Source: Candidatus Hydrogenedentota bacterium
Lineage (GTDB): Bacteria; Hydrogenedentota; Hydrogenedentia; Hydrogenedentales; SLHB01
Direction: 5' to 3'
Assembly: GCA_045863335.1 (NCBI GenBank)
Contig: BTVY01000004.1
Location: 32,001 to 96,000 of the forward strand
Length of the DNA: 64,000 nucleotides
The notes below the pieces were generated by a model that saw nothing but the letters and a program-made list of their open reading frames with translations, did no database searches and was not told the DNA's origin. Below are positions 1 through 64,000 of this stretch, piece after piece. Both the position numbers and the translations under genes were made by a program. The number at the start of each line of letters is the position of its first letter. Within the stretch, counting starts at the first letter, position 1.

Positions 1-434
1 CGACGGATTGCGTCTGCACAGATGAAGCGTACGTCACTTGCGGTGAATGTAAAATGACCAGAGGCCAGAACGTGCAGTCCCAACGCTTCAGCACTGTTTG
101 TGACTATATCAAGAAGCGTGAAAGAACTCCTGATCGCTTCGCAATCCACCGCGCATTTCGCTAAACGCTCAGTGCATAAACTGCGATCAAGTAGCGGCTC
201 GGCAAAGCTAGCTTCGGCCCGTGCACGAAAGCAGACTTGTTCGAGTGCGGCCGTAGCCCGCCATATTGAGCTTCGGCATTTGAAATCCTTTTGTTCCGGA
301 AGGACATTCGCTAAGCCGCATCGAAGCGCATAAAAGTAATCCCTTGATCGCAGATAACCACATGTCGCGTACGACCCTCTAAGTGCATCTGGCTTGAGTA
401 CCATCGCTCCTCTGAGGGTCGAGAGGGACGCCAT
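1..434 (-). CDS. Partial CDS running off the window; nucleoside-diphosphate-kinase-like protein
   Basis: Not in the ORF track. My translation from the ATG at 434 gives MASLSTLRGAMVLKPDALRG...AEALGLHVLASGHFTFTASDVRFI, open to the window edge. VLKPDA resembles the NDK N-terminal IKPDA motif. Directly downstream of the NUDIX gene on the same strand. Confidence 0.5.
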   Translation of the reverse strand, partial: MASLSTLRGAMVLKPDALRGSYATCGYLRSRDYFYALRCGLANVLPEQKDFKCRSSIWRATAALEQVCFRARAEASFAEPLLDRSLCTERLAKCAVDCEAIRSSFTLLDIVTNSAEALGLHVLASGHFTFTASDVRFICADAIR

Positions 435-444
435 GGCGGCTAGC

Positions 445-936
445 CTAGTCTTCGCGCAACTGCCCAGGACCGCACTTAAGTGTCCGAGCTTCCGGAACAA
501 AACCCTTTACTAAGTCATCTGCGAGCCAGTCACGTACCTCCAAAGGATACAGGGTGATAGAGTGTAGATCCTTAAACGAGACCCACATCGGTTCATGAAG
601 GTCGCCAGCCTTCGATTCCTCCAATTCCTCACCGCCCAAGGCGACTTGGCCTGAACAATAACTGCAGGCATAGAAGTAATGGTCACTATCGCCCACAAGG
701 TCGTGGTGGTAAAGGAGTCGATCGACGGACACGACTACCGAACACTCTTCCAGAATCTCCCGCACTACAGCTTCCTCAACCGATTCACCGCACTCTACCC
801 CCCCGCCGGGAAAAGTAAAATACACCCGGCCGTAGTGCGAACGTCTCATAAGCAAGACGGCCTGTTGGTGGAGAACGATTCCAACGGCGCGGGTGCCATT
901 CGGCTTATCTAATCGCGTTATTTGTTTCATACCCAT
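445..936 (-). CDS. NUDIX hydrolase
   Basis: Nudix box GGGVECGESVEEAVVREILEECSV. Confidence 0.9.
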   Translation of the reverse strand: MGMKQITRLDKPNGTRAVGIVLHQQAVLLMRRSHYGRVYFTFPGGGVECGESVEEAVVREILEECSVVVSVDRLLYHHDLVGDSDHYFYACSYCSGQVALGGEELEESKAGDLHEPMWVSFKDLHSITLYPLEVRDWLADDLVKGFVPEARTLKCGPGQLRED

Positions 937-1065
937 GCTTCACATTATTCTCAGCTACCGCCTTCGACTATCACGTAGACTGTCCCATTGCATACGGCAC
1001 TGCTTTATATGCCCCCCGGGAAACATCCGTACAGCCCACACTAAACCGTAAATTGGTGTCGAAAC

Positions 1066-2136
1066 TTACGACATTCCATTCACCAAAGCCTCCCACATTC
1101 TGGCCACGTGTTCCGAGGAGAGCTCCTCCGCTTCCTGCCGTGCTCTGACGCCCATCTTCGCTCTTAGCGAACAACAACTCAACAGCCTGCAAATGAGCTC
1201 GGTAAATTTTGCTTCGGTTGCAGGAACTTCAGGATCGCCAGCGACAAGATAACCTGTAGTACCTTCACGTACCCGCTCGGCTAAAGCTTCATAGTCGCTC
1301 AGGATGCATGGCGTGCCCGCGGCGGCGCTTTCAGCGGCGCTCAAACAAAACATTTCAGGGAAGCGGCAGGGGTAAATCATCAAAGCGGCCGATGCTTGTA
1401 TACATCGTAAGGCGTCTTTTGGGATCACTCCAAGCACCTCTACATTATAGCCTCCTGAAGTCAGCTTGTGAAGCAGGCGGTGATAGGGCTCCTCTCTGTC
1501 CTTTGCCTCTTCTGCTGTATAGCCCCACTGCTGATATCCACCTGTAACCCTCAGTAAAGCACTAGGGTGCCGATCCTGCACGCTCGGCCACAGACGCGCT
1601 ACAATATCTAATCCGCGGTTGGGCATGCTGCTGAAAAGACAAACCAGGTCGCGTTTTTCATGAGGAACAGGATTATACAAGTCGTAATCCACCGGAAGGG
1701 GTATGTACGATAGCCAGTTTGATGGAACCCCTGCGTCCCCTAGAACACGAGCCATCGCCCTTGAAGCAACAACGATTCTCGCTGCCCTGGGCCGGTACGT
1801 ACTTGCGAAGCGGCGTGAGCCTGAAGTCCGGTTGTCTAGCATCCAGAACAGTGTGGCCAGACGGCCGTGGGTGGGCTGTATCGCTTCTTCGCAGCGAACT
1901 GCGACGTACACATCCGGCGCTGGTGCTACTGACCACTCGTGAAGCAAATGCCAGTAGACCCCGTCGTAGCGGCCGGGTCTTAGACACGCATTAAACACGT
2001 GTATCTCATGTCCGAGCTTAGCCAAGGCTCGAGTCAACGTTACGAGGCAGCTTTCTCCACCGCCCAACCCAGGCATTTCGTAATCTGCGGGGGAAAAGGC
2101 AAAACGCTTGGGATAGTAAAAGTGCCATCTAGTCAC
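1066..2136 (-). CDS. Glycosyltransferase family 4 (GT-B)
   Basis: GGGE..LARALAKLGHEIHV at the N-terminus; FSSMPNRGL and YPCRFPEMFCLSAAESAAAGTPCI in the C-terminal domain. Confidence 0.85.
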   Translation of the reverse strand: MTRWHFYYPKRFAFSPADYEMPGLGGGESCLVTLTRALAKLGHEIHVFNACLRPGRYDGVYWHLLHEWSVAPAPDVYVAVRCEEAIQPTHGRLATLFWMLDNRTSGSRRFASTYRPRAARIVVASRAMARVLGDAGVPSNWLSYIPLPVDYDLYNPVPHEKRDLVCLFSSMPNRGLDIVARLWPSVQDRHPSALLRVTGGYQQWGYTAEEAKDREEPYHRLLHKLTSGGYNVEVLGVIPKDALRCIQASAALMIYPCRFPEMFCLSAAESAAAGTPCILSDYEALAERVREGTTGYLVAGDPEVPATEAKFTELICRLLSCCSLRAKMGVRARQEAEELSSEHVARMWEALVNGMS

Positions 2137-2810
2137 TGTATGAGCCCTCGGCGCCTACAACGATCAAAGTGCTCGAGAACGATTTCTGTCAGAACTTCCG
2201 GTTCTACGCCATCGGTATTCAGGACCAGTACATCTGGTACATTTTCTTGAAGAAGGCGGAGAAGGCTTAGGTCCCATTCTTCAAATACGGATTGGTCGTA
2301 CTCCAAGAACCTGTAATTCTCTACCTTGGTGGTGCGGCCATTCTCAAAGTCACTTCTATGGCGGAGGATTCTCACCTGGAATGGCGTTGTCAGAAAAGCA
2401 CATCCGCCGTAACAAACAAGCAAAGACCGGAACGCTTCAAAGAAGTTCGTCATAATCGTGTCAGAGTCGATGATGGCTTTTGCCCAGGCCCTGTAGTGAG
2501 AACTCACCTTTACAGTGGTGTTACCGTTCCGCTCGCAAAAAAGTATGCCGTCTACAAGCGGTCCGAGCAAATAAACACTGCGCTTCAGCGTTTTCTCTAA
2601 CCGCGAGGAGCGTCCAACCCCTGCAAGGTATGTCAGGCGGCAGTCAAGATACTGAAGCGGTGACCGAACAAGAGGACCAATGACAACTGAAATCGGTCGC
2701 ATGCACCGCTCGCCCAGCGCGCTCGCGAGATGCCGAGCGAGCGTCTTCTTTCCCGAGCAATCGAGCCCTTCTATTAGATACGGGCGGCAATTGCGACGAT
2801 GTAGCATCAT
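2133..2810 (-). CDS. Thymidylate/nucleoside-monophosphate kinase-like P-loop protein
   Basis: LIEGLDCSGKKTLA matches the dTMP-kinase-type P-loop. 4-bp overlaps with both neighbours. Confidence 0.7.
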   Translation of the reverse strand: MMLHRRNCRPYLIEGLDCSGKKTLARHLASALGERCMRPISVVIGPLVRSPLQYLDCRLTYLAGVGRSSRLEKTLKRSVYLLGPLVDGILFCERNGNTTVKVSSHYRAWAKAIIDSDTIMTNFFEAFRSLLVCYGGCAFLTTPFQVRILRHRSDFENGRTTKVENYRFLEYDQSVFEEWDLSLLRLLQENVPDVLVLNTDGVEPEVLTEIVLEHFDRCRRRGLIQ

Positions 2811-3982
2811 GACACCAGTCTTGGCGAAGATACGGTGTCATCTAAACTACCATGCGGGGCTAGGTACAAGGGTTCACCCACTCGGAGACTTTCCTGTACG
2901 AGCTGTTCTACTTGTGCCAAGGCCACCGTGCCAAGTGAAAGTAGATCAAGAAGGTGGAGAGGGCACGGTGGAGAACTAGCTACAAAGGCGTAATTCCACG
3001 AATCCTGCCCATCCGGCAGACAGTGTACAGGTTCTCTCGTTCTCAACGCAAAGCCAAGATCTTCGAGCGCAGACAGAGCCAAACCTATCCTCCCATATGT
3101 ATTGCCGAAATGAGTCACTCTTGCTCCAAGACAGGAGAGCACCGCCTCAACGATAGCGATGAGGCGTGCGCCCACTACCGTAGTCCCTGAGACAAGTCCT
3201 TCCGCGATGTCATGGAGGTTAGTACTCTTCACTGGCCCTGCCCTGCCCGATAGCGGGTCGATCACAATTTGGCAAAAGGTTCCGCTTCCCGCGGCCCACG
3301 CAACTCGGTATATGCTCAAGTCCTCTGAATGCCCGAAAGCTAGTTTTGTATACTCAGAAGCATGGTCAGCAATGGCCATTCGCGCGAGGACGGACTCAAT
3401 AGTCCGAGCGTAGGAATCCAAAACCCGGGCAATGACAAAACGTTCTGGAGCCTTTGTTAGACTCCGTAAGTGGACATCGGGTAACGAACAGAAGACATAT
3501 CTTGAAAGGTCAAAATTGCTCATGTTCACAACTTCACCCAAAGTTGTATTTCCACTTTCACTGAGATTAGTCCTCAGACAGTCATACTGCATCGCTACTG
3601 CATTTCTTTCAGACGCCGTAAGTCCAGAACCGGATCGCACCCCGTTGTCAAACACTGGGTGGAGAAACTGCCAAGCCAAGTGCGAGGGCATCCACCATGG
3701 CACGTATGCAAGAAAACTTGGGAGTTCGAACAGATTGGCACGCACGGCATCACTCGACGGTAGGGTTGGAATACCCGTACCGCTGAAGCGGATAAACCTG
3801 AGCGTGCATCCTCCCCCTTTTCGCGGTACCTCGTTTAATATTCCGATGTTCTCGCGAACGATACTAATATGTCGGTGATAATATACGGGCATGCGGGATG
3901 ATGGGTTCACTGTAGGATGCCACCCATCGGTATAGGAGAAGCTCCCAGAGTACTCTACTGCCGTCACTGGAGTAACTCCCAA
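2807..3982 (-). CDS. Hypothetical protein in the nucleotide-modification operon
   Basis: 391-aa ORF overlapping both neighbours; no motif recognised. Confidence 0.65.
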   Translation of the reverse strand: MGVTPVTAVEYSGSFSYTDGWHPTVNPSSRMPVYYHRHISIVRENIGILNEVPRKGGGCTLRFIRFSGTGIPTLPSSDAVRANLFELPSFLAYVPWWMPSHLAWQFLHPVFDNGVRSGSGLTASERNAVAMQYDCLRTNLSESGNTTLGEVVNMSNFDLSRYVFCSLPDVHLRSLTKAPERFVIARVLDSYARTIESVLARMAIADHASEYTKLAFGHSEDLSIYRVAWAAGSGTFCQIVIDPLSGRAGPVKSTNLHDIAEGLVSGTTVVGARLIAIVEAVLSCLGARVTHFGNTYGRIGLALSALEDLGFALRTREPVHCLPDGQDSWNYAFVASSPPCPLHLLDLLSLGTVALAQVEQLVQESLRVGEPLYLAPHGSLDDTVSSPRLVS

Positions 3983-5442
3983 GGGGTTAAGGGTGACTCG
4001 CGAAGTAACTCACGATAGACGGCCAGATTACGGTCCAGTTCATTTCTTTTTGCATCCGTGCTCCCGGAGCGAGGCAGGTGATGGACGTGGAAAACACCAG
4101 TACTAAGAACTGGGCTCACGAAGAAACCTCGCGCAATCATCTTAGCTGCAAAACTGACGTCTTCGGGCCCCCAACCTTCGAAAGCTTTGGCAAATCCTAC
4201 CTCTGTCGCCGCGTTGCGTCTAATACTGAAGTTGTTGCCTTTGACCATAAAAGGAAGGTCTACGGGCCCCAAATTCGAGTAGTATCCAAAAGTACGAAAG
4301 TTATCAGTAGATGCCAGCGGGGTAACCCTAACTCGTTCTGGTACTTGCCGGAGTCCCGGCCAGTTCGCGGGGTAAGTGGCAACAGTTCGAGAATCAAGCG
4401 ACGTGTCTGGGAGACGGTCCGGGATCGCAGTGTTGTTGATGTCCTCTCTCAAGGACACAAGTATCAGGTTCGGAAAAACCCTGTGCCTCAACCAGTGATT
4501 TATGATGTAATTCCGCGAGAGGTACGTATCTGCATCCAAGAAGAAGACAATACTGCCCCGCGCAACAGCGAGTCCCAGATTTCTGGCTCCCGCGCAATGC
4601 TGGCGGGAGGTAGAACGGATAACTGCGACCGAAGGACTAATCTTAGTAAAGTCACACTTGGTAGTACAGCCGTCATCAACAACGATGATCTCCGCCTTCA
4701 CGTTGTGCGGAAGTGGCTCTAAAGCGAGCAACACCGATGACACAGTGTTCGCTATTGTGCTATCAGCGCGATAGCAGGGGATGACAAACGAGATGGTATC
4801 TGAAACGAGGTCGAAGTGGGAAGGAGTATGGTGACAGTCGCCGTAGACGAAGTCGACGTTGAAGAGCGATTGACAGAGATGTGCTGCCAATGAATAGTCA
4901 TTGGATTTCCTTTGGAGAAAGTCAACCGTAGTCCCAAAAGAGGCAGACTGGGAAACAGGTGTAAGGTAGCCGAGGCACGAAAGAGCGTCAGTTCCTGCGT
5001 GAATCGGGAAAGCTGCTGCAACAGAGCATGAGGCAAGGTCCCTTGATGCGAACCGACGCAAGTTCTCTAGGGTCACTGGTACGAAGCCTTGAGTTGCCCA
5101 AAAACATCGTGATTCTCGAGCCTTTGTCTCTAACAATAACGTAAAGTTTTCGCAATCTCGAAGTTCGGGAGCGCTAAGAAGGGCAAAAGTTGAGTTCGTG
5201 TTGATAGAGAAGGACTGCCCAGAGGACGAGAGGCGAAGTGATGGGTAGCCGGGTGGTCTGAGGAGCAAGAGCTCGGAATGTCCGAGGCGCCAAAGAATAC
5301 TAGGAATCAACGGAGGCATACCGGCGCAATGAAAATGCGATAAGTCATCCATAGCACGCCCTGTCCTGGGGTGGTTGCACATTTGGAAAGGTATGCTTGA
5401 CCATGTTCGAGGCAGCATCTCCTCAGCTCTCAAAATGAGCAC
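3964..5442 (-). CDS. Glycosyltransferase family 2 with an N-terminal extension
   Basis: ISFVIPCYR, IIVVDDG, AGARNLGL, FFLDAD, GWGPED motifs. Confidence 0.88.
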   Translation of the reverse strand: MLILRAEEMLPRTWSSIPFQMCNHPRTGRAMDDLSHFHCAGMPPLIPSILWRLGHSELLLLRPPGYPSLRLSSSGQSFSINTNSTFALLSAPELRDCENFTLLLETKARESRCFWATQGFVPVTLENLRRFASRDLASCSVAAAFPIHAGTDALSCLGYLTPVSQSASFGTTVDFLQRKSNDYSLAAHLCQSLFNVDFVYGDCHHTPSHFDLVSDTISFVIPCYRADSTIANTVSSVLLALEPLPHNVKAEIIVVDDGCTTKCDFTKISPSVAVIRSTSRQHCAGARNLGLAVARGSIVFFLDADTYLSRNYIINHWLRHRVFPNLILVSLREDINNTAIPDRLPDTSLDSRTVATYPANWPGLRQVPERVRVTPLASTDNFRTFGYYSNLGPVDLPFMVKGNNFSIRRNAATEVGFAKAFEGWGPEDVSFAAKMIARGFFVSPVLSTGVFHVHHLPRSGSTDAKRNELDRNLAVYRELLRESPLTPWELLQ

Positions 5443-5550
5443 ACATACCGCGATGGGTCAGCACATGGAGAGCTTTAGCAATTGCAGTATAGCAGACGGC
5501 GTACCAAAGGACATCGTCTTTAAGGAACTTTGTTTAAGAAGCTGACCTTC

Positions 5551-5799
5551 AGTAGACTTCGAGACTTCAGGGACTTCACCCGGGGCCTGGTCTCCCCCTT
5601 GCCAATCTCCCCCTGTCCGATAGAATGGAATGGCCCATCGAGTCAGTCTGAAAAATCGTTTTCCTCTTGACCACCTTCCGGCAAAATGACGTTTTCCTCG
5701 GCAGTTGTACGGCAATGTTTGATCACTCCGGCAAGCATTACCTCCAAAGTTCGAAGTCTGCCTCGATACGGGTCACAATAAGCCCAAACTTCGAACTTT
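5551..5799. repeat. Cassette boundary repeat A: GACTTCx3 motif, promoter, alternative recombinase C-tail (5643-5776, -) and attP-like site
   Basis: Homologous to 7088-7317 and to 8201-8260 plus 8719-8899. 15-bp inverted arms 5746-5760 and 5785-5799 (1 mismatch) centred on GT 5772-5773. Confidence 0.88.
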
Positions 5800-5893
5800 A
5801 GAATTTGGCTCAACGAAGCCATTTATGAGGAACGAAAAACCGTAGATTCTGAGGATTTTTGCCTTGTCTCATTGAATCCACTCGGGAATCGAA

Positions 5894-6418
5894 CTAACTT
5901 TTCGAATTGGCTTGTTGGTTTTGATTTAAGTGAAGGTACTGCACATATTTCTCTCTTATTTCGGGTAGCCGCTCTAGGTTCCCCCGGCTTAGGATGGAGA
6001 CGAGCTCGTCAATCAAGGATAGGGTATCTTTGATTGGTTTTAATGCGGATCGCGGATTCATTCTAAGATGCAACGCTACCCGTTCGAGTGTGGGCGTGTT
6101 CGATTTGGGTTGAGTGCCGTCATGGCGTGTATGGATGGTGAAGAGTTCTTCTTCATCCTGAACAAATTCAAATAATTGCTGGTGGGTTTTCTTAGTGGAA
6201 TTCTCGGACGAATCTTCGTTCTCCATAGAATCAAGGGCTGAACCAATAGAATCCAACAACTGAGTGTTGAGAGCTTGGAGTTTCTTGCGAGCATCCGGAA
6301 GTTCGAGTCCCGTTGACCCTTCTAACCCCCTTAATTGTGCCTCAAGATCTGTGTATGTCATTAGCCTAAGAATATAGAAACAGGGCACAGCCCGCAAGAC
6401 TCTGCCCTGTTTCATCAA
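5894..6418 (-). CDS. Hypothetical protein (cassette cargo)
   Basis: ORF track; the real start may be the downstream MTYTDLE. Confidence 0.55.
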   Translation of the reverse strand: MMKQGRVLRAVPCFYILRLMTYTDLEAQLRGLEGSTGLELPDARKKLQALNTQLLDSIGSALDSMENEDSSENSTKKTHQQLFEFVQDEEELFTIHTRHDGTQPKSNTPTLERVALHLRMNPRSALKPIKDTLSLIDELVSILSRGNLERLPEIREKYVQYLHLNQNQQANSKS

Positions 6419-6420
6419 AA

Positions 6421-6627
6421 TTATCTACTGGCAGGGTCGCTACACTCGTCGCAACTACCCCGATGCTCTACGCCGCTATTTCCGGTATCCTTCTCGACCC
6501 AGGCATGGCAATGGTCACTTTCTCCCTTGCCGGTAGAGAAGACATCAACTTGATGGCTTGATTCCTTGATGATTATGCGATCATCACCGCTACGATGTAC
6601 TTCGGGCTTTGGAGCCACTGTTTTCAC
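6421..6627 (-). CDS. Small hypothetical protein, His/Cys-rich C-terminus (cassette cargo)
   Basis: GGAG RBS adjacent to the GTG start; HCHAW and CDEC residues. Confidence 0.55.
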   Translation of the reverse strand: MKTVAPKPEVHRSGDDRIIIKESSHQVDVFSTGKGESDHCHAWVEKDTGNSGVEHRGSCDECSDPASR

Positions 6628-6761
6628 CTCCTTCGTCTTCGTTGAGTGTCAGTGCCTCCTCTTCTTGCACCCCAATTGTACCCGGCAATCTATCATTTTG
6701 TCCAATTTTAGGACAATTGAATTAAATCTCACTTCGTATGCGGTATATGCGGGATCGCATG

Positions 6762-6790
6762 CCAAAAGAGCCCCGATGGGGCTCTTTTGG
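6762..6790. terminator. Bidirectional rho-independent terminator
   Basis: CCAAAAGAGCCCC-gat-GGGGCTCTTTTGG hairpin directly after the stop of 6791-7039. Confidence 0.75.
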
Positions 6791-7039
6791 TTACGCTTTT
6801 TCTTCGATTTTTTCCAGTCGCCGGCGATGATCGCCAAGGTGGTCGGCAAAGTAATCCAAACGATTCTCGACACTGGTTAGCCTTAACTCTACCCGGGCTA
6901 ACCTGTTTTCAACTTTATCCAAACGATTCTCGACGCCATCGAATCTTTCGTCCACGGCATTAAATCGTTCGTCCACCGCGTCAAAACCGCATTTGACCAT
7001 CAGTGCTAAATCATCAAGAGTGGTTTTCTTCTTCGGCAT
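6791..7039 (-). CDS. Small coiled-coil protein with heptad repeats (cassette cargo)
   Basis: TTLDDLALMVKCGFDAVDERFNAVDERFDGVENRLDKVENRL; followed by a terminator. Confidence 0.75.
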   Translation of the reverse strand: MPKKKTTLDDLALMVKCGFDAVDERFNAVDERFDGVENRLDKVENRLARVELRLTSVENRLDYFADHLGDHRRRLEKIEEKA

Positions 7040-7087
7040 ATTACTTTAAGTTTAATGCTTGTGTGTTGTCTGTCAAGATTGAAAAAC

Positions 7088-7317
7088 AGTAGACTTCCGG
7101 ACTTCGGGGACTTCACCTGGGGTCTACCCACCTCTTGCCAATCTCCCTCTGTCCGATAGAATGAAGTGGCCGATAGGATTAGTCTAAAAACTCCTCTTCC
7201 TCTTGACCATCCTTCGGTACCGAAGCAAAATCAGCCATGTGTGTACCGCAATATTCGACCACTCCGGCAAAGATTGAGTCCAAAGTTCGAAACCTGCCTC
7301 TATACGGGTCACAATAA
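7088..7317. repeat. Cassette boundary repeat B, with alternative recombinase C-tail at 7179-7312 (-)
   Basis: Encodes DPYRGRFRTLDSIFAGVVEYCGTHMADFASVPKDGQEEEEFLD*. Shares GGGTCACAATAA with repeat A. Confidence 0.88.
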
Positions 7318-7385
7318 TTTGCCTCCGGCGGCAAAAAATACCACCTAGACAAGGTGAAAATTTGTGTCAAAAGACACCCTTAGGA

Positions 7386-7541
7386 CTACTTAGTCTGGTT
7401 GTTCTGATACTCCGATTCCTCGACTATTTTATAGGCAACCTCGACAAACCGCCTGAGATTCTCTTCGGCTGCCTCAAGCCCATTATCCGAGAGTTGAGGG
7501 AACAATCGTCTTAATCGATTAAGACTTTCCTTGTGGGTCAT
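7386..7541 (-). CDS. Small protein paralogous to the ORF upstream of the recombinase
   Basis: LFPQLSDNGLEAAEENLRRFVEVA versus LYPELSEEQLEIAEENLRRFVEVA in 10325-10564. Confidence 0.7.
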   Translation of the reverse strand: MTHKESLNRLRRLFPQLSDNGLEAAEENLRRFVEVAYKIVEESEYQNNQTK

Positions 7542-7579
7542 ATAAATCAAGGGATTATGGTTTATACACATCGACCATC

Positions 7580-7701
7580 TTGACAATCCCACCAAACCCG
7601 CTAGAATGAAGATGTGCTTGTGGGCGCAAGCCCCGTTCAGCTAAGGATTTCCTAAGCTGAAGGCAAGCACACCAAAGGAGCCCCTGTGGGGGCTTTTTTG
7701 G
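7580..7701 (+). ncRNA. Candidate small structured RNA with its own promoter and terminator
   Basis: TTGACA-16bp-TAGAAT (7580-7607). Then a GTGCTTG...CAAGCAC closing stem enclosing GGGC-GCAA-GCCC and TTCAGCT...AGCTGAA hairpins, then an AGCCCC...GGGGCT-TTTTT terminator. Confidence 0.5.
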
Positions 7702-8163
7702 TTACTCATCTTCGATATTCTTGTCATGTAACCGTTGGCCATTCTTGAGTTTTGAATCCGGCATGACGCTCCAGAAAATAATATTGCCGTCACCAATCCG
7801 TCTGAGAATTACCCGGATCTTGATTTTATTCTGGCCAGTGATGGCGGCGAAGCCCCAGTAGGTAGTCTGCTTCAAGGCAGTGAAGCCACTTTTGGATTTC
7901 TTGCCAATCGGACTCATCGTTTCGCGGAATTCTTGAAGAGTTCCTGATTTCCGAATCACATCAAGCGCTAGTGGCAGCAGGCGGAATTTAAGCATCTGCT
8001 CATCCTTGGACCGCTCTCGCCTGGCTGAAAATTGAAGATGATGAAAACCGTCCGAATTGAGTCTAATCGGAGACTGAAAATAAGGGCAGAGGATCTCCTT
8101 CTGGCGGGAGTAGATAGTCTCGGCCTTACGTTTGTATTCGGCGAACTTTTCCGCTTCAATCAT
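7702..8163 (-). CDS. Hypothetical protein, possibly a BECR/RelE-like nuclease fold (cassette cargo)
   Basis: Basic 153-aa protein with CPYF, GFHHL and IIFWSVMP motifs; the fold is an inference. Confidence 0.6.
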   Translation of the reverse strand: MIEAEKFAEYKRKAETIYSRQKEILCPYFQSPIRLNSDGFHHLQFSARRERSKDEQMLKFRLLPLALDVIRKSGTLQEFRETMSPIGKKSKSGFTALKQTTYWGFAAITGQNKIKIRVILRRIGDGNIIFWSVMPDSKLKNGQRLHDKNIEDE

Positions 8164-8200
8164 AGCGTCATCATAATATCGGCAAAAGCCGAGTCTGCCA

Positions 8201-8260
8201 AGTAGACTTCAAGACTTCAGGGACTTCACCTGGGGCGTACCCGCCTTTGCTAATCCTCCT
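8201..8260. repeat. GACTTCx3 part of boundary repeat C, separated from its promoter/tail part (8719-8899) by a ~460-bp insert
   Basis: AGTAGACTTCAAGACTTCAGGGACTTCACCTGGGG matches 5551 and 7088. Confidence 0.85.
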
Positions 8261-8365
8261 TTTATCCAAATGTGTGTGCACATTACCATAGACCCTTGAC
8301 GCGATTTGTAAGACTGGTAGTATTGACTCTAGATTCCACAACTAGAACCTAAGAGGAGAAATGAT

Positions 8366-8620
8366 ATGTTACTCAACAACACGGAGTTTTGGCTACTTGA
8401 GCACATCGAAAGAAATCAAACTGTGCCCAAAGAACTGTGCAACTTAGCCCGCAAGCTTGCGTCGTTAGGATTGCTTTGTCTTGGCTACCACAGAGACGGG
8501 ACTAAGGTTAAGGAGACGGGTAGTTTAACTTTCTTGGGGCGGCAGATTGTGAGATTGGAACGAATTGAGCGTAGTCCGTTTCGGTGCGCTCTTCAATCTT
8601 TCTTTGCACCTTTTATTTGA
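8366..8620 (+). CDS. Small hypothetical protein with its own promoter, RBS and terminator
   Basis: TTGACG..TAGTAT (8296-8323), AGAGGAG RBS, hairpin GCACCTA...TAGGTGC followed by a T-tract (~8652-8698). Confidence 0.6.
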   Translation: MLLNNTEFWLLEHIERNQTVPKELCNLARKLASLGLLCLGYHRDGTKVKETGSLTFLGRQIVRLERIERSPFRCALQSFFAPFI

Positions 8621-8765
8621 TTGCCCACAATACCTATCTTGTAATGACGCGGCACCTATTAGTTTAGATCAACTAAATGACTAGGTGCTTTTCTTTTTCT
8701 GTTTACGTTCAGTAATCACTCTTGCCAATCTCCCCCTGTCCGATAGAATGGAATGGCCCATAGAG

Positions 8766-10328
8766 TCAGTCTGAAAAATAGTCTTCCTCTTGACCGCCTT
8801 CCGACACCATGTCCATATTTTCCACATTTGTACGGCAATGTTTGATCACCCCGGCAAGCATTGCCTCCAAAGTTCGAAGTCTGCCTCGATACGGGTCACC
8901 GTTTGTCGGTTTTCGCCGATTAGCGATGATGTCGAAGGGAGAGGATAGCTCAACCACAACGTTTCTTTCGTTCACCGCCAGGTTCGAAGTCAGCGTTCCG
9001 AGCAATTCTCGCTTCGTGTCTTTTAGAGCCATTTCGTAAAGCACTGGAGCCGAATTTGCCCGTTCGAAGATCTCACGCACCCGATATAGGACATCATTTG
9101 CAGAGGACTCCAATTCTGTCCGGGCTTTTTCAGCCGCCATCCGGTCGGCAATCAGGTTCTCCTTTCTTTCTTCATACATTTTGCGGTCAATAGCCTGATC
9201 GAGATAGGCGTCGGTCAGTCGGTTGAGTCTGTCTGTGACTCGTTTAATCCGAAGTTCCAGGGCTTTGGTCAGTCCGGCTTTCGTTTCTAACCACGACGCC
9301 CGATGCGCATCGATGAGTTGGGTCAACTTCTTCCTTTCGCGATCGGAGAATTCCAGAGAGCCTAGTGTTGCGACTACCGCTACATCTATGGCTTCCTCAC
9401 GGACGCCTTTCGTCGGACAAGTTCGAGAGTGGCACCGGTAGTAAGTGTGCCCCTTCTGGCATTCCCCAGACATCGTATAGCCGCAATGACGGCATGTGAT
9501 GAGTTTTCGGTAGAGGAAGCTATTTCTTCGCGTGCGAACGGGTGTCCGGCCGGTGAGAATGGCTTGAACACGGTCAAAGACGATACGGCTGATTAAAGGT
9601 TCATGATTGCCCTCGAAAACTTCGCGGGTTCGGGCGAGTCGGATCAGACCCGTATAGAAGGGATTGTTCAAGAGCCTTGAAATGCCGTTCAGCGAAATAC
9701 TCGTTCCGTGACGGTTACGAAGGCCTGATTGATGCAATTCCGCCCGAAGCGTGTCCAGCGTATATCGGCCGGTGGCGTACAGATCAAAAGCCCGCTTCAC
9801 CGACGGTGCCGTCGATGGGTCGAGAGTCTTCTTGGCGCCACCGCCATTATCCAAGTATCCAAGTGGGGCAGGCAACGGATAAAACCCTTGTTTCAGCCGG
9901 CCATAGAAGCCCTTGCGGCTTTCCTCTCGGAGATTCCGAATGTAGTCAGCAGCAACGACAGCCTGAATGTCTGCCGATAATCTTCCGCCACGCGTGTGCA
10001 GATCCAAGCCTTCATTCGCAAAGTGGATCTTTATCCCCCTATCGATGAGTTCACCGAGCTTTGCCCAGTCGCGTAGATTCCGGGCGCTACGGTCGATCTT
10101 GTGAATGACGATTCCGCTGGCCTTCCCTTGTCTTAACCGGCTTAACATTTGGCCGAAGACCGGCCGACCGCTCTTGGCCGCTGTCTGGCGCTCTTCGAAC
10201 CATTCCACGATCTCTAACGATTCGCGCTCGCAGTAGCGCACAATGGCGTCTCGTTGCTCCTGGAGCGAAACGCCCTTTTCTCCTTGTTTGACGGTGGATA
10301 CGCGCACATAGGCGAAGACTTTGTTCAT
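8766..10328 (-). CDS. Large serine recombinase (resolvase, recombinase, zinc-ribbon and coiled-coil domains)
   Basis: YVRVST catalytic motif, KIDRSARN, PAPLGY, NPFYTG, HEPLIS, CRHCG...YYRC....C. Confidence 0.95.
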   Translation of the reverse strand: MNKVFAYVRVSTVKQGEKGVSLQEQRDAIVRYCERESLEIVEWFEERQTAAKSGRPVFGQMLSRLRQGKASGIVIHKIDRSARNLRDWAKLGELIDRGIKIHFANEGLDLHTRGGRLSADIQAVVAADYIRNLREESRKGFYGRLKQGFYPLPAPLGYLDNGGGAKKTLDPSTAPSVKRAFDLYATGRYTLDTLRAELHQSGLRNRHGTSISLNGISRLLNNPFYTGLIRLARTREVFEGNHEPLISRIVFDRVQAILTGRTPVRTRRNSFLYRKLITCRHCGYTMSGECQKGHTYYRCHSRTCPTKGVREEAIDVAVVATLGSLEFSDRERKKLTQLIDAHRASWLETKAGLTKALELRIKRVTDRLNRLTDAYLDQAIDRKMYEERKENLIADRMAAEKARTELESSANDVLYRVREIFERANSAPVLYEMALKDTKRELLGTLTSNLAVNERNVVVELSSPFDIIANRRKPTNGDPYRGRLRTLEAMLAGVIKHCRTNVENMDMVSEGGQEEDYFSD

Positions 10329-10564
10329 CGTCGCTTTGGATTAGTGATTGGTGATGATCGGATCGTAGATCGCGATTCGGAATCTGTCAACGGTGGGGTT
10401 GTGGACTGATTCACGCTATCTTGTTCGGCCTGCTCACAGATGCGGATAGCGACCTCCACAAACCGCCGGAGATTCTCCTCCGCGATCTCCAATTGTTCTT
10501 CGGAAAGCTCTGGGTACAGTCCGGCCAATTCCGCCCGCGAAGGCCTCTCCTTGTCGCTATTCAT
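10325..10564 (-). CDS. Small protein translationally coupled to the recombinase (possible directionality or regulatory factor)
   Basis: ATGA overlap with the recombinase start; paralogue at 7386-7541. Confidence 0.65.
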   Translation of the reverse strand: MNSDKERPSRAELAGLYPELSEEQLEIAEENLRRFVEVAIRICEQAEQDSVNQSTTPPLTDSESRSTIRSSPITNPKRR

Positions 10565-10677
10565 GACTGCAGTTTGCCTGAAACGAAATGTGAGAGAGAG
10601 GCAGTGCTTCTTTACCCATCCAACAAGATCGAACGCCTACGATGCCCTCGCCCGGACCGGCACAATGGTCACACACT

Positions 10678-11991
10678 ATGGCTAAGTCATACAAAGAATC
10701 ATCCCTCAGTCTGGCAAAGGCGTCTCCATCCAAACCGCTCGCTTCGGCAACCCTTGCGGACGGTGGTCTACTGGAGACCCTCTACGATCCAATCGAGAAG
10801 CGGACAAGTTTTTGTCTCGCGAGGGAAGGCAAATGGAAGACTGCTTCGGAGATCGTGATCGATCGTCAGAAGTTTGTGCCGTATTCGCCGGAGAATAATC
10901 TTATCCAACACGGCACGGTACTGTTTCCTTCGGCCGTGGAAGAGTACGGAACCGAAGCGGAGTTGGTACAAGACATCAGGGAGTTCATTCGCCGCTATGT
11001 GGACTTGTCTCCACTTTTCGAAGAGGTTGCCGCCTATTACGTCCTGTTCACGTGGCTCTACGATAGTTTCAATGAATTGCCATATCTCCGCGCAATGGGT
11101 GACTACGGCTCGGGTAAGACTCGGTTCCTGCTAACGGTTGGGTCTATCTGCTATCTGCCTATCTTTGCGAGTGGTGCTTCCACCGTCTCACCCTTGTTCC
11201 GAATCCTGGATGCGTTTCGGGGTACGCTCATCATTGACGAGGCCGACCTTCGTTGGAGTGATGAGCGGGCGGATATGGTCAAAATCCTGAACAACGGGAA
11301 TGCGCGCGGGTTCCCGGTACTACGAACGGAACTCACACCTACTCGGGAATTAAACCCCGTCGCGTACTCCGTATTCGGACCCAAGTTGGTGGCGACACGC
11401 GCTGAATTCAGCGACAAGGCGCTGGAAAGCCGGTTTCTAACCGAACGGATGGGCGTACGCCCGCTCCGAGCGGATATCCCTATCAACCTACCCAAATCGC
11501 TTTGGCAGGAAGCCCGAAATCTGCGTAACAAGCTGCTTGCTTTTCGTATTCGAAATCATTCGCTCGTGCGGCCCCTGGAGGGTGTCGCAGACGCCAATTT
11601 AGAGCCCAGACTGAACCAGATATTTTCCCCGCTCCTAAGTGTGATCCAGGAACCCGAGGCACGTGATAAGATTCGGTCACTCATCCGGCAATACAACCGG
11701 CAGGTGATTTCCGAGCGGGGTATGACGGCGGAGGCACAAGTTTTGGAGGTGATGCGTGCGCTTCTGAACGCCAACGAACCACTGTCTGTTAAGGTCATAA
11801 CGGAACGTTTCGCCAATCTTCATGAAGCCGAGTATCAACGAAAGATCACGCCAAGATGGATTGGTTGGCTTATCCGGCAGCGCTTGGGCTTCTCGACAAA
11901 CAAGACCAACGGAACTTTTGTCGTATCAAACCTCGATCCCGAAGTTCTTGAGAGATTGGAAGCAAAGTATGGTTTGAAGTCGCTCGATTAA
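10678..11991 (+). CDS. P-loop ATPase of mobile elements (primase-associated helicase-like replication protein)
   Basis: Walker A GDYGSGKT, Walker B TLIIDEAD, ALESR arginine-finger-like motif. Start chosen at ATG 10678. Confidence 0.75.
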   Translation: MAKSYKESSLSLAKASPSKPLASATLADGGLLETLYDPIEKRTSFCLAREGKWKTASEIVIDRQKFVPYSPENNLIQHGTVLFPSAVEEYGTEAELVQDIREFIRRYVDLSPLFEEVAAYYVLFTWLYDSFNELPYLRAMGDYGSGKTRFLLTVGSICYLPIFASGASTVSPLFRILDAFRGTLIIDEADLRWSDERADMVKILNNGNARGFPVLRTELTPTRELNPVAYSVFGPKLVATRAEFSDKALESRFLTERMGVRPLRADIPINLPKSLWQEARNLRNKLLAFRIRNHSLVRPLEGVADANLEPRLNQIFSPLLSVIQEPEARDKIRSLIRQYNRQVISERGMTAEAQVLEVMRALLNANEPLSVKVITERFANLHEAEYQRKITPRWIGWLIRQRLGFSTNKTNGTFVVSNLDPEVLERLEAKYGLKSLD

Positions 11992-12014
11992 CCAGTCCAG
12001 TGATTCACTCCGTG

Positions 12015-12049
12015 TACCCCTGCGAAGTCCCTGAAGTCCCGATGTCCAC
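12015..12049. repeat. Inverted copy of the GACTTCx3 motif (candidate iteron/origin)
   Basis: The reverse complement GTGGACATCGGGACTTCAGGGACTTCGCAGGGGTA aligns to 5552, 7089 and 8202. Confidence 0.65.
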
Positions 12050-12147
12050 AGAAACTTGCCGGTGTAGGCAAAGCAAACACCCTTCGGAGTCGCTCATCTT
12101 GCGGTAAACTGGAAAGGCACAAAGGTCGAAATTATTCGCAAACAAAC

Positions 12148-12507
12148 TTGCATGAAGTGTCATCTCCACAGTTCCTCCCCAACTACATTCGTTCGCATCG
12201 AAAGCAGCTGAATCTGACACAAGATGAAGTGGCATTCTTGATGGGTTGTGTTAGCAGCGCCAGCGTGTCTCGCTACGAGCGTTTTGCTCGAACGCCCACT
12301 TTGAAGAGTGCCCTTTGGTTTGAACACATACTTCAAGTTCCGGCTCGAGAGCTATTTGCGGGCACGTTTGAGACGGTAAGAAAATCGACGCATGCCCATG
12401 CTCGCGTTCTAGCACGGCAAGTCGAGCGAAAGTGCCCAGCCGGTCCGGCTCGTGACCGCAAACTGAAAGCACTTCTCGCAATTATAAGGACCACCGAATC
12501 TCGATAG
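12148..12507 (+). CDS. XRE-family HTH regulator
   Basis: IRSHRKQLNLTQDEVAFLMG...VSRYERFARTP. Confidence 0.85.
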   Translation: MHEVSSPQFLPNYIRSHRKQLNLTQDEVAFLMGCVSSASVSRYERFARTPTLKSALWFEHILQVPARELFAGTFETVRKSTHAHARVLARQVERKCPAGPARDRKLKALLAIIRTTESR

Positions 12508-12509
12508 CC

Positions 12510-13049
12510 ATGTCTGTGGGCACGGGAATTCGCACGCTTGCGATCCACATTGATTACCGGGGTTTTGGCTATATCGTTTTGGAGGGCGGGAACCGGTTGG
12601 TCGATTGGGGGACCAAACAGACAACAGGGGCGGGGCGCAAGAAGACGCTCGATGTTGTTGCGGACCTCGTTGTCCTCTACCAGCCTGACTACGTACTTCT
12701 TGAAGACTTGATTCACGATACGCATCGCCGAAGTGCCCGCGCCGTTCTTCTGACGAGAAAGATCGCAATACACATGGTGGAAAGCGGCAAAGATTGCCGA
12801 CTCGTACCGACAGAACTCATCAAGTCCACTTTTCGCCGATGGGGCGCCAATACGAAGCAGGAGCGGGCCAACCTCATCTCTAGGCAGTTGCCGGTGTTGG
12901 AACCGCGCCTGCCCCCGCCGCGCAAGCCCTGGATGAGCGAAGATGCGCGCATGAGCATTTTTTCGGCCGCGACTGTTGCTTTGACGTTCCTTGACAACTA
13001 CCGATTCATAAACGCGCCACAGACTAACCGCGATCAAGATGAAGCGTGA
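12510..13049 (+). CDS. RuvC/RNase H-fold-like protein
   Basis: TLAIHIDYRGFGYIVLEG..LVDWG, PDYVLLED and GANTKQE pattern. Confidence 0.55.
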   Translation: MSVGTGIRTLAIHIDYRGFGYIVLEGGNRLVDWGTKQTTGAGRKKTLDVVADLVVLYQPDYVLLEDLIHDTHRRSARAVLLTRKIAIHMVESGKDCRLVPTELIKSTFRRWGANTKQERANLISRQLPVLEPRLPPPRKPWMSEDARMSIFSAATVALTFLDNYRFINAPQTNRDQDEA

Positions 13050-13482
13050 ACCGCGGGTGCTGGGCGTTGCGTCTGCTGCTCGCGCCTGTGGACTCGTCGT
13101 CCTTGAAGGCTCCGACATCGTCTATTACTGGGCCGTACCGTACGACCGCTCCAAGTCTCCTGTCCAGAATTTCGCTGCGATACGAAAGCGGCTCGTATCC
13201 GTGACAAACTACCTTCGTCCGAGTCAAATTGCCCTTTCTATGCGGGAGTACGTGCGTTCTAGAGACCGTGCGATTGTTGATTGCGTGTTCGCGGAAGCGC
13301 AATGGCTAGCTCGCACCCACCAGATCCGGTTCCGGTCGATCGATGTTCACAATAGATTCCGGACCAATCTTCGATTGGCCGAGCTATCCCGTATGTCATT
13401 GCCTACCGGCGCGCGCCGTTCACTTCACCTGGCTTATGAGGCTGCCTGGGCGGTCTATCACCGTTCCAACCGAGCACGCTGA
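13039..13482 (+). CDS. Degenerate RuvC-like paralogue
   Basis: RVLGVASAARACGLVVLEG resembles the N-terminus of the preceding ORF; genes overlap. Confidence 0.45.
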   Translation: MKREPRVLGVASAARACGLVVLEGSDIVYYWAVPYDRSKSPVQNFAAIRKRLVSVTNYLRPSQIALSMREYVRSRDRAIVDCVFAEAQWLARTHQIRFRSIDVHNRFRTNLRLAELSRMSLPTGARRSLHLAYEAAWAVYHRSNRAR

Positions 13483-13671
13483 GAACTTAAGCCGAACCAA
13501 ACCGCCAACAAGACTTCTTTTCGGGAGCACGACCGTCCCTAAAGCTGCGAGGACCGATTAACCCCCTCGTGGCTTTAGGGCCGGTGGTGCAAACAAAGCA
13601 GAGATCTTTAACAACCCGACAACTAACTTGCGGCCACGCCTGTGGCGTGGTTCGCAGAAAGGAGAATTGAA

Positions 13672-14700
13672 ATGGCGACATTGACACGCGCACATGATGA
13701 GTTGTTCCGGCGCGCGCCGGATACACGGTTCGCGTCACTGGACGATCTTCACTCGCACTGCGATCGGGAGAAGAAGGAGTCCATGGAACGGTGGGTAGTC
13801 CCGGAAAAGTTCCGTTTCGTCGTAGACGGCGGTTATCCCCGGTTGGCCTTCAATGGGGATATGCCGCATACCATGTCCGACTGGAGCTTTTCCCAAGTAT
13901 GCCGCATGGCGGAGGTCCAGAAAGACACAGTGAACCGGCTTACTGCTGAGACCGCCAGTCGAGTGCTTATGGAAACCCTGCCAAGGGGCAGTCGGCCGAT
14001 TCAGGCATTTTCCTTGGGAGAGTCGCTGCGGTCGATTCACGGGGTGAGTTACCGTCGGCTGTACAATGCCGATTTGCTCAACACCGTCCGCGAGCACGCG
14101 GTGGGATTCTCTCCGCCGCAGGTGGCGGCGAATGGCGGCACCGGGTTGTATTGTGGCGAGCAGGACATGTTCTGTTTCCTCGTCGACCCGACCGGCTGGG
14201 TGGAGATCGAGAACGAAGCTTTCGCACCGGGGTTCTTCCTGTGGAATTCGGAGGTTGGCCGGCGGTCCGTGGGGATTCAGAGTTTCTGGTTCCAAGCGGT
14301 CTGCCAGAACCATATCGTCTGGGATGCCATCCCGGCGACGCAATACCACCGAAAGCATACGGCGAATGTCGATACGGCCCTGGACGAGATCCGGGAAACT
14401 ATCGACTACCTCGTTTCCAAACGGGATGAGCGCCGCGATCGCTTCGTTCGTATTGTGCAGCAGGCCATGAACATACGGCTGGACGATGACCTGGAGGAAA
14501 CGTTGCAGACGGTTCAGCAACAAGGTTTCAGCCGATCCCTGGCCAACGCCGCGCTGGAAGCGGCGCAGCGACAGGGCGCATTGACCCTGTTCTCCCTGAT
14601 TGATGCGCTGACGCGGCTTTCCCAGGAACGTCATTCCTACGCCGGAGACCGGGCGGACGCAGACGAACGCGCCGGGAAGTTGCTGGCGCTAGCCGCCTAG
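13672..14700 (+). CDS. DUF932-like mobile-element protein
   Basis: MATLTRAHDELFRR; GLYCGEQDMFCFL; GFFLWNSEVG; AVCQNHIVW; AGGAG RBS. Confidence 0.75.
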   Translation: MATLTRAHDELFRRAPDTRFASLDDLHSHCDREKKESMERWVVPEKFRFVVDGGYPRLAFNGDMPHTMSDWSFSQVCRMAEVQKDTVNRLTAETASRVLMETLPRGSRPIQAFSLGESLRSIHGVSYRRLYNADLLNTVREHAVGFSPPQVAANGGTGLYCGEQDMFCFLVDPTGWVEIENEAFAPGFFLWNSEVGRRSVGIQSFWFQAVCQNHIVWDAIPATQYHRKHTANVDTALDEIRETIDYLVSKRDERRDRFVRIVQQAMNIRLDDDLEETLQTVQQQGFSRSLANAALEAAQRQGALTLFSLIDALTRLSQERHSYAGDRADADERAGKLLALAA

Positions 14701-14830
14701 CTTCCAGCTTGTATCCACGGGCTCATTCCCACTTCTCACCTCGTTGTTTCTCACCCGCACCACCGGCCCAAAACAATGTAGGAAGCAGGCTTGCAGCCGC
14801 TCTTGCCAAAACGATATACCGGGAGGAATC

Positions 14831-15124
14831 ATGGGAGATGTTTGCGATCACAACGACTTGGAGCGCTTCCTGCGGTCGCCCGAAGGGCAGGAACATCTGG
14901 AAGGTTTCCGCAGAACTCTCATCGACCGCTCTATCGTCGATGTGGAGTTCTCTAACGAGATTCATGCCATCGTCTTGACCCTTCATCTGGACAATGGCGA
15001 ATCATTTGCTCTTTGTCAGGCGTCCTTGGAAGTGGACGCCATTCGGAAGGAATTCAGTGAAGTGTTGGAACGGGAGTTCAAAGAGGATTACCCCGATCCG
15101 ACATCGAACGATTCACCCTCGTGA
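14831..15124 (+). CDS. Hypothetical acidic protein
   Basis: GGAGG RBS before ATG 14831; in frame with the track ORF 14744-15124. Confidence 0.6.
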   Translation: MGDVCDHNDLERFLRSPEGQEHLEGFRRTLIDRSIVDVEFSNEIHAIVLTLHLDNGESFALCQASLEVDAIRKEFSEVLEREFKEDYPDPTSNDSPS

Positions 15125-15152
15125 GAACGTCAGAACCGGCCTGGCACTGCGT

Positions 15153-15701
15153 CTATCGTAGCGCCGGGCCTTTTTCTCGTCTCCGATTTCCACCGTTTTT
15201 CCAGTTCGTACTAATGGAAGGTAACCGGCAAATCCCATACTCGCTTCGCGTCCAGGCATAGTCTGAGGACCATACGTCGTTCACGAGGTTGTCGTACCAA
15301 CTGCATCGGCCGGTCATCTGGCAAGAATCGGCACTGATCTGGAGCACGAAGGTTCCCGTTCCGGCCAGGATGTGGGAGTCTACGCGACGGAAGCTTCCAT
15401 AGAAGGCGTTTCGCTTGATAGTCCCGCGGTAGACGAACAAGTCACCCGGTTTGTCTTGGACATGGCCGGTTCCCCAGACGTATCGGCCGAACTGTTGGAG
15501 CAAGGCGTCGATTTTGCGGCTTCTGGAGTTGCCGGAAGGCGTGGGATCATCGAAGCTCACGACCCAGGCGCCGTCTAGGTCCGGAACGTCGCCCACCACG
15601 TGCATACACAGACGAGCGAGTTGCCTTTGGAAGGCCGGTGTAAGTACACGAGCGACGAGCGCGAGAACGTAGGCGGCAATGTTCTGAAAGAGCGACTTCA
15701 T
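15153..15701 (-). CDS. Membrane-anchored beta-barrel protein (Cap15/SMODS-associated effector-like)
   Basis: N-terminal hydrophobic helix, then PDLDGAW followed by alternating beta strands; coupled to the GNAT gene. Confidence 0.5.
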   Translation of the reverse strand: MKSLFQNIAAYVLALVARVLTPAFQRQLARLCMHVVGDVPDLDGAWVVSFDDPTPSGNSRSRKIDALLQQFGRYVWGTGHVQDKPGDLFVYRGTIKRNAFYGSFRRVDSHILAGTGTFVLQISADSCQMTGRCSWYDNLVNDVWSSDYAWTRSEYGICRLPSISTNWKNGGNRRREKGPALR

Positions 15702-16258
15702 GCATGGGTTGTTAAGTCTTTACAATATACGACCATGTCACCGCCTGCCGGAAGGTAACTTTCGACGCTTCCCACATGAAAGAACCCCATCGTTCGGTAG
15801 AACGCGCGGGCTTTGGCGAATTCCGGTGTGGAATAGGTTTCGATAAAGATTTTCATGTATCCAAATTGCTTTGCGAGGCGGCAGGCAAATTTCAGCATTT
15901 GCCTGCCGAGGCCCCGCTTCTGATGGTCCGGGTCCACGGCGAACCATGCCAGCCACACGTTCTGCGGGGGACCCCACAGATATTGATGGAGCCCGACAAC
16001 GCCGTCGATGCGGCCGTCGCGATCGAGCACGAAGTATCGTCGGCCATCATTCAGATCGTGTCGTTGGCAGGTGAAGTGGAATCCAAAGGTCTTCTGGGCC
16101 TGGCCCGCCTCGTCCTGATTCATGGCCCGCCCGATCAGGCGAGTTACCGCCGAGATATCCTCCACCGTCATCGGACGTGGTTCGTGCGCGCGCAGGCCGG
16201 TGGAATCGGACCTACGAGCGACGGTACCGGGCGCAAGGTGGGAGTTGTCCGCAATCAA
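15698..16258 (-). CDS. GNAT acetyltransferase
   Basis: WFAVDPDHQKRGLGRQML and ARAFYRTMGF acetyl-CoA-binding motifs. Confidence 0.9.
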   Translation of the reverse strand: MIADNSHLAPGTVARRSDSTGLRAHEPRPMTVEDISAVTRLIGRAMNQDEAGQAQKTFGFHFTCQRHDLNDGRRYFVLDRDGRIDGVVGLHQYLWGPPQNVWLAWFAVDPDHQKRGLGRQMLKFACRLAKQFGYMKIFIETYSTPEFAKARAFYRTMGFFHVGSVESYLPAGGDMVVYCKDLTTHA

Positions 16259-16277
16259 GAGTTACGATCCTCTGGGA

Positions 16278-16335
16278 AATTTCCCACATGTGGGAAATTA
16301 TACGCGATACCATGATTTCCCGCAAGTGGGAAATC
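16278..16335. promoter_or_regulatory. Tandem 22-bp palindromic operators between the divergent GNAT and XRE genes
   Basis: Perfect palindrome AATTTCCCACATGTGGGAAATT (16278-16299) and near-palindrome GATTTCCCGCAAGTGGGAAATC (16314-16335), 1 bp before the XRE ATG. Confidence 0.75.
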
Positions 16336-16336
16336 G

Positions 16337-16546
16337 ATGAACACATTAGCGAAAAGATTAGGAATTCGGCTGCGAGAACTCCGGGGAGATGAGTCTCAAC
16401 TCCAGTTCTCCAAGAAGCTTGGGATATCGAATTCGTCCCTTAACCGCATGGAATTGGGCGAACAGAACGTCTCTCTAAACACGCTGGAAGTCTTGTGCAA
16501 ACGGCTGAAATGTGATGTAGGGGATCTGTTCGCCGACCGCCGCTGA
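16337..16546 (+). CDS. Small XRE HTH regulator (controller-protein-like)
   Basis: RLRELRGDESQLQFSKKLGISNSSLNRMELGEQNVSL. Confidence 0.88.
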   Translation: MNTLAKRLGIRLRELRGDESQLQFSKKLGISNSSLNRMELGEQNVSLNTLEVLCKRLKCDVGDLFADRR

Positions 16547-16658
16547 CGATGCGCCATTCAGACCCTATTTGAGCCGTTCTCCGATCCTTCACTCTTCATG
16601 CTATTCTGTCACGGGTATGTACCGTTATGAGCCGAAGTGGCGGTTATGTGAGGATCAG

Positions 16659-18194
16659 TTGTTAGCACGAATCCAATCTTGCGTCATACTGGGGATCGAT
16701 GGGATTCCTCTGTCCGTCGAGGTGGACAATCATCCGGGATTGAACAAACTCACGATTGTGGGATTGCCCGATACCGCCGTGAAGGAAAGTCAGGAGCGGG
16801 TTACCTCAGCGATCAGAAACTCCGGGTTTCGAGTTCCGAGGGGGGTCACAGTCGTCAACCTTGCGCCCGCGGACATTCGGAAGGAAGGGAGTTCACTCGA
16901 TCTTCCCATTGCGTTGGGTATCTTAGCGGCCACGGAACAAATCAATGGAGAGCGAATCTTCGAATACTCCACCGTCGGTGAGCTTGCACTCGACGGCTCG
17001 GTCCGCACCGTTGCGGGTGTCCTTCCAATGACTCTGTCATCTCGCGAACAAGGTCTTCGGGGAATTCTGATCCCAAAAGTCAACGCCCAAGAGGCTGGCA
17101 TCGTGCCGGATGTAAACGCGATTCCTGTAGAAACACTAACCGATGCAGTTGGCTTCATGACCGGAACGAGCGACATCGAGCCGTTCGTGACCAGCCTTGA
17201 GGCAGTGCTCCAGAACGGGCGCACGCACGTTGCCGATTTCAGCGATGTGAAAGGTCAAGCCCACGTCAAACGGGCGCTCACCATTGCGGCCGCTGGCGGC
17301 CACAACGTCCTCATGGTCGGGCCTCCTGGTACCGGCAAGACTATGCTGGCATCCCGGCTACCCGGAATCCTACCGGATATGACGTTTGACGAAGCTTTGG
17401 AAACCACTCGTGTGTATAGCGTGGCGGGAGCTTTGGGCAACGGCAGGCACCTTGTCGCGCAACGGCCGTTCCGGGCACCCCATCAAACCGCGACCACAGT
17501 GGCGATTTCCGGCGGTGGACACGGACAGCGGCCCATGCCGGGAGAAGTTAGCATGGCACATAATGGCGTCCTGTTTTTGGACGAACTGCCCGAGTTCAAT
17601 CGCGCCGCGCTGGAAGTTTTGCGGCAGCCTCTCGAGGAAGGGTTGGTGCACATCAGGCGAGCGCTCTATTCGGTAACATTTCCGTCGCGTTTCTTGCTCG
17701 TAGTGGCGCTCAATTCATGTCCCTGTGGATATCGTTCGCATCCGACCAAGTCCTGTCGTTGCTCGGTCGGCGAGATTCAACGATACATGTCCCGTCTGTC
17801 TGGGCCATTGCTTGACCGTATCGATATCCATGTCGACGTTCCTACCTTGACATACGACGAGATCGCCAATCGAGCGCCAACGGGTCCAACAAGCGCGGAA
17901 GTAAGAACCACAGTGCAAGACGCCCGTGACCGCCAACGAATTCGCTACAAAGGTCGGATAGCCTGCAACGCCAGACTGGATTCCGGTGCGATCAGAGAAC
18001 ACTGTCCGGTAAGCAAGGAATCCGAGCGGCTGCTGGAAAACGTCATGGATGAATTCGGCCTTAGCGCACGTGCTTACGATAAGATCCTCAGGGTGGCGCG
18101 AACCATCGCCGACGTGAAAGGAGCAGAACACATCTCGGAAATGCACGTGGCGGAGGCGGTTCATTACAGAAGTATGGATCGGCACCTTCCTTGA
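16659..18194 (+). CDS. comM: YifB/ComM Mg-chelatase-like AAA ATPase, full length
   Basis: IVGLPDTAVKES, NLAPADIRKEG, GPPGTGKTMLA, PFRAPH, LFLDELPEF, CPCG, SGPLLDRIDI. Probable TTG start at 16659. Confidence 0.93.
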   Translation: MLARIQSCVILGIDGIPLSVEVDNHPGLNKLTIVGLPDTAVKESQERVTSAIRNSGFRVPRGVTVVNLAPADIRKEGSSLDLPIALGILAATEQINGERIFEYSTVGELALDGSVRTVAGVLPMTLSSREQGLRGILIPKVNAQEAGIVPDVNAIPVETLTDAVGFMTGTSDIEPFVTSLEAVLQNGRTHVADFSDVKGQAHVKRALTIAAAGGHNVLMVGPPGTGKTMLASRLPGILPDMTFDEALETTRVYSVAGALGNGRHLVAQRPFRAPHQTATTVAISGGGHGQRPMPGEVSMAHNGVLFLDELPEFNRAALEVLRQPLEEGLVHIRRALYSVTFPSRFLLVVALNSCPCGYRSHPTKSCRCSVGEIQRYMSRLSGPLLDRIDIHVDVPTLTYDEIANRAPTGPTSAEVRTTVQDARDRQRIRYKGRIACNARLDSGAIREHCPVSKESERLLENVMDEFGLSARAYDKILRVARTIADVKGAEHISEMHVAEAVHYRSMDRHLP

Positions 18195-18623
18195 GTATAG
18201 GGCCCCTCCGACGCTAACGCCATAATACGATCTGCAAGTCCCACAGCAACTCTACAACCCCCTCCATGCGAGATTTCGACAAGTGTAACAGGATGTTGCG
18301 CTTGTAATGTAAATCTTTTTTACACTTTCCTGGATAATGCGACCCTTTGTCTCGCTTAAGAAGATCGTCTTGCCTACCTTTTCGCCAATGACTTAGCAAA
18401 ATGCGAGCTTGCGAGACAGTTTCTGGTGTGGATCTTGCGTGTACACCCATAGTCGACAAAACAATTTCATGCGGGTACCGCGCGGCGATTGGATACAACC
18501 GAGAAAATGAGATCGATTACTGTGACAGGATTTTACTCTTGGCCGTCTTCCGCCAGTTCGTTGTCACGCGGAACTCTTAGCGTTGCGGAGGCGCGCGCAA
18601 GTTCTTGTCAGTACGGGGATTAT

Positions 18624-19037
18624 ATGTATGACCTAGATTCAATTCCTACGGAAGCCCAGATCAGGAAGTTCATCCGCCGCGGGCTCTTCGGAAAGAATGT
18701 CTATTGCCCGCAATGCAGGAATAGACGGGTCCATAAAGATGGCGCGCGGTATTGGTGCGCCAAATGTCGACGAAGGTTCTCGCTTCTTTCCCACACTTGG
18801 CTCCGCGACCTCAAAATTACGCTGCAAAAATGGTGGCTAATTCTGTGGTGTTGGAGTTCCCGCATGTCGCTCAAGCAAGCGGCCGACATCACTGGTCTGT
18901 CCGAAGCAACGGTTCGGCGCTGGTACACTCGGTTCCAGCAAAAAGCACCGAGGGATCCCAGCATACTCGCAAGTGCCCTCTCGCTGGACCAAGAATGTGA
19001 AGTGAGATGGTTGCTCGGTCCAGAAGAGAAGGTTTAG
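18624..19037 (+). pseudogene. Truncated IS1595-like transposase (zinc ribbon and HTH only)
   Basis: CPQC...WCAKCRRRFS, then GLSEATVRRW; no DDE domain before the stop. Confidence 0.65.
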
Positions 19038-19177
19038 TCCAAGTAGTACGCTCGCTAGTGCAAAATTTCCCTGATAACAAAACGCAAAATTCCGCGACAA
19101 ACGTAAGAAAAATCACCGATCTATGCGCCAATTGGATAAGGGTTTGGGTAGTACTGGCGTCCCCCATGGCAAGCCCA

Positions 19178-19206
19178 TTGACATTTCGAACGAAGTGTAG
19201 TACAGT
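19178..19206 (+). promoter_or_regulatory. sigma70-type promoter upstream of the small precursor-like ORF
   Basis: TTGACA-17bp-TACAGT. Confidence 0.6.
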
Positions 19207-19257
19207 CATATTTGGAACCCAGTCAAAAAAGGTAGCGAGAAATTGGAGGGTACACAA

Positions 19258-19368
19258 ATGTCCGGGAGCAGGAAAAATGTCTACGAGCCACCGAAAATCG
19301 AAACTTATGAGGAAAGTGACTTCGTTGCGGAGGCGGCTCTTGCTGACATAAGTTGCGACCAGCTGTAA
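19258..19368 (+). CDS. Putative RiPP precursor peptide (36 aa)
   Basis: My translation: MSGSRKNVYEPPKIETYEESDFVAEAALADISCDQL*. GGAGG RBS and a YxxPx(I/L) leader motif. Confidence 0.7.
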   Translation: MSGSRKNVYEPPKIETYEESDFVAEAALADISCDQL

Positions 19369-20351
19369 AGGTGTTAGTGCCTTCGGTTGCGAATGAACTC
19401 TTCATAAGTGTCTTGGGTATAACGATTCTAATCAAGGGCACTAGGGGGAGTCCAGAGTTGAAACGCCTGCGGGAGCATTTTGCTCCCTATATTGAAGAGA
19501 AGGTCCCTGAGATAATTCACGCCAGCATCGGCGTCGAGCGAAACGGCGTAGATTCGGTGATCTCCTATGGTGATCGAGAGGCACATATAGAATTTCGTTC
19601 GCAGTGGCCGAATATTGAGCATTTTGTCCAAATGGTTTTAATTCAGCTTCGTCCGAAGTATTTCTTCCTTCATGCTGCGAGCATTTCTCAAGGCGACGAA
19701 TGTGTGCTGCTAATTGGCAGTACAGGCGCCGGGAAGTCAACGCTGGCAAGAACTCTCACTTCCTGGGGATTTACGATAGAATGCGAGGACGTAACGCCAA
19801 TAGACGTGAGAACTCAATCGGCCCATCGGTATCGTCCACAAATATGTTCCCAGAATGAAGATGCAACCCGACGTTCTGAGTCTTTCTGTGTGGACGCCGG
19901 TGGGTATGAATCACACCAGAAGCCGATCTCCCTGCTAATCTATTTGGGGAATTTGGACGATCTTTCTGTCATGGGACGCGAATTAACATTACGGACTCTG
20001 GAATCCAAATCAATTGGCGAACAATTTCGTGCGTGGCGAGTTCTCTGTCGACTTTGTCTTGGCGATGAGAATGCCGAACGAAATCCGTCAAGTACAGGTC
20101 CAGTTTTGATACCACGATTCTCGTTTAATGAGGCCCTGACAATGCGGAAGCTGACTCCGTCCACTGCGGTAAGAGTATTCTCAAAACACTTGCTTTATCC
20201 CGCACCTGACATTGGAGAAGTGATTCGCCAGTTCAGCCCAGTACTCGCTCGCTTGCCAATGTTTAACATAATTCACGGAAGCCCTGCGCAGCGGGCAGAG
20301 AGTGTAATTAAGTTATTCAATGAGCGGGCGAAATCCGCTTCCCTTGCCTAG
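19353..20351 (+). CDS. HprK-related kinase
   Basis: FLHAASI...LLIGSTGAGKSTLA...ECED. Confidence 0.75.
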   Translation: MRPAVKVLVPSVANELFISVLGITILIKGTRGSPELKRLREHFAPYIEEKVPEIIHASIGVERNGVDSVISYGDREAHIEFRSQWPNIEHFVQMVLIQLRPKYFFLHAASISQGDECVLLIGSTGAGKSTLARTLTSWGFTIECEDVTPIDVRTQSAHRYRPQICSQNEDATRRSESFCVDAGGYESHQKPISLLIYLGNLDDLSVMGRELTLRTLESKSIGEQFRAWRVLCRLCLGDENAERNPSSTGPVLIPRFSFNEALTMRKLTPSTAVRVFSKHLLYPAPDIGEVIRQFSPVLARLPMFNIIHGSPAQRAESVIKLFNERAKSASLA

Positions 20352-20951
20352 AGAAAGCGAATACGTTGTGACGGGGTGTCGGGGTGGGCGTAGATTAATA
20401 ACACTTGGGGAGAGAACGATGAGAGACCTGGTGCAGAATCTTTGTTCGGCCTCTTTGGCATTTATTCTCATATCGACCATTTGCCTAGCTCAAGCTCCCA
20501 CGGACCGCCTTGTAGAGACAGGTTGTCTCAGTGGAACCGTTCCTGCTAACTACCCCGCGAAATCACAGTCCGAAACCAACAATAATAAGCCAATCCTCAT
20601 TGAAGGTTTAATCAATGGCGAGATATTCGTGTGTGCAGGGAAGATTTTTGAAGTGACCGCAAGCGGTGGTAGCGATTGTGATCTGAAACAGGGCAGCGGG
20701 TGTTCTGGCTGTTCCGGCATGCGGTGCGCTGAGAAATGGGACAATTTCAACGCCAACTACGGTTGGAGCGGCAGTGGTCTCGTTGACCAAGCGTACGGTG
20801 TTTGGGAATCAAAACACTTAGTTGAGGCTCCCGTGGATTGGGGGGCAAGCACAACGATCACGGTAACGCGAGAAGAATGTACTATCAAATCCGGCGAGAC
20901 TGCTGCAAACAAGACTTGTACTCTAAAGATAACTGCTACTGAGCCTTCGCG
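20342..20951 (+). repeat. 610-bp direct repeat, copy 1 (copy 2 at 22647-23256)
   Basis: Sequences read identical from CCTTGCCTAG to GAGCCTTCGCG, offset 2305 bp. Confidence 0.92.
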
Positions 20952-21585
20952 CAATTCATTGACGGTCTGTGCGCATACATCCTTGGGTTACAGTATGAGC
21001 ACGGCACAGCAGCTGATGGATGATGCAGCTAAAGAAGTCTATTTGCTCGACGAAGATAGCAATTCCGGTACTGAGGATATTCACTGTTGTACTGGCTTCA
21101 CGGCGAGTGGAAGCCTTGTAACATTTACTGACAATAATGTGTCTTCGGCCGACACCGTGGAAGATGGAACGTTTGACGGAATCTCGGATGAAGATACATA
21201 TAGAGATATGGTTGAAGACCAAGACGCGAATGGTGACTGGTATGGTATAACCTGGAATAATGAGAGTAAGTACATGAAGATAGTTGTTGTGGACGAGATC
21301 CTGTGGACTCGAACCTTGGGGAATATCCCGCAGAATAATCGTCCTGGTTTCTATTTGCCGGCGAGACACAAACTCTACTACGCGGTCAACGCCAACGCGA
21401 AGGTGTGGGCCCATGAATATGGGCACTACGCGGGACTCGCAGATTTGTACGACGCGCAAGGTCCGCTGCAGGGTTATGAAAATAACTTTATGGCGACACT
21501 CACTGCTGGCGGAGTGACCACAGTGAATGACCCAGATTTGGGTGCCGGTACAAACCAGTGTACAAAATTGACGAACGCAAATTAG
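20419..21585 (+). CDS. Secreted Cys-rich protein with a C-terminal zinc-metalloprotease motif (variant 1)
   Basis: Signal-peptide-like N-terminus; WAHEYGHYAGLADLY (HExxH). Confidence 0.75.
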   Translation: MRDLVQNLCSASLAFILISTICLAQAPTDRLVETGCLSGTVPANYPAKSQSETNNNKPILIEGLINGEIFVCAGKIFEVTASGGSDCDLKQGSGCSGCSGMRCAEKWDNFNANYGWSGSGLVDQAYGVWESKHLVEAPVDWGASTTITVTREECTIKSGETAANKTCTLKITATEPSRNSLTVCAHTSLGYSMSTAQQLMDDAAKEVYLLDEDSNSGTEDIHCCTGFTASGSLVTFTDNNVSSADTVEDGTFDGISDEDTYRDMVEDQDANGDWYGITWNNESKYMKIVVVDEILWTRTLGNIPQNNRPGFYLPARHKLYYAVNANAKVWAHEYGHYAGLADLYDAQGPLQGYENNFMATLTAGGVTTVNDPDLGAGTNQCTKLTNAN

Positions 21586-21770
21586 AATTCCTGCGGAATT
21601 AGATCACCGTCGCGCAGTCGTGATGTCTGTTGAGTGGAGTCGGTAGCGGGCATATATTCGTTTGCATATGAGAGTTGAAACCAGACGAGCCTGTACGCCT
21701 ACGAAGTTCGGTACATGGCAGGAGCTTCGTAAACGGCTATAGGCAACTCCTAGTGTGGAGGGCATGTAAA

Positions 21771-22619
21771 ATGAAATTCATTACAAGAATATCTGTTTGT
21801 ATGACTGTATTGCCGTTCGCGGTCGGTTTTTCCCATGCCCAGCCAGTGGATACTAATAGTAGTAGTGAGCACTTAGCCCTCACCCAACAGGAGAGGGATG
21901 AAGTTCGCAGTAGCCTCGACCGGGTTACGGCAGAGGTATTCGCGGATGCAATCGCCAAGGATTATGAGTCCAAGAATTTAAACATATCTCCATTCCTGGA
22001 AACCATAGTTCTTGACGAGAGCGAGAGTGTATCGACTAGAACTCAGGCAATATTCTTGCTCGGACAATTGGAAGAGAATAGCTCTACGGACGTATTTATA
22101 GACATTATCGATTCACGACTGAAGCAAGAAATGATGAAGGATGACATCGAGTTGATTAGGTGTTCAATGATTGCACTCGGCTGGCAAGGAGACAAGCGTG
22201 CATTAGAGCTTCTCTTTAAGTTGGCTTCAAAGGAGTTTTGGGCTCAGGTTACGCCCGATGGTATCGCATGCGCCGATTGCGACACTATTCAGGAGGGTAA
22301 TGTGATCACCTATTTACGCAAACAGGCCCTGTCGGCTCTTGCAGGATCGGGGACTGATGAAGCGATAAAGGCATTCGCGACGGGCGAGGGGTTACCGGCG
22401 GACCTAAGCAGAAGCTTTCCCCATCGTCTAGACATTGCTGTTTACCGTAAGTGCGACATAATCGCCATACCGGACAAGCTTTCGAAGCTCGATCAGGATG
22501 AGCGTTCCCAATATTGGGATACCTGGTCATGGATTCAGAAAGAATTCGGATCGCGCGAAGAAATTTATCAGAGGTTTAGGAACGAATCCGGTCAAGCCCC
22601 GTCGGAGCCGGAAGGCTAG
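21771..22619 (+). CDS. Secreted HEAT-repeat-like partner protein 1
   Basis: Signal peptide; RTQAIFLLGQL, MIALGWQGD and RKQALSALAGSG helical repeats. Confidence 0.65.
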   Translation: MKFITRISVCMTVLPFAVGFSHAQPVDTNSSSEHLALTQQERDEVRSSLDRVTAEVFADAIAKDYESKNLNISPFLETIVLDESESVSTRTQAIFLLGQLEENSSTDVFIDIIDSRLKQEMMKDDIELIRCSMIALGWQGDKRALELLFKLASKEFWAQVTPDGIACADCDTIQEGNVITYLRKQALSALAGSGTDEAIKAFATGEGLPADLSRSFPHRLDIAVYRKCDIIAIPDKLSKLDQDERSQYWDTWSWIQKEFGSREEIYQRFRNESGQAPSEPEG

Positions 22620-22646
22620 AAGACTCACGAACGAAGACCCAGAGTT

Positions 22647-23256
22647 CCTTGCCTAGAGAAAGCGAATACGTTGTGACGGGGTGTCGGGGTGGGCGTAGAT
22701 TAATAACACTTGGGGAGAGAACGATGAGAGACCTGGTGCAGAATCTTTGTTCGGCCTCTTTGGCATTTATTCTCATATCGACCATTTGCCTAGCTCAAGC
22801 TCCCACGGACCGCCTTGTAGAGACAGGTTGTCTCAGTGGAACCGTTCCTGCTAACTACCCCGCGAAATCACAGTCCGAAACCAACAATAATAAGCCAATC
22901 CTCATTGAAGGTTTAATCAATGGCGAGATATTCGTGTGTGCAGGGAAGATTTTTGAAGTGACCGCAAGCGGTGGTAGCGATTGTGATCTGAAACAGGGCA
23001 GCGGGTGTTCTGGCTGTTCCGGCATGCGGTGCGCTGAGAAATGGGACAATTTCAACGCCAACTACGGTTGGAGCGGCAGTGGTCTCGTTGACCAAGCGTA
23101 CGGTGTTTGGGAATCAAAACACTTAGTTGAGGCTCCCGTGGATTGGGGGGCAAGCACAACGATCACGGTAACGCGAGAAGAATGTACTATCAAATCCGGC
23201 GAGACTGCTGCAAACAAGACTTGTACTCTAAAGATAACTGCTACTGAGCCTTCGCG
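22647..23256 (+). repeat. 610-bp direct repeat, copy 2
   Basis: Reads identical to 20342-20951. Confidence 0.92.
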
Positions 23257-23848
23257 AGACGCGATCACAGTTTCGAAGCACACGTCAGGAAGCATTAACC
23301 CGAATATACAAATCTTAACGGCGCAACAAACCAAAGAAGTATTGCTGAAGGACGACGACACTCTAGCGCTTACGGCGGACAACCACTGCTGCAAAGGCTT
23401 CAAGCATTCGGCAACTTACATCTTTGATGACAGCGACGTACACTCTTCCCTGACAGGTTTTACTTCAATCGATACTCAGGCTAAGCACAATGCAATTAAA
23501 GGATCGTGGGCCGACGGTAGCAAGAAGAAACGATACATAATGGTGGATAGTTACACGTTTGACTACAATAATAATGTGCCTACGCAGACGCAGCAGCGCA
23601 GCTATACAACTGCGAATCATGTATACATGAACATGGCTAACGCTACTGATTGGACATGGATTCACGAATGGGGACACGAGGCTGGCGATTTGGCGGACCT
23701 CTACTGCAGAACGCCTGGCTCATCAGCGTGGTGCCAGAATGAGGGCGACCCAAACCCTGCCTATCCCAACAACTGGATGAACATTCACAACGGGAAATTT
23801 GTGGGCACCGTCTCGCCAGACGGCGATCAATGTGCCGAGCTCCCGTAG
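22724..23848 (+). CDS. Secreted Cys-rich protein with a C-terminal zinc-metalloprotease motif (variant 2)
   Basis: N-terminus identical to 20419; divergent C-terminus with WIHEWGHEAGDLADLY. Confidence 0.75.
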   Translation: MRDLVQNLCSASLAFILISTICLAQAPTDRLVETGCLSGTVPANYPAKSQSETNNNKPILIEGLINGEIFVCAGKIFEVTASGGSDCDLKQGSGCSGCSGMRCAEKWDNFNANYGWSGSGLVDQAYGVWESKHLVEAPVDWGASTTITVTREECTIKSGETAANKTCTLKITATEPSRDAITVSKHTSGSINPNIQILTAQQTKEVLLKDDDTLALTADNHCCKGFKHSATYIFDDSDVHSSLTGFTSIDTQAKHNAIKGSWADGSKKKRYIMVDSYTFDYNNNVPTQTQQRSYTTANHVYMNMANATDWTWIHEWGHEAGDLADLYCRTPGSSAWCQNEGDPNPAYPNNWMNIHNGKFVGTVSPDGDQCAELP

Positions 23849-23939
23849 TTGCGGCTTAAGTAAAAGGCCAGCAAGCAGGTCTTGTCTGGCTCCTTTCACC
23901 AGAAGTAGCCAGTAGACTCACAAAAGAGGAGGCGTCCCA

Positions 23940-24734
23940 ATGTTAACGATAAGGCCGCAGCATTTTCAGTTACTCCTCATTACTTATTTCGGCGTATTCG
24001 CCGTTGTACATGCTCAGTCGGCGGCACCTGAAGGGGGAGCCAATAACGAAGTCGTCGATTTGATAGTAGGTAACGAATTGACAGTCAAGGGAAAGGCAAA
24101 GATTGACTCGATTCTTGAGAATAGGCTTGTAAATTTTGACGATCAAATGATGGTGAATCTTGTAGAAATGTATCCAGAAACCGCTGTGGCGGAATATCTA
24201 ATCGAAGTGGCAGATGATAGTAATCGGCACGCGGTCACGCGCCAGCGCGCCATGGCATGGCTCGCCTACACGAAAGATGATCGAGCTGAAGACTTCCTGC
24301 GGAGCTATGTTGAACGACTCACCAACCTAGAGAAGAAGGATTTAGACTTCGTGGAGTTTAATCTGCTCCACGCAGCGATAATGTCGCAGGGATCAATTGG
24401 GAGCAATTCTTCGATTGACTATCTTTTACAAATATCCAGCAAGGACTTTTGGGAAAGGAAAACTATAAGCTGCAATTGGCTAAATATGGACGCGGAAGGT
24501 ATAGAAACTCATATGCGAAAGGCTGCGCTTTGGGGTATAGTCAGATCCGAAACAAGCCGCGCAGTTGCACTATTCCCAAGCGATTCCAATCCAATGCCAG
24601 GCCTGCTCAGCGAAGAGGAAGCCGCCAGTTTAGCCCGTACCGCGAGGTTACGTGCGCAGAAAGTATACGTCGATCCGGAAGCTCAAAGAGAGGCATCTCA
24701 ACAGTCAGAACCCTCGAACATCCAAGGAGAATAG
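23940..24734 (+). CDS. Secreted HEAT-repeat-like partner protein 2
   Basis: Signal peptide. TRQRAMAWL, SKDFW and MRKAALWGI align with TRTQAIFLL, SKEFW and LRKQALSAL in partner 1. Confidence 0.65.
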   Translation: MLTIRPQHFQLLLITYFGVFAVVHAQSAAPEGGANNEVVDLIVGNELTVKGKAKIDSILENRLVNFDDQMMVNLVEMYPETAVAEYLIEVADDSNRHAVTRQRAMAWLAYTKDDRAEDFLRSYVERLTNLEKKDLDFVEFNLLHAAIMSQGSIGSNSSIDYLLQISSKDFWERKTISCNWLNMDAEGIETHMRKAALWGIVRSETSRAVALFPSDSNPMPGLLSEEEAASLARTARLRAQKVYVDPEAQREASQQSEPSNIQGE

Positions 24735-24737
24735 TTC

Positions 24738-26447
24738 GTGGTACGAATAGGAACGGCGGTGGGTTATATTACCACCTGCGCAGGGTGGTTACGGGCGCCG
24801 TCGATACTAGGCATGGCTCCACTGGTTGTGATGGGCTGTTATAGATCTGACGTTTACCATCAGGAGCAGAGTCACCGTATCGAAATTGAGAAAGCGGAGG
24901 GAGAGTCGCAGACTATAGTTGGACATGAAGACTTCCTTAGTTCCCGCGAAGCAAGGACTGTAGTAGAGTGCATCCGAAACGGCAACGCTCCCCAATCAAA
25001 TTGTTACGCACAACTGGAGCGTCGTGGCGTCAGAACCGAGTCGATTCTAGCGATTCTAGAGCAGCTTGAAGTCGAGGATTTTGAGAAACATGCAAGCAGT
25101 CTCGAAGCGTTACTCGCACTAATCGAGCAATCAGAAGACAGCGTTTCGATCAGTTTAAGCGCACTTGAAGCGTTGTCAGTACGGGACATAGAAATATACG
25201 AGTGTTGGGTTGAGCTTTGCGAAAACTCGGGGAATATCGAAACGAAATTCGCGGCTCTGTACCAGAAGTATGTATATCACCAACTTCGCGAGCAACAAAG
25301 TGAAGTAGCCCGCAGCGCATTAGATTTATGGATATTTTGTCCCAAGTTAGTGCAAGAAAAGAACTTAGGCCTTCGACTTCAGGGGTCCCTTGAAAGCGCG
25401 GGGTACATTCTTGAATCCGATCTTCTGGGTCGAGAATTGGACCCCCAAGCAGTTGCCACGTACATAAAGACTGAATTGTGGCGAAAGAAAGTGCCAGGAA
25501 AGACATCCGGTAGTTACGAAGGTGATGCTATTGGCTTTTCGACACGTTTACCACAATTCTCCTTCCTAGACAGTGCGTTACACGCGGATTTCTGGCCAGT
25601 TATGAATTCGGTCTGTGAGGCGTCCAGGGCGGGAGATTGGCAATTAGTGCTGGAAGGTATAGCGACATGCAATTCGGTCTTGCGGCATCATCTCGTTGAA
25701 GGCCAAATGTCGATACATGACTTGCGCGTCGTGCGTGCAGCGGCGCTAGTTATCTACGCCGCAATGGATAAACTAGTTCTTGCGCATGAGCTAGGCCAAT
25801 CGCATAATATCACTCCGTTCGCGCTTGCATTGGAAAAGAGTTTGTGCACGCAACTAATCTGCGAACTTGCGATCCGCGAGTCCGAACTTAATCTCGCTGC
25901 CAACAGGGGACAAGCCTTAGGAAGCATCGAATGGTTGTTGGATTTTGCCAGAACTGAAGAATTACCCGCGATAACTCTAGAAGCGTATGGATTTGTTGTC
26001 GAGAAATTCCCAGGTACAGAGAATGCACTGGATGCGCAGTGCCTTCGGGGGGAATTGCTAGAGAAGGAATTCGGAAACCACCGCTCAGCAGTTAAAGATT
26101 ATTGGGCAGTTTTAGAGAGGGATTTATCGCCAGACAAGCGAGAGTATATAACTTTCCGACTCGCAAAGGCATTATTGCTCGGGATTAGGGATCCTCTGGC
26201 AGCTCAGGAGGTCCTCGTAAATTATCTGGAGGATCACCCTAACGGCGCCCATGCTGTGGGTTTGATGTACTTGCTGGCTTTGGCAGAATACGAGACGGGT
26301 TTGGAACCGGATGCGATCGAACGGATGCGGCGAATCGCAACGGGGCCGGATGGGCAGGACGAGAACGTAAGAAGTGCGGCCGAGAACTGGATCTCTCGAC
26401 TAAATGGAGAAAGCGGTGTGTCGCTACATGATACGCAGGCCAATTAG
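24738..26447 (+). CDS. TPR-containing protein, possible lipoprotein
   Basis: VVMGC lipobox-like; C-terminal TPR-like segments (EKFPGT, EDHPNG). Confidence 0.6.
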   Translation: MVRIGTAVGYITTCAGWLRAPSILGMAPLVVMGCYRSDVYHQEQSHRIEIEKAEGESQTIVGHEDFLSSREARTVVECIRNGNAPQSNCYAQLERRGVRTESILAILEQLEVEDFEKHASSLEALLALIEQSEDSVSISLSALEALSVRDIEIYECWVELCENSGNIETKFAALYQKYVYHQLREQQSEVARSALDLWIFCPKLVQEKNLGLRLQGSLESAGYILESDLLGRELDPQAVATYIKTELWRKKVPGKTSGSYEGDAIGFSTRLPQFSFLDSALHADFWPVMNSVCEASRAGDWQLVLEGIATCNSVLRHHLVEGQMSIHDLRVVRAAALVIYAAMDKLVLAHELGQSHNITPFALALEKSLCTQLICELAIRESELNLAANRGQALGSIEWLLDFARTEELPAITLEAYGFVVEKFPGTENALDAQCLRGELLEKEFGNHRSAVKDYWAVLERDLSPDKREYITFRLAKALLLGIRDPLAAQEVLVNYLEDHPNGAHAVGLMYLLALAEYETGLEPDAIERMRRIATGPDGQDENVRSAAENWISRLNGESGVSLHDTQAN

Positions 26448-26620
26448 ATCGCATATCATGTATCTGCTTTCACAAACGTGCACCGGCAGGATGTGACTCA
26501 CTAAACGTGAAATCGTAATCAGGTTGTAACACATAACAGGAACCGAAGCTCGGTCGGCGAGTGTATCGGACTTTGACTGAAAAGCGGCAGGAAGAGCGTT
26601 TACTGCCAGTATGGTAGGGA

Positions 26621-28003
26621 GTGTTAACTGTGCAAAAAAGGAATAAGGGCTGGCCTACAAGGATGGTGTTGGGGTTCTCCACGGCGATGCCAAATAGAGT
26701 ATTGGGGCACGGGCGGCTTAAGACCTGGACAAGATCCATCCTGCTGGCTGTTCACTCAGTAGCTCTTATGTCGAGAGTTTGGGCTGCTGATCCTGTCGCA
26801 ATCGAAGTTGGCACATGGAGCGCTGAATACGGCCGGGAATGGTTGACTACCGAGTTGACGGCTTTCCAGGAAGCGTATTCAGATGTTTCGGTATCGACTG
26901 TCTCACTTTTTGACCCCTCTCGATACAAAAATCCCGTTGAGAAATTTCCTCGGCTAGCTGAGAATGTAATCGCAATAGACAGTGAGTCTGGCTACGAAAC
27001 GGTGTATTTCGTGGAACGTGACATGCTAGTTCCAATTGAAGATTTCTTGCCTGACCCCGACTTCGACTTTGATAGCTTTTACCCGAAGGTATTCGACAGC
27101 GTCCGATATCAGGGAAAGACTTGGGGTGTTCCTTGGACGTACTGGACCGCGTTCTTGGTTATAGACGAGCAGTTGTTCAATGAATCCAAGATTCCTTTGC
27201 CTCAATCTTGGAAGGACGTACACGAAGCTGCACGGAAGCTAACTAAGGATCGTGATGGCGACGGACAAGTGGATCAATGGGGAATGAGGCTAACTTTCTT
27301 TGACGAAAGTACGCCGTACGCCGCGGTAAGCAAAGTTTTGCAAGATGGTGGACATGTAATGAAGAACGGAATGTTCGACATTAACCATCCTGCATTTATT
27401 GACGCCTTCGAGTTCTTTGGGGAACTCGCAAATGACAGATCAGCCTCAAAACTCGATGCAAGGCAGCCCGAAGAGTTCTTGCAGGACCAGGACGTACGAT
27501 ACGCAATGTTCATTATACCTAGCTTCGATTTGCCACAAATAGAGAATCGGACTGACTTGCGAGTTATGCCGCTGCCGACCGATAAGGAGAAGGTGTGCAT
27601 CGCGGAGTGCAGACGATATTTTGCAATAAGAAAATCTACTCCACAGCAAGAAATGGCTTCTTGGAAGTTTGTTAAGTGGATGACACGAGAAGGGATATCC
27701 CTGCCTACGAATTGGGACGTGTTTCCTTGCAGAAGTAACATTACAGGACGCGAGGATTTTCGGCTCCAATCGAAGAGCAAAATCCAGGGATTGGCAGAAG
27801 CGCTTACTACAAACTCAATTGCAGTTGACCCCGGAGATCCGGTGTACGGCAGGAGGGATGCCTTAATATACATAGTTTCGGGGTTGGCGGGTCCAATGGT
27901 TGAGGGTCAGCCGTTGTCCCCTATTGTTGAGAAAATTGAGATCCAAGCAAATACCATGATACGGCAGATTCTACCTGATATCGCCAGAGATAGTCCGCGG
28001 TAA
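26621..28003 (+). CDS. Extracellular solute-binding protein (sugar ABC type), orphan
   Basis: YQGKTWGVPW, LTKDRDGDGQVDQWG, ASWKFVKWM; no permease nearby. Confidence 0.8.
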   Translation: MLTVQKRNKGWPTRMVLGFSTAMPNRVLGHGRLKTWTRSILLAVHSVALMSRVWAADPVAIEVGTWSAEYGREWLTTELTAFQEAYSDVSVSTVSLFDPSRYKNPVEKFPRLAENVIAIDSESGYETVYFVERDMLVPIEDFLPDPDFDFDSFYPKVFDSVRYQGKTWGVPWTYWTAFLVIDEQLFNESKIPLPQSWKDVHEAARKLTKDRDGDGQVDQWGMRLTFFDESTPYAAVSKVLQDGGHVMKNGMFDINHPAFIDAFEFFGELANDRSASKLDARQPEEFLQDQDVRYAMFIIPSFDLPQIENRTDLRVMPLPTDKEKVCIAECRRYFAIRKSTPQQEMASWKFVKWMTREGISLPTNWDVFPCRSNITGREDFRLQSKSKIQGLAEALTTNSIAVDPGDPVYGRRDALIYIVSGLAGPMVEGQPLSPIVEKIEIQANTMIRQILPDIARDSPR

Positions 28004-28151
28004 GCTTTTGGCCATATGATGGGTCGAAGATTATAGTCCGTGATCGCACGCGACTTACCAAGTTCCTGAGTATAAAACGGGTAACCTCCGATTTGGAGCG
28101 TTTGAACAACAGAAAAGATCTGAAACTATGCACAGGAAAATAAGGTAGAAA

Positions 28152-29195
28152 ATGATGGCCGTAGCGGTGTTTCTCCTAAGTGGACTTGTAAGTCAGTACA
28201 ACCACCCACAAGATTTGTTGAAGGAATTGCAGAGACAATACGTATTACCAGGGGGGCTTGTTGAAGCACTTGGTGAGGGGTCCCTGGACCAAGTTGAACA
28301 AGAATATATTGATCAGTACTCTCAGGCTATTAGCGAGGGAGACGGCGTTGCGGTTCTGGCTTCGTTGAATTCAATTCTTAGCCGAGGGAGTATGACTGAG
28401 GAGCTACGTTCATACTTGCAGCTCGAGAAAGCGGTATGGGAGCTTGGTGTCGAGCAGTATGGCGAGGCTATTGAGACTATGTCTAGTTTGCGGAGTATGT
28501 TGCCGAATGAAGGAATGGAACAGTGCCTTCTAGATTTAGCCGAATTAAAGACTCTCTCATCAGCATACGAGTTAATGGATGTTCCTTTTCAATCTGTCTT
28601 AACCAAATATGAAGAAGCGTTTATAACCCATGACCCTTTCAACGTTTATATGGCCAACGCCTATTATGATTGCGCGAGACTAGCATACAACGGCGGAACG
28701 AAAAATCAGGACACTACATTACTAAACCTGGCCCAACAACGACTTTCGGAATGTGAAGGAATTATCGTCGCAATCGGCACAGATAATGATGAATTGATGA
28801 GAAAGGAGTACGCGAGCCTGGTAGCTCTGGGCCGTAACATAAAGACAATGTCGGCAAAATTGGATCTCGCGGTGCGGAGAGCCGAGGAAGGGAAGATATC
28901 CAGAGTTTCAACCTCTGATTACGCCAAAGGAATTGAGATTCCGAAACCCGAGTTTTCCCAGTTCCGAGGGAGTTCCGAGTCGATAACACCTAGCGAAGCG
29001 GAGTACTCTGCGTCTGTGAAGAACTCGGAAGTTTCCAATATCGCGGTGATCGAGCAACCGTCCGACGAGGCCAGAGAGTCATCGCGTAGGAGTGAGACAC
29101 ATTCGGGTCATTTGTATCTCATTGGAGCGTTTTCGTGCGGGCTACTGGCTGTAGTTGTCTATCGATGGAAGTTTTCGCGAGCAGCCGGAAAATAA
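28152..29195 (+). CDS. Hypothetical helical protein with a C-terminal membrane anchor
   Basis: Hydrophobic C-terminal helix followed by basic residues (YRWKFSR). Confidence 0.6.
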   Translation: MMAVAVFLLSGLVSQYNHPQDLLKELQRQYVLPGGLVEALGEGSLDQVEQEYIDQYSQAISEGDGVAVLASLNSILSRGSMTEELRSYLQLEKAVWELGVEQYGEAIETMSSLRSMLPNEGMEQCLLDLAELKTLSSAYELMDVPFQSVLTKYEEAFITHDPFNVYMANAYYDCARLAYNGGTKNQDTTLLNLAQQRLSECEGIIVAIGTDNDELMRKEYASLVALGRNIKTMSAKLDLAVRRAEEGKISRVSTSDYAKGIEIPKPEFSQFRGSSESITPSEAEYSASVKNSEVSNIAVIEQPSDEARESSRRSETHSGHLYLIGAFSCGLLAVVVYRWKFSRAAGK

Positions 29196-29278
29196 CAAAT
29201 AACAAACAACGAGCCCCAGGCGAATGAAATTAATGTGAATTTTTCCTGAACCATGCGAGGGTGTCGCTTTAGCCAGTA

Positions 29279-30691
29279 ATGCATGATTTCGTACGGACAA
29301 GGTGTATGACCTGTACTATAAATAGGAAAACTGCAAAGGTTGACGCGTGCGTCGCAGCGACGATGCTTTCATGGCCTAAGCCATATCTAGCGTCGGATTC
29401 AATTGAATCCCTGCAAATTGGGGGCGTTTTGAATTCCTCCCGATTCCGTGACTTCGTTATTGCGCATCGAATCTACCCTCTGGTTTTACGTAACCTCTCT
29501 CACCTAGGACGAGGTTCTATAGAAGTCCACCATCGACAACTTGCAGGAGTACTCTATAAGGTGCTTCTGCGGGATTGGTGCCCGACTTTTGCTATACTGC
29601 GAGATACCTACATCGCAACTAGGGCTATATTCGAAAGCCTATCACAACCGTTTACCATATTGAGGGGGTTGCATTTGGCTTCGCTGTACTACGAGGAGCC
29701 ACACGATCGCGTCTTTGGGGATATAGACATACTATGCATGGACAAGCCGAACATGGTTACGCTTAGCGCGTTCGCAGACGCTGGTTTTCTTCCATTAAGA
29801 CTGGCAGATTTTCGTGCGGCCCAAGAAAAGTACGTCTGCCAGATAGAACTAAGGCATAGGATGACCGGCGTACGGCTGGACATCAACTGGAAATTGACCG
29901 GCAACGGACAAAATGGTGGTTTGAGTTTCGATACGACCAAAGTGTGGGAGCGCGCCCAAGGGAAATCGGCAGTCGAATACGAACTTTCCCCAACAGACAC
30001 GCTGTTAGATGTCGCTAGGCACATCGCACAAGGCCATGAATACGATGGTTATACTGTGCAGGCGTGTGCTGACATTTGTCGCATAATGATCCGAGATGGC
30101 GAAAGAATCGATTGGGACTACTTTGAGAGCCAAGTACGACTCGCAAAATTTGAGCGAGCTGCTGCGTTTTTTCTTGATTACTATGATCGTAATTATGCCT
30201 TAAATGAACGAATGCCGAGATTCAGCGAGCGTTTTCTCGGATTTCGAAACTTCGGAGTGCCCCTCTACGAGCGAAGATATATGCGCCACTTAATTACTGT
30301 TCAATCATGGAATTTCCGAAGACGCTCAAACAGTGTCGGCCGACTTTTCATAGCAAATGTCTGTCTAATTGTGAAGTACTTTTCGACCACAAATGGTGCT
30401 GACCTCGTGAGACTAGGCCGCATAACGGTTATTTGGCCGCCAAGCGGTATTGTGATTTTACTCGATGACGAAGCGTTTACGGGTGCACTTTACATGAAGA
30501 GGATGCGTGTCTACGTAATGCTTTGCACATACCTATTTCCGGGGCTCGTGTTTGGGGTGTCTACCAGATTAGTTTGCATGATTTTGTCCCTACTGCATCC
30601 TCGCAATCGCCGCAAGCAAGCGTTCTTGATGGGCAAAATAGAGAGTGGCCTCGCACGTAGCGAATGTGGTGAAAAGGAGAAAATGGTGTGA
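29279..30691 (+). CDS. Nucleotidyltransferase family protein (NTP_transf_5-like)
   Basis: ILRGLHLA..YY....RVFGDIDIL, LDINWKL, IDWD. Confidence 0.8.
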   Translation: MHDFVRTRCMTCTINRKTAKVDACVAATMLSWPKPYLASDSIESLQIGGVLNSSRFRDFVIAHRIYPLVLRNLSHLGRGSIEVHHRQLAGVLYKVLLRDWCPTFAILRDTYIATRAIFESLSQPFTILRGLHLASLYYEEPHDRVFGDIDILCMDKPNMVTLSAFADAGFLPLRLADFRAAQEKYVCQIELRHRMTGVRLDINWKLTGNGQNGGLSFDTTKVWERAQGKSAVEYELSPTDTLLDVARHIAQGHEYDGYTVQACADICRIMIRDGERIDWDYFESQVRLAKFERAAAFFLDYYDRNYALNERMPRFSERFLGFRNFGVPLYERRYMRHLITVQSWNFRRRSNSVGRLFIANVCLIVKYFSTTNGADLVRLGRITVIWPPSGIVILLDDEAFTGALYMKRMRVYVMLCTYLFPGLVFGVSTRLVCMILSLLHPRNRRKQAFLMGKIESGLARSECGEKEKMV

Positions 30692-31725
30692 AAAGTTGTT
30701 TTCGACTTCAGTCGATTGGTGTTCTCGCATTGGCATTTTCCTTTGGCGTTTTTTCACTACTTGAGCTCGAAGCGCATGCGGAGGCGATAGTTCACGTTTT
30801 GGAACCAAACGTCGAAATCGAAGAATGGCCACTTGAGATTTCGTTTGAGCATCAGTTCGTAGTCGAGAATAGAGGGGATGAAGATTTAGTGCTGGAAGTT
30901 GGATCAAAGAGTTGTGGCTGTATTACATCCTTTCTAACGTTAGAGCATATTAGTCCTGGCGCTGTTGGAAAAGTCGGGATACGGACCGATAATCGTTCGG
31001 TTGCAAATCGGCCCTACCTAGAAAGTATGACCGTAGTACTAGAGACAAATGATCCGGACCATCCAACTATTACCCTTTCGGCGAGGGCCAATATTGTGCC
31101 GGTCGCGTATGTTGTAGAAAAGACGGTTAACCTTGGAGAACTGGAAGTGGGAAGTATCGGGACCGGAAAGTTTCTGCTTCGGCACCGAGTACCAATGGAG
31201 ATTGTTGATATTGAGAATTCCTCCCCTGCGCTCACGGTAAGCAATGTAAGAAGCTTTCCTGATGGAGAGTGGAGAATAAAGGAGTTCTCAGTCGAGTTTA
31301 TGCAGCCGGAAGTTGCCGCATGGGTGAGTGAGACAACTATGCTAACAACGGACAACGTCCTGATTCCCGTGATAGAGGTAGATATTGAGTCGAAGTCAAA
31401 GTATGTACTTAGGGCGGATCCTGGGGTGGTGAGTTTCGGCGGAGTATTGCTTGGGGATTCTGCATTGCGAACCGTAATACTGAATTCTGAGGACGAAGGC
31501 ATCTCAGAGCCGGATCATCTTGCCTTAGACAATCCGGACATTGAGGGAAAGATCGTCAAGTCGAATGCTCGGTCGGAATACGAATTGGAGATTCTCGTAC
31601 ATCCTACGTCGCTTTGCGGGGTTCGCCGTGGTTTCGTGCGAGTTTATTCATCTGATGCTCAGCTTTTGAGTCTCGTTGGATATATCTACAGCTGCCCAAG
31701 AAGACTAAACTTGGAGGCGAAATGA
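30688..31725 (+). CDS. DUF1573-type Ig-like domain protein
   Basis: F.VENRGDEDL...SCGC...ISPG and TNDP motifs. Confidence 0.8.
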   Translation: MKSCFRLQSIGVLALAFSFGVFSLLELEAHAEAIVHVLEPNVEIEEWPLEISFEHQFVVENRGDEDLVLEVGSKSCGCITSFLTLEHISPGAVGKVGIRTDNRSVANRPYLESMTVVLETNDPDHPTITLSARANIVPVAYVVEKTVNLGELEVGSIGTGKFLLRHRVPMEIVDIENSSPALTVSNVRSFPDGEWRIKEFSVEFMQPEVAAWVSETTMLTTDNVLIPVIEVDIESKSKYVLRADPGVVSFGGVLLGDSALRTVILNSEDEGISEPDHLALDNPDIEGKIVKSNARSEYELEILVHPTSLCGVRRGFVRVYSSDAQLLSLVGYIYSCPRRLNLEAK

Positions 31726-31771
31726 AAAATCATTTAGGGTGAGATTCACTCAGAGGAGTTAAAGGAGTCCG

Positions 31772-32074
31772 ATGTCGAATATGAATAAGGAAATGCTTCT
31801 ACCGAAGTGGGTGCCCGGAATTGTCAAACACGATTTAGGTTCTGAGTCATTTCTCCATGATGAGCAGAATGAGCGCATCCACGTGCTTAATTGCACTGCG
31901 AGTCTTATCTGGGATCATTGCGATGGTCATACTTCCTATCAAGAGATGCTTGGTATTTTACTGAGAGAGTTTTCGGATGTTACGGTTGATGTGCTACGAA
32001 TAGACTTAGGGCGGGCATTGAAGGAGTTTGCAGAGCGTGGCGTCGTGATGACGCGTGAACAGCCTTGTGAGTGA
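31772..32074 (+). CDS. PqqD family protein / RiPP recognition element
   Basis: HVLNCTASLIWDHCDG...LRIDLGRALKEFAERGVV. Confidence 0.85.
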   Translation: MSNMNKEMLLPKWVPGIVKHDLGSESFLHDEQNERIHVLNCTASLIWDHCDGHTSYQEMLGILLREFSDVTVDVLRIDLGRALKEFAERGVVMTREQPCE

Positions 32075-32111
32075 AGGCTAAAAGTCGGCTTCTATATAGC
32101 CGGGGTAGGTA

Positions 32112-33218
32112 GTGGGTGCAGGAAGAGCTTTGGCGATGGCGGGTTGTTTAACACGACTTAAAGGCGACGGCCGAGTTCCCGACGATGGACGAGATTGGTA
32201 TGATGCGTTGGATATCGGCATCAAGGGGCAGGGCTGGTTTGGAGAGATTAGACCGTACCATCGTCTACCAGGGGAAGCTGAAGAGTATGTAAGCAGGCAA
32301 ACATGGGCTTTTGCACAACATCCAGCTGGATTGTCGGTGTCTTTCCGCACGGACTCAATGAATCTTCTTGCCTGCTGGAAGCTCATGTATCGCGCCAGGG
32401 TCCCGCATATGTCGCCGATTAGCATTGGCGGTATCGATCTCTATTCCAGACGTAGCACCCGTGACTGGGGATACGTAGCTACAGGATTCGCAGGTCGAGA
32501 GGTTGAGAATGTCGATTGTTTGGTTAAGTGCGTTAAGTCCATACCGCGAGATTACTTAGTATACTTACCACTGTTCACGGGTCTGCGGTATTTGCTAATT
32601 GGCGTTGATTCAGGCGCAACGGTCACCTCAGCTAGTTTGGGTCGCCCTGGAGTCTTGCCGGTATGTTTTTACGGCACAAGTCTAACGCAGGGCGCTTGCG
32701 CGTCGCGTCCCGGTATGGCCTATGTAAATATCGTAGGTCGCATGTTGAATGTTGATACTATAAACCTAGGGTTTTCAGGTGCGGGCACAATGGAAATAAG
32801 TGTAGCGAAGTTGCTTCAGCGGGTGCGGTGTAGTGCGTTTGTCCTGGATTGTGCGCCAAATATGTCGCCGGGGATGATCCGAGATAATTGCCCTAAGTTT
32901 ATTGCGGAACTTAGGGCAAGCCACGGTGATGTCCCAATCTCTCTCGTCGAGTGCCCTCGTTACCCGAACTCATGGTTTTTTCCCAACTTGCACGATGCTT
33001 ACGTTGGGAAGAATGCTGCCCTAAAAGAAACCTTTGATTCGTTGGTTTCGAGCGGTGATAAGTATTTACATTACCTTGCAGAGGATGAGCAGGGTCATTC
33101 CGGAACTGACGCAAGTGTAATGAATCATGCTACGGATCTATTCATGTTTTGGTACGCGCACTCCGTGGCAAAACACTTAGGGCGGATTTTGCGTTTACCT
33201 ATATGTTCGGAGCTTTGA
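32112..33218 (+). CDS. SGNH/GDSL hydrolase
   Basis: FYGTSLTQGACASRPG, INLGFSG, HATDL. Confidence 0.85.
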   Translation: MGAGRALAMAGCLTRLKGDGRVPDDGRDWYDALDIGIKGQGWFGEIRPYHRLPGEAEEYVSRQTWAFAQHPAGLSVSFRTDSMNLLACWKLMYRARVPHMSPISIGGIDLYSRRSTRDWGYVATGFAGREVENVDCLVKCVKSIPRDYLVYLPLFTGLRYLLIGVDSGATVTSASLGRPGVLPVCFYGTSLTQGACASRPGMAYVNIVGRMLNVDTINLGFSGAGTMEISVAKLLQRVRCSAFVLDCAPNMSPGMIRDNCPKFIAELRASHGDVPISLVECPRYPNSWFFPNLHDAYVGKNAALKETFDSLVSSGDKYLHYLAEDEQGHSGTDASVMNHATDLFMFWYAHSVAKHLGRILRLPICSEL

Positions 33219-33228
33219 GAAGAACTTA

Positions 33229-33980
33229 GGGCCTCTAACAAAAGCCCCTTGTGAAATTAAAAAGGGATACTGATGCAACCGCGCGCGAGAAACGCTTCGA
33301 GGATGTTTGGGCAACGTTCGTAGCGAACCGAGAGTCTTTGAAATTGGTGCATCCAGCTCAAGACAGCTCAAGACACGTTAGGCGACCCAGCGAAGAATAC
33401 CGAGGCCGCGGCCATGGTCAATGTTACGGCCGGAGGTGCGTGTTCGTATGGCTTGCCCAGGAAGTTATCACTATGGGGCTGGGAGTAAGCGCGGTCGGCA
33501 TCAGCACGAAGGGACGGCGCTTGGGACGGCCGGGTTTTTCCTTTGATGGGAGGAATCGCATCCACCAGGGGAAGCAAATTCCTCCCGTCGTGGCGATTGG
33601 CCCCGGCGATGGTGAATGTCAGAGGAATCCCCTGACCATCCGTGAGCACGTGATGTTTGTGGTTTCGAGTTTGTGCCGATCCGTGGGATTGGGGCCGGTT
33701 TTCAGCCGCCGAAAACTACGCATAAACCGGTACTGTCTACTGCATATGATTAGTCGAGTTGGTCGGACTGAACAACCAGGCGACGTGTATTTCGCCCGTT
33801 CGCTACCAGGTACCTTCGACGTGCGGAAACGCAAAGCGTCGCGAGTATACCATCTGCAACAGCAATCCAAATCCTGGGGCAATAACTCCCATGGAATTAC
33901 CGTGCGCGTAGCGATCAAGGCGCCCAATCAATACGTCGAGGCTGGTCAGCGCGGCGCATACGTGCCTTCATACATCGCCT
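33229..33980 (-). pseudogene. Degenerate IS5-family transposase remnant
   Basis: Frameshifted fragments GPNPTDR and TDGQGIPL...AGANRHD...ADRAY; boundaries approximate. Confidence 0.7.
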
Positions 33981-34104
33981 CGTGTTCGTTTCGAGTCAGG
34001 TTTGCTCTCTACAGTATAATGGACAAGCATGAGTATGGGGTTGAGTTGTAGGCTTTCGGATTGGCAGTAGGAAAGTCTAGAAGGCTTCTGATTGGGAATG
34101 GGAT

Positions 34105-34491
34105 ATGCATACATTTCGTCGGAACAGGCTGTATTTTCTCGGAGAACTCGGCTTCCGTAGTTCTCCGAGAGAACGAGCTAGGAGGACAGTGGAACGCCGA
34201 TGGCAAGAGCAGAATCGCGTAGTGGATTTGTTGGTAAGGGGGGCGAGCATGGGAAACGTGATATCCGATGGAGAGCGTGTGAGCGTACGGTTTTCGGAAC
34301 ATCCGTGTGTAGATCAAAACCAACTTGTGTATATTCGGAATGGGGAGAGGAGAATTGTTCATCGGGTTTTGTTTCGACTGGGCCCGATATTTGTTGAGCA
34401 TGGTATTGCGAATGACTACCGAGGCATACATTGGACATCTTCGGCGATTGGAAATGTTGTTTCGGTCGAAAGAAGGAAAGCGGGAGTGTAG
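34105..34491 (+). CDS. S24/S26-family peptidase-like protein
   Basis: VRGASMG...GERV...IVHRV (Ser/His-type dyad). Confidence 0.65.
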   Translation: MHTFRRNRLYFLGELGFRSSPRERARRTVERRWQEQNRVVDLLVRGASMGNVISDGERVSVRFSEHPCVDQNQLVYIRNGERRIVHRVLFRLGPIFVEHGIANDYRGIHWTSSAIGNVVSVERRKAGV

Positions 34492-34494
34492 ACT

Positions 34495-35592
34495 ATGCCT
34501 TGGGGCAAGGTTTCTCAGCCTCGTACCCTGTGTCTTTGTGGTACACCAGAGGAGATGGGTGCGGAGCACGGTGAATTGTTGCGTGATGAAATTCATGAGA
34601 ATATGTGTGAGTATGTACGTAGGAGTAGAGAGATCTTTGAGGTGCCGTACGAGTACCTGATTAGGAAAGTGGATGAGATCCTCCCTTTTATACCGGACCG
34701 TTTCAGTCGAGAGATCAGGGCACTCGCAGAGTCGGCGCGTGTAGACTTTAGGGAGTTGCTTGCGTTCAATTGTTTGGTGGATATAGACGCTACCTACATG
34801 CAGAATTTGTCTCACTGCTGCAACTTTGTTTTGGTTCCACCGGCGATTAGCGATAGCACAATTCATGGACGGAATTTAGACTTCCCTCATGCCGGAGTCT
34901 TACCTCGTACGGCGGTAGCGTTAGTAAGGTGTCCGGAGGATACGTCAAGATGTGAGACTATTTCGGTTGCATGGGCAGGATACGTCGGCATTTTAACTGG
35001 TTGTAATTCAATGGGAATATCGGTTGGCGAGGTTGGTGTGCCAGCGCGCGACTGTACGGCGCAGGGAGTCCCAATAAGCATTTTGATTCGTGATGCGCTT
35101 GAATCCTCCACGACCATGGATGTTTTTCACGACAAGGTGGGTAGAACCCCGCGCACGGGAGGTTATAATATTGCTGTGTGCGATGCAGTAAATATGAGTT
35201 CGTTGGCGATAGAATGCACGAGAGTTCAGTGCGAGTTTCGAAAGGCGAAAAAGGGGGTACTCGTTGTCGATGATGTATGTCTGTGCAAAAAAACTGGGCT
35301 TCACCGACTTGTTCATGCGTCAGGCGCATTTCGACACGCGCGCATGGTCCAGTTAATCTTACGTGCTTCCGATTCATTTTCATTGGACACCGCTATTCAG
35401 TGTCTAGGCGATAGGTACGATATGGCAACTGGTAGGGCTCATGGTCGAGGATATAACTGTATCTGCAATAGTCACACAATCCATAGCGTGGTTTTCACTG
35501 GTGATTCGGTGTGGATAGCTCAAGGCGTAACTCCGGCACCAACAGGTGGGTACCACAGGCTTGAACTATCTGAATTCTGGTCCCGCAGATGA
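34495..35592 (+). CDS. Peptidase C45 / Ntn-hydrolase family protein
   Basis: GTPEEMGAEHG, HCCNF nucleophile region, HGRNLDF. Confidence 0.85.
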   Translation: MPWGKVSQPRTLCLCGTPEEMGAEHGELLRDEIHENMCEYVRRSREIFEVPYEYLIRKVDEILPFIPDRFSREIRALAESARVDFRELLAFNCLVDIDATYMQNLSHCCNFVLVPPAISDSTIHGRNLDFPHAGVLPRTAVALVRCPEDTSRCETISVAWAGYVGILTGCNSMGISVGEVGVPARDCTAQGVPISILIRDALESSTTMDVFHDKVGRTPRTGGYNIAVCDAVNMSSLAIECTRVQCEFRKAKKGVLVVDDVCLCKKTGLHRLVHASGAFRHARMVQLILRASDSFSLDTAIQCLGDRYDMATGRAHGRGYNCICNSHTIHSVVFTGDSVWIAQGVTPAPTGGYHRLELSEFWSRR

Positions 35593-35764
35593 ATAGTGTT
35601 GGCTTTTTGCCTCGCTAAACTTAGGTTCTCCGCGAGTTAATTGAGCGTTACAGTGCTCGTCTTGAACTCGAGGGGACGGGCGTAGCGACCTCAACGTAGG
35701 GCACATCAAACTGTCAGACAATTACGCGCTCTCCGTAAAGCTATACTTGAACATCGGTACATGG

Positions 35765-36328
35765 CTACTGCTCGCCCCGCTCACACTCCGAAACTCTCCG
35801 CTGGTTAACGCCTAGTTTCTGGGCGAACTCCTGTTGTGTGAGCCCCTGGAGAAGCCGCGTCTGCGGGATACGCTCTGCCGGGGACTCCGGTGACGCGAAT
35901 GGGCTACCCCCGAGAAATGCGGCTATCTTGGGGATTGAGATGTAGTTCTGTCGAGAGTCCGGCTGGCGTTCCCATTTGGACACCGTGGCGGGGTCCACGC
36001 CCATGAGGTGGGCAGTTTCGTCCCAGGAGAGACCCAGGCCTTCCCGGTGGCGCCGCAGTTTCTCTCCGACCGTCCGGCCTGGAGGTCGCGGGTCATAGCT
36101 GAGGAATTCGATGACTTTGGGTAGCGCTCGGAGGTTCGGCGTCGCAGTTCCCGCCTCCCAGTTGAAGACCGAGGTCTTGTCCACCCCCAGAATCCCCGCA
36201 ACCTCCCGTTGCAGGAGGTTCAGGTCCATTCGGCGCTTGCGGATGTGGTCTCCGATGGTTTCTAATGTCTCTGGATAACCGGAAGGAGTTGGTTTTGCTG
36301 AACTTAGCGTTCGATGGCAACAAGGCAA
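35765..36328 (-). CDS. Multi-HTH XRE regulator at the unit end (copy 1)
   Basis: GYPETLETIGDHIRKRRMDLNLLQREVA; three HTH repeats; close paralogue of 48947-49516. Confidence 0.85.
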   Translation of the reverse strand: MPCCHRTLSSAKPTPSGYPETLETIGDHIRKRRMDLNLLQREVAGILGVDKTSVFNWEAGTATPNLRALPKVIEFLSYDPRPPGRTVGEKLRRHREGLGLSWDETAHLMGVDPATVSKWERQPDSRQNYISIPKIAAFLGGSPFASPESPAERIPQTRLLQGLTQQEFAQKLGVNQRRVSECERGEQ

Positions 36329-36336
36329 CGCAACAG

Positions 36337-36813
36337 TGTCCCTGTGGATATCGTTCGCATCCGACCAAGTCCTGTCGCTGCTCCGTTGGCGAGATCCAAC
36401 GATACATGTCGAGGCTATCTGGGCCTCTCCTCGACCGGATCGACATCCATGTCGACGTTCCTGCGTTGACCTATGACGAGATTGCCAATCGAGCGACGAG
36501 CGGCCCAACAAGCGCGGAAGTGAGAACGACAGGGCAAGAAGCCCGAGACCGCCAACGAATTCGCTACAAAGGTCGGATAGCCTGCAACGCCAGGCTGGAT
36601 TCCGGCGCCATCAGAGAGTACTGTCAGGTAAGCAAGGAGTCCGAGCGGTTGCTAGAAAACGTCATGGATGAATTCGGCCTGAGCGCCCGTGCCTACGACA
36701 AGATCCTGCGGGTCGCCCGAACGATCGCCGATGTGGAAGGAGCAGAACATATCTCCGAAATGCATGTTGCGGAGGCGGTGCAATACCGCAGTTTAGACCG
36801 TCAATTGGTCTGA
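36337..36813 (+). pseudogene. comM: comM 3' half (replacement fragment), copy 2
   Basis: CPCGYRSHPTKSCRC...YRSLDR, nearly identical in protein to 17718-18194. Confidence 0.9.
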
Positions 36814-37099
36814 TTTTACCGCTGACTGGTCCAAAGTATGCAGGCCACACAGACTTGATGAAACTCCCTTTTCCGTATCAGTCTCCCACAATTTTTGCTT
36901 GACGAACGTCCGTCTTCGTGTTATACAGAAGCAGGACCAAGGGAGTCTTCGCCGGGGATTGGGTAAGCGCGACGAAGCGAGTTTAGGTCTAGTGCGGTAC
37001 GCGGGGGTTATCCTTGACACACCCACGTGGCTCATCTTGGGGAAGATGCAGCCAGTCGTCCTCCTTCCTCGTTTCCATCGCAGCACGTTCATGTAATTC

Positions 37100-38299
37100 A
37101 TGCTACGTGGAGTTTGCCCAATGTCGCGAGGAAGTATGATCTTTGAACTCCTGATGGGAACGATAGATCTCCGCCAGAATCTCGCACTGTTTTCCGAGCG
37201 ACTTTCGTCGAGTTTCCTAAGCCCACATCCTATCGGGACAGCTACTTGCCTACGAGCGCGAATTTTCGGGACACTTCTAGTGCTCGTAGCGAGCGCTGTT
37301 ACAGCCGAATCCAAATTCCCAGCCAACGAAGTGAGCTCCGGCCCCAGCTTGTTGCTATCTCAGCACGTTCTCGATTTTGGTCCAGTGGATCCGACGGGAA
37401 CCTATGAGAAGAGAATAACACTCATGAATGTGGGTTCAATAATTCTAAACCTCTTGCGCGTGGAGAGTTCATGTTTTTGCACACTCGTGGAGCGAGGGGC
37501 CGAACACATCGAACCATCGGATGCAACTGAATTCATCGTAACTCTCGATCCTCATTTGTACCCAAAGGAAGAAGTCGATACCTACATCATCATCGAATCC
37601 GATGATAGCTTAAGACCCAGACAATACATTGCTGTTCGGGCAAAAATTCAGCCTGAGTTCATTCTCGAACCCGCGGAAATAGACTTTGGTGATCTTCGTG
37701 TGGGTGAGTCTGTGACCAGCACGGTCTACGTTCGTCAAACTGGGGCACAAGTGCTCGAGGAACCGACAGTACGTGCTTCGGATACTATGGAAATTGTTGT
37801 CAAAGACGTGTCCTGTGCGCTGGGCAATGGCATGGGGAACCAAAACGCCCCGCGCGTTTATAGCCTGGACGTCGTTTTTTCGCCAACGGCATCGGCGTCA
37901 TATCTGCGAAATGAAATCGAAATCCTGACGAACTTCAATCGTGTTCCACGGGTGACCCTTCCGTATTACGCCAAAGTTCGCGGACTAACCTACTCTCTCT
38001 CGCGGTCGGTGGTACTTTTCGGCGAGAAGCGTCCCGGCGAATCTCTCGGAGCGTTTGAACTCACTTGCCCTGAGGATACTCTACTGAAAAGCGTTCACAT
38101 TGATGAGTCGGAAGTGGCGTTGCATGAGTCGCAGGTGGAATCCGAGGGCGTAACAACCTACAGAATAGAGATATTTGCGAAACCGTCTGCTGCCATCGGT
38201 GAGAAATCCGGTAAAGTTCACTTAACGCTTACCGACAATGCATTAGTAGAACACACGGAGGTGTCGTACTATGGCCTCCTGCGCCGTGCTGGAGATTAA
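37100..38299 (+). CDS. DUF1573-type Ig-like domain protein
   Basis: LDFGPV...NVGS..LNL..VESSCFCT; IDFGDL. Confidence 0.75.
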   Translation: MLRGVCPMSRGSMIFELLMGTIDLRQNLALFSERLSSSFLSPHPIGTATCLRARIFGTLLVLVASAVTAESKFPANEVSSGPSLLLSQHVLDFGPVDPTGTYEKRITLMNVGSIILNLLRVESSCFCTLVERGAEHIEPSDATEFIVTLDPHLYPKEEVDTYIIIESDDSLRPRQYIAVRAKIQPEFILEPAEIDFGDLRVGESVTSTVYVRQTGAQVLEEPTVRASDTMEIVVKDVSCALGNGMGNQNAPRVYSLDVVFSPTASASYLRNEIEILTNFNRVPRVTLPYYAKVRGLTYSLSRSVVLFGEKRPGESLGAFELTCPEDTLLKSVHIDESEVALHESQVESEGVTTYRIEIFAKPSAAIGEKSGKVHLTLTDNALVEHTEVSYYGLLRRAGD

Positions 38300-38381
38300 G
38301 CCAATCTTACGTCGGATTTGCAGAGCAGCTTAAGCATTGGGAATAAACGAGTTTGGAATTGGATAGATTCGGTTGTAGGGA

Positions 38382-41300
38382 GTGCTCGCCATGATAGTCG
38401 TTCTAAGAAACAAGACTTGGCTTCGATTGGTATCACTATTTACCGTAGCCACATTTCTGCCTTTCGCAGCGGGGGCATGGAATTTCATTCCCAATCAATC
38501 CTATGACGAGAAGTTGGCTTCTACGCCTTCATGGTCCGTTCTACCATGGAAAACAGCCGAGGAGATTTCAAAGGAAGACTTCCGAGAGCTTCCCTGGCAG
38601 ACCTTGGTCCGTGGCAAGTCCAGATCGACAGAGGGTATTCAGCCTCTATCTGAGGACGAACTGGAACGGTACAAGGGTGGGCAGATTCAAGACCGAGCTA
38701 GCATGCTTGATTCCGCAAACGTCCTATACGAATCTGGGCGAGTTGGCGAAGCTTGCATCTCGTACCTGGACATACTGGACAAGCACCCTCGTACGGTCGA
38801 AGCCGTGGAGGCAAATCGCAGGCTCGGCGAAGCCGCCAATCGATTGATGCAGGGCGAGTTAGATTCATCCGAAATAGCACGCTTCGAGGCGGAACTTCCT
38901 ACTTTGGAATCGCTAACCTCTATGGAAGGAAGATACACGCTTGTAGATTTTTACCGGTTCAAGGCAAGGGCAGTATCGGAAGGCGGCGATATCGGTGCCG
39001 GAGAACAATTGTACGCACTTACCCGGAAGGAAGCTGGGGAATTACTCAGGAACTTTCCGGATAACCCTCTACAGATTGACACCGCAATCATCTTCATGGA
39101 GTCCTCCAGGGCTCTTGGCCAAAAAGAAACGACCGAAGCAATCGAATTCCTGGAACGGCTCATATCAGAGTCTGAACCATGCATGAGTGAGTGGGCCGCC
39201 CGTTACGTAGCGGCCGCTCATGCACATACCGAACGCAATGCGCTGGGCAAGTCAGTCGGTCACTACCGGGCGATGATTCAACATGCAAAGCTCGGGTTCA
39301 TTGATGAAGCATTATCCGATCCCGGCGTATACCCTTGGGTGAAAGCGTATCTCGAACTGGCGCTCGCCGATGCGTATCACAATGCAGGTTCGCCTGATGA
39401 AGCATTCTCTCGATATCAGCGGATCGTCCAAAACTATTCCGGCACGGGCGAACCGGTCGAAGAAGCAGCCTACAACGTCGCGTTCTCGATTGGTTTTGGC
39501 CAGGCCCAGCCTTACGAGGGGATTCTAGAGTTTGGAAAGCTCATAGAAAGTGCCCCGGAAAGCATTTTTGCGGGCAAAGCGCTCTGGCAAATCGGTAACT
39601 TGTACCTGGCCGCAGAGGATTACGACGCAGCGTTGCGAACGTTTGGCGACGTAATGGAGAAGTATCCGGAGACCACTCTCGCGATAGCTGCGGAGCGCAG
39701 CTCGGAGTATATCCTCAACAACCTCGTTGGCAGCTACCGGGTGTCCGAAGGTTATGTGCTCGCCGATTCTGGGCTACCAACTGAAATCGAGGGCCAGCTT
39801 TGCGGCCCAATGGCTTTGCGCGCGCTGCTAGACGCAAACGGCATCAACGCATCGGTGGAGGAACTAGCCGTCGCTGCCGGGACGGACGGCGGTGGAACAA
39901 CGATGCTTGGACTTATTCGTGCCGCAGATAGTAAGGGCTTCGGGCTGCAGGGGGTGAAGGTCGCGAATGCGAGCGCGCTTGAGACGCCGTTCATAGCCTT
40001 CGTAAATGGAAATCACTTCGTTCTAGTAACGCAATTGGACAAGGATACGGTCCAATATCTAGACACCGGCACAGAAGCCAGAGTTGTGTCCCAGGCCGAA
40101 TTCGCACAAATGTGGCAGGGCCACGCCTTAACGAATGTAGGCTCAGGACTGTACGAATCCGCAATGAACACCGGCCAATTGACGGGCGCAAAGGGAGGTT
40201 CCGGGGGTGGCGGCGGCATCACTCTCAGCCCACCGGACTGTCCTAATGGCTTCATGCCTCCGTGCGGGGGAGGACCTCTTGGGGGCGGAGGCGGGGGCGC
40301 AGGCGATGTTCCGCCCAACAACGATTGCGGCGCGGATGGAGGAGATTCTTCAGGCTCACCTGGTGGCTCCAGTGGTGGTTCCGGCGGTGGCGGTGGTTCC
40401 GGCGGTGGCGGTGGTTCCGGCGGTGGCGGTGGCTCCGGCGGTGGCGGTGGTTCCGGCGGTGGCGGTGGCTCCAATCCCGGAAACGGGCCAAATGGGATAG
40501 GCGGTACCTTAGGCATTGGTTTGGGTAATGCTGGATCGGGACAGTTGGATGTTGGTCCCGGTAGCGGAAATGGACTTGGGGGTTTTGCAGCCTTCGGCGC
40601 GATTCCTTGGGGTGGCCATCCTGGTGAAATTTATATGGGCGGCGAAGGTAGCCACGGCAGCGGTCCACAACCCGGCGGTAGGGGGATGCCGCGGATACAA
40701 GGATTCCAGGGAGCCCAATATATGGTGAGCACCGATCTTGCCATCGATATCCGTGGACCCATGCATATCAAATTCCAACGCGGCTATCATAACCGGTGGG
40801 GAAAGCGCCGTTGGGAATACGTCCACAATTCCGAAGTCTGGAGTAACAATATCGGTCGATCGTGGACCCATAGCCTGAACATGTTCATTTCCGTCTCTAC
40901 GTCTACGCAGGGCGGAAAGCCGGACCACGTGATCTTCTATGATTCGGCCGGCAATCACAACTTTTACTACTATTCAAGCTCAACACTCGGTGCTGATCTT
41001 TACGAACCCAGCACAAAAAACCCTACGGATGATCAAGCCAATTACATCATCCGAAATTCTACAACGGATAGTTACACCCTCCATTTACCCCACGGAATGC
41101 AGTATGCCTTCGGTTCCCCGAGCTATTATATCGCGAGGATCGACACGGCGACTGATGTGTCGGGTAACGTGATATCGTTCGATTACGACAGTGGGGGCCA
41201 TCTAACGAAAGTTTACGGACCTTCGCCCGACACTCGATATATGTTCTTCGAGTATTCCGGCAATCAGATCACGAAGGCATCCATTAAGGACGGAACCGCG

Positions 41301-44300
41301 ACGTTGCTGAGTACGCAATATCAATACGACGCCAACTATGATCTGACGAAAGTAATTGACGTTGATGGCTCAGACATCGAATATACCTATGGAAACGACA
41401 GCCGGGATGTGGACACCGCATACATCGCTTCGTTTACGGACAAAGAAGACCGGACAACGACGTACAGTTATCTATACGATTACCATCCAGACGGTTGGGG
41501 TCTGCACCCCTACATCATCACCATCAACTATCCTGACGGTATCCAGGAGGTAATCAATCGCACACAGGGATCCGGTTATAACCGAGCGTCGGACACAGTT
41601 CAATACCAGGGTACGCTCCTGAGCAAGATCGAGATCATACCAGGACCGCAAGGGTACTACCCCCAGTTTGTGCGAATCTACACCGGCCAAGGGTTGGCGT
41701 ATGAAGAGTGGGAATTTGAGTACCACGACAACCTGAACGACAACAATACCGAAAACGACCGTGACTTAAAAGCGATTATCGATCCCCGAGGAGTTCGTGT
41801 AAACGAGTTCACTTGGACTTCGGACGGTCGCTTGGCAAGCATTAGATTTCCTGGCCAGCCCGCTTCGACGTTCGAGTATGCTACAAGTGGCCTGCACGCG
41901 ACCAAGGTCAATCATCCGGATGGGGCCTCGTCCTATTACTACTACGATTCTCAAGATAGACTCACAAAAGAAGTCTTGCCTTGGAGCGGTTCGAACGGTT
42001 ACCAGAGAACTTTCGATTCGTACGGGCAATTGACGTCTCTTGTGAATCCTCTATCCAACTCCACAACATATGCCTATGACTCTATCGGGAAAATCACCAG
42101 CGTGAAGACCGCGCTCAATGATGAGTGGCTCCTTGAATATGATGCATTGGGACATCTTACAAAACGCACGTCCCCCTTATCGCAAGTCCAACAGTTCTAT
42201 TATGCAAGCGGAGGTTGCGGCGGCTGCGGCGGGGGTGGTCTCCTAACGAAGGTCACGGACGCGGACAGTAACGACACGTTGTTTGCGTACGATGTTGTGG
42301 GTAATGTCACGAAGATTACTGCCGCGACTTTACAGGCGACGGATTTCTTTTACGATATCAATGACCGGCTCACCAAGATCACGACGCCGTCGGGAAGCGC
42401 GAACGACATGACGTTCGCGTACGATCGCTTAGGACGGTTGACGAGTCTTACGGATTTGAACGGGAAGACCGCTTCCTCTACGTACAATCATCGCGACCAA
42501 GTGCTTACGGTGAGCGACGCCGTGGGAACGGTTACATTTACGTATGACTCATCGGGGAACCTGTCCACTGTCACGGATGCATTGAGTCATACGTGGGATT
42601 ACGACTACGATGGAAACAGCTATCTCACATCCGTTACAGACCCCGTGGCCAAGTATGTCAAGTATTTCTATGACGGTTATGGGCGGTTGACCAAGGTTGG
42701 GGCCGGTTCGAGTGGGAGCTTCGACCCAACAGAGTATTTCTACAACTCGTCCACTGGTGTCATGACGAAGGTGCGGTATACGAGCGGTGCGCAGTCACAC
42801 GAGGCGACATACGAGTTTGACAACATGCTACGTGTTACGCGGCTCAAGGACTGGATCGACGCGACGAACGGCATCCAGTACGCGTACGACGCGGCGAACC
42901 GGCTGACGCGGATTACGGATTACGACAGCTCTACTCTGGATTACGCATATGACGCCGCCGGCCGGGTAACGTCTCAGAACGACTATCACAGCAACACGAC
43001 GACATATACGTATACCGTGCGCAATCAACTTAGTACGATCACGGCGCCGGGCAGCAAGGTCTGGGATTTCGATTACAACACGCTCGGCCAGCCGACGGGA
43101 TATGCCCATCCCAACGGGGTCACCACGGCGTACGAATACGATTCGCGGCACCGGATGACGAAGATCGCGCATATGAACGGACAGACGACGCTCGATAGCT
43201 TTGACTACGCGTTAGACACGGGCAGCCTGATCTCGAGCGTGACCCACGCGGATAGCTCCTTTTGGGACTACGCCTATGACGATCGCTATCGCCTCACCAG
43301 CGCCGTACGCAGCAACGCCAACGAGACCATTGAGGCCACGTATGCCTACACCTACGATGCGGGCGACAACCTGCTCACAAAGGTCGAGCCCTTCGAGGAC
43401 GATTTCAATGATGGGAATTACACGGGCTGGTCGGTGTGGTCCGGGTCGTGGAGCGCGGCGAACAATTATCTCCGGATGACGCCGGGGTCGGCGGGGACCA
43501 TCGCGCAGAATGCGAATACGGATAACGATCTGGAATTGCGTTTCTCCTACGTCTGCAACGACACGAGCAACAGCGGGTACACGTTGACGGTGAGTCCGCG
43601 CTACGCATCGAATGGGGACCGCATCTATCTAAACATCCTGCCGGGGTCGGTGAACCTGGCGCAGCGCGTGGGCGGCGTGTGGTCGTCGCTGGACTCCCAG
43701 GCTCTCACCAGCACGCAGGGCGTCGAGTACACCATCCGCGTCGTGTGCGACGGGTCGGACGTGCAGGTCTTCCGGACCGCTCCCGGCGAACTCGAACAGG
43801 AGGTCCTCTCCACCTCCAGTTGCACCGTTGCGAGCACGAACTACATCTCCTTCACCCCCAGCCTGAACGCCGACTACAGCATCGACAACATCCGCATCCT
43901 CTCCGACGACCTCAGCAACACGACCACCTTCGCCGTCAACAACGCCAACGAACTCACCTCCATGACGGACTACAACGGCTCCACCACCTTCGCCTTCGAC
44001 GCCTGGGGCCGCATGACCTCGAAGGCGCGTGGCAGTTATTCGGCGACGTATGGTTACAAGTACGGCCAGATGTTGTGTAATGTGGCTAGCAACTGGCCGA
44101 GCGAAGGGGATGTGACGTACAATTACGGCGGCAACCTGCAACGGCGGGAACGGACCGTGGATAGTACGACGGTCAGGTACAACTGGAATGGAGGCTTTGG
44201 CCTCATCAGCGAGGAAGACGACTCTGGAAATCTGACGCGCACCTACACCGGCCGTCTTGCGGACGTGAACGGGAGCAACCCGGCTACGGGAACAAGCCGG

Positions 44301-44945
44301 TACTACCATGGTGACAATCTTGGCTCCGCCCGGCGAGTTACGGATGGTTCGGCAGCAACATTGGCCGCCAACGAATACACGCCGTACGGCTCTAGCTTTC
44401 AGTCTTTCGGCTCGGCGTCAACATGGGCCTATGGCATGTTAGCAGACGATTGGCCTTCCGGGACACTATTCGCGCCTTTCCGGAATTACCTACCGGAGAC
44501 TGGACGTTGGTCGTGCCAAGATCCGCTCGATATGATTGACGGCACAAATATGTTCGCGTATGTGCAGGGGAACCCAATCAACGCTGTCGATCCCCTGGGG
44601 CTTGGTCTCTTCAGATATTTGTCTTGCATGTTATTCGGTACGCCACCAAACAGCAAGAGTCCGCCTGATGGCGTCCTTAATCCTTTCTCGCCACAATTGA
44701 TGGGCCCCGAGGCAGAAGGTGCATACCAAGTCGCCAAACGGAGTATGAACGTCGGTAAGAAAGCGACCGGCAGAGCAGCGGCACTTATGGTAGGCAAGGC
44801 CATGGCCCGATATGTTGCATGGCCTGTTAGTGCTGCCGTTACGGCGGCTTCTCACGTTGGTTGTGATGAATCACTAGAGGATCAGCCAATGGCGGGAATC
44901 GTTCGTATTGATTTTGGAGAGTACCTGGGTCTCCTAGGGGGTTAA
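38382..44945 (+). CDS. Rhs/YD-repeat protein with N-terminal TPR and C39 peptidase domains
   Basis: Signal-like N-terminus, TPRs, QLCGPMAL...NHFVLV...YLD, YD repeats, Rhs core end NPINAVDPLGL, ~115-aa tip. Confidence 0.9.
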   Translation: MLAMIVVLRNKTWLRLVSLFTVATFLPFAAGAWNFIPNQSYDEKLASTPSWSVLPWKTAEEISKEDFRELPWQTLVRGKSRSTEGIQPLSEDELERYKGGQIQDRASMLDSANVLYESGRVGEACISYLDILDKHPRTVEAVEANRRLGEAANRLMQGELDSSEIARFEAELPTLESLTSMEGRYTLVDFYRFKARAVSEGGDIGAGEQLYALTRKEAGELLRNFPDNPLQIDTAIIFMESSRALGQKETTEAIEFLERLISESEPCMSEWAARYVAAAHAHTERNALGKSVGHYRAMIQHAKLGFIDEALSDPGVYPWVKAYLELALADAYHNAGSPDEAFSRYQRIVQNYSGTGEPVEEAAYNVAFSIGFGQAQPYEGILEFGKLIESAPESIFAGKALWQIGNLYLAAEDYDAALRTFGDVMEKYPETTLAIAAERSSEYILNNLVGSYRVSEGYVLADSGLPTEIEGQLCGPMALRALLDANGINASVEELAVAAGTDGGGTTMLGLIRAADSKGFGLQGVKVANASALETPFIAFVNGNHFVLVTQLDKDTVQYLDTGTEARVVSQAEFAQMWQGHALTNVGSGLYESAMNTGQLTGAKGGSGGGGGITLSPPDCPNGFMPPCGGGPLGGGGGGAGDVPPNNDCGADGGDSSGSPGGSSGGSGGGGGSGGGGGSGGGGGSGGGGGSGGGGGSNPGNGPNGIGGTLGIGLGNAGSGQLDVGPGSGNGLGGFAAFGAIPWGGHPGEIYMGGEGSHGSGPQPGGRGMPRIQGFQGAQYMVSTDLAIDIRGPMHIKFQRGYHNRWGKRRWEYVHNSEVWSNNIGRSWTHSLNMFISVSTSTQGGKPDHVIFYDSAGNHNFYYYSSSTLGADLYEPSTKNPTDDQANYIIRNSTTDSYTLHLPHGMQYAFGSPSYYIARIDTATDVSGNVISFDYDSGGHLTKVYGPSPDTRYMFFEYSGNQITKASIKDGTATLLSTQYQYDANYDLTKVIDVDGSDIEYTYGNDSRDVDTAYIASFTDKEDRTTTYSYLYDYHPDGWGLHPYIITINYPDGIQEVINRTQGSGYNRASDTVQYQGTLLSKIEIIPGPQGYYPQFVRIYTGQGLAYEEWEFEYHDNLNDNNTENDRDLKAIIDPRGVRVNEFTWTSDGRLASIRFPGQPASTFEYATSGLHATKVNHPDGASSYYYYDSQDRLTKEVLPWSGSNGYQRTFDSYGQLTSLVNPLSNSTTYAYDSIGKITSVKTALNDEWLLEYDALGHLTKRTSPLSQVQQFYYASGGCGGCGGGGLLTKVTDADSNDTLFAYDVVGNVTKITAATLQATDFFYDINDRLTKITTPSGSANDMTFAYDRLGRLTSLTDLNGKTASSTYNHRDQVLTVSDAVGTVTFTYDSSGNLSTVTDALSHTWDYDYDGNSYLTSVTDPVAKYVKYFYDGYGRLTKVGAGSSGSFDPTEYFYNSSTGVMTKVRYTSGAQSHEATYEFDNMLRVTRLKDWIDATNGIQYAYDAANRLTRITDYDSSTLDYAYDAAGRVTSQNDYHSNTTTYTYTVRNQLSTITAPGSKVWDFDYNTLGQPTGYAHPNGVTTAYEYDSRHRMTKIAHMNGQTTLDSFDYALDTGSLISSVTHADSSFWDYAYDDRYRLTSAVRSNANETIEATYAYTYDAGDNLLTKVEPFEDDFNDGNYTGWSVWSGSWSAANNYLRMTPGSAGTIAQNANTDNDLELRFSYVCNDTSNSGYTLTVSPRYASNGDRIYLNILPGSVNLAQRVGGVWSSLDSQALTSTQGVEYTIRVVCDGSDVQVFRTAPGELEQEVLSTSSCTVASTNYISFTPSLNADYSIDNIRILSDDLSNTTTFAVNNANELTSMTDYNGSTTFAFDAWGRMTSKARGSYSATYGYKYGQMLCNVASNWPSEGDVTYNYGGNLQRRERTVDSTTVRYNWNGGFGLISEEDDSGNLTRTYTGRLADVNGSNPATGTSRYYHGDNLGSARRVTDGSAATLAANEYTPYGSSFQSFGSASTWAYGMLADDWPSGTLFAPFRNYLPETGRWSCQDPLDMIDGTNMFAYVQGNPINAVDPLGLGLFRYLSCMLFGTPPNSKSPPDGVLNPFSPQLMGPEAEGAYQVAKRSMNVGKKATGRAAALMVGKAMARYVAWPVSAAVTAASHVGCDESLEDQPMAGIVRIDFGEYLGLLGG
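40373..40472 (+). repeat. 18-bp tandem repeat encoding a (GGGGGS)n linker
   Basis: About 5 copies of GGCGGTGGCGGTGG(T/C)TCC. Confidence 0.85.
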
Positions 44946-45023
44946 AACTGCTGTAGATTGGAAATGCAAATGCGTATGTTGATTGAAGGCGTGTCGAGAT
45001 AACCTTACACAGCACGAGGTAGA

Positions 45024-45497
45024 GTGGCTAGAGAGAATCTCAATCCTGATGTGCTAGCGAACCCGTTCGAGCGTACGCGCATGATCTGGGTTTGGATTCT
45101 TACGTCCGTCACCGTCGTGGAGGTTTTGCGTGTTTGGGCGAGCTTCCAGGCCGTTCCTGCCAACCAAACGTCGAGCGACCGCGCTTCGTTCGTGACAGAT
45201 ATGATGAGTTTTCTAACGTGGGGCGGTACCCTGTTTGCAATGGTGGCGGTGACGGTCATTCTGGTCTTCGCAGTGCGGGTGATTGTTCATCCCAGTACGC
45301 TAATACTTGGAAGAATTGCACTGCTATGTGTTCTAGTAGCTCTTGGCGGCGAGTTTCCTGCGTTCTTCCTCCGCGACGCTATTGGCATATCGATGGTATT
45401 GGATTTGGTGCGACTATTTGCGGGTTTGTTGGGCTTGGCAGCGGCGAAGTTTTCGCATTCAGTGTCCAATTCAGATCACCTAACATCCGAGAGTTGA
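45024..45497 (+). CDS. Four-TM membrane protein, putative Rhs immunity protein
   Basis: Immediately downstream of Rhs; four hydrophobic helices. Confidence 0.55.
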   Translation: MARENLNPDVLANPFERTRMIWVWILTSVTVVEVLRVWASFQAVPANQTSSDRASFVTDMMSFLTWGGTLFAMVAVTVILVFAVRVIVHPSTLILGRIALLCVLVALGGEFPAFFLRDAIGISMVLDLVRLFAGLLGLAAAKFSHSVSNSDHLTSES

Positions 45498-45952
45498 CTG
45501 CGTTACTGTGTCCGGTAAGCCCGGGTTAACATGAGTACAGAATTAGAGACGTGAAGCGCAACGAATAGATGATTGCTGGCGTGAGTCGATGGGTGATATT
45601 GGTCTCGCGGTATTCGTTCAGTGCGACGACGAGGTTTGGACGGTGGCGTGGTACACCGCGGATACGAGCACGTTCGTCACAAACTCTTTCTGTGGCGGTT
45701 TGGCGCTGGTGACCGGGCATCACGGATAAGGGTGGTGCGCCCCTGACCAGTGTGTGCATAGCTAGTACTGGGTCCGTTGACTTTGCGAGTTTATGAAGTG
45801 CGGATTTGGAGAATCCCAATCGGTTCGGGACTATTGATGGTTTGAGTGATGCCGCGCTCGTCGAGCGAGGCAGTACGAATGGGATTCAGGCCTTCGGTGT
45901 GGCGCGTCCGCATTCGAAGGTTACGCCAAAGGCCGAAGCGAGCGTGCTTCGC

Positions 45953-48490
45953 TCAGGGGACAGTGGGCACGTCGACGCCCGGTTTTGGGATCTCGGCCGT
46001 TGGGATCGACGGCGGCACGCCCGGAAGGTCCAGCATGAGATCGCTGGGCATAAGCGGAGCGTTCGGGTCGTTCATCGGTGACCCGCCTGCTTGCAGGTCC
46101 GCGATGAGCCGTTGCAGTTCCGGCTGATTGGCATCGATGGATAGACTTCGCGCGAAGTACCGGTGCGCCATGGCGGGTTGGCGTTTGTCGTTGAGGTAGA
46201 TCATGCCCAGTTCGCGGTAGATGCGGGCTTTGTCTCTCGGTATCACGCTCGGCCGCGTGATACCTGGCGACGCAGGCGACTTCGCTTCGCTGAAGTCGCC
46301 GGGAAAGGTGTCCATCCGCTCCAATTGCGCTATCGCCTCGTCGATACGGCCCTGCTCTTTCAGGCAGGTGAAGGCCAGCCAATTGGCCTCGGGTTCCAAG
46401 GGGTCCTGCTTTAGCAGCTGTTCGAACAGGGGCAACGCCTCGCGGTGCTGGCCGGTCTGGACATAGACCTTGCCGAGGTTCCGCAGCGACGTGCCGTACT
46501 CCGGGTCCGCCTCTAACGCCTGCGTGTAGTAGCGCTCCGCAGATTCCAGTTGCCCATACTCTGCGCAGACACTGCCGAGGTTGTTCAGCGTCTTCTTGCC
46601 GCCCTCGCCAATGTGGAGTGCCGTGTCGAAGGCCACCATGGCATGCTCTGTGTCTCCCTCATGGATAAACGTCCTACCTTGCGAGAAGTGGTAGTCCGCA
46701 AGGATCATTTGGGCGGTGAGTTCGCCACGCGTGTCGGATTCGTCCAGTGTGTGCCAAGTGTACTCCGCCCAGTAGTCACGCTCCGGCGGAGTTTCTCCGT
46801 CGCGCATGACGCGGTATAGGAGCCCGGCATTGACCATCTGCGCGCCCGGTACGCCCGGCAACGGCCGCTTCTTCGTGAAGTACACGGGCCGGTCTGGATT
46901 CTGCGTGATGATCCAGTCCTCGATGCCCTGCTCTTCCGCTTCCGTGGGGATCTTGCGGAAGCGGTTGCGTAGGTCCTCCGGCATGTCCGCGTACAGGTGT
47001 TCCTCGGGGTAGCCGTACTTGTTGGCGATGGTGACATCGGGCCGGAGTCCTTCCACCACCTGAAGGTAGATCACCGGGAAGGTCGCATGGTCCGCCGTGG
47101 GGAAGTAGACAGCGTTCTTATCAATGGTTTCGAGGACGTTCCGGCCGTAGTCGTAGGCGAAGTAGTAGTCGCCCTTGTCCACAAAGGACCGGTTCATGGC
47201 GAGGGGGAAGGCGACGACGATGACTGACACCACCGTGACCATGAGCGTCCGCCCGAGGCCGCGTTTTCCGATGTTCGTGGCGAGAGAGGGACAGACCCCG
47301 TGTTTCGCTCCGAAGACTCCGCGAAAGACGGGGTCAGTCCCCATCGTGCGCATCGTGCGGCTGAGCAAGTCGATGGCGCCGCCGATGAAGATTCCGGCCA
47401 TCATGTAGACGGGAATCCAGAAGACATTGTTTACCCAGATCGCGAGGGGGTCTATGGCGAAGTTGTTGACCAGCATGACCGCGAAGAGGACGACGGCCGT
47501 GAGGACGGCCAGGAAGGCCGTGCGATGCCGGTCGCGACGCCAGAGGGCGTAGACTCCCACGGGCGGCACCCAAGCCAGCCAAGGTGTGAACTCCCGGAGG
47601 TAAAGCCGGAGGAACACGCCGCATTGCTGGAAGAAGAGTCCCAGGCTGCGGGGGTGCTCGGTGAACATGAACTTGTACTGGGCGCGGGTGACCACGTCCT
47701 TGAAATTCTCCCAAGTCTCCGGGTTGCCCCAGTCCATGGGCGGGTCGGCAGCGGATCGGATGGGCAGGTAGAGGTAGACGGACAGGCCGAGCAGGCAGAG
47801 TCCGGCCATTCCGAGGTAGACCGGCCATTGCCGCCAGGACTGGCGGTCGTTGAACAAGATGAACCCGGCGAAGACGACGCCGAGAAGTTGCATCGTGCTG
47901 TGATTGGTGAGGCTGAGGCCGTAGACGAAGGCGAAGAGGAGCAGCAGGCGCGGCTGCCGGGACTCGTACCACAGGAACAGCAGCAACACGCACAGAGCGA
48001 TGAAGAAGGTGTTCAGCGAATACACCTCGGCGATGACGCTCTGCTCCCAGAACTCCCGCGAAAACGCGAAAGCCAGCGCCCCGGTCACGGCGGCGACCCG
48101 ATTCCGCGTCAGCCGGAGGATGATCAGACACACCAGCCCGACTGTCACCGCCGCGAAGAACGCGGACATGAAGTTCACGCGCCACGCCACGGTTCCAAAG
48201 GGGATATACGTGAACAAATGCCCCAACAGACACCAGATTGGATACCCCGGCGGATGGGCAATCCCCAACGTATACGCCGCCGTGACCAACTCCCCGCTGT
48301 CTTCCCCCGTGACCGTCGGCCCCAGCGTCGGCACATACACGCCCAGCGCGACCAAGGAAGCGCCCAGGGCTGTCAAATAATCTCCGGGAGTGAAGCGATG
48401 TCCACCCAGTCCCTGAGTCGAGTTTGCGCTGTTCTGTGGTCGCAGGACATGATTTCCGAACGTAGTCCGTTCCTGTTTCTTCTTCTTCAC
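45953..48490 (-). CDS. DUF2723/TMEM260-like GT-C membrane glycosyltransferase with TPRs
   Basis: PTVTGEDSGEL...LGIAHPPGYP, AEVYSL, YLYLPIRS, DWGNP; C-terminal TPRs. Confidence 0.85.
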   Translation of the reverse strand: MKKKKQERTTFGNHVLRPQNSANSTQGLGGHRFTPGDYLTALGASLVALGVYVPTLGPTVTGEDSGELVTAAYTLGIAHPPGYPIWCLLGHLFTYIPFGTVAWRVNFMSAFFAAVTVGLVCLIILRLTRNRVAAVTGALAFAFSREFWEQSVIAEVYSLNTFFIALCVLLLFLWYESRQPRLLLLFAFVYGLSLTNHSTMQLLGVVFAGFILFNDRQSWRQWPVYLGMAGLCLLGLSVYLYLPIRSAADPPMDWGNPETWENFKDVVTRAQYKFMFTEHPRSLGLFFQQCGVFLRLYLREFTPWLAWVPPVGVYALWRRDRHRTAFLAVLTAVVLFAVMLVNNFAIDPLAIWVNNVFWIPVYMMAGIFIGGAIDLLSRTMRTMGTDPVFRGVFGAKHGVCPSLATNIGKRGLGRTLMVTVVSVIVVAFPLAMNRSFVDKGDYYFAYDYGRNVLETIDKNAVYFPTADHATFPVIYLQVVEGLRPDVTIANKYGYPEEHLYADMPEDLRNRFRKIPTEAEEQGIEDWIITQNPDRPVYFTKKRPLPGVPGAQMVNAGLLYRVMRDGETPPERDYWAEYTWHTLDESDTRGELTAQMILADYHFSQGRTFIHEGDTEHAMVAFDTALHIGEGGKKTLNNLGSVCAEYGQLESAERYYTQALEADPEYGTSLRNLGKVYVQTGQHREALPLFEQLLKQDPLEPEANWLAFTCLKEQGRIDEAIAQLERMDTFPGDFSEAKSPASPGITRPSVIPRDKARIYRELGMIYLNDKRQPAMAHRYFARSLSIDANQPELQRLIADLQAGGSPMNDPNAPLMPSDLMLDLPGVPPSIPTAEIPKPGVDVPTVP

Positions 48491-48552
48491 CTCATATCCT
48501 TATCATCTCTACAAAACGGAGAAAACGGTGAGGAACCGAGTAGTCGGAACAA

Positions 48553-48870
48553 TCACGAGAGCCATTCCGCAATGCCGCGTTCAGTAATCTCCAGACTGGG
48601 GTAGTGGCCTTCGTGATCAACTATTCGCACGTAACCTTGAGATTTAAGTTCTTCAACTGCCTTCTCCACGTCTCCAGAACTCCACTTTGCGAATTTATTC
48701 CCAATGAAAATGTTACCTTCGGTTAAAGGGGGAAACATGCCGTTCATATCTCTGTAGTAATCCTGTACGTGGCGCTTGATTTCTTCTATGTCTAGTCTGT
48801 TCACATTAGTTCTCCATTCTAGGTCTAGTACCAATGCCCTAAGTCTACCGCAGAGCGCGGGCTTAAACAT
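48553..48870 (-). CDS. Small hypothetical protein, winged-helix-like
   Basis: AVEELKSQGYV...LEITERG; start uncertain. Confidence 0.5.
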   Translation of the reverse strand: MFKPALCGRLRALVLDLEWRTNVNRLDIEEIKRHVQDYYRDMNGMFPPLTEGNIFIGNKFAKWSSGDVEKAVEELKSQGYVRIVDHEGHYPSLEITERGIAEWLS

Positions 48871-48946
48871 AGCCCCATTTATCTCACTGGGGGCTCCCTA
48901 CTACCGTCGATTTAGGCTGATTCCGACCTGCTCAATGCGTTTCGCT

Positions 48947-49516
48947 TTAAAAGTCCGCACGTCCCAGTTCCAATTCCGAAACTCTTCGTTGATCTATGCC
49001 CAACTCCTCGGCGAACGCACTTTGCGTGAGTCCCTGAAGTAATCGCTCCTGCCTAAGGCGCTCCGCAGAAGATCCGGGCGGTGGGAACGGGTTATACCCC
49101 AGGAATGCGGCTATCTTGGGAATCGAAATATGGTTCTGCCTGGAGTCCGGCTGGCGTTCCCATTTGGACACCGTAGCTGGGTCCACGGTCATGGCCGTGG
49201 CCGCTTCAGCCCAGGACATACCCAGGCCTTCCCGGTGACGGCGCAGTCTTTCTCCGACCGTTCGGCCCAGCGGACGGGGATCATAACCAAGGAACCGGAT
49301 TACTTTGGGCAGTACTCGGAGGTTCGGCGTGGCGGTTCCTGCCTCCCAATTGAAGACTGAGGCCTTATTTACTTCCAGAATCCCCGCAACCTCCCGTTGT
49401 AGGAGGTTCAGGTCCATTCTGCGCTTGCGGATATGGTCCCCGATGGTTTCTAATGTCTCTGGATAACCGGAAGGAATTGGTTTTGTTGAACTTAGCTCTC
49501 GATGACAACAAGGCAA
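48947..49516 (-). CDS. Multi-HTH XRE regulator at the unit end (copy 2)
   Basis: Paralogue of 35765-36328, in the same position relative to the junction. Confidence 0.85.
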   Translation of the reverse strand: MPCCHRELSSTKPIPSGYPETLETIGDHIRKRRMDLNLLQREVAGILEVNKASVFNWEAGTATPNLRVLPKVIRFLGYDPRPLGRTVGERLRRHREGLGMSWAEAATAMTVDPATVSKWERQPDSRQNHISIPKIAAFLGYNPFPPPGSSAERLRQERLLQGLTQSAFAEELGIDQRRVSELELGRADF

Positions 49517-49524
49517 CGCAACAG

Positions 49525-50001
49525 TGCCCTTGCGGGTGTCGCACCGATCCCAAACGGCAGTGCCGGTGCAGCGTGGGCGAGGTGCAGCGTTACATGGCGC
49601 GGTTGTCCGGGCCCTTGCTGGACCGCATCGACATCCACGTCGATGTGCCCGCGCTGAGTTTCGAGGAACTCATCGACCGCCGGCCCAGCGGCCCCACGAG
49701 CGCGGAGGTGCGCGCGGAGGTTCAGGCCGCCCGCGACCGTCAGCGGGCCCGCTACGGCGGCGCGTACACCTGCAACGCCCACCTCGATTCCCGCGCCATC
49801 CGCGATCACTGCGTCATCGCCGACAGTGCCAACGCCCTTCTCGAACAGGCCATCAACCAACTCGGCTTCAGCGCCCGCGCCTACGACAAAGTCCTCCGCG
49901 TCGCGCGAACCCTCGCCGATCTCGACGCCTCCGAATCCATCGCCGACAACCACGTGTCCGAGGCGATCCAGTATCGGAGTCTGGATAGGCAGATGTTCTG
50001 A
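49525..50001 (+). pseudogene. comM: comM 3' half, copy 3 (probable displaced host allele)
   Basis: CPCGCRTDPKRQCRC...YRSLDRQMF; more divergent from copies 1 and 2 and visibly more GC-rich, like the downstream backbone. Confidence 0.85.
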
Positions 50002-50169
50002 TATGGGCATGGGCAACGAAGATTACGTGCCGGTTACGGAGATTCTATTTCCGACGGAGGCGGATGAAGCCTTCGGCAAAGTCTGTGACAGCCTGGGATT
50101 GGATCCTTCCAAGCTTGGTCCGCAAGACTTTGCGAAAGACATATTCCGAACGGCTGACGGAAAAGCGAG

Positions 50170-50421
50170 ATGGCGTTACTGCCTGAGACGGGACCTAGCC
50201 AGGTAAGATTTCTAGCGTGCCCAAGCTGTAAGAGCAAGAAGATAGAGAAGATTCGTGGGAATCTCACGCGCGAGTTCGACGGCCAGAAGTACTCGGTGTC
50301 GAACGTGGAGTACCACGAATGCCCTGACTGCGGCGAGCGGGTTTATGGCCGTGAGGCGGTGCGGAAGATCCAGGCGAAGTCTCCGGCGTTTCGGAGGCAT
50401 GGGTGCGATGAAGACGTTTGA
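50170..50421 (+). CDS. YgiT/MqsA-type zinc-finger protein
   Basis: CPSC...VSNVEYHECPDCGE; start uncertain. Confidence 0.65.
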   Translation: MALLPETGPSQVRFLACPSCKSKKIEKIRGNLTREFDGQKYSVSNVEYHECPDCGERVYGREAVRKIQAKSPAFRRHGCDEDV

Positions 50422-50602
50422 TTGCGTGCAGATGAAACGGAAAGGCGCAGAGCGCGTCCGTCGTGAGACTGCAGGAATGTCCAGGGACGAAGTACTCGCC
50501 TATTGGCAACGTGGAACGGAAGAGCTTCTCCAAGAGCAAGCGGCTCTCCGCGCGAAGGTCCGGGTGGATGCCACGCGGGAGGAACCGCGAAATAGCACCT
50601 AG
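50408..50602 (+). CDS. Small hypothetical protein
   Basis: MKTFDCVQMKRKGAERVRRETAGMSRDEVLAYW. Confidence 0.55.
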   Translation: MKTFDCVQMKRKGAERVRRETAGMSRDEVLAYWQRGTEELLQEQAALRAKVRVDATREEPRNST

Positions 50603-50920
50603 CGGGAACGTATTGTACCTCAGATAAAGTCACCGTTCAGGATGAGTTCGTATGCCAGATTTATCAGAAATGAGCGTGTTCGAAATGGTCATGTCGGGGC
50701 TACAAGACAGTATTGCCTTTTCCAAGGGCGAAAGGTCTCTTGTGGTAACCGTTCAAAAGTTCGCGCCGCCAAAAGCGTAGTACCTGGCGCTTTGCTCCTG
50801 GCCTTCCTCCTGCTACGTGAATATCCTATAATAGGCTTTCATTTGCTCAAGAGGAAACACGTTCACTGCGGATAGCGATCCCAAAGGATTGACTTCGCAC
50901 CGGCAGGGTATTTTCTAAAC

Positions 50921-51325
50921 ATGCAGCACATTGACACCTCAAACCGCTGGGAGCAGCGGAAGTTCGGATTCGTCATGGCAGTGGCATTTGCCGCGATCGG
51001 CGGGATCCGCTGGTTTGTGAAGGGCGCGCCGTCGCCGACGTTGTTCACGATTTCCGTCGTGTTTCTGATTGCGGCGGCGGTTGCACCGTTTGCGTTGCGG
51101 CCGGTGTTCGTCGTGTGGATGAAGTTCGCCGAGGCGATGAACTGGGTGGTGACGCGCGTACTGCTGACGATTGTTTTTTACGGGCTCATCACCCCGACGC
51201 GGTTTCTGAATCAAATGTTTGGTTCCGACCCGCTGAAGCGGGCCTGGCTGCCCGATGCCGATACCTACTGGGAGTCGCCGGACGCGCAACCGGACGACCC
51301 CAAGGAATACCGGAATCAATTCTGA
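50921..51325 (+). CDS. SxtJ-family membrane protein
   Basis: RKFG, WMKFAEAMNWV..RVLL..VFY...TP, DPL, YW, NQF. Confidence 0.8.
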   Translation: MQHIDTSNRWEQRKFGFVMAVAFAAIGGIRWFVKGAPSPTLFTISVVFLIAAAVAPFALRPVFVVWMKFAEAMNWVVTRVLLTIVFYGLITPTRFLNQMFGSDPLKRAWLPDADTYWESPDAQPDDPKEYRNQF

Positions 51326-51382
51326 TGAAGTTGGGGCGTGGCAACGTTGCACTCTTGGGCGGTTGAGAGTTAACATAACTGT

Positions 51383-51532
51383 ATGGAAACAATTCGAGAG
51401 ATCTGGGCATTCATGCGCGTGCGCAAACGGTTTTGGCTGGCTCCCATCATCCTTACGCTCATGTTGCTGGGGTTGTTCATATTCTTTGCTGGCCAATATC
51501 CCGTAGTCGCGTCATTTGTCTATATGTTTTAG
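51383..51532 (+). CDS. DUF5989/SxtK-like small membrane protein
   Basis: My translation: METIREIWAFMRVRKRFWLAPIILTLMLLGLFIFFAGQYPVVASFVYMF*. Confidence 0.8.
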   Translation: METIREIWAFMRVRKRFWLAPIILTLMLLGLFIFFAGQYPVVASFVYMF

Positions 51533-51625
51533 GAACTGGCCTGCCCAATTCTCGCTTGATAGTGAGTTCGGCGTTCACTTTCTCTCATTCGCGCCGACAG
51601 CGACCGGTACCTGACGAGTACAAAC

Positions 51626-51661
51626 AACGCGGCGCCCGGAGTTGTCTCCGGGCGCCGCGTT
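51626..51661. terminator. Terminator hairpin between convergent genes
   Basis: AACGCGGCGCCCGGAG-ttgt-CTCCGGGCGCCGCGTT. Confidence 0.75.
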
Positions 51662-51681
51662 TCACTACGTATCAGAATTCC

Positions 51682-53007
51682 CTATACGACTTCCGGTACC
51701 ACGTAGGGTTCGCGGTAGACGCGGGTCAGGTGCGAGTTTGCTTCGTCGTCGTTCTTGACCTGTTCCTTCTCTGTATCGATCTCGAGGACGCGGTTGACGC
51801 GGGCGCCGGTCAAGGCATAATGCGACAGGGCCGACGAGAGATGGCCGTCAATGGCCTTCGCGTTGATGGCTTCCGCGTCGCGGCTGCGGACGCAGTCGAT
51901 GAAGTTCTGGAAGTGGTAGATGTCGTCGCCGTCGTTGGCTTCCTTAATCAGCTCATTCTCTTTCCCGCGATAGGCCTTATAGCCGCCGTAACCAGGGAAG
52001 GTCATCCAGCCCTCGGAGCCGTAGAACATGACGCCGAAGGATCTGCCGCCGGCCTCATCGTTCGTGCACCAGGGCCGCACTTCGAGGGTCATCATCTTGT
52101 CCTTGCCGTCCTTGCCCTTGAACATGAACGACGACGAGGAAACGTTGAAGACTTCCTTCGCGTCGTCCCACAGGAACATGCCGCCCATGGACGCCACGCG
52201 GTACGGCACTTCCACATCCAGGCCCCAACGGGCCGCGTCGAGCTGGTGCACGCCCTGGTTGCCGATGTCGCCGTTGCCGTAGGCCCACACCCAGTGCCAG
52301 TAGTAGTGCACGTAGATGCCTTCACCCGCCTCGTTCAGCAGGAACGGCTCTTCCTGGGCCGGACCTTGCCAGATGTCCCAGTCCAACCCTTCCGGGGGCG
52401 GACCCTGATGGGCCGGGCCGATGGACGGGCGCCACTTGTAGCACACGCAGCGCGCCATGTAGACGTCGCCGATGATGCCGTTTTGCAGTTCATTGATGCC
52501 TTCGATGAACCCCGGGTTGCTGCGGAGCTGCGTGCCGTGCTGCACGATGCGCTTGTACTTCTCCGCGGCCTCGACGACCTTGCGGCCTTCGTATACGTTG
52601 TGGGTCATCGGCTTTTCGACGTACACGTCCTTGCCGGCCTGGCAGGCCCAGATGGTGCCGAGCGCGTGCCAGTGGTTGGGCGTGGCCATGGAAATCACGT
52701 CCACGCTGTCATCTTCGAGCACCTTGCGGATGTCCTGCTCGAACTTCGGCTCCTTGAGGTTGTTCGACTTGAACCAGTCGCCGACCGGCTTGAACAAGCG
52801 GGAGTCCACGTCGCACACCGTGGTGACTTCCACATTCTTCAATTCCTTGTAGTTGCCGAGGTGACTCTGGCCGCGGCCGTTCACGCCCATGACGCATACG
52901 TTGACGCGTTCATTGGCGCCCGCCCACGCGGTCTTCGACGTCCCGATCAGCAGTCCCGCCGCGGCTGCTGAACCCGCCACAAATTTTCTTCGCGTCAACT
53001 TTTCCAT
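51682..53007 (-). CDS. Tat-exported Gfo/Idh/MocA oxidoreductase
   Basis: TRRKF Tat motif, GVNGRG, ATPNHWH, GKDVYVEKP. Confidence 0.92.
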   Translation of the reverse strand: MEKLTRRKFVAGSAAAAGLLIGTSKTAWAGANERVNVCVMGVNGRGQSHLGNYKELKNVEVTTVCDVDSRLFKPVGDWFKSNNLKEPKFEQDIRKVLEDDSVDVISMATPNHWHALGTIWACQAGKDVYVEKPMTHNVYEGRKVVEAAEKYKRIVQHGTQLRSNPGFIEGINELQNGIIGDVYMARCVCYKWRPSIGPAHQGPPPEGLDWDIWQGPAQEEPFLLNEAGEGIYVHYYWHWVWAYGNGDIGNQGVHQLDAARWGLDVEVPYRVASMGGMFLWDDAKEVFNVSSSSFMFKGKDGKDKMMTLEVRPWCTNDEAGGRSFGVMFYGSEGWMTFPGYGGYKAYRGKENELIKEANDGDDIYHFQNFIDCVRSRDAEAINAKAIDGHLSSALSHYALTGARVNRVLEIDTEKEQVKNDDEANSHLTRVYREPYVVPEVV

Positions 53008-53315
53008 CAAAGACATCCTCCGGGTAATGCGCGGACGGGGCCGACGCGGTCCCGTCGAAGGCGCCATCGCAAAATTGGGTACAACCGTGTCCCTAGCGCG
53101 GACACGCTTTGGTCACCATTATTGGCATATCCACATCCGGGGTCAAATGCAGAGCGGGAATGGGCGGGAATGATTCCCGCCCCGGAAGTTTTGAGGGACA
53201 GGGTATTGAGCATGGCCCCCAAGTACGGAGCGGAACCCGGTCGCGGATTGAACGGACATTAAGTAGATCGGGACTGGCCGGGATTCAATCCCGACCTACG
53301 TGTGGGCGCGCCGGA

Positions 53316-53525
53316 TTAATCCCGTTCCTCGGGTTCGGCGTTGCTTTCTGGGGCGTTCAGGCTGGAAGGTTCCGGCGCGTCGAACGGTTCGTTGACCAGC
53401 AGGCGCGCGATTTCATCCCGGCGCGTTTGGAGCTCCCGCCGCTCCGCAATATCCGGGCTCGCTTCCAGGCGCCGTTCGATGGCCAGTGCTTCCGCATTGA
53501 GTTCTTCACGTTGCAGCCGCTTCAT
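53316..53525 (-). CDS. Small hypothetical protein
   Basis: GGAGG RBS before MKRLQREELN. Confidence 0.45.
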   Translation of the reverse strand: MKRLQREELNAEALAIERRLEASPDIAERRELQTRRDEIARLLVNEPFDAPEPSSLNAPESNAEPEERD

Positions 53526-53702
53526 CACAATCCTCCATCCAGTGCGTGGGAGTAGTGTAACATGTATGATATGATTGGGTCGCTGGCGTCTGATCGGTGC
53601 GAAATGGCGAAGCACTTTCATTGACTACCAAGCGCATGATTCCGTATAGATACAGAACCGTGGGCGGCCCAGACGTTTAATGAAAGGCAGTGCGCTTCTC
53701 CC

Positions 53703-55673
53703 ATGACAATCCCTTCGATCATACTGCTCGTTACCGGATTTCTCGTGTTGGCGAGCATTCTTGCCAGCCGGATTTCCGACAAGCTGGGCGTACCCGCATT
53801 GCTCGTGTTTCTGGGAATCGGAATGCTGGCGGGTTCGGACGGGCCCGGCGGAATCCATTTTGACAATGCCGAGGTGGCCAATCTCGTAGGCACAATCGCG
53901 CTCGCGTTTATCCTGTTCTCCGGCGGGCTGGACACAAATTGGCGCATTATCCGGCCTGTGGCGGCGCGGGGAATCGTACTTGCTACCTTAGGGGTCGCTG
54001 TGACCGCAGGATTGGTTGGGTTGTTTGCGTGGGCCGCGCTGGGCTTCTCCATACTCACGGGACTGCTATTGGGCGCCATCATTTCTTCCACGGACGCGGC
54101 GGCGGTATTCTCGGTGCTGCGCGGGCGCGGGGTAGGGCTCAAGGGGCAGCTCAAGCCGCTGTTGGAACTCGAGTCCGGCAGCAACGACCCTATGGCTGTC
54201 TTTCTCACTTTGAGCATGACGCAGATCCTCACGGAACCCGACTTTCAGTGGGCGGGTCTGATTCCGGCGTTCTTTCTCAATATGCTTGGCGGCGCCATAG
54301 TCGGTCTCGCTGCGGGTAAACTCACCAGCCTCATGTTCAATCGTCTGCGTATGGACTATGAAGGCCTCTACCCGGTCATGAGCATGAGCATCGTCCTGCT
54401 GACCTTTGGCATCGCCGAGTATCTTCGGTGCAACGGCTTTCTCGCCGTCTACCTGTGCGGCATCATGCTGAACTCGGCGGATTTCACCTACCGGCGCTAC
54501 GTCGTGAAGTTTCACGACGGACTCGCCTGGTTGATGCAGATCGTCATGTTCCTGGTGCTCGGGTTGCTCGTCTTTCCGGCCCAACTTCCTTCCGTGGCCC
54601 TGAAAGCTTTGCTCGCGGCCCTCTTTCTCATGTTTGTCGCGCGGCCCGTCGCGGTTGCGCTAGGCCTGTGGGGCAGCCCATTCCCTTGGCGCGAACGGGC
54701 GCTGGTAGCCTGGACCGGTTTGCGCGGCGCGGTACCCATTGTCCTGGCGACCTTTCCCTGGATGGCAGGCTATGAGAATTCGGTCATGGTGTTTCACGTG
54801 GTGTTTTTTACCGTGCTGACTTCCGTGCTCGTGCAAGGAACCTTTCTGATGCCGGTGGCGCGGTTGCTCAAGGTGGATGAACCCTTGGCGTCGCGCCCGC
54901 GCTTCTCGCTGGAGATTGAGCGAAGCGGCCAGGCGCAGGGCGAGACCCGCGAGGTCGAAGTGTTGCCTAACGCGGCGGCCGTGGGTCGTACGATCGCCGA
55001 CCTCGACATCCCGCCGGATGTGCTGATTCTGCTCATTGGCCGTGGCGACGGGTACGTCGTGCCTCGGGGCCAGACCCGAATCGAACCCTACGACACCCTC
55101 CTGATGATCGGGCAGCCAAAAGCGTTGCGCGATGCCGGCGACTCGGTATTGTCGCCGCGACCCCGCGTTCGTAAACAAGACGTGCTCGCCGATCCGCTCG
55201 CCATGCTGCCCATGTCGACCGAGGAAAAGTACTTGTCCAAACAAGTCGTCGTCGTGGGATATGGACGCGTGGGCAGGCGAGTTTGCGACGCATTGGAAGC
55301 CCGGAAGCTCCCCTTCGTCGTGGCCGATCTGAACCGGGAGATTGTGCAGACGTTGCGCGATCGCGGCATTCCGGCCGTCACCGGAGACGCCTCGGAACCC
55401 ATGACGCTCGCGCAGGCTCACGTCTCCCGCGCGGCCACCCTGGTGATCGCCACACCGGATACCCTGAAGGTCCGGCAGATGGTGGAAACGGCGAAACAGT
55501 TGAATCCGTCCATCGAAGTCATCATTCGCGCGCACAGCGAGATGGAAGCCACGCTCCTCCGGGAGGATCCGGCCTCCACCGTGCTGATTGGCGAGGAGGA
55601 GCTCGCCAAGAGTATCATCAAACTGTTGCTCCAACGCGCCCGCGTGGACGCCAACACGACGAATCCGGTGTAA
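53703..55673 (+). CDS. K+/H+ antiporter (NhaP2/CvrA-like) with TrkA-C and TrkA-N domains
   Basis: GSDGPGGI, SSTDAAAVFS, LELESGSNDPMA, GLRGAVPI; VVGYGRVG. Confidence 0.92.
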   Translation: MTIPSIILLVTGFLVLASILASRISDKLGVPALLVFLGIGMLAGSDGPGGIHFDNAEVANLVGTIALAFILFSGGLDTNWRIIRPVAARGIVLATLGVAVTAGLVGLFAWAALGFSILTGLLLGAIISSTDAAAVFSVLRGRGVGLKGQLKPLLELESGSNDPMAVFLTLSMTQILTEPDFQWAGLIPAFFLNMLGGAIVGLAAGKLTSLMFNRLRMDYEGLYPVMSMSIVLLTFGIAEYLRCNGFLAVYLCGIMLNSADFTYRRYVVKFHDGLAWLMQIVMFLVLGLLVFPAQLPSVALKALLAALFLMFVARPVAVALGLWGSPFPWRERALVAWTGLRGAVPIVLATFPWMAGYENSVMVFHVVFFTVLTSVLVQGTFLMPVARLLKVDEPLASRPRFSLEIERSGQAQGETREVEVLPNAAAVGRTIADLDIPPDVLILLIGRGDGYVVPRGQTRIEPYDTLLMIGQPKALRDAGDSVLSPRPRVRKQDVLADPLAMLPMSTEEKYLSKQVVVVGYGRVGRRVCDALEARKLPFVVADLNREIVQTLRDRGIPAVTGDASEPMTLAQAHVSRAATLVIATPDTLKVRQMVETAKQLNPSIEVIIRAHSEMEATLLREDPASTVLIGEEELAKSIIKLLLQRARVDANTTNPV

Positions 55674-55712
55674 CCCGGTATTCTAGACCAAAGGGACATT
55701 GGGGGACTTGCA

Positions 55713-55934
55713 ATGGAATCCCAAGATTTCTCTCCCCTCCTGGCATTGCCAGGCCTGATTCTCGCCCTCACGATTCTGGTGCTTTACTTGTGGAGCGTTG
55801 CGTGGTCCTACGGAGATGCCAACGCCCGCGGCAAACCGGGTTGCCTGGTCGCGATTCTGGTCGCGCTGTTCAGTTGGCCGCTCGGGCTGCTCATGTGGAT
55901 TATCTTTCGTCCGGAGCAACGGCCCCGATACTGA
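55713..55934 (+). CDS. Small two-TM membrane protein
   Basis: WSYGDANARGKPG...WIIFRP. Confidence 0.7.
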   Translation: MESQDFSPLLALPGLILALTILVLYLWSVAWSYGDANARGKPGCLVAILVALFSWPLGLLMWIIFRPEQRPRY

Positions 55935-55966
55935 GCAGGCGGTGAACGCGTGTCGGAGTCAGCAGA

Positions 55967-64000: not shown

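What the first reader, a model, noticed from the sequence alone, without database searches (positions are those of the whole stretch)
5551..10564. Integron-like cassette array at an att site inside a serine recombinase's own 3' end; each cassette carries a spare in-frame recombinase C-terminus
Seen: the last 43 codons of the recombinase (DPYRGRLRTLEAMLAGVIKHCRTNVENMDMVSEGGQEEDYFSD*, 8766-8899) recur twice downstream in the same orientation. The copies are at 7179-7312 (DPYRGRFRTLDSIFAGVVEYCGTHMADFASVPKDGQEEEEFLD*) and 5643-5776 (DPYRGRLRTLEVMLAGVIKHCRTTAEENVILPEGGQEENDFSD*). All three are 43 aa with no indels or internal stops despite divergence. Homology ends sharply at GGGTCAC. The intervals define units of 1587 bp (7309-8895) and 1536 bp (5773-7308) with unrelated small cargo genes and no integrase. 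A third unit starts at 5772 and carries the glycosyltransferase operon. Established: large serine recombinases cross over at a central dinucleotide within ~50-bp sites. Inference: the recombinase captures non-autonomous circular cassettes at a site in its own gene; each insertion restores the ORF with a new tail and pushes older cassettes away. This would be a serine-recombinase analogue of an integron, possibly with tail-dependent changes in activity. I do not know of a described system with this layout.
Basis: partly seen in the sequence, partly recalled or inferred. Interest (0 to 1): 0.9.

Follow-up and report, generated by a model that had tools for sequence, protein, structure and literature searches.

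The report
Gene packets stacked behind a recombinase
A DNA-rearranging enzyme's gene holds its own docking site near its end, and behind it sit swappable gene packets that each bring a spare copy of that end; the layout recurs in many bacterial groups and I found no description of it.

Summary
The last 43 codons of a 520-aa large serine recombinase (8766-10328, minus strand), plus 50-95 nt beyond the stop, recur in direct orientation at 7088-7312 and 5551-5776. Two decayed copies lie just outside the window.

Homology always starts at the same GT, in codons G477-D478-P479. This is a family trait.
- 13 of 75 related loci from other phyla carry 1-3 such downstream copies. A control segment gave 0 of 75.
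- Seven candidate-phyla-radiation loci have the recombinase cut from its tail at this point by a tRNA gene.
- Four near-identical loci form a series with 0, 0, 1 and 3 units inserted at this point.
- In metagenomes from two other studies, unit 1 of this window (7309-8899) sits at about 100% identity between foreign flanks that begin at its two junctions.

Best reading: the attachment-site core lies inside the recombinase gene, and recombinase-less units are gained and lost there by site-specific recombination. Each insertion replaces the tail.

Not shown: circles, enzyme activity, or any effect of the tail. The tails in this window evolve nearly neutrally. Integron features other than the layout are absent. 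Seven literature searches found no description.

The parts
8766..10328 (-). Large serine recombinase, 520 aa (catalytic Resolvase domain, Recombinase domain, zinc ribbon, long coiled coil, C-terminal tail)
   Evidence: Pfam PF00239, PF07508 and PF13408 all above cut-off. PHROG integrase 3.7e-90. AlphaFold model with helices 329-433.
10325..10564 (-). 79-aa small protein gene that overlaps the recombinase start codon; conserved partner of the family (motif LYPxL[ST]ExELxxAExNLxRY); function unknown, possibly an accessory or directionality factor
   Evidence: A homologue lies directly upstream on the same strand in 73 of 81 recombinase instances. Alignment A3. No Pfam, PHROG or NCBIfam hit.
8869..8899 (-). 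Core GT (8898-8899) and right half-site of the attachment site, lying in codons G477-T486; TCGAAC begins 20 nt after the GT
   Evidence: Homology boundary. TCGAA at +20 in 49 of 56 family junctions, against +14 at tRNA junctions. A foreign flank begins at 8900 in run X3.
8766..8897 (-). Tail C: codons 478-520 plus stop, the tail now attached to the recombinase
   Evidence: Modelled as linker 473-482, helix 483-500 and a disordered end 504-520.
7311..8897 (-). Unit 1 (1587 nt): tail C, promoter-like block, a segment with an 84-aa ORF (8268-8715), GAAGTC-repeat block (8201-8267), 153-aa ORF (7702-8163), 69-aa paralogue of the small protein (7386-7595), hairpin (7318-7335), GT (7311-7312)
   Evidence: Held at about 100% identity in runs X3 and X6, with unlike flanks from 7308 downward and from 8900 upward. 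Those flanks are absent from this genome.
7088..7312 (-). Repeat copy B: GT, right half-site, tail B (7179-7310, 43 codons plus stop), promoter-like block, GAAGTC-repeat block
5775..7310 (-). Unit 2 (1536 nt): tail B, 82-aa coiled-coil ORF (6791-7039), 68-aa ORF (6421-6627), 174-aa ORF (5894-6418), left half of site A
   Evidence: The 82-aa gene recurs at 86% nt identity at the start of metagenome contig L024, just before that contig's orphan tail.
5746..5799 (.). Site A: 12-bp perfect inverted arms (5746-5757 and 5788-5799). Measured from the GT at 5775-5776, the left arm motif lies 14 nt away and the right arm motif 20 nt away
   Evidence: spacing read from the sequence.
5551..5776 (-). Repeat copy A: GT, right half-site, tail A (5643-5774), promoter-like block, GAAGTC-repeat block
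1..5774 (-). Window part of unit 3 (6.47 kb, ends at the 20-nt stub at C4:31303): two glycosyltransferases, a NUDIX protein and unnamed ORFs
8722..8749 (+). Promoter-like block TTGCCA-16-TAGAAT, antisense to the tail. Further copies at 7135-7162 and 5599-5626, and a fourth at 7580-7607. It is the best-conserved part of the repeat; function unknown
   Evidence: 10-11 of 12 matches.. The 49 nt after the stop are 82-94% identical between copies, against 70-87% for the coding tail.
10642..11991 (+). 449-aa protein with P-loop motifs read by eye (GSGKT, IIDEAD), divergent from the recombinase operon; followed by an inverted copy of the GAAGTC-repeat block at 12017-12053
   Evidence: No hit in Pfam, PHROGs, NCBIfam or PADLOC. 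Homologues lie divergent from the recombinase in L024 and L052 (by eye).

Best explanation
The gene at 8766-10328 encodes a large serine recombinase of a widespread family. The core of its attachment site, a GT dinucleotide, lies inside its own reading frame, in a linker before the last helix (codons G477-D478-P479). The first ten or so codons of the tail double as the right half-site.

The DNA downstream is a tandem stack of recombinase-less units. Each unit begins with a tail copy (right half-site, rest of tail, a conserved non-coding block). Each ends with a non-coding left half-site, often a short hairpin, followed by GT.

Units enter and leave by recombinase-mediated exchange at the GT, between the site in the gene and the site of a circular unit. 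Each insertion gives the recombinase the incoming tail and moves the old tail downstream. The distal copies are accordingly the decayed ones.

At least some units look like derivatives of recombinase operons that have lost the recombinase. They keep the small upstream gene next to their left half-site.

Shown: the anatomy, the common breakpoint, the family-wide recurrence, gain or loss of units at the breakpoint between near-identical loci, and unit 1 in foreign contexts. Inferred: that this recombinase catalyses the events, that circles are the intermediates, and that insertion occurs next to the gene.
For: 1. Window anatomy: three full copies plus two decayed ones, all direct, all starting at GT(GAC), and found only at this locus.

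2. The tail is a native part of the family. 110 of the 120 best homologues keep P479 and R485. The family has 5388 members at E<=1e-60 among the 8000 candidates scored.

3. The same breakpoint is used elsewhere.
- In L024 the homologous recombinase ends in foreign sequence after G-D-P. The matching tail lies 5.3 kb upstream in the same orientation.
- In 7 of 80 genome loci, all Patescibacteria-type MAGs, a tRNA gene starts at the junction. Two of these have the orphan tail 5.7 and 7.7 kb upstream.

4. Arrays recur. 13 of 75 evaluable recombinase instances have 1-3 downstream direct copies that begin at the junction. The 180 nt before the junction gave 0 of 75, and no upstream copy was found by nucleotide search.

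5. Allelic series. L052 and L054 have 0 units, L050 has 1 and L059 has 3 (5.89 kb). Their flanks are 99.2-99.95% identical, and identity switches to divergence within a few nt of the core. That is too short a shared stretch for homologous recombination.

6. Unit 1 in other samples. Runs X3 and X6, from two other studies, hold 7309-8843 at about 100% identity. Both show the same unlike flank below 7309, and X3 shows an unlike flank above 8899. Neither flank is in this genome.

7. Half-site spacing. TCGAA lies at +20 in tails (49 of 56) and at +14 at the tRNA junctions (3 of 3 scored; L040 by eye). The published shift of the zinc-ribbon motif between attP and attB is 5 bp (PMC3783163, passages read).

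8. The small upstream gene recurs at the distal end of units in the window, L065, L103 and L059.
Against: - No circle junction and no empty site was seen for this window's own recombinase. Only contigs could be laid, not raw reads.
- Left half-sites of units do not resemble the recombinase's own left half-site: 11.5 of 36 against 9.0 +/- 2.7 for random segments. It is therefore unclear how the enzyme would bind them.
- A site pair that shares right halves is not a pairing that studied serine integrases accept (PMC3783163 abstract and passages).
- The window's tails evolve almost neutrally, pN/pS 0.75-1.2. 'Restoring the ORF' may matter little here.
- The four loci of the allelic series are MAGs. 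Two are 100% identical over 16 kb and may sample one population.
- The series fits loss of units as well as gain.
- In most family loci the recombinase sits in a chromosome with an intact site and no array (62 of 75). How those elements are integrated is unexplained.
Confidence: 0.72

Rival explanations
1. The array is a static fossil. Complete recombinase-bearing elements once integrated one behind another, and each then lost its recombinase by deletion. The tail copies are relics and nothing moves today.
For: Units in the window, L065, L103 and L059 keep a copy of the small gene that normally precedes the recombinase. The distal copies D and E are decayed. The window's tails evolve near neutrally.
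Against: Independent deletions would not all end at the same GT. The L052/L050/L059 series differs by whole units in 99+% identical backgrounds. Unit 1 is about 100% identical in other samples yet has other neighbours at both junctions. Both point to recent movement of whole units.
Confidence: 0.15
2. The copies arose by local duplication, and units are lost or gained by homologous recombination between the 130-230-nt direct repeats, without a site-specific enzyme.
For: The repeats are direct and long enough for RecA-dependent deletion. Loss of units between repeats would give a similar allelic series.
Against: The copies are 73-89% identical, while the cargo between them is unrelated. Homology begins at one nucleotide in every locus, and in some arrays spans only 32-62 nt. 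In L059 versus L052, diagnostic differences start about 5 nt after the core. The same point is the tRNA integration junction.
Confidence: 0.04
3. The stack serves the recombinase itself. It is a store of alternative C-termini that are swapped by deletion to change the enzyme's stability, partner binding or direction, and the cargo is incidental.
For: Every proximal tail seen is an intact ORF. Tails of other subfamilies show purifying selection, pN/pS 0.25-0.39 beyond codon 12 in L033, L065, L078 and L059. 35 of 120 family tails end in -AA, which resembles a degradation tag; that resemblance is recalled, and only the count comes.
Against: Direct repeats allow only one-way loss, not switching. 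The window's tails are near neutral, and residues 504-520 are modelled as disordered. Some orphan copies are half-sites only. The cargo is substantial and resembles defence or addiction genes.
Confidence: 0.05

Closest known systems
Tandem accretion of integrative elements with cis-mobilizable elements (ICESt1/ICESt3 type; review PMC5704250, passages read)
   Same: Units without an integrase, bounded by attachment sites, stacked at one site by site-specific recombination. Each carries a copy of the 3' end of the target gene. Some units look like decayed elements.
   Different: There the enzyme is a tyrosine integrase and the target is a host gene end. Here it is a large serine recombinase and the target is its own gene, so each event rewrites the enzyme's C-terminus.
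Dehalococcoides ssrA genomic islands (PMC3146451, passages read) and staphylococcal SCC composite islands (named in the same paper; the rest is recalled)
   Same: Serine recombinases of the CcrB kind. Several tandem islands behind one gene, marked by direct repeats of its 3' end. Some islands lack integration genes.
   Different: The target is an essential host gene (ssrA, rlmH), the repeats are about 20 bp, and most islands carry their own recombinase. NCBIfam scores of this recombinase against CcrA, CcrB and CcrC are far below their cut-offs.
Integrons (recalled knowledge)
   Same: A recombinase gene with an adjacent site and a one-sided array of small, diverse, recombinase-less units. Unit sets vary between close relatives. 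The units' left half-sites are enriched in hairpins: 10 of 19, against 11% in controls.
   Different: There is no tyrosine IntI. Cargo lies in both orientations and often with its own regulators, so a common promoter is unlikely. The repeat is a piece of the recombinase gene, not an attC.
SSV1-type partition of an integrase gene on integration, and integration-dependent immunity of mycobacteriophages (both recalled; neither was found in my searches)
   Same: The attachment site lies inside a gene of the element, so integration changes that protein's C-terminus. This is seen here in the tRNA-integrated relatives and in L024.
   Different: Those systems use tyrosine integrases and form no arrays. 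In the second system the split gene is the repressor.

Membership tests
Large serine recombinases (serine integrase or transposase type) | N-terminal resolvase catalytic domain | tested here: met
   PF00239, 99.7 bits against a cut-off of 23.3, residues 4-148.
Large serine recombinases (serine integrase or transposase type) | Recombinase domain and zinc ribbon with an inserted coiled coil | tested here: met
   PF07508 and PF13408 above cut-off. Long helices 329-376, 382-408 and 413-433 at pLDDT 85-94.
Large serine recombinases (serine integrase or transposase type) | Exchange at a 2-bp core within a site of about 50 bp, with the distal motif shifted between attP-type and attB-type half-sites | tested here: inconclusive
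   A GT is invariant at all junctions read. TCGAA lies at +20 in tails and +14 in tRNA targets. Cleavage itself was not assayed.
Integron | Tyrosine recombinase IntI | tested here: not met
   The only recombinase is of the serine type.
Integron | Mostly promoterless cassettes in one orientation behind a common promoter | tested here: not met
   Window units are co-oriented with the recombinase, but units in L033, L078, L065, L059 and L103 hold genes on the other or both strands, some with their own HTH regulators.
Integron | attC sites that recombine as folded single strands | not testable with these tools
   Hairpins are enriched in left half-sites, but their role is unknown.
Accretion arrays with cis-mobilizable elements | Integrase-less units bounded by functional attachment sites, next to an element that encodes the integrase | tested here: met
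   Anatomy. Movement of whole units. Function of the sites is inferred.
Accretion arrays with cis-mobilizable elements | Target is the end of a host gene (tRNA, ssrA, fda, rlmH) | tested here: not met
   The target is the recombinase's own codons 477-486. Only the Patescibacteria-type relatives use tRNA genes.
Shufflon or invertase-type C-terminus switching | Inverted repeats that allow reversible inversion | tested here: not met
   All tail copies are direct.

The most novel reading that the evidence does not exclude
This family is a serine-recombinase counterpart of the integron. It would be a dedicated platform, spread across Acidobacteriota, Verrucomicrobiota, Proteobacteria and other phyla. 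It would capture, stack and exchange small circular gene units, many with defence or addiction genes, at a site written into the recombinase's own coding sequence. Every unit would carry a working replacement for the enzyme's C-terminus, because a unit that broke its helper could not leave again.
Probability: 0.4. Interest if true: 0.9.

Novelty: new variant of a known kind. Interest (0 to 1): 0.78.

Why it matters
If the reading holds, it adds a second, mechanistically unrelated route by which bacteria stack and trade small gene units. The enzyme would be a serine recombinase rather than a tyrosine one.

The route appears in many poorly studied phyla. The cargo includes a MazF-type toxin, a Fic protein, an OLD-type nuclease, Schlafen-AlbA and NYN proteins, and a ubiquitin-like operon.

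It shows a coding sequence that is also a recombination site. The invariant R-T in the protein is the TCGAAC of the half-site.

It also offers natural pairs of short sites for a compact, cofactor-free class of recombinases. That class is already used in genome engineering.

The hypothesis can be tested directly with a plasmid assay and outward PCR.

Tried and rejected
- Complex prediction of the 79-aa protein with recombinase residues 150-520 returned 'no answer' and says nothing either way.
- Circle evidence. The joint 7163->8845 in X2, the X1 record that lays on 5722-5776 and 7099-7160, and the loose ends at 8899 (X2) and 7099 (X1, X2) first looked like excision products. Their sequences are the flanks of the decayed copy D, laid on paralogous tails at 90% likeness. 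I rejected them.
- Parts of the window without cover in X2, X3 and X6 are not used as evidence.
- Rfam gave only a sub-threshold sRNA match at 7573-7711 (22.6 bits against a gathering score of 50).
- No Pfam, PHROG, NCBIfam or PADLOC family was found for the 449-aa, 153-aa, 174-aa, 84-aa, 79-aa and 69-aa proteins (not every protein went to every library). The 82-aa ORF gave only sub-threshold coiled-coil hits.
- My first HMM cut-off for 'tail present' wrongly scored many diverged but genuine tails as absent. Reading the translations corrected this. The counts used come from self-BLAST.
- Dropped before the count: 4 of the 80 genome loci had no pre-junction HMM hit (L056, L060, L081, L089), and 2 instances had too little downstream DNA (L042, L098).
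- Weak or partial hits were not counted as orphan tails: L083, L071, L087, L066, L096, the internal duplication in L101, and L067 at +190 (found, below the length filter).
- Left half-sites of units do not resemble the recombinase's own left half. Only site A mirrors the right half.
- Units 1 and 2 were not found in the 134 other genomes searched in the phylum. The same-genus genomes G001-G005 have no close recombinase homologue.
- The viral collection gave 1 locus only.
- The tail-only protein search found one other protein.
- The contigs of the closest homologues (P0002-P0005) could not be fetched.
- Literature searches found no paper describing an attachment site inside a serine recombinase gene with such arrays. 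Apart from the three papers I read passages of, papers were seen only as listings. Supplements were not seen.

Full report
**The observation**

The window holds a 520-aa ORF at 8766-10328 on the minus strand. It has the three Pfam domains of a large serine recombinase.

The repeat finder reports a 184-nt direct family at 5593-5776, 7129-7312 and 8716-8899. An adjoining 67-nt family lies at 5551-5617, 7088-7154 and 8201-8267. In the alignment all three copies begin at GTGACCC on the minus strand, and the sequence to the left of it is unrelated.

Copies A and B are continuous blocks of about 226 nt. In copy C the last block is displaced by about 450 nt (8268-8715).

The three tails are 43 codons long without indel or stop.

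BLAST against the whole 6.75-Mb assembly finds two more copies just outside the window. One is at C4:26313-26435 and has lost about 90 nt internally. The other is a 20-nt stub at C4:31284-31303. There is no copy elsewhere and no second recombinase of this type.

Read in the direction of the recombinase, the array is: recombinase | tail C, unit 1 (1587 nt) | tail B, unit 2 (1536 nt) | tail A, unit 3 (6.47 kb) | stub E, unit 4 (4.87 kb) | decayed tail D.

**The tail belongs to a large family**

The recombinase has 5388 homologues at E<=1e-60 among the 8000 candidates scored. Among the 120 best, 110 keep the tail positions P479 and R485. The tail motif xPYRDxPRTxDxL is plainly conserved.

By eye, six of the 120 end in unrelated sequence that begins within three codons of G477. 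Three of those read like the translation of a tRNA gene.

The two best matches among 60 related genomes stop aligning at residues 478 and 486.

**The site is used as an integration site elsewhere**

On metagenome contig L024 a recombinase 73% identical to the second-closest homologue, P0002, ends in foreign sequence directly after G-D-P. The matching tail, 88% identical to tail A, lies 5.3 kb upstream in the same orientation.

A scan of one genome per species found 446 family members, of which the best 80 were kept. In 7 of those 80 loci a tRNA gene on the opposite strand starts at the junction. All seven are Patescibacteria-type MAGs by their record titles. In two of them the orphan tail lies 5.7 and 7.7 kb upstream.

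This is the picture expected of an element whose attachment site lies inside its recombinase gene: integration separates the gene from its tail.

**Arrays recur**

I searched each locus with its own 180 nt from the junction onward. Of 75 evaluable recombinase instances, 13 have one to three further direct copies downstream, each starting at the junction. They lie 0.29 to 5.9 kb away. The 180 nt before the junction gave none of 75, and no upstream copy was found at nucleotide level.

Dropped before that count were 4 loci without an HMM anchor and 2 with too little downstream DNA.

The shared stretch runs from 32 to about 215 nt. The minimum is one half-site. In about half the arrays the whole tail and some 30-50 nt beyond the stop are shared.

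**Units are gained or lost at the junction**

Four loci from four different assemblies carry almost the same recombinase.
- L052 and L054 have the recombinase with one tail and no unit.
- L050 has one unit.
- L059 has three units (5.89 kb), and the last of them is L050's unit.

The flanks are 99.2-99.95% identical. In the aligned junctions, identity gives way to divergence within a few nucleotides of the core, and the distal tail of L059 and L050 equals the only tail of L052. Homologous recombination could not cross in so short a shared stretch. A site-specific exchange explains it.

Caveats: these are MAGs, L052 and L054 are identical over 16 kb, and the series fits loss as well as gain.

**Unit 1 of this window is found elsewhere**

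Nineteen public runs hold part of 5400-10400. I laid four of them on 2000-13000. All four are held as contigs.

Run X1 may be the source of this DNA. It bridges every junction at even depth.

Runs X3 and X6 come from two other studies. They hold 7309-8843 with at most one changed letter and one inserted letter per contig piece. Both then run on into the same unlike sequence below 7309. X3 also runs on into unlike sequence above 8899.

Neither flank occurs in this genome. Unit 1 is therefore a discrete module with ends at the two GTs, and it has other neighbours elsewhere.

The flank below 7309 reads like a tail, but its TCGAAC lies 6 nt nearer the core. The flank above 8899 has a stop five codons before the junction, so it is another unit's end rather than a recombinase.

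The remaining joints and loose ends in X1 and X2 are copy D laid on its paralogues. They are not circles.

**The site itself**

A GT stands immediately left of the homology in all junctions read.

To its right, TCGAA lies at +20 in 49 of 56 family junctions. It lies at +14 in the three tRNA junctions scored, and also in L040 by eye.

In the Listeria phage integrase, the zinc-ribbon motif of attB lies 5 bp nearer the centre than in attP (PMC3783163, passages read). The pattern here is of that kind.

It follows that the invariant R485-T486 of the protein is the TCGAAC of the half-site. Part of the tail's 'conservation' is therefore a constraint on the DNA.

Left half-sites of units do not resemble the recombinase's own left half: 11.5 of 36 against 9.0 +/- 2.7 for random segments. 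They are enriched in short hairpins: 10 of 19 have a stem of at least 5 bp, against 11% of control segments.

Site A is the exception. Its left arm mirrors the right arm, but at the 14-nt spacing.

**Selection on the tails**

In this window pN/pS between tails is 0.75-1.2. The 49 nt after the stop are more conserved (82-94%) than the coding tail (70-87%).

In L033, L065, L078 and L059 the part beyond codon 12 gives 0.25-0.39. In L057 it is about 1.

Diverged orphan tails such as that of L032 still score well against a protein profile of family tails, so they were once real C-termini.

The model of the protein puts the junction in a low-confidence linker (473-482), followed by one helix (483-500) and a disordered acidic end.

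**Partners and cargo**

A gene for a protein of about 70 aa lies directly upstream of the recombinase in 73 of 81 instances. Further copies lie inside units, near their distal end in the window, L065, L103 and L059. This suggests that such units descend from recombinase operons that lost the recombinase. Whether the small protein binds the recombinase could not be judged.

Of 20 cargo proteins from other arrays scanned against Pfam, 12 gave a family at E<=0.001 and 8 gave none. Ten of the 12 scored above the curated cut-off:
- Fic
- PemK/MazF
- Schlafen-AlbA_2
- NYN, beside an HTH regulator
- an OLD-type ATPase-TOPRIM protein
- glyoxalase
- ORF6N
- a LexA-type DNA-binding domain
- a Mutator-type transposase
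- a histidine phosphatase

.

In this genome unit 3 holds glycosyltransferases and a NUDIX protein. Unit 4 holds a multiubiquitin, ThiF-like and DUF6527 set with a CapP-like peptidase. The small ORFs of units 1 and 2 match nothing.

Cargo orientation is mixed across arrays.

**What it is and is not**

The anatomy and the comparative data fit site-specific accretion of recombinase-less units at a site inside the recombinase gene.

It works like the accretion arrays of integrative elements with cis-mobilizable elements (PMC5704250). It also works like the tandem ssrA islands of Dehalococcoides, which use CcrB-like serine recombinases (PMC3146451). Passages of both papers were read.

It differs in that the target is the enzyme's own reading frame and each unit brings a replacement tail.

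It resembles an integron in layout only.

Seven full-text searches found no description of such a system. Comparisons with SSV1-type integrase partition, integration-dependent immunity, SCCmec and integron properties rest on recall.

**Open points**
- Activity of this recombinase on these sites.
- Circles.
- How a pair of sites that share right halves is synapsed.
- The role of the conserved antisense promoter-like block and of the GAAGTC repeats.
- How the recombinase's own element sits in the chromosome with an intact site.

Noticed in passing
L023:6436-11302 (= C4:26436-31302, just left of the window): Unit 4 of the array holds a Multiubiquitin protein, a DUF6791-ThiF (E1-like) protein, a DUF6527 protein and a CapP-like M78 peptidase (PADLOC capP 2.5e-55). 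It looks like a ubiquitin-like defence-type operon with its regulator.
   Followed up: partly
window 5551-5617, 7088-7154, 8201-8267 and, inverted, 12017-12053: A block with three GAAGTC repeats follows the stop of the recombinase tail copies and, in inverted orientation, the stop of the 449-aa gene. The 15-nt core occurs only 6 times in the genome, 5 of them at this locus. Its function is unknown; it could be iterons or a protein-binding site.
   Followed up: partly
window 5599-5626, 7135-7162, 7580-7607, 8722-8749 (+): Four copies of a near-consensus promoter-like motif (TTGCCA or TTGACA, 16 nt, TAGAAT) all point antisense to the recombinase and to the units' genes. This is the most conserved stretch of the repeat.
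   Followed up: partly
C4:9853-11373 (outside the window) and window 16569-18194: A second, unrelated large serine recombinase (30% identity) lies 29 kb further left on the same contig. A 541-aa ORF that looks like ComM/YifB by eye lies to the right. In G021 (L022) a similar recombinase abuts a truncated ComM-like ORF next to the family recombinase. The whole 40-kb region may be an island at comM.
   Followed up: no
window 12148-14700: An HTH protein, two ORFs that look RuvC-like by eye and a DUF932 protein form a module that is also found beside the family recombinase in G057 (L021) and G021 (L022).
   Followed up: partly
proteins P0001-P0120: 35 of the 120 closest family members end in -AA. 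This recalls ssrA-like degradation tags; that is a recalled idea and was not tested.
   Followed up: no
L021:6850-9912 (G057): Two family recombinase genes stand in tandem (541 and 466 aa), the second directly behind the first.
   Followed up: no
L024:13640-15385: A further 581-aa ORF on the same metagenome contig ends in a tRNA-like translation (…DPTGNRTPITGLKSRCPNR). This suggests another recombinase of the family cut by a tRNA gene.
   Followed up: no
L101:11431-11540: There is a tandem duplication of about 54 nt inside the tail, directly after the junction.
   Followed up: no
Viral-contig scan: The family has 446 members in one-genome-per-species bacteria and archaea but only 1 locus in 2.9 million viral contigs. 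It is therefore not a typical phage integrase family.
   Followed up: partly
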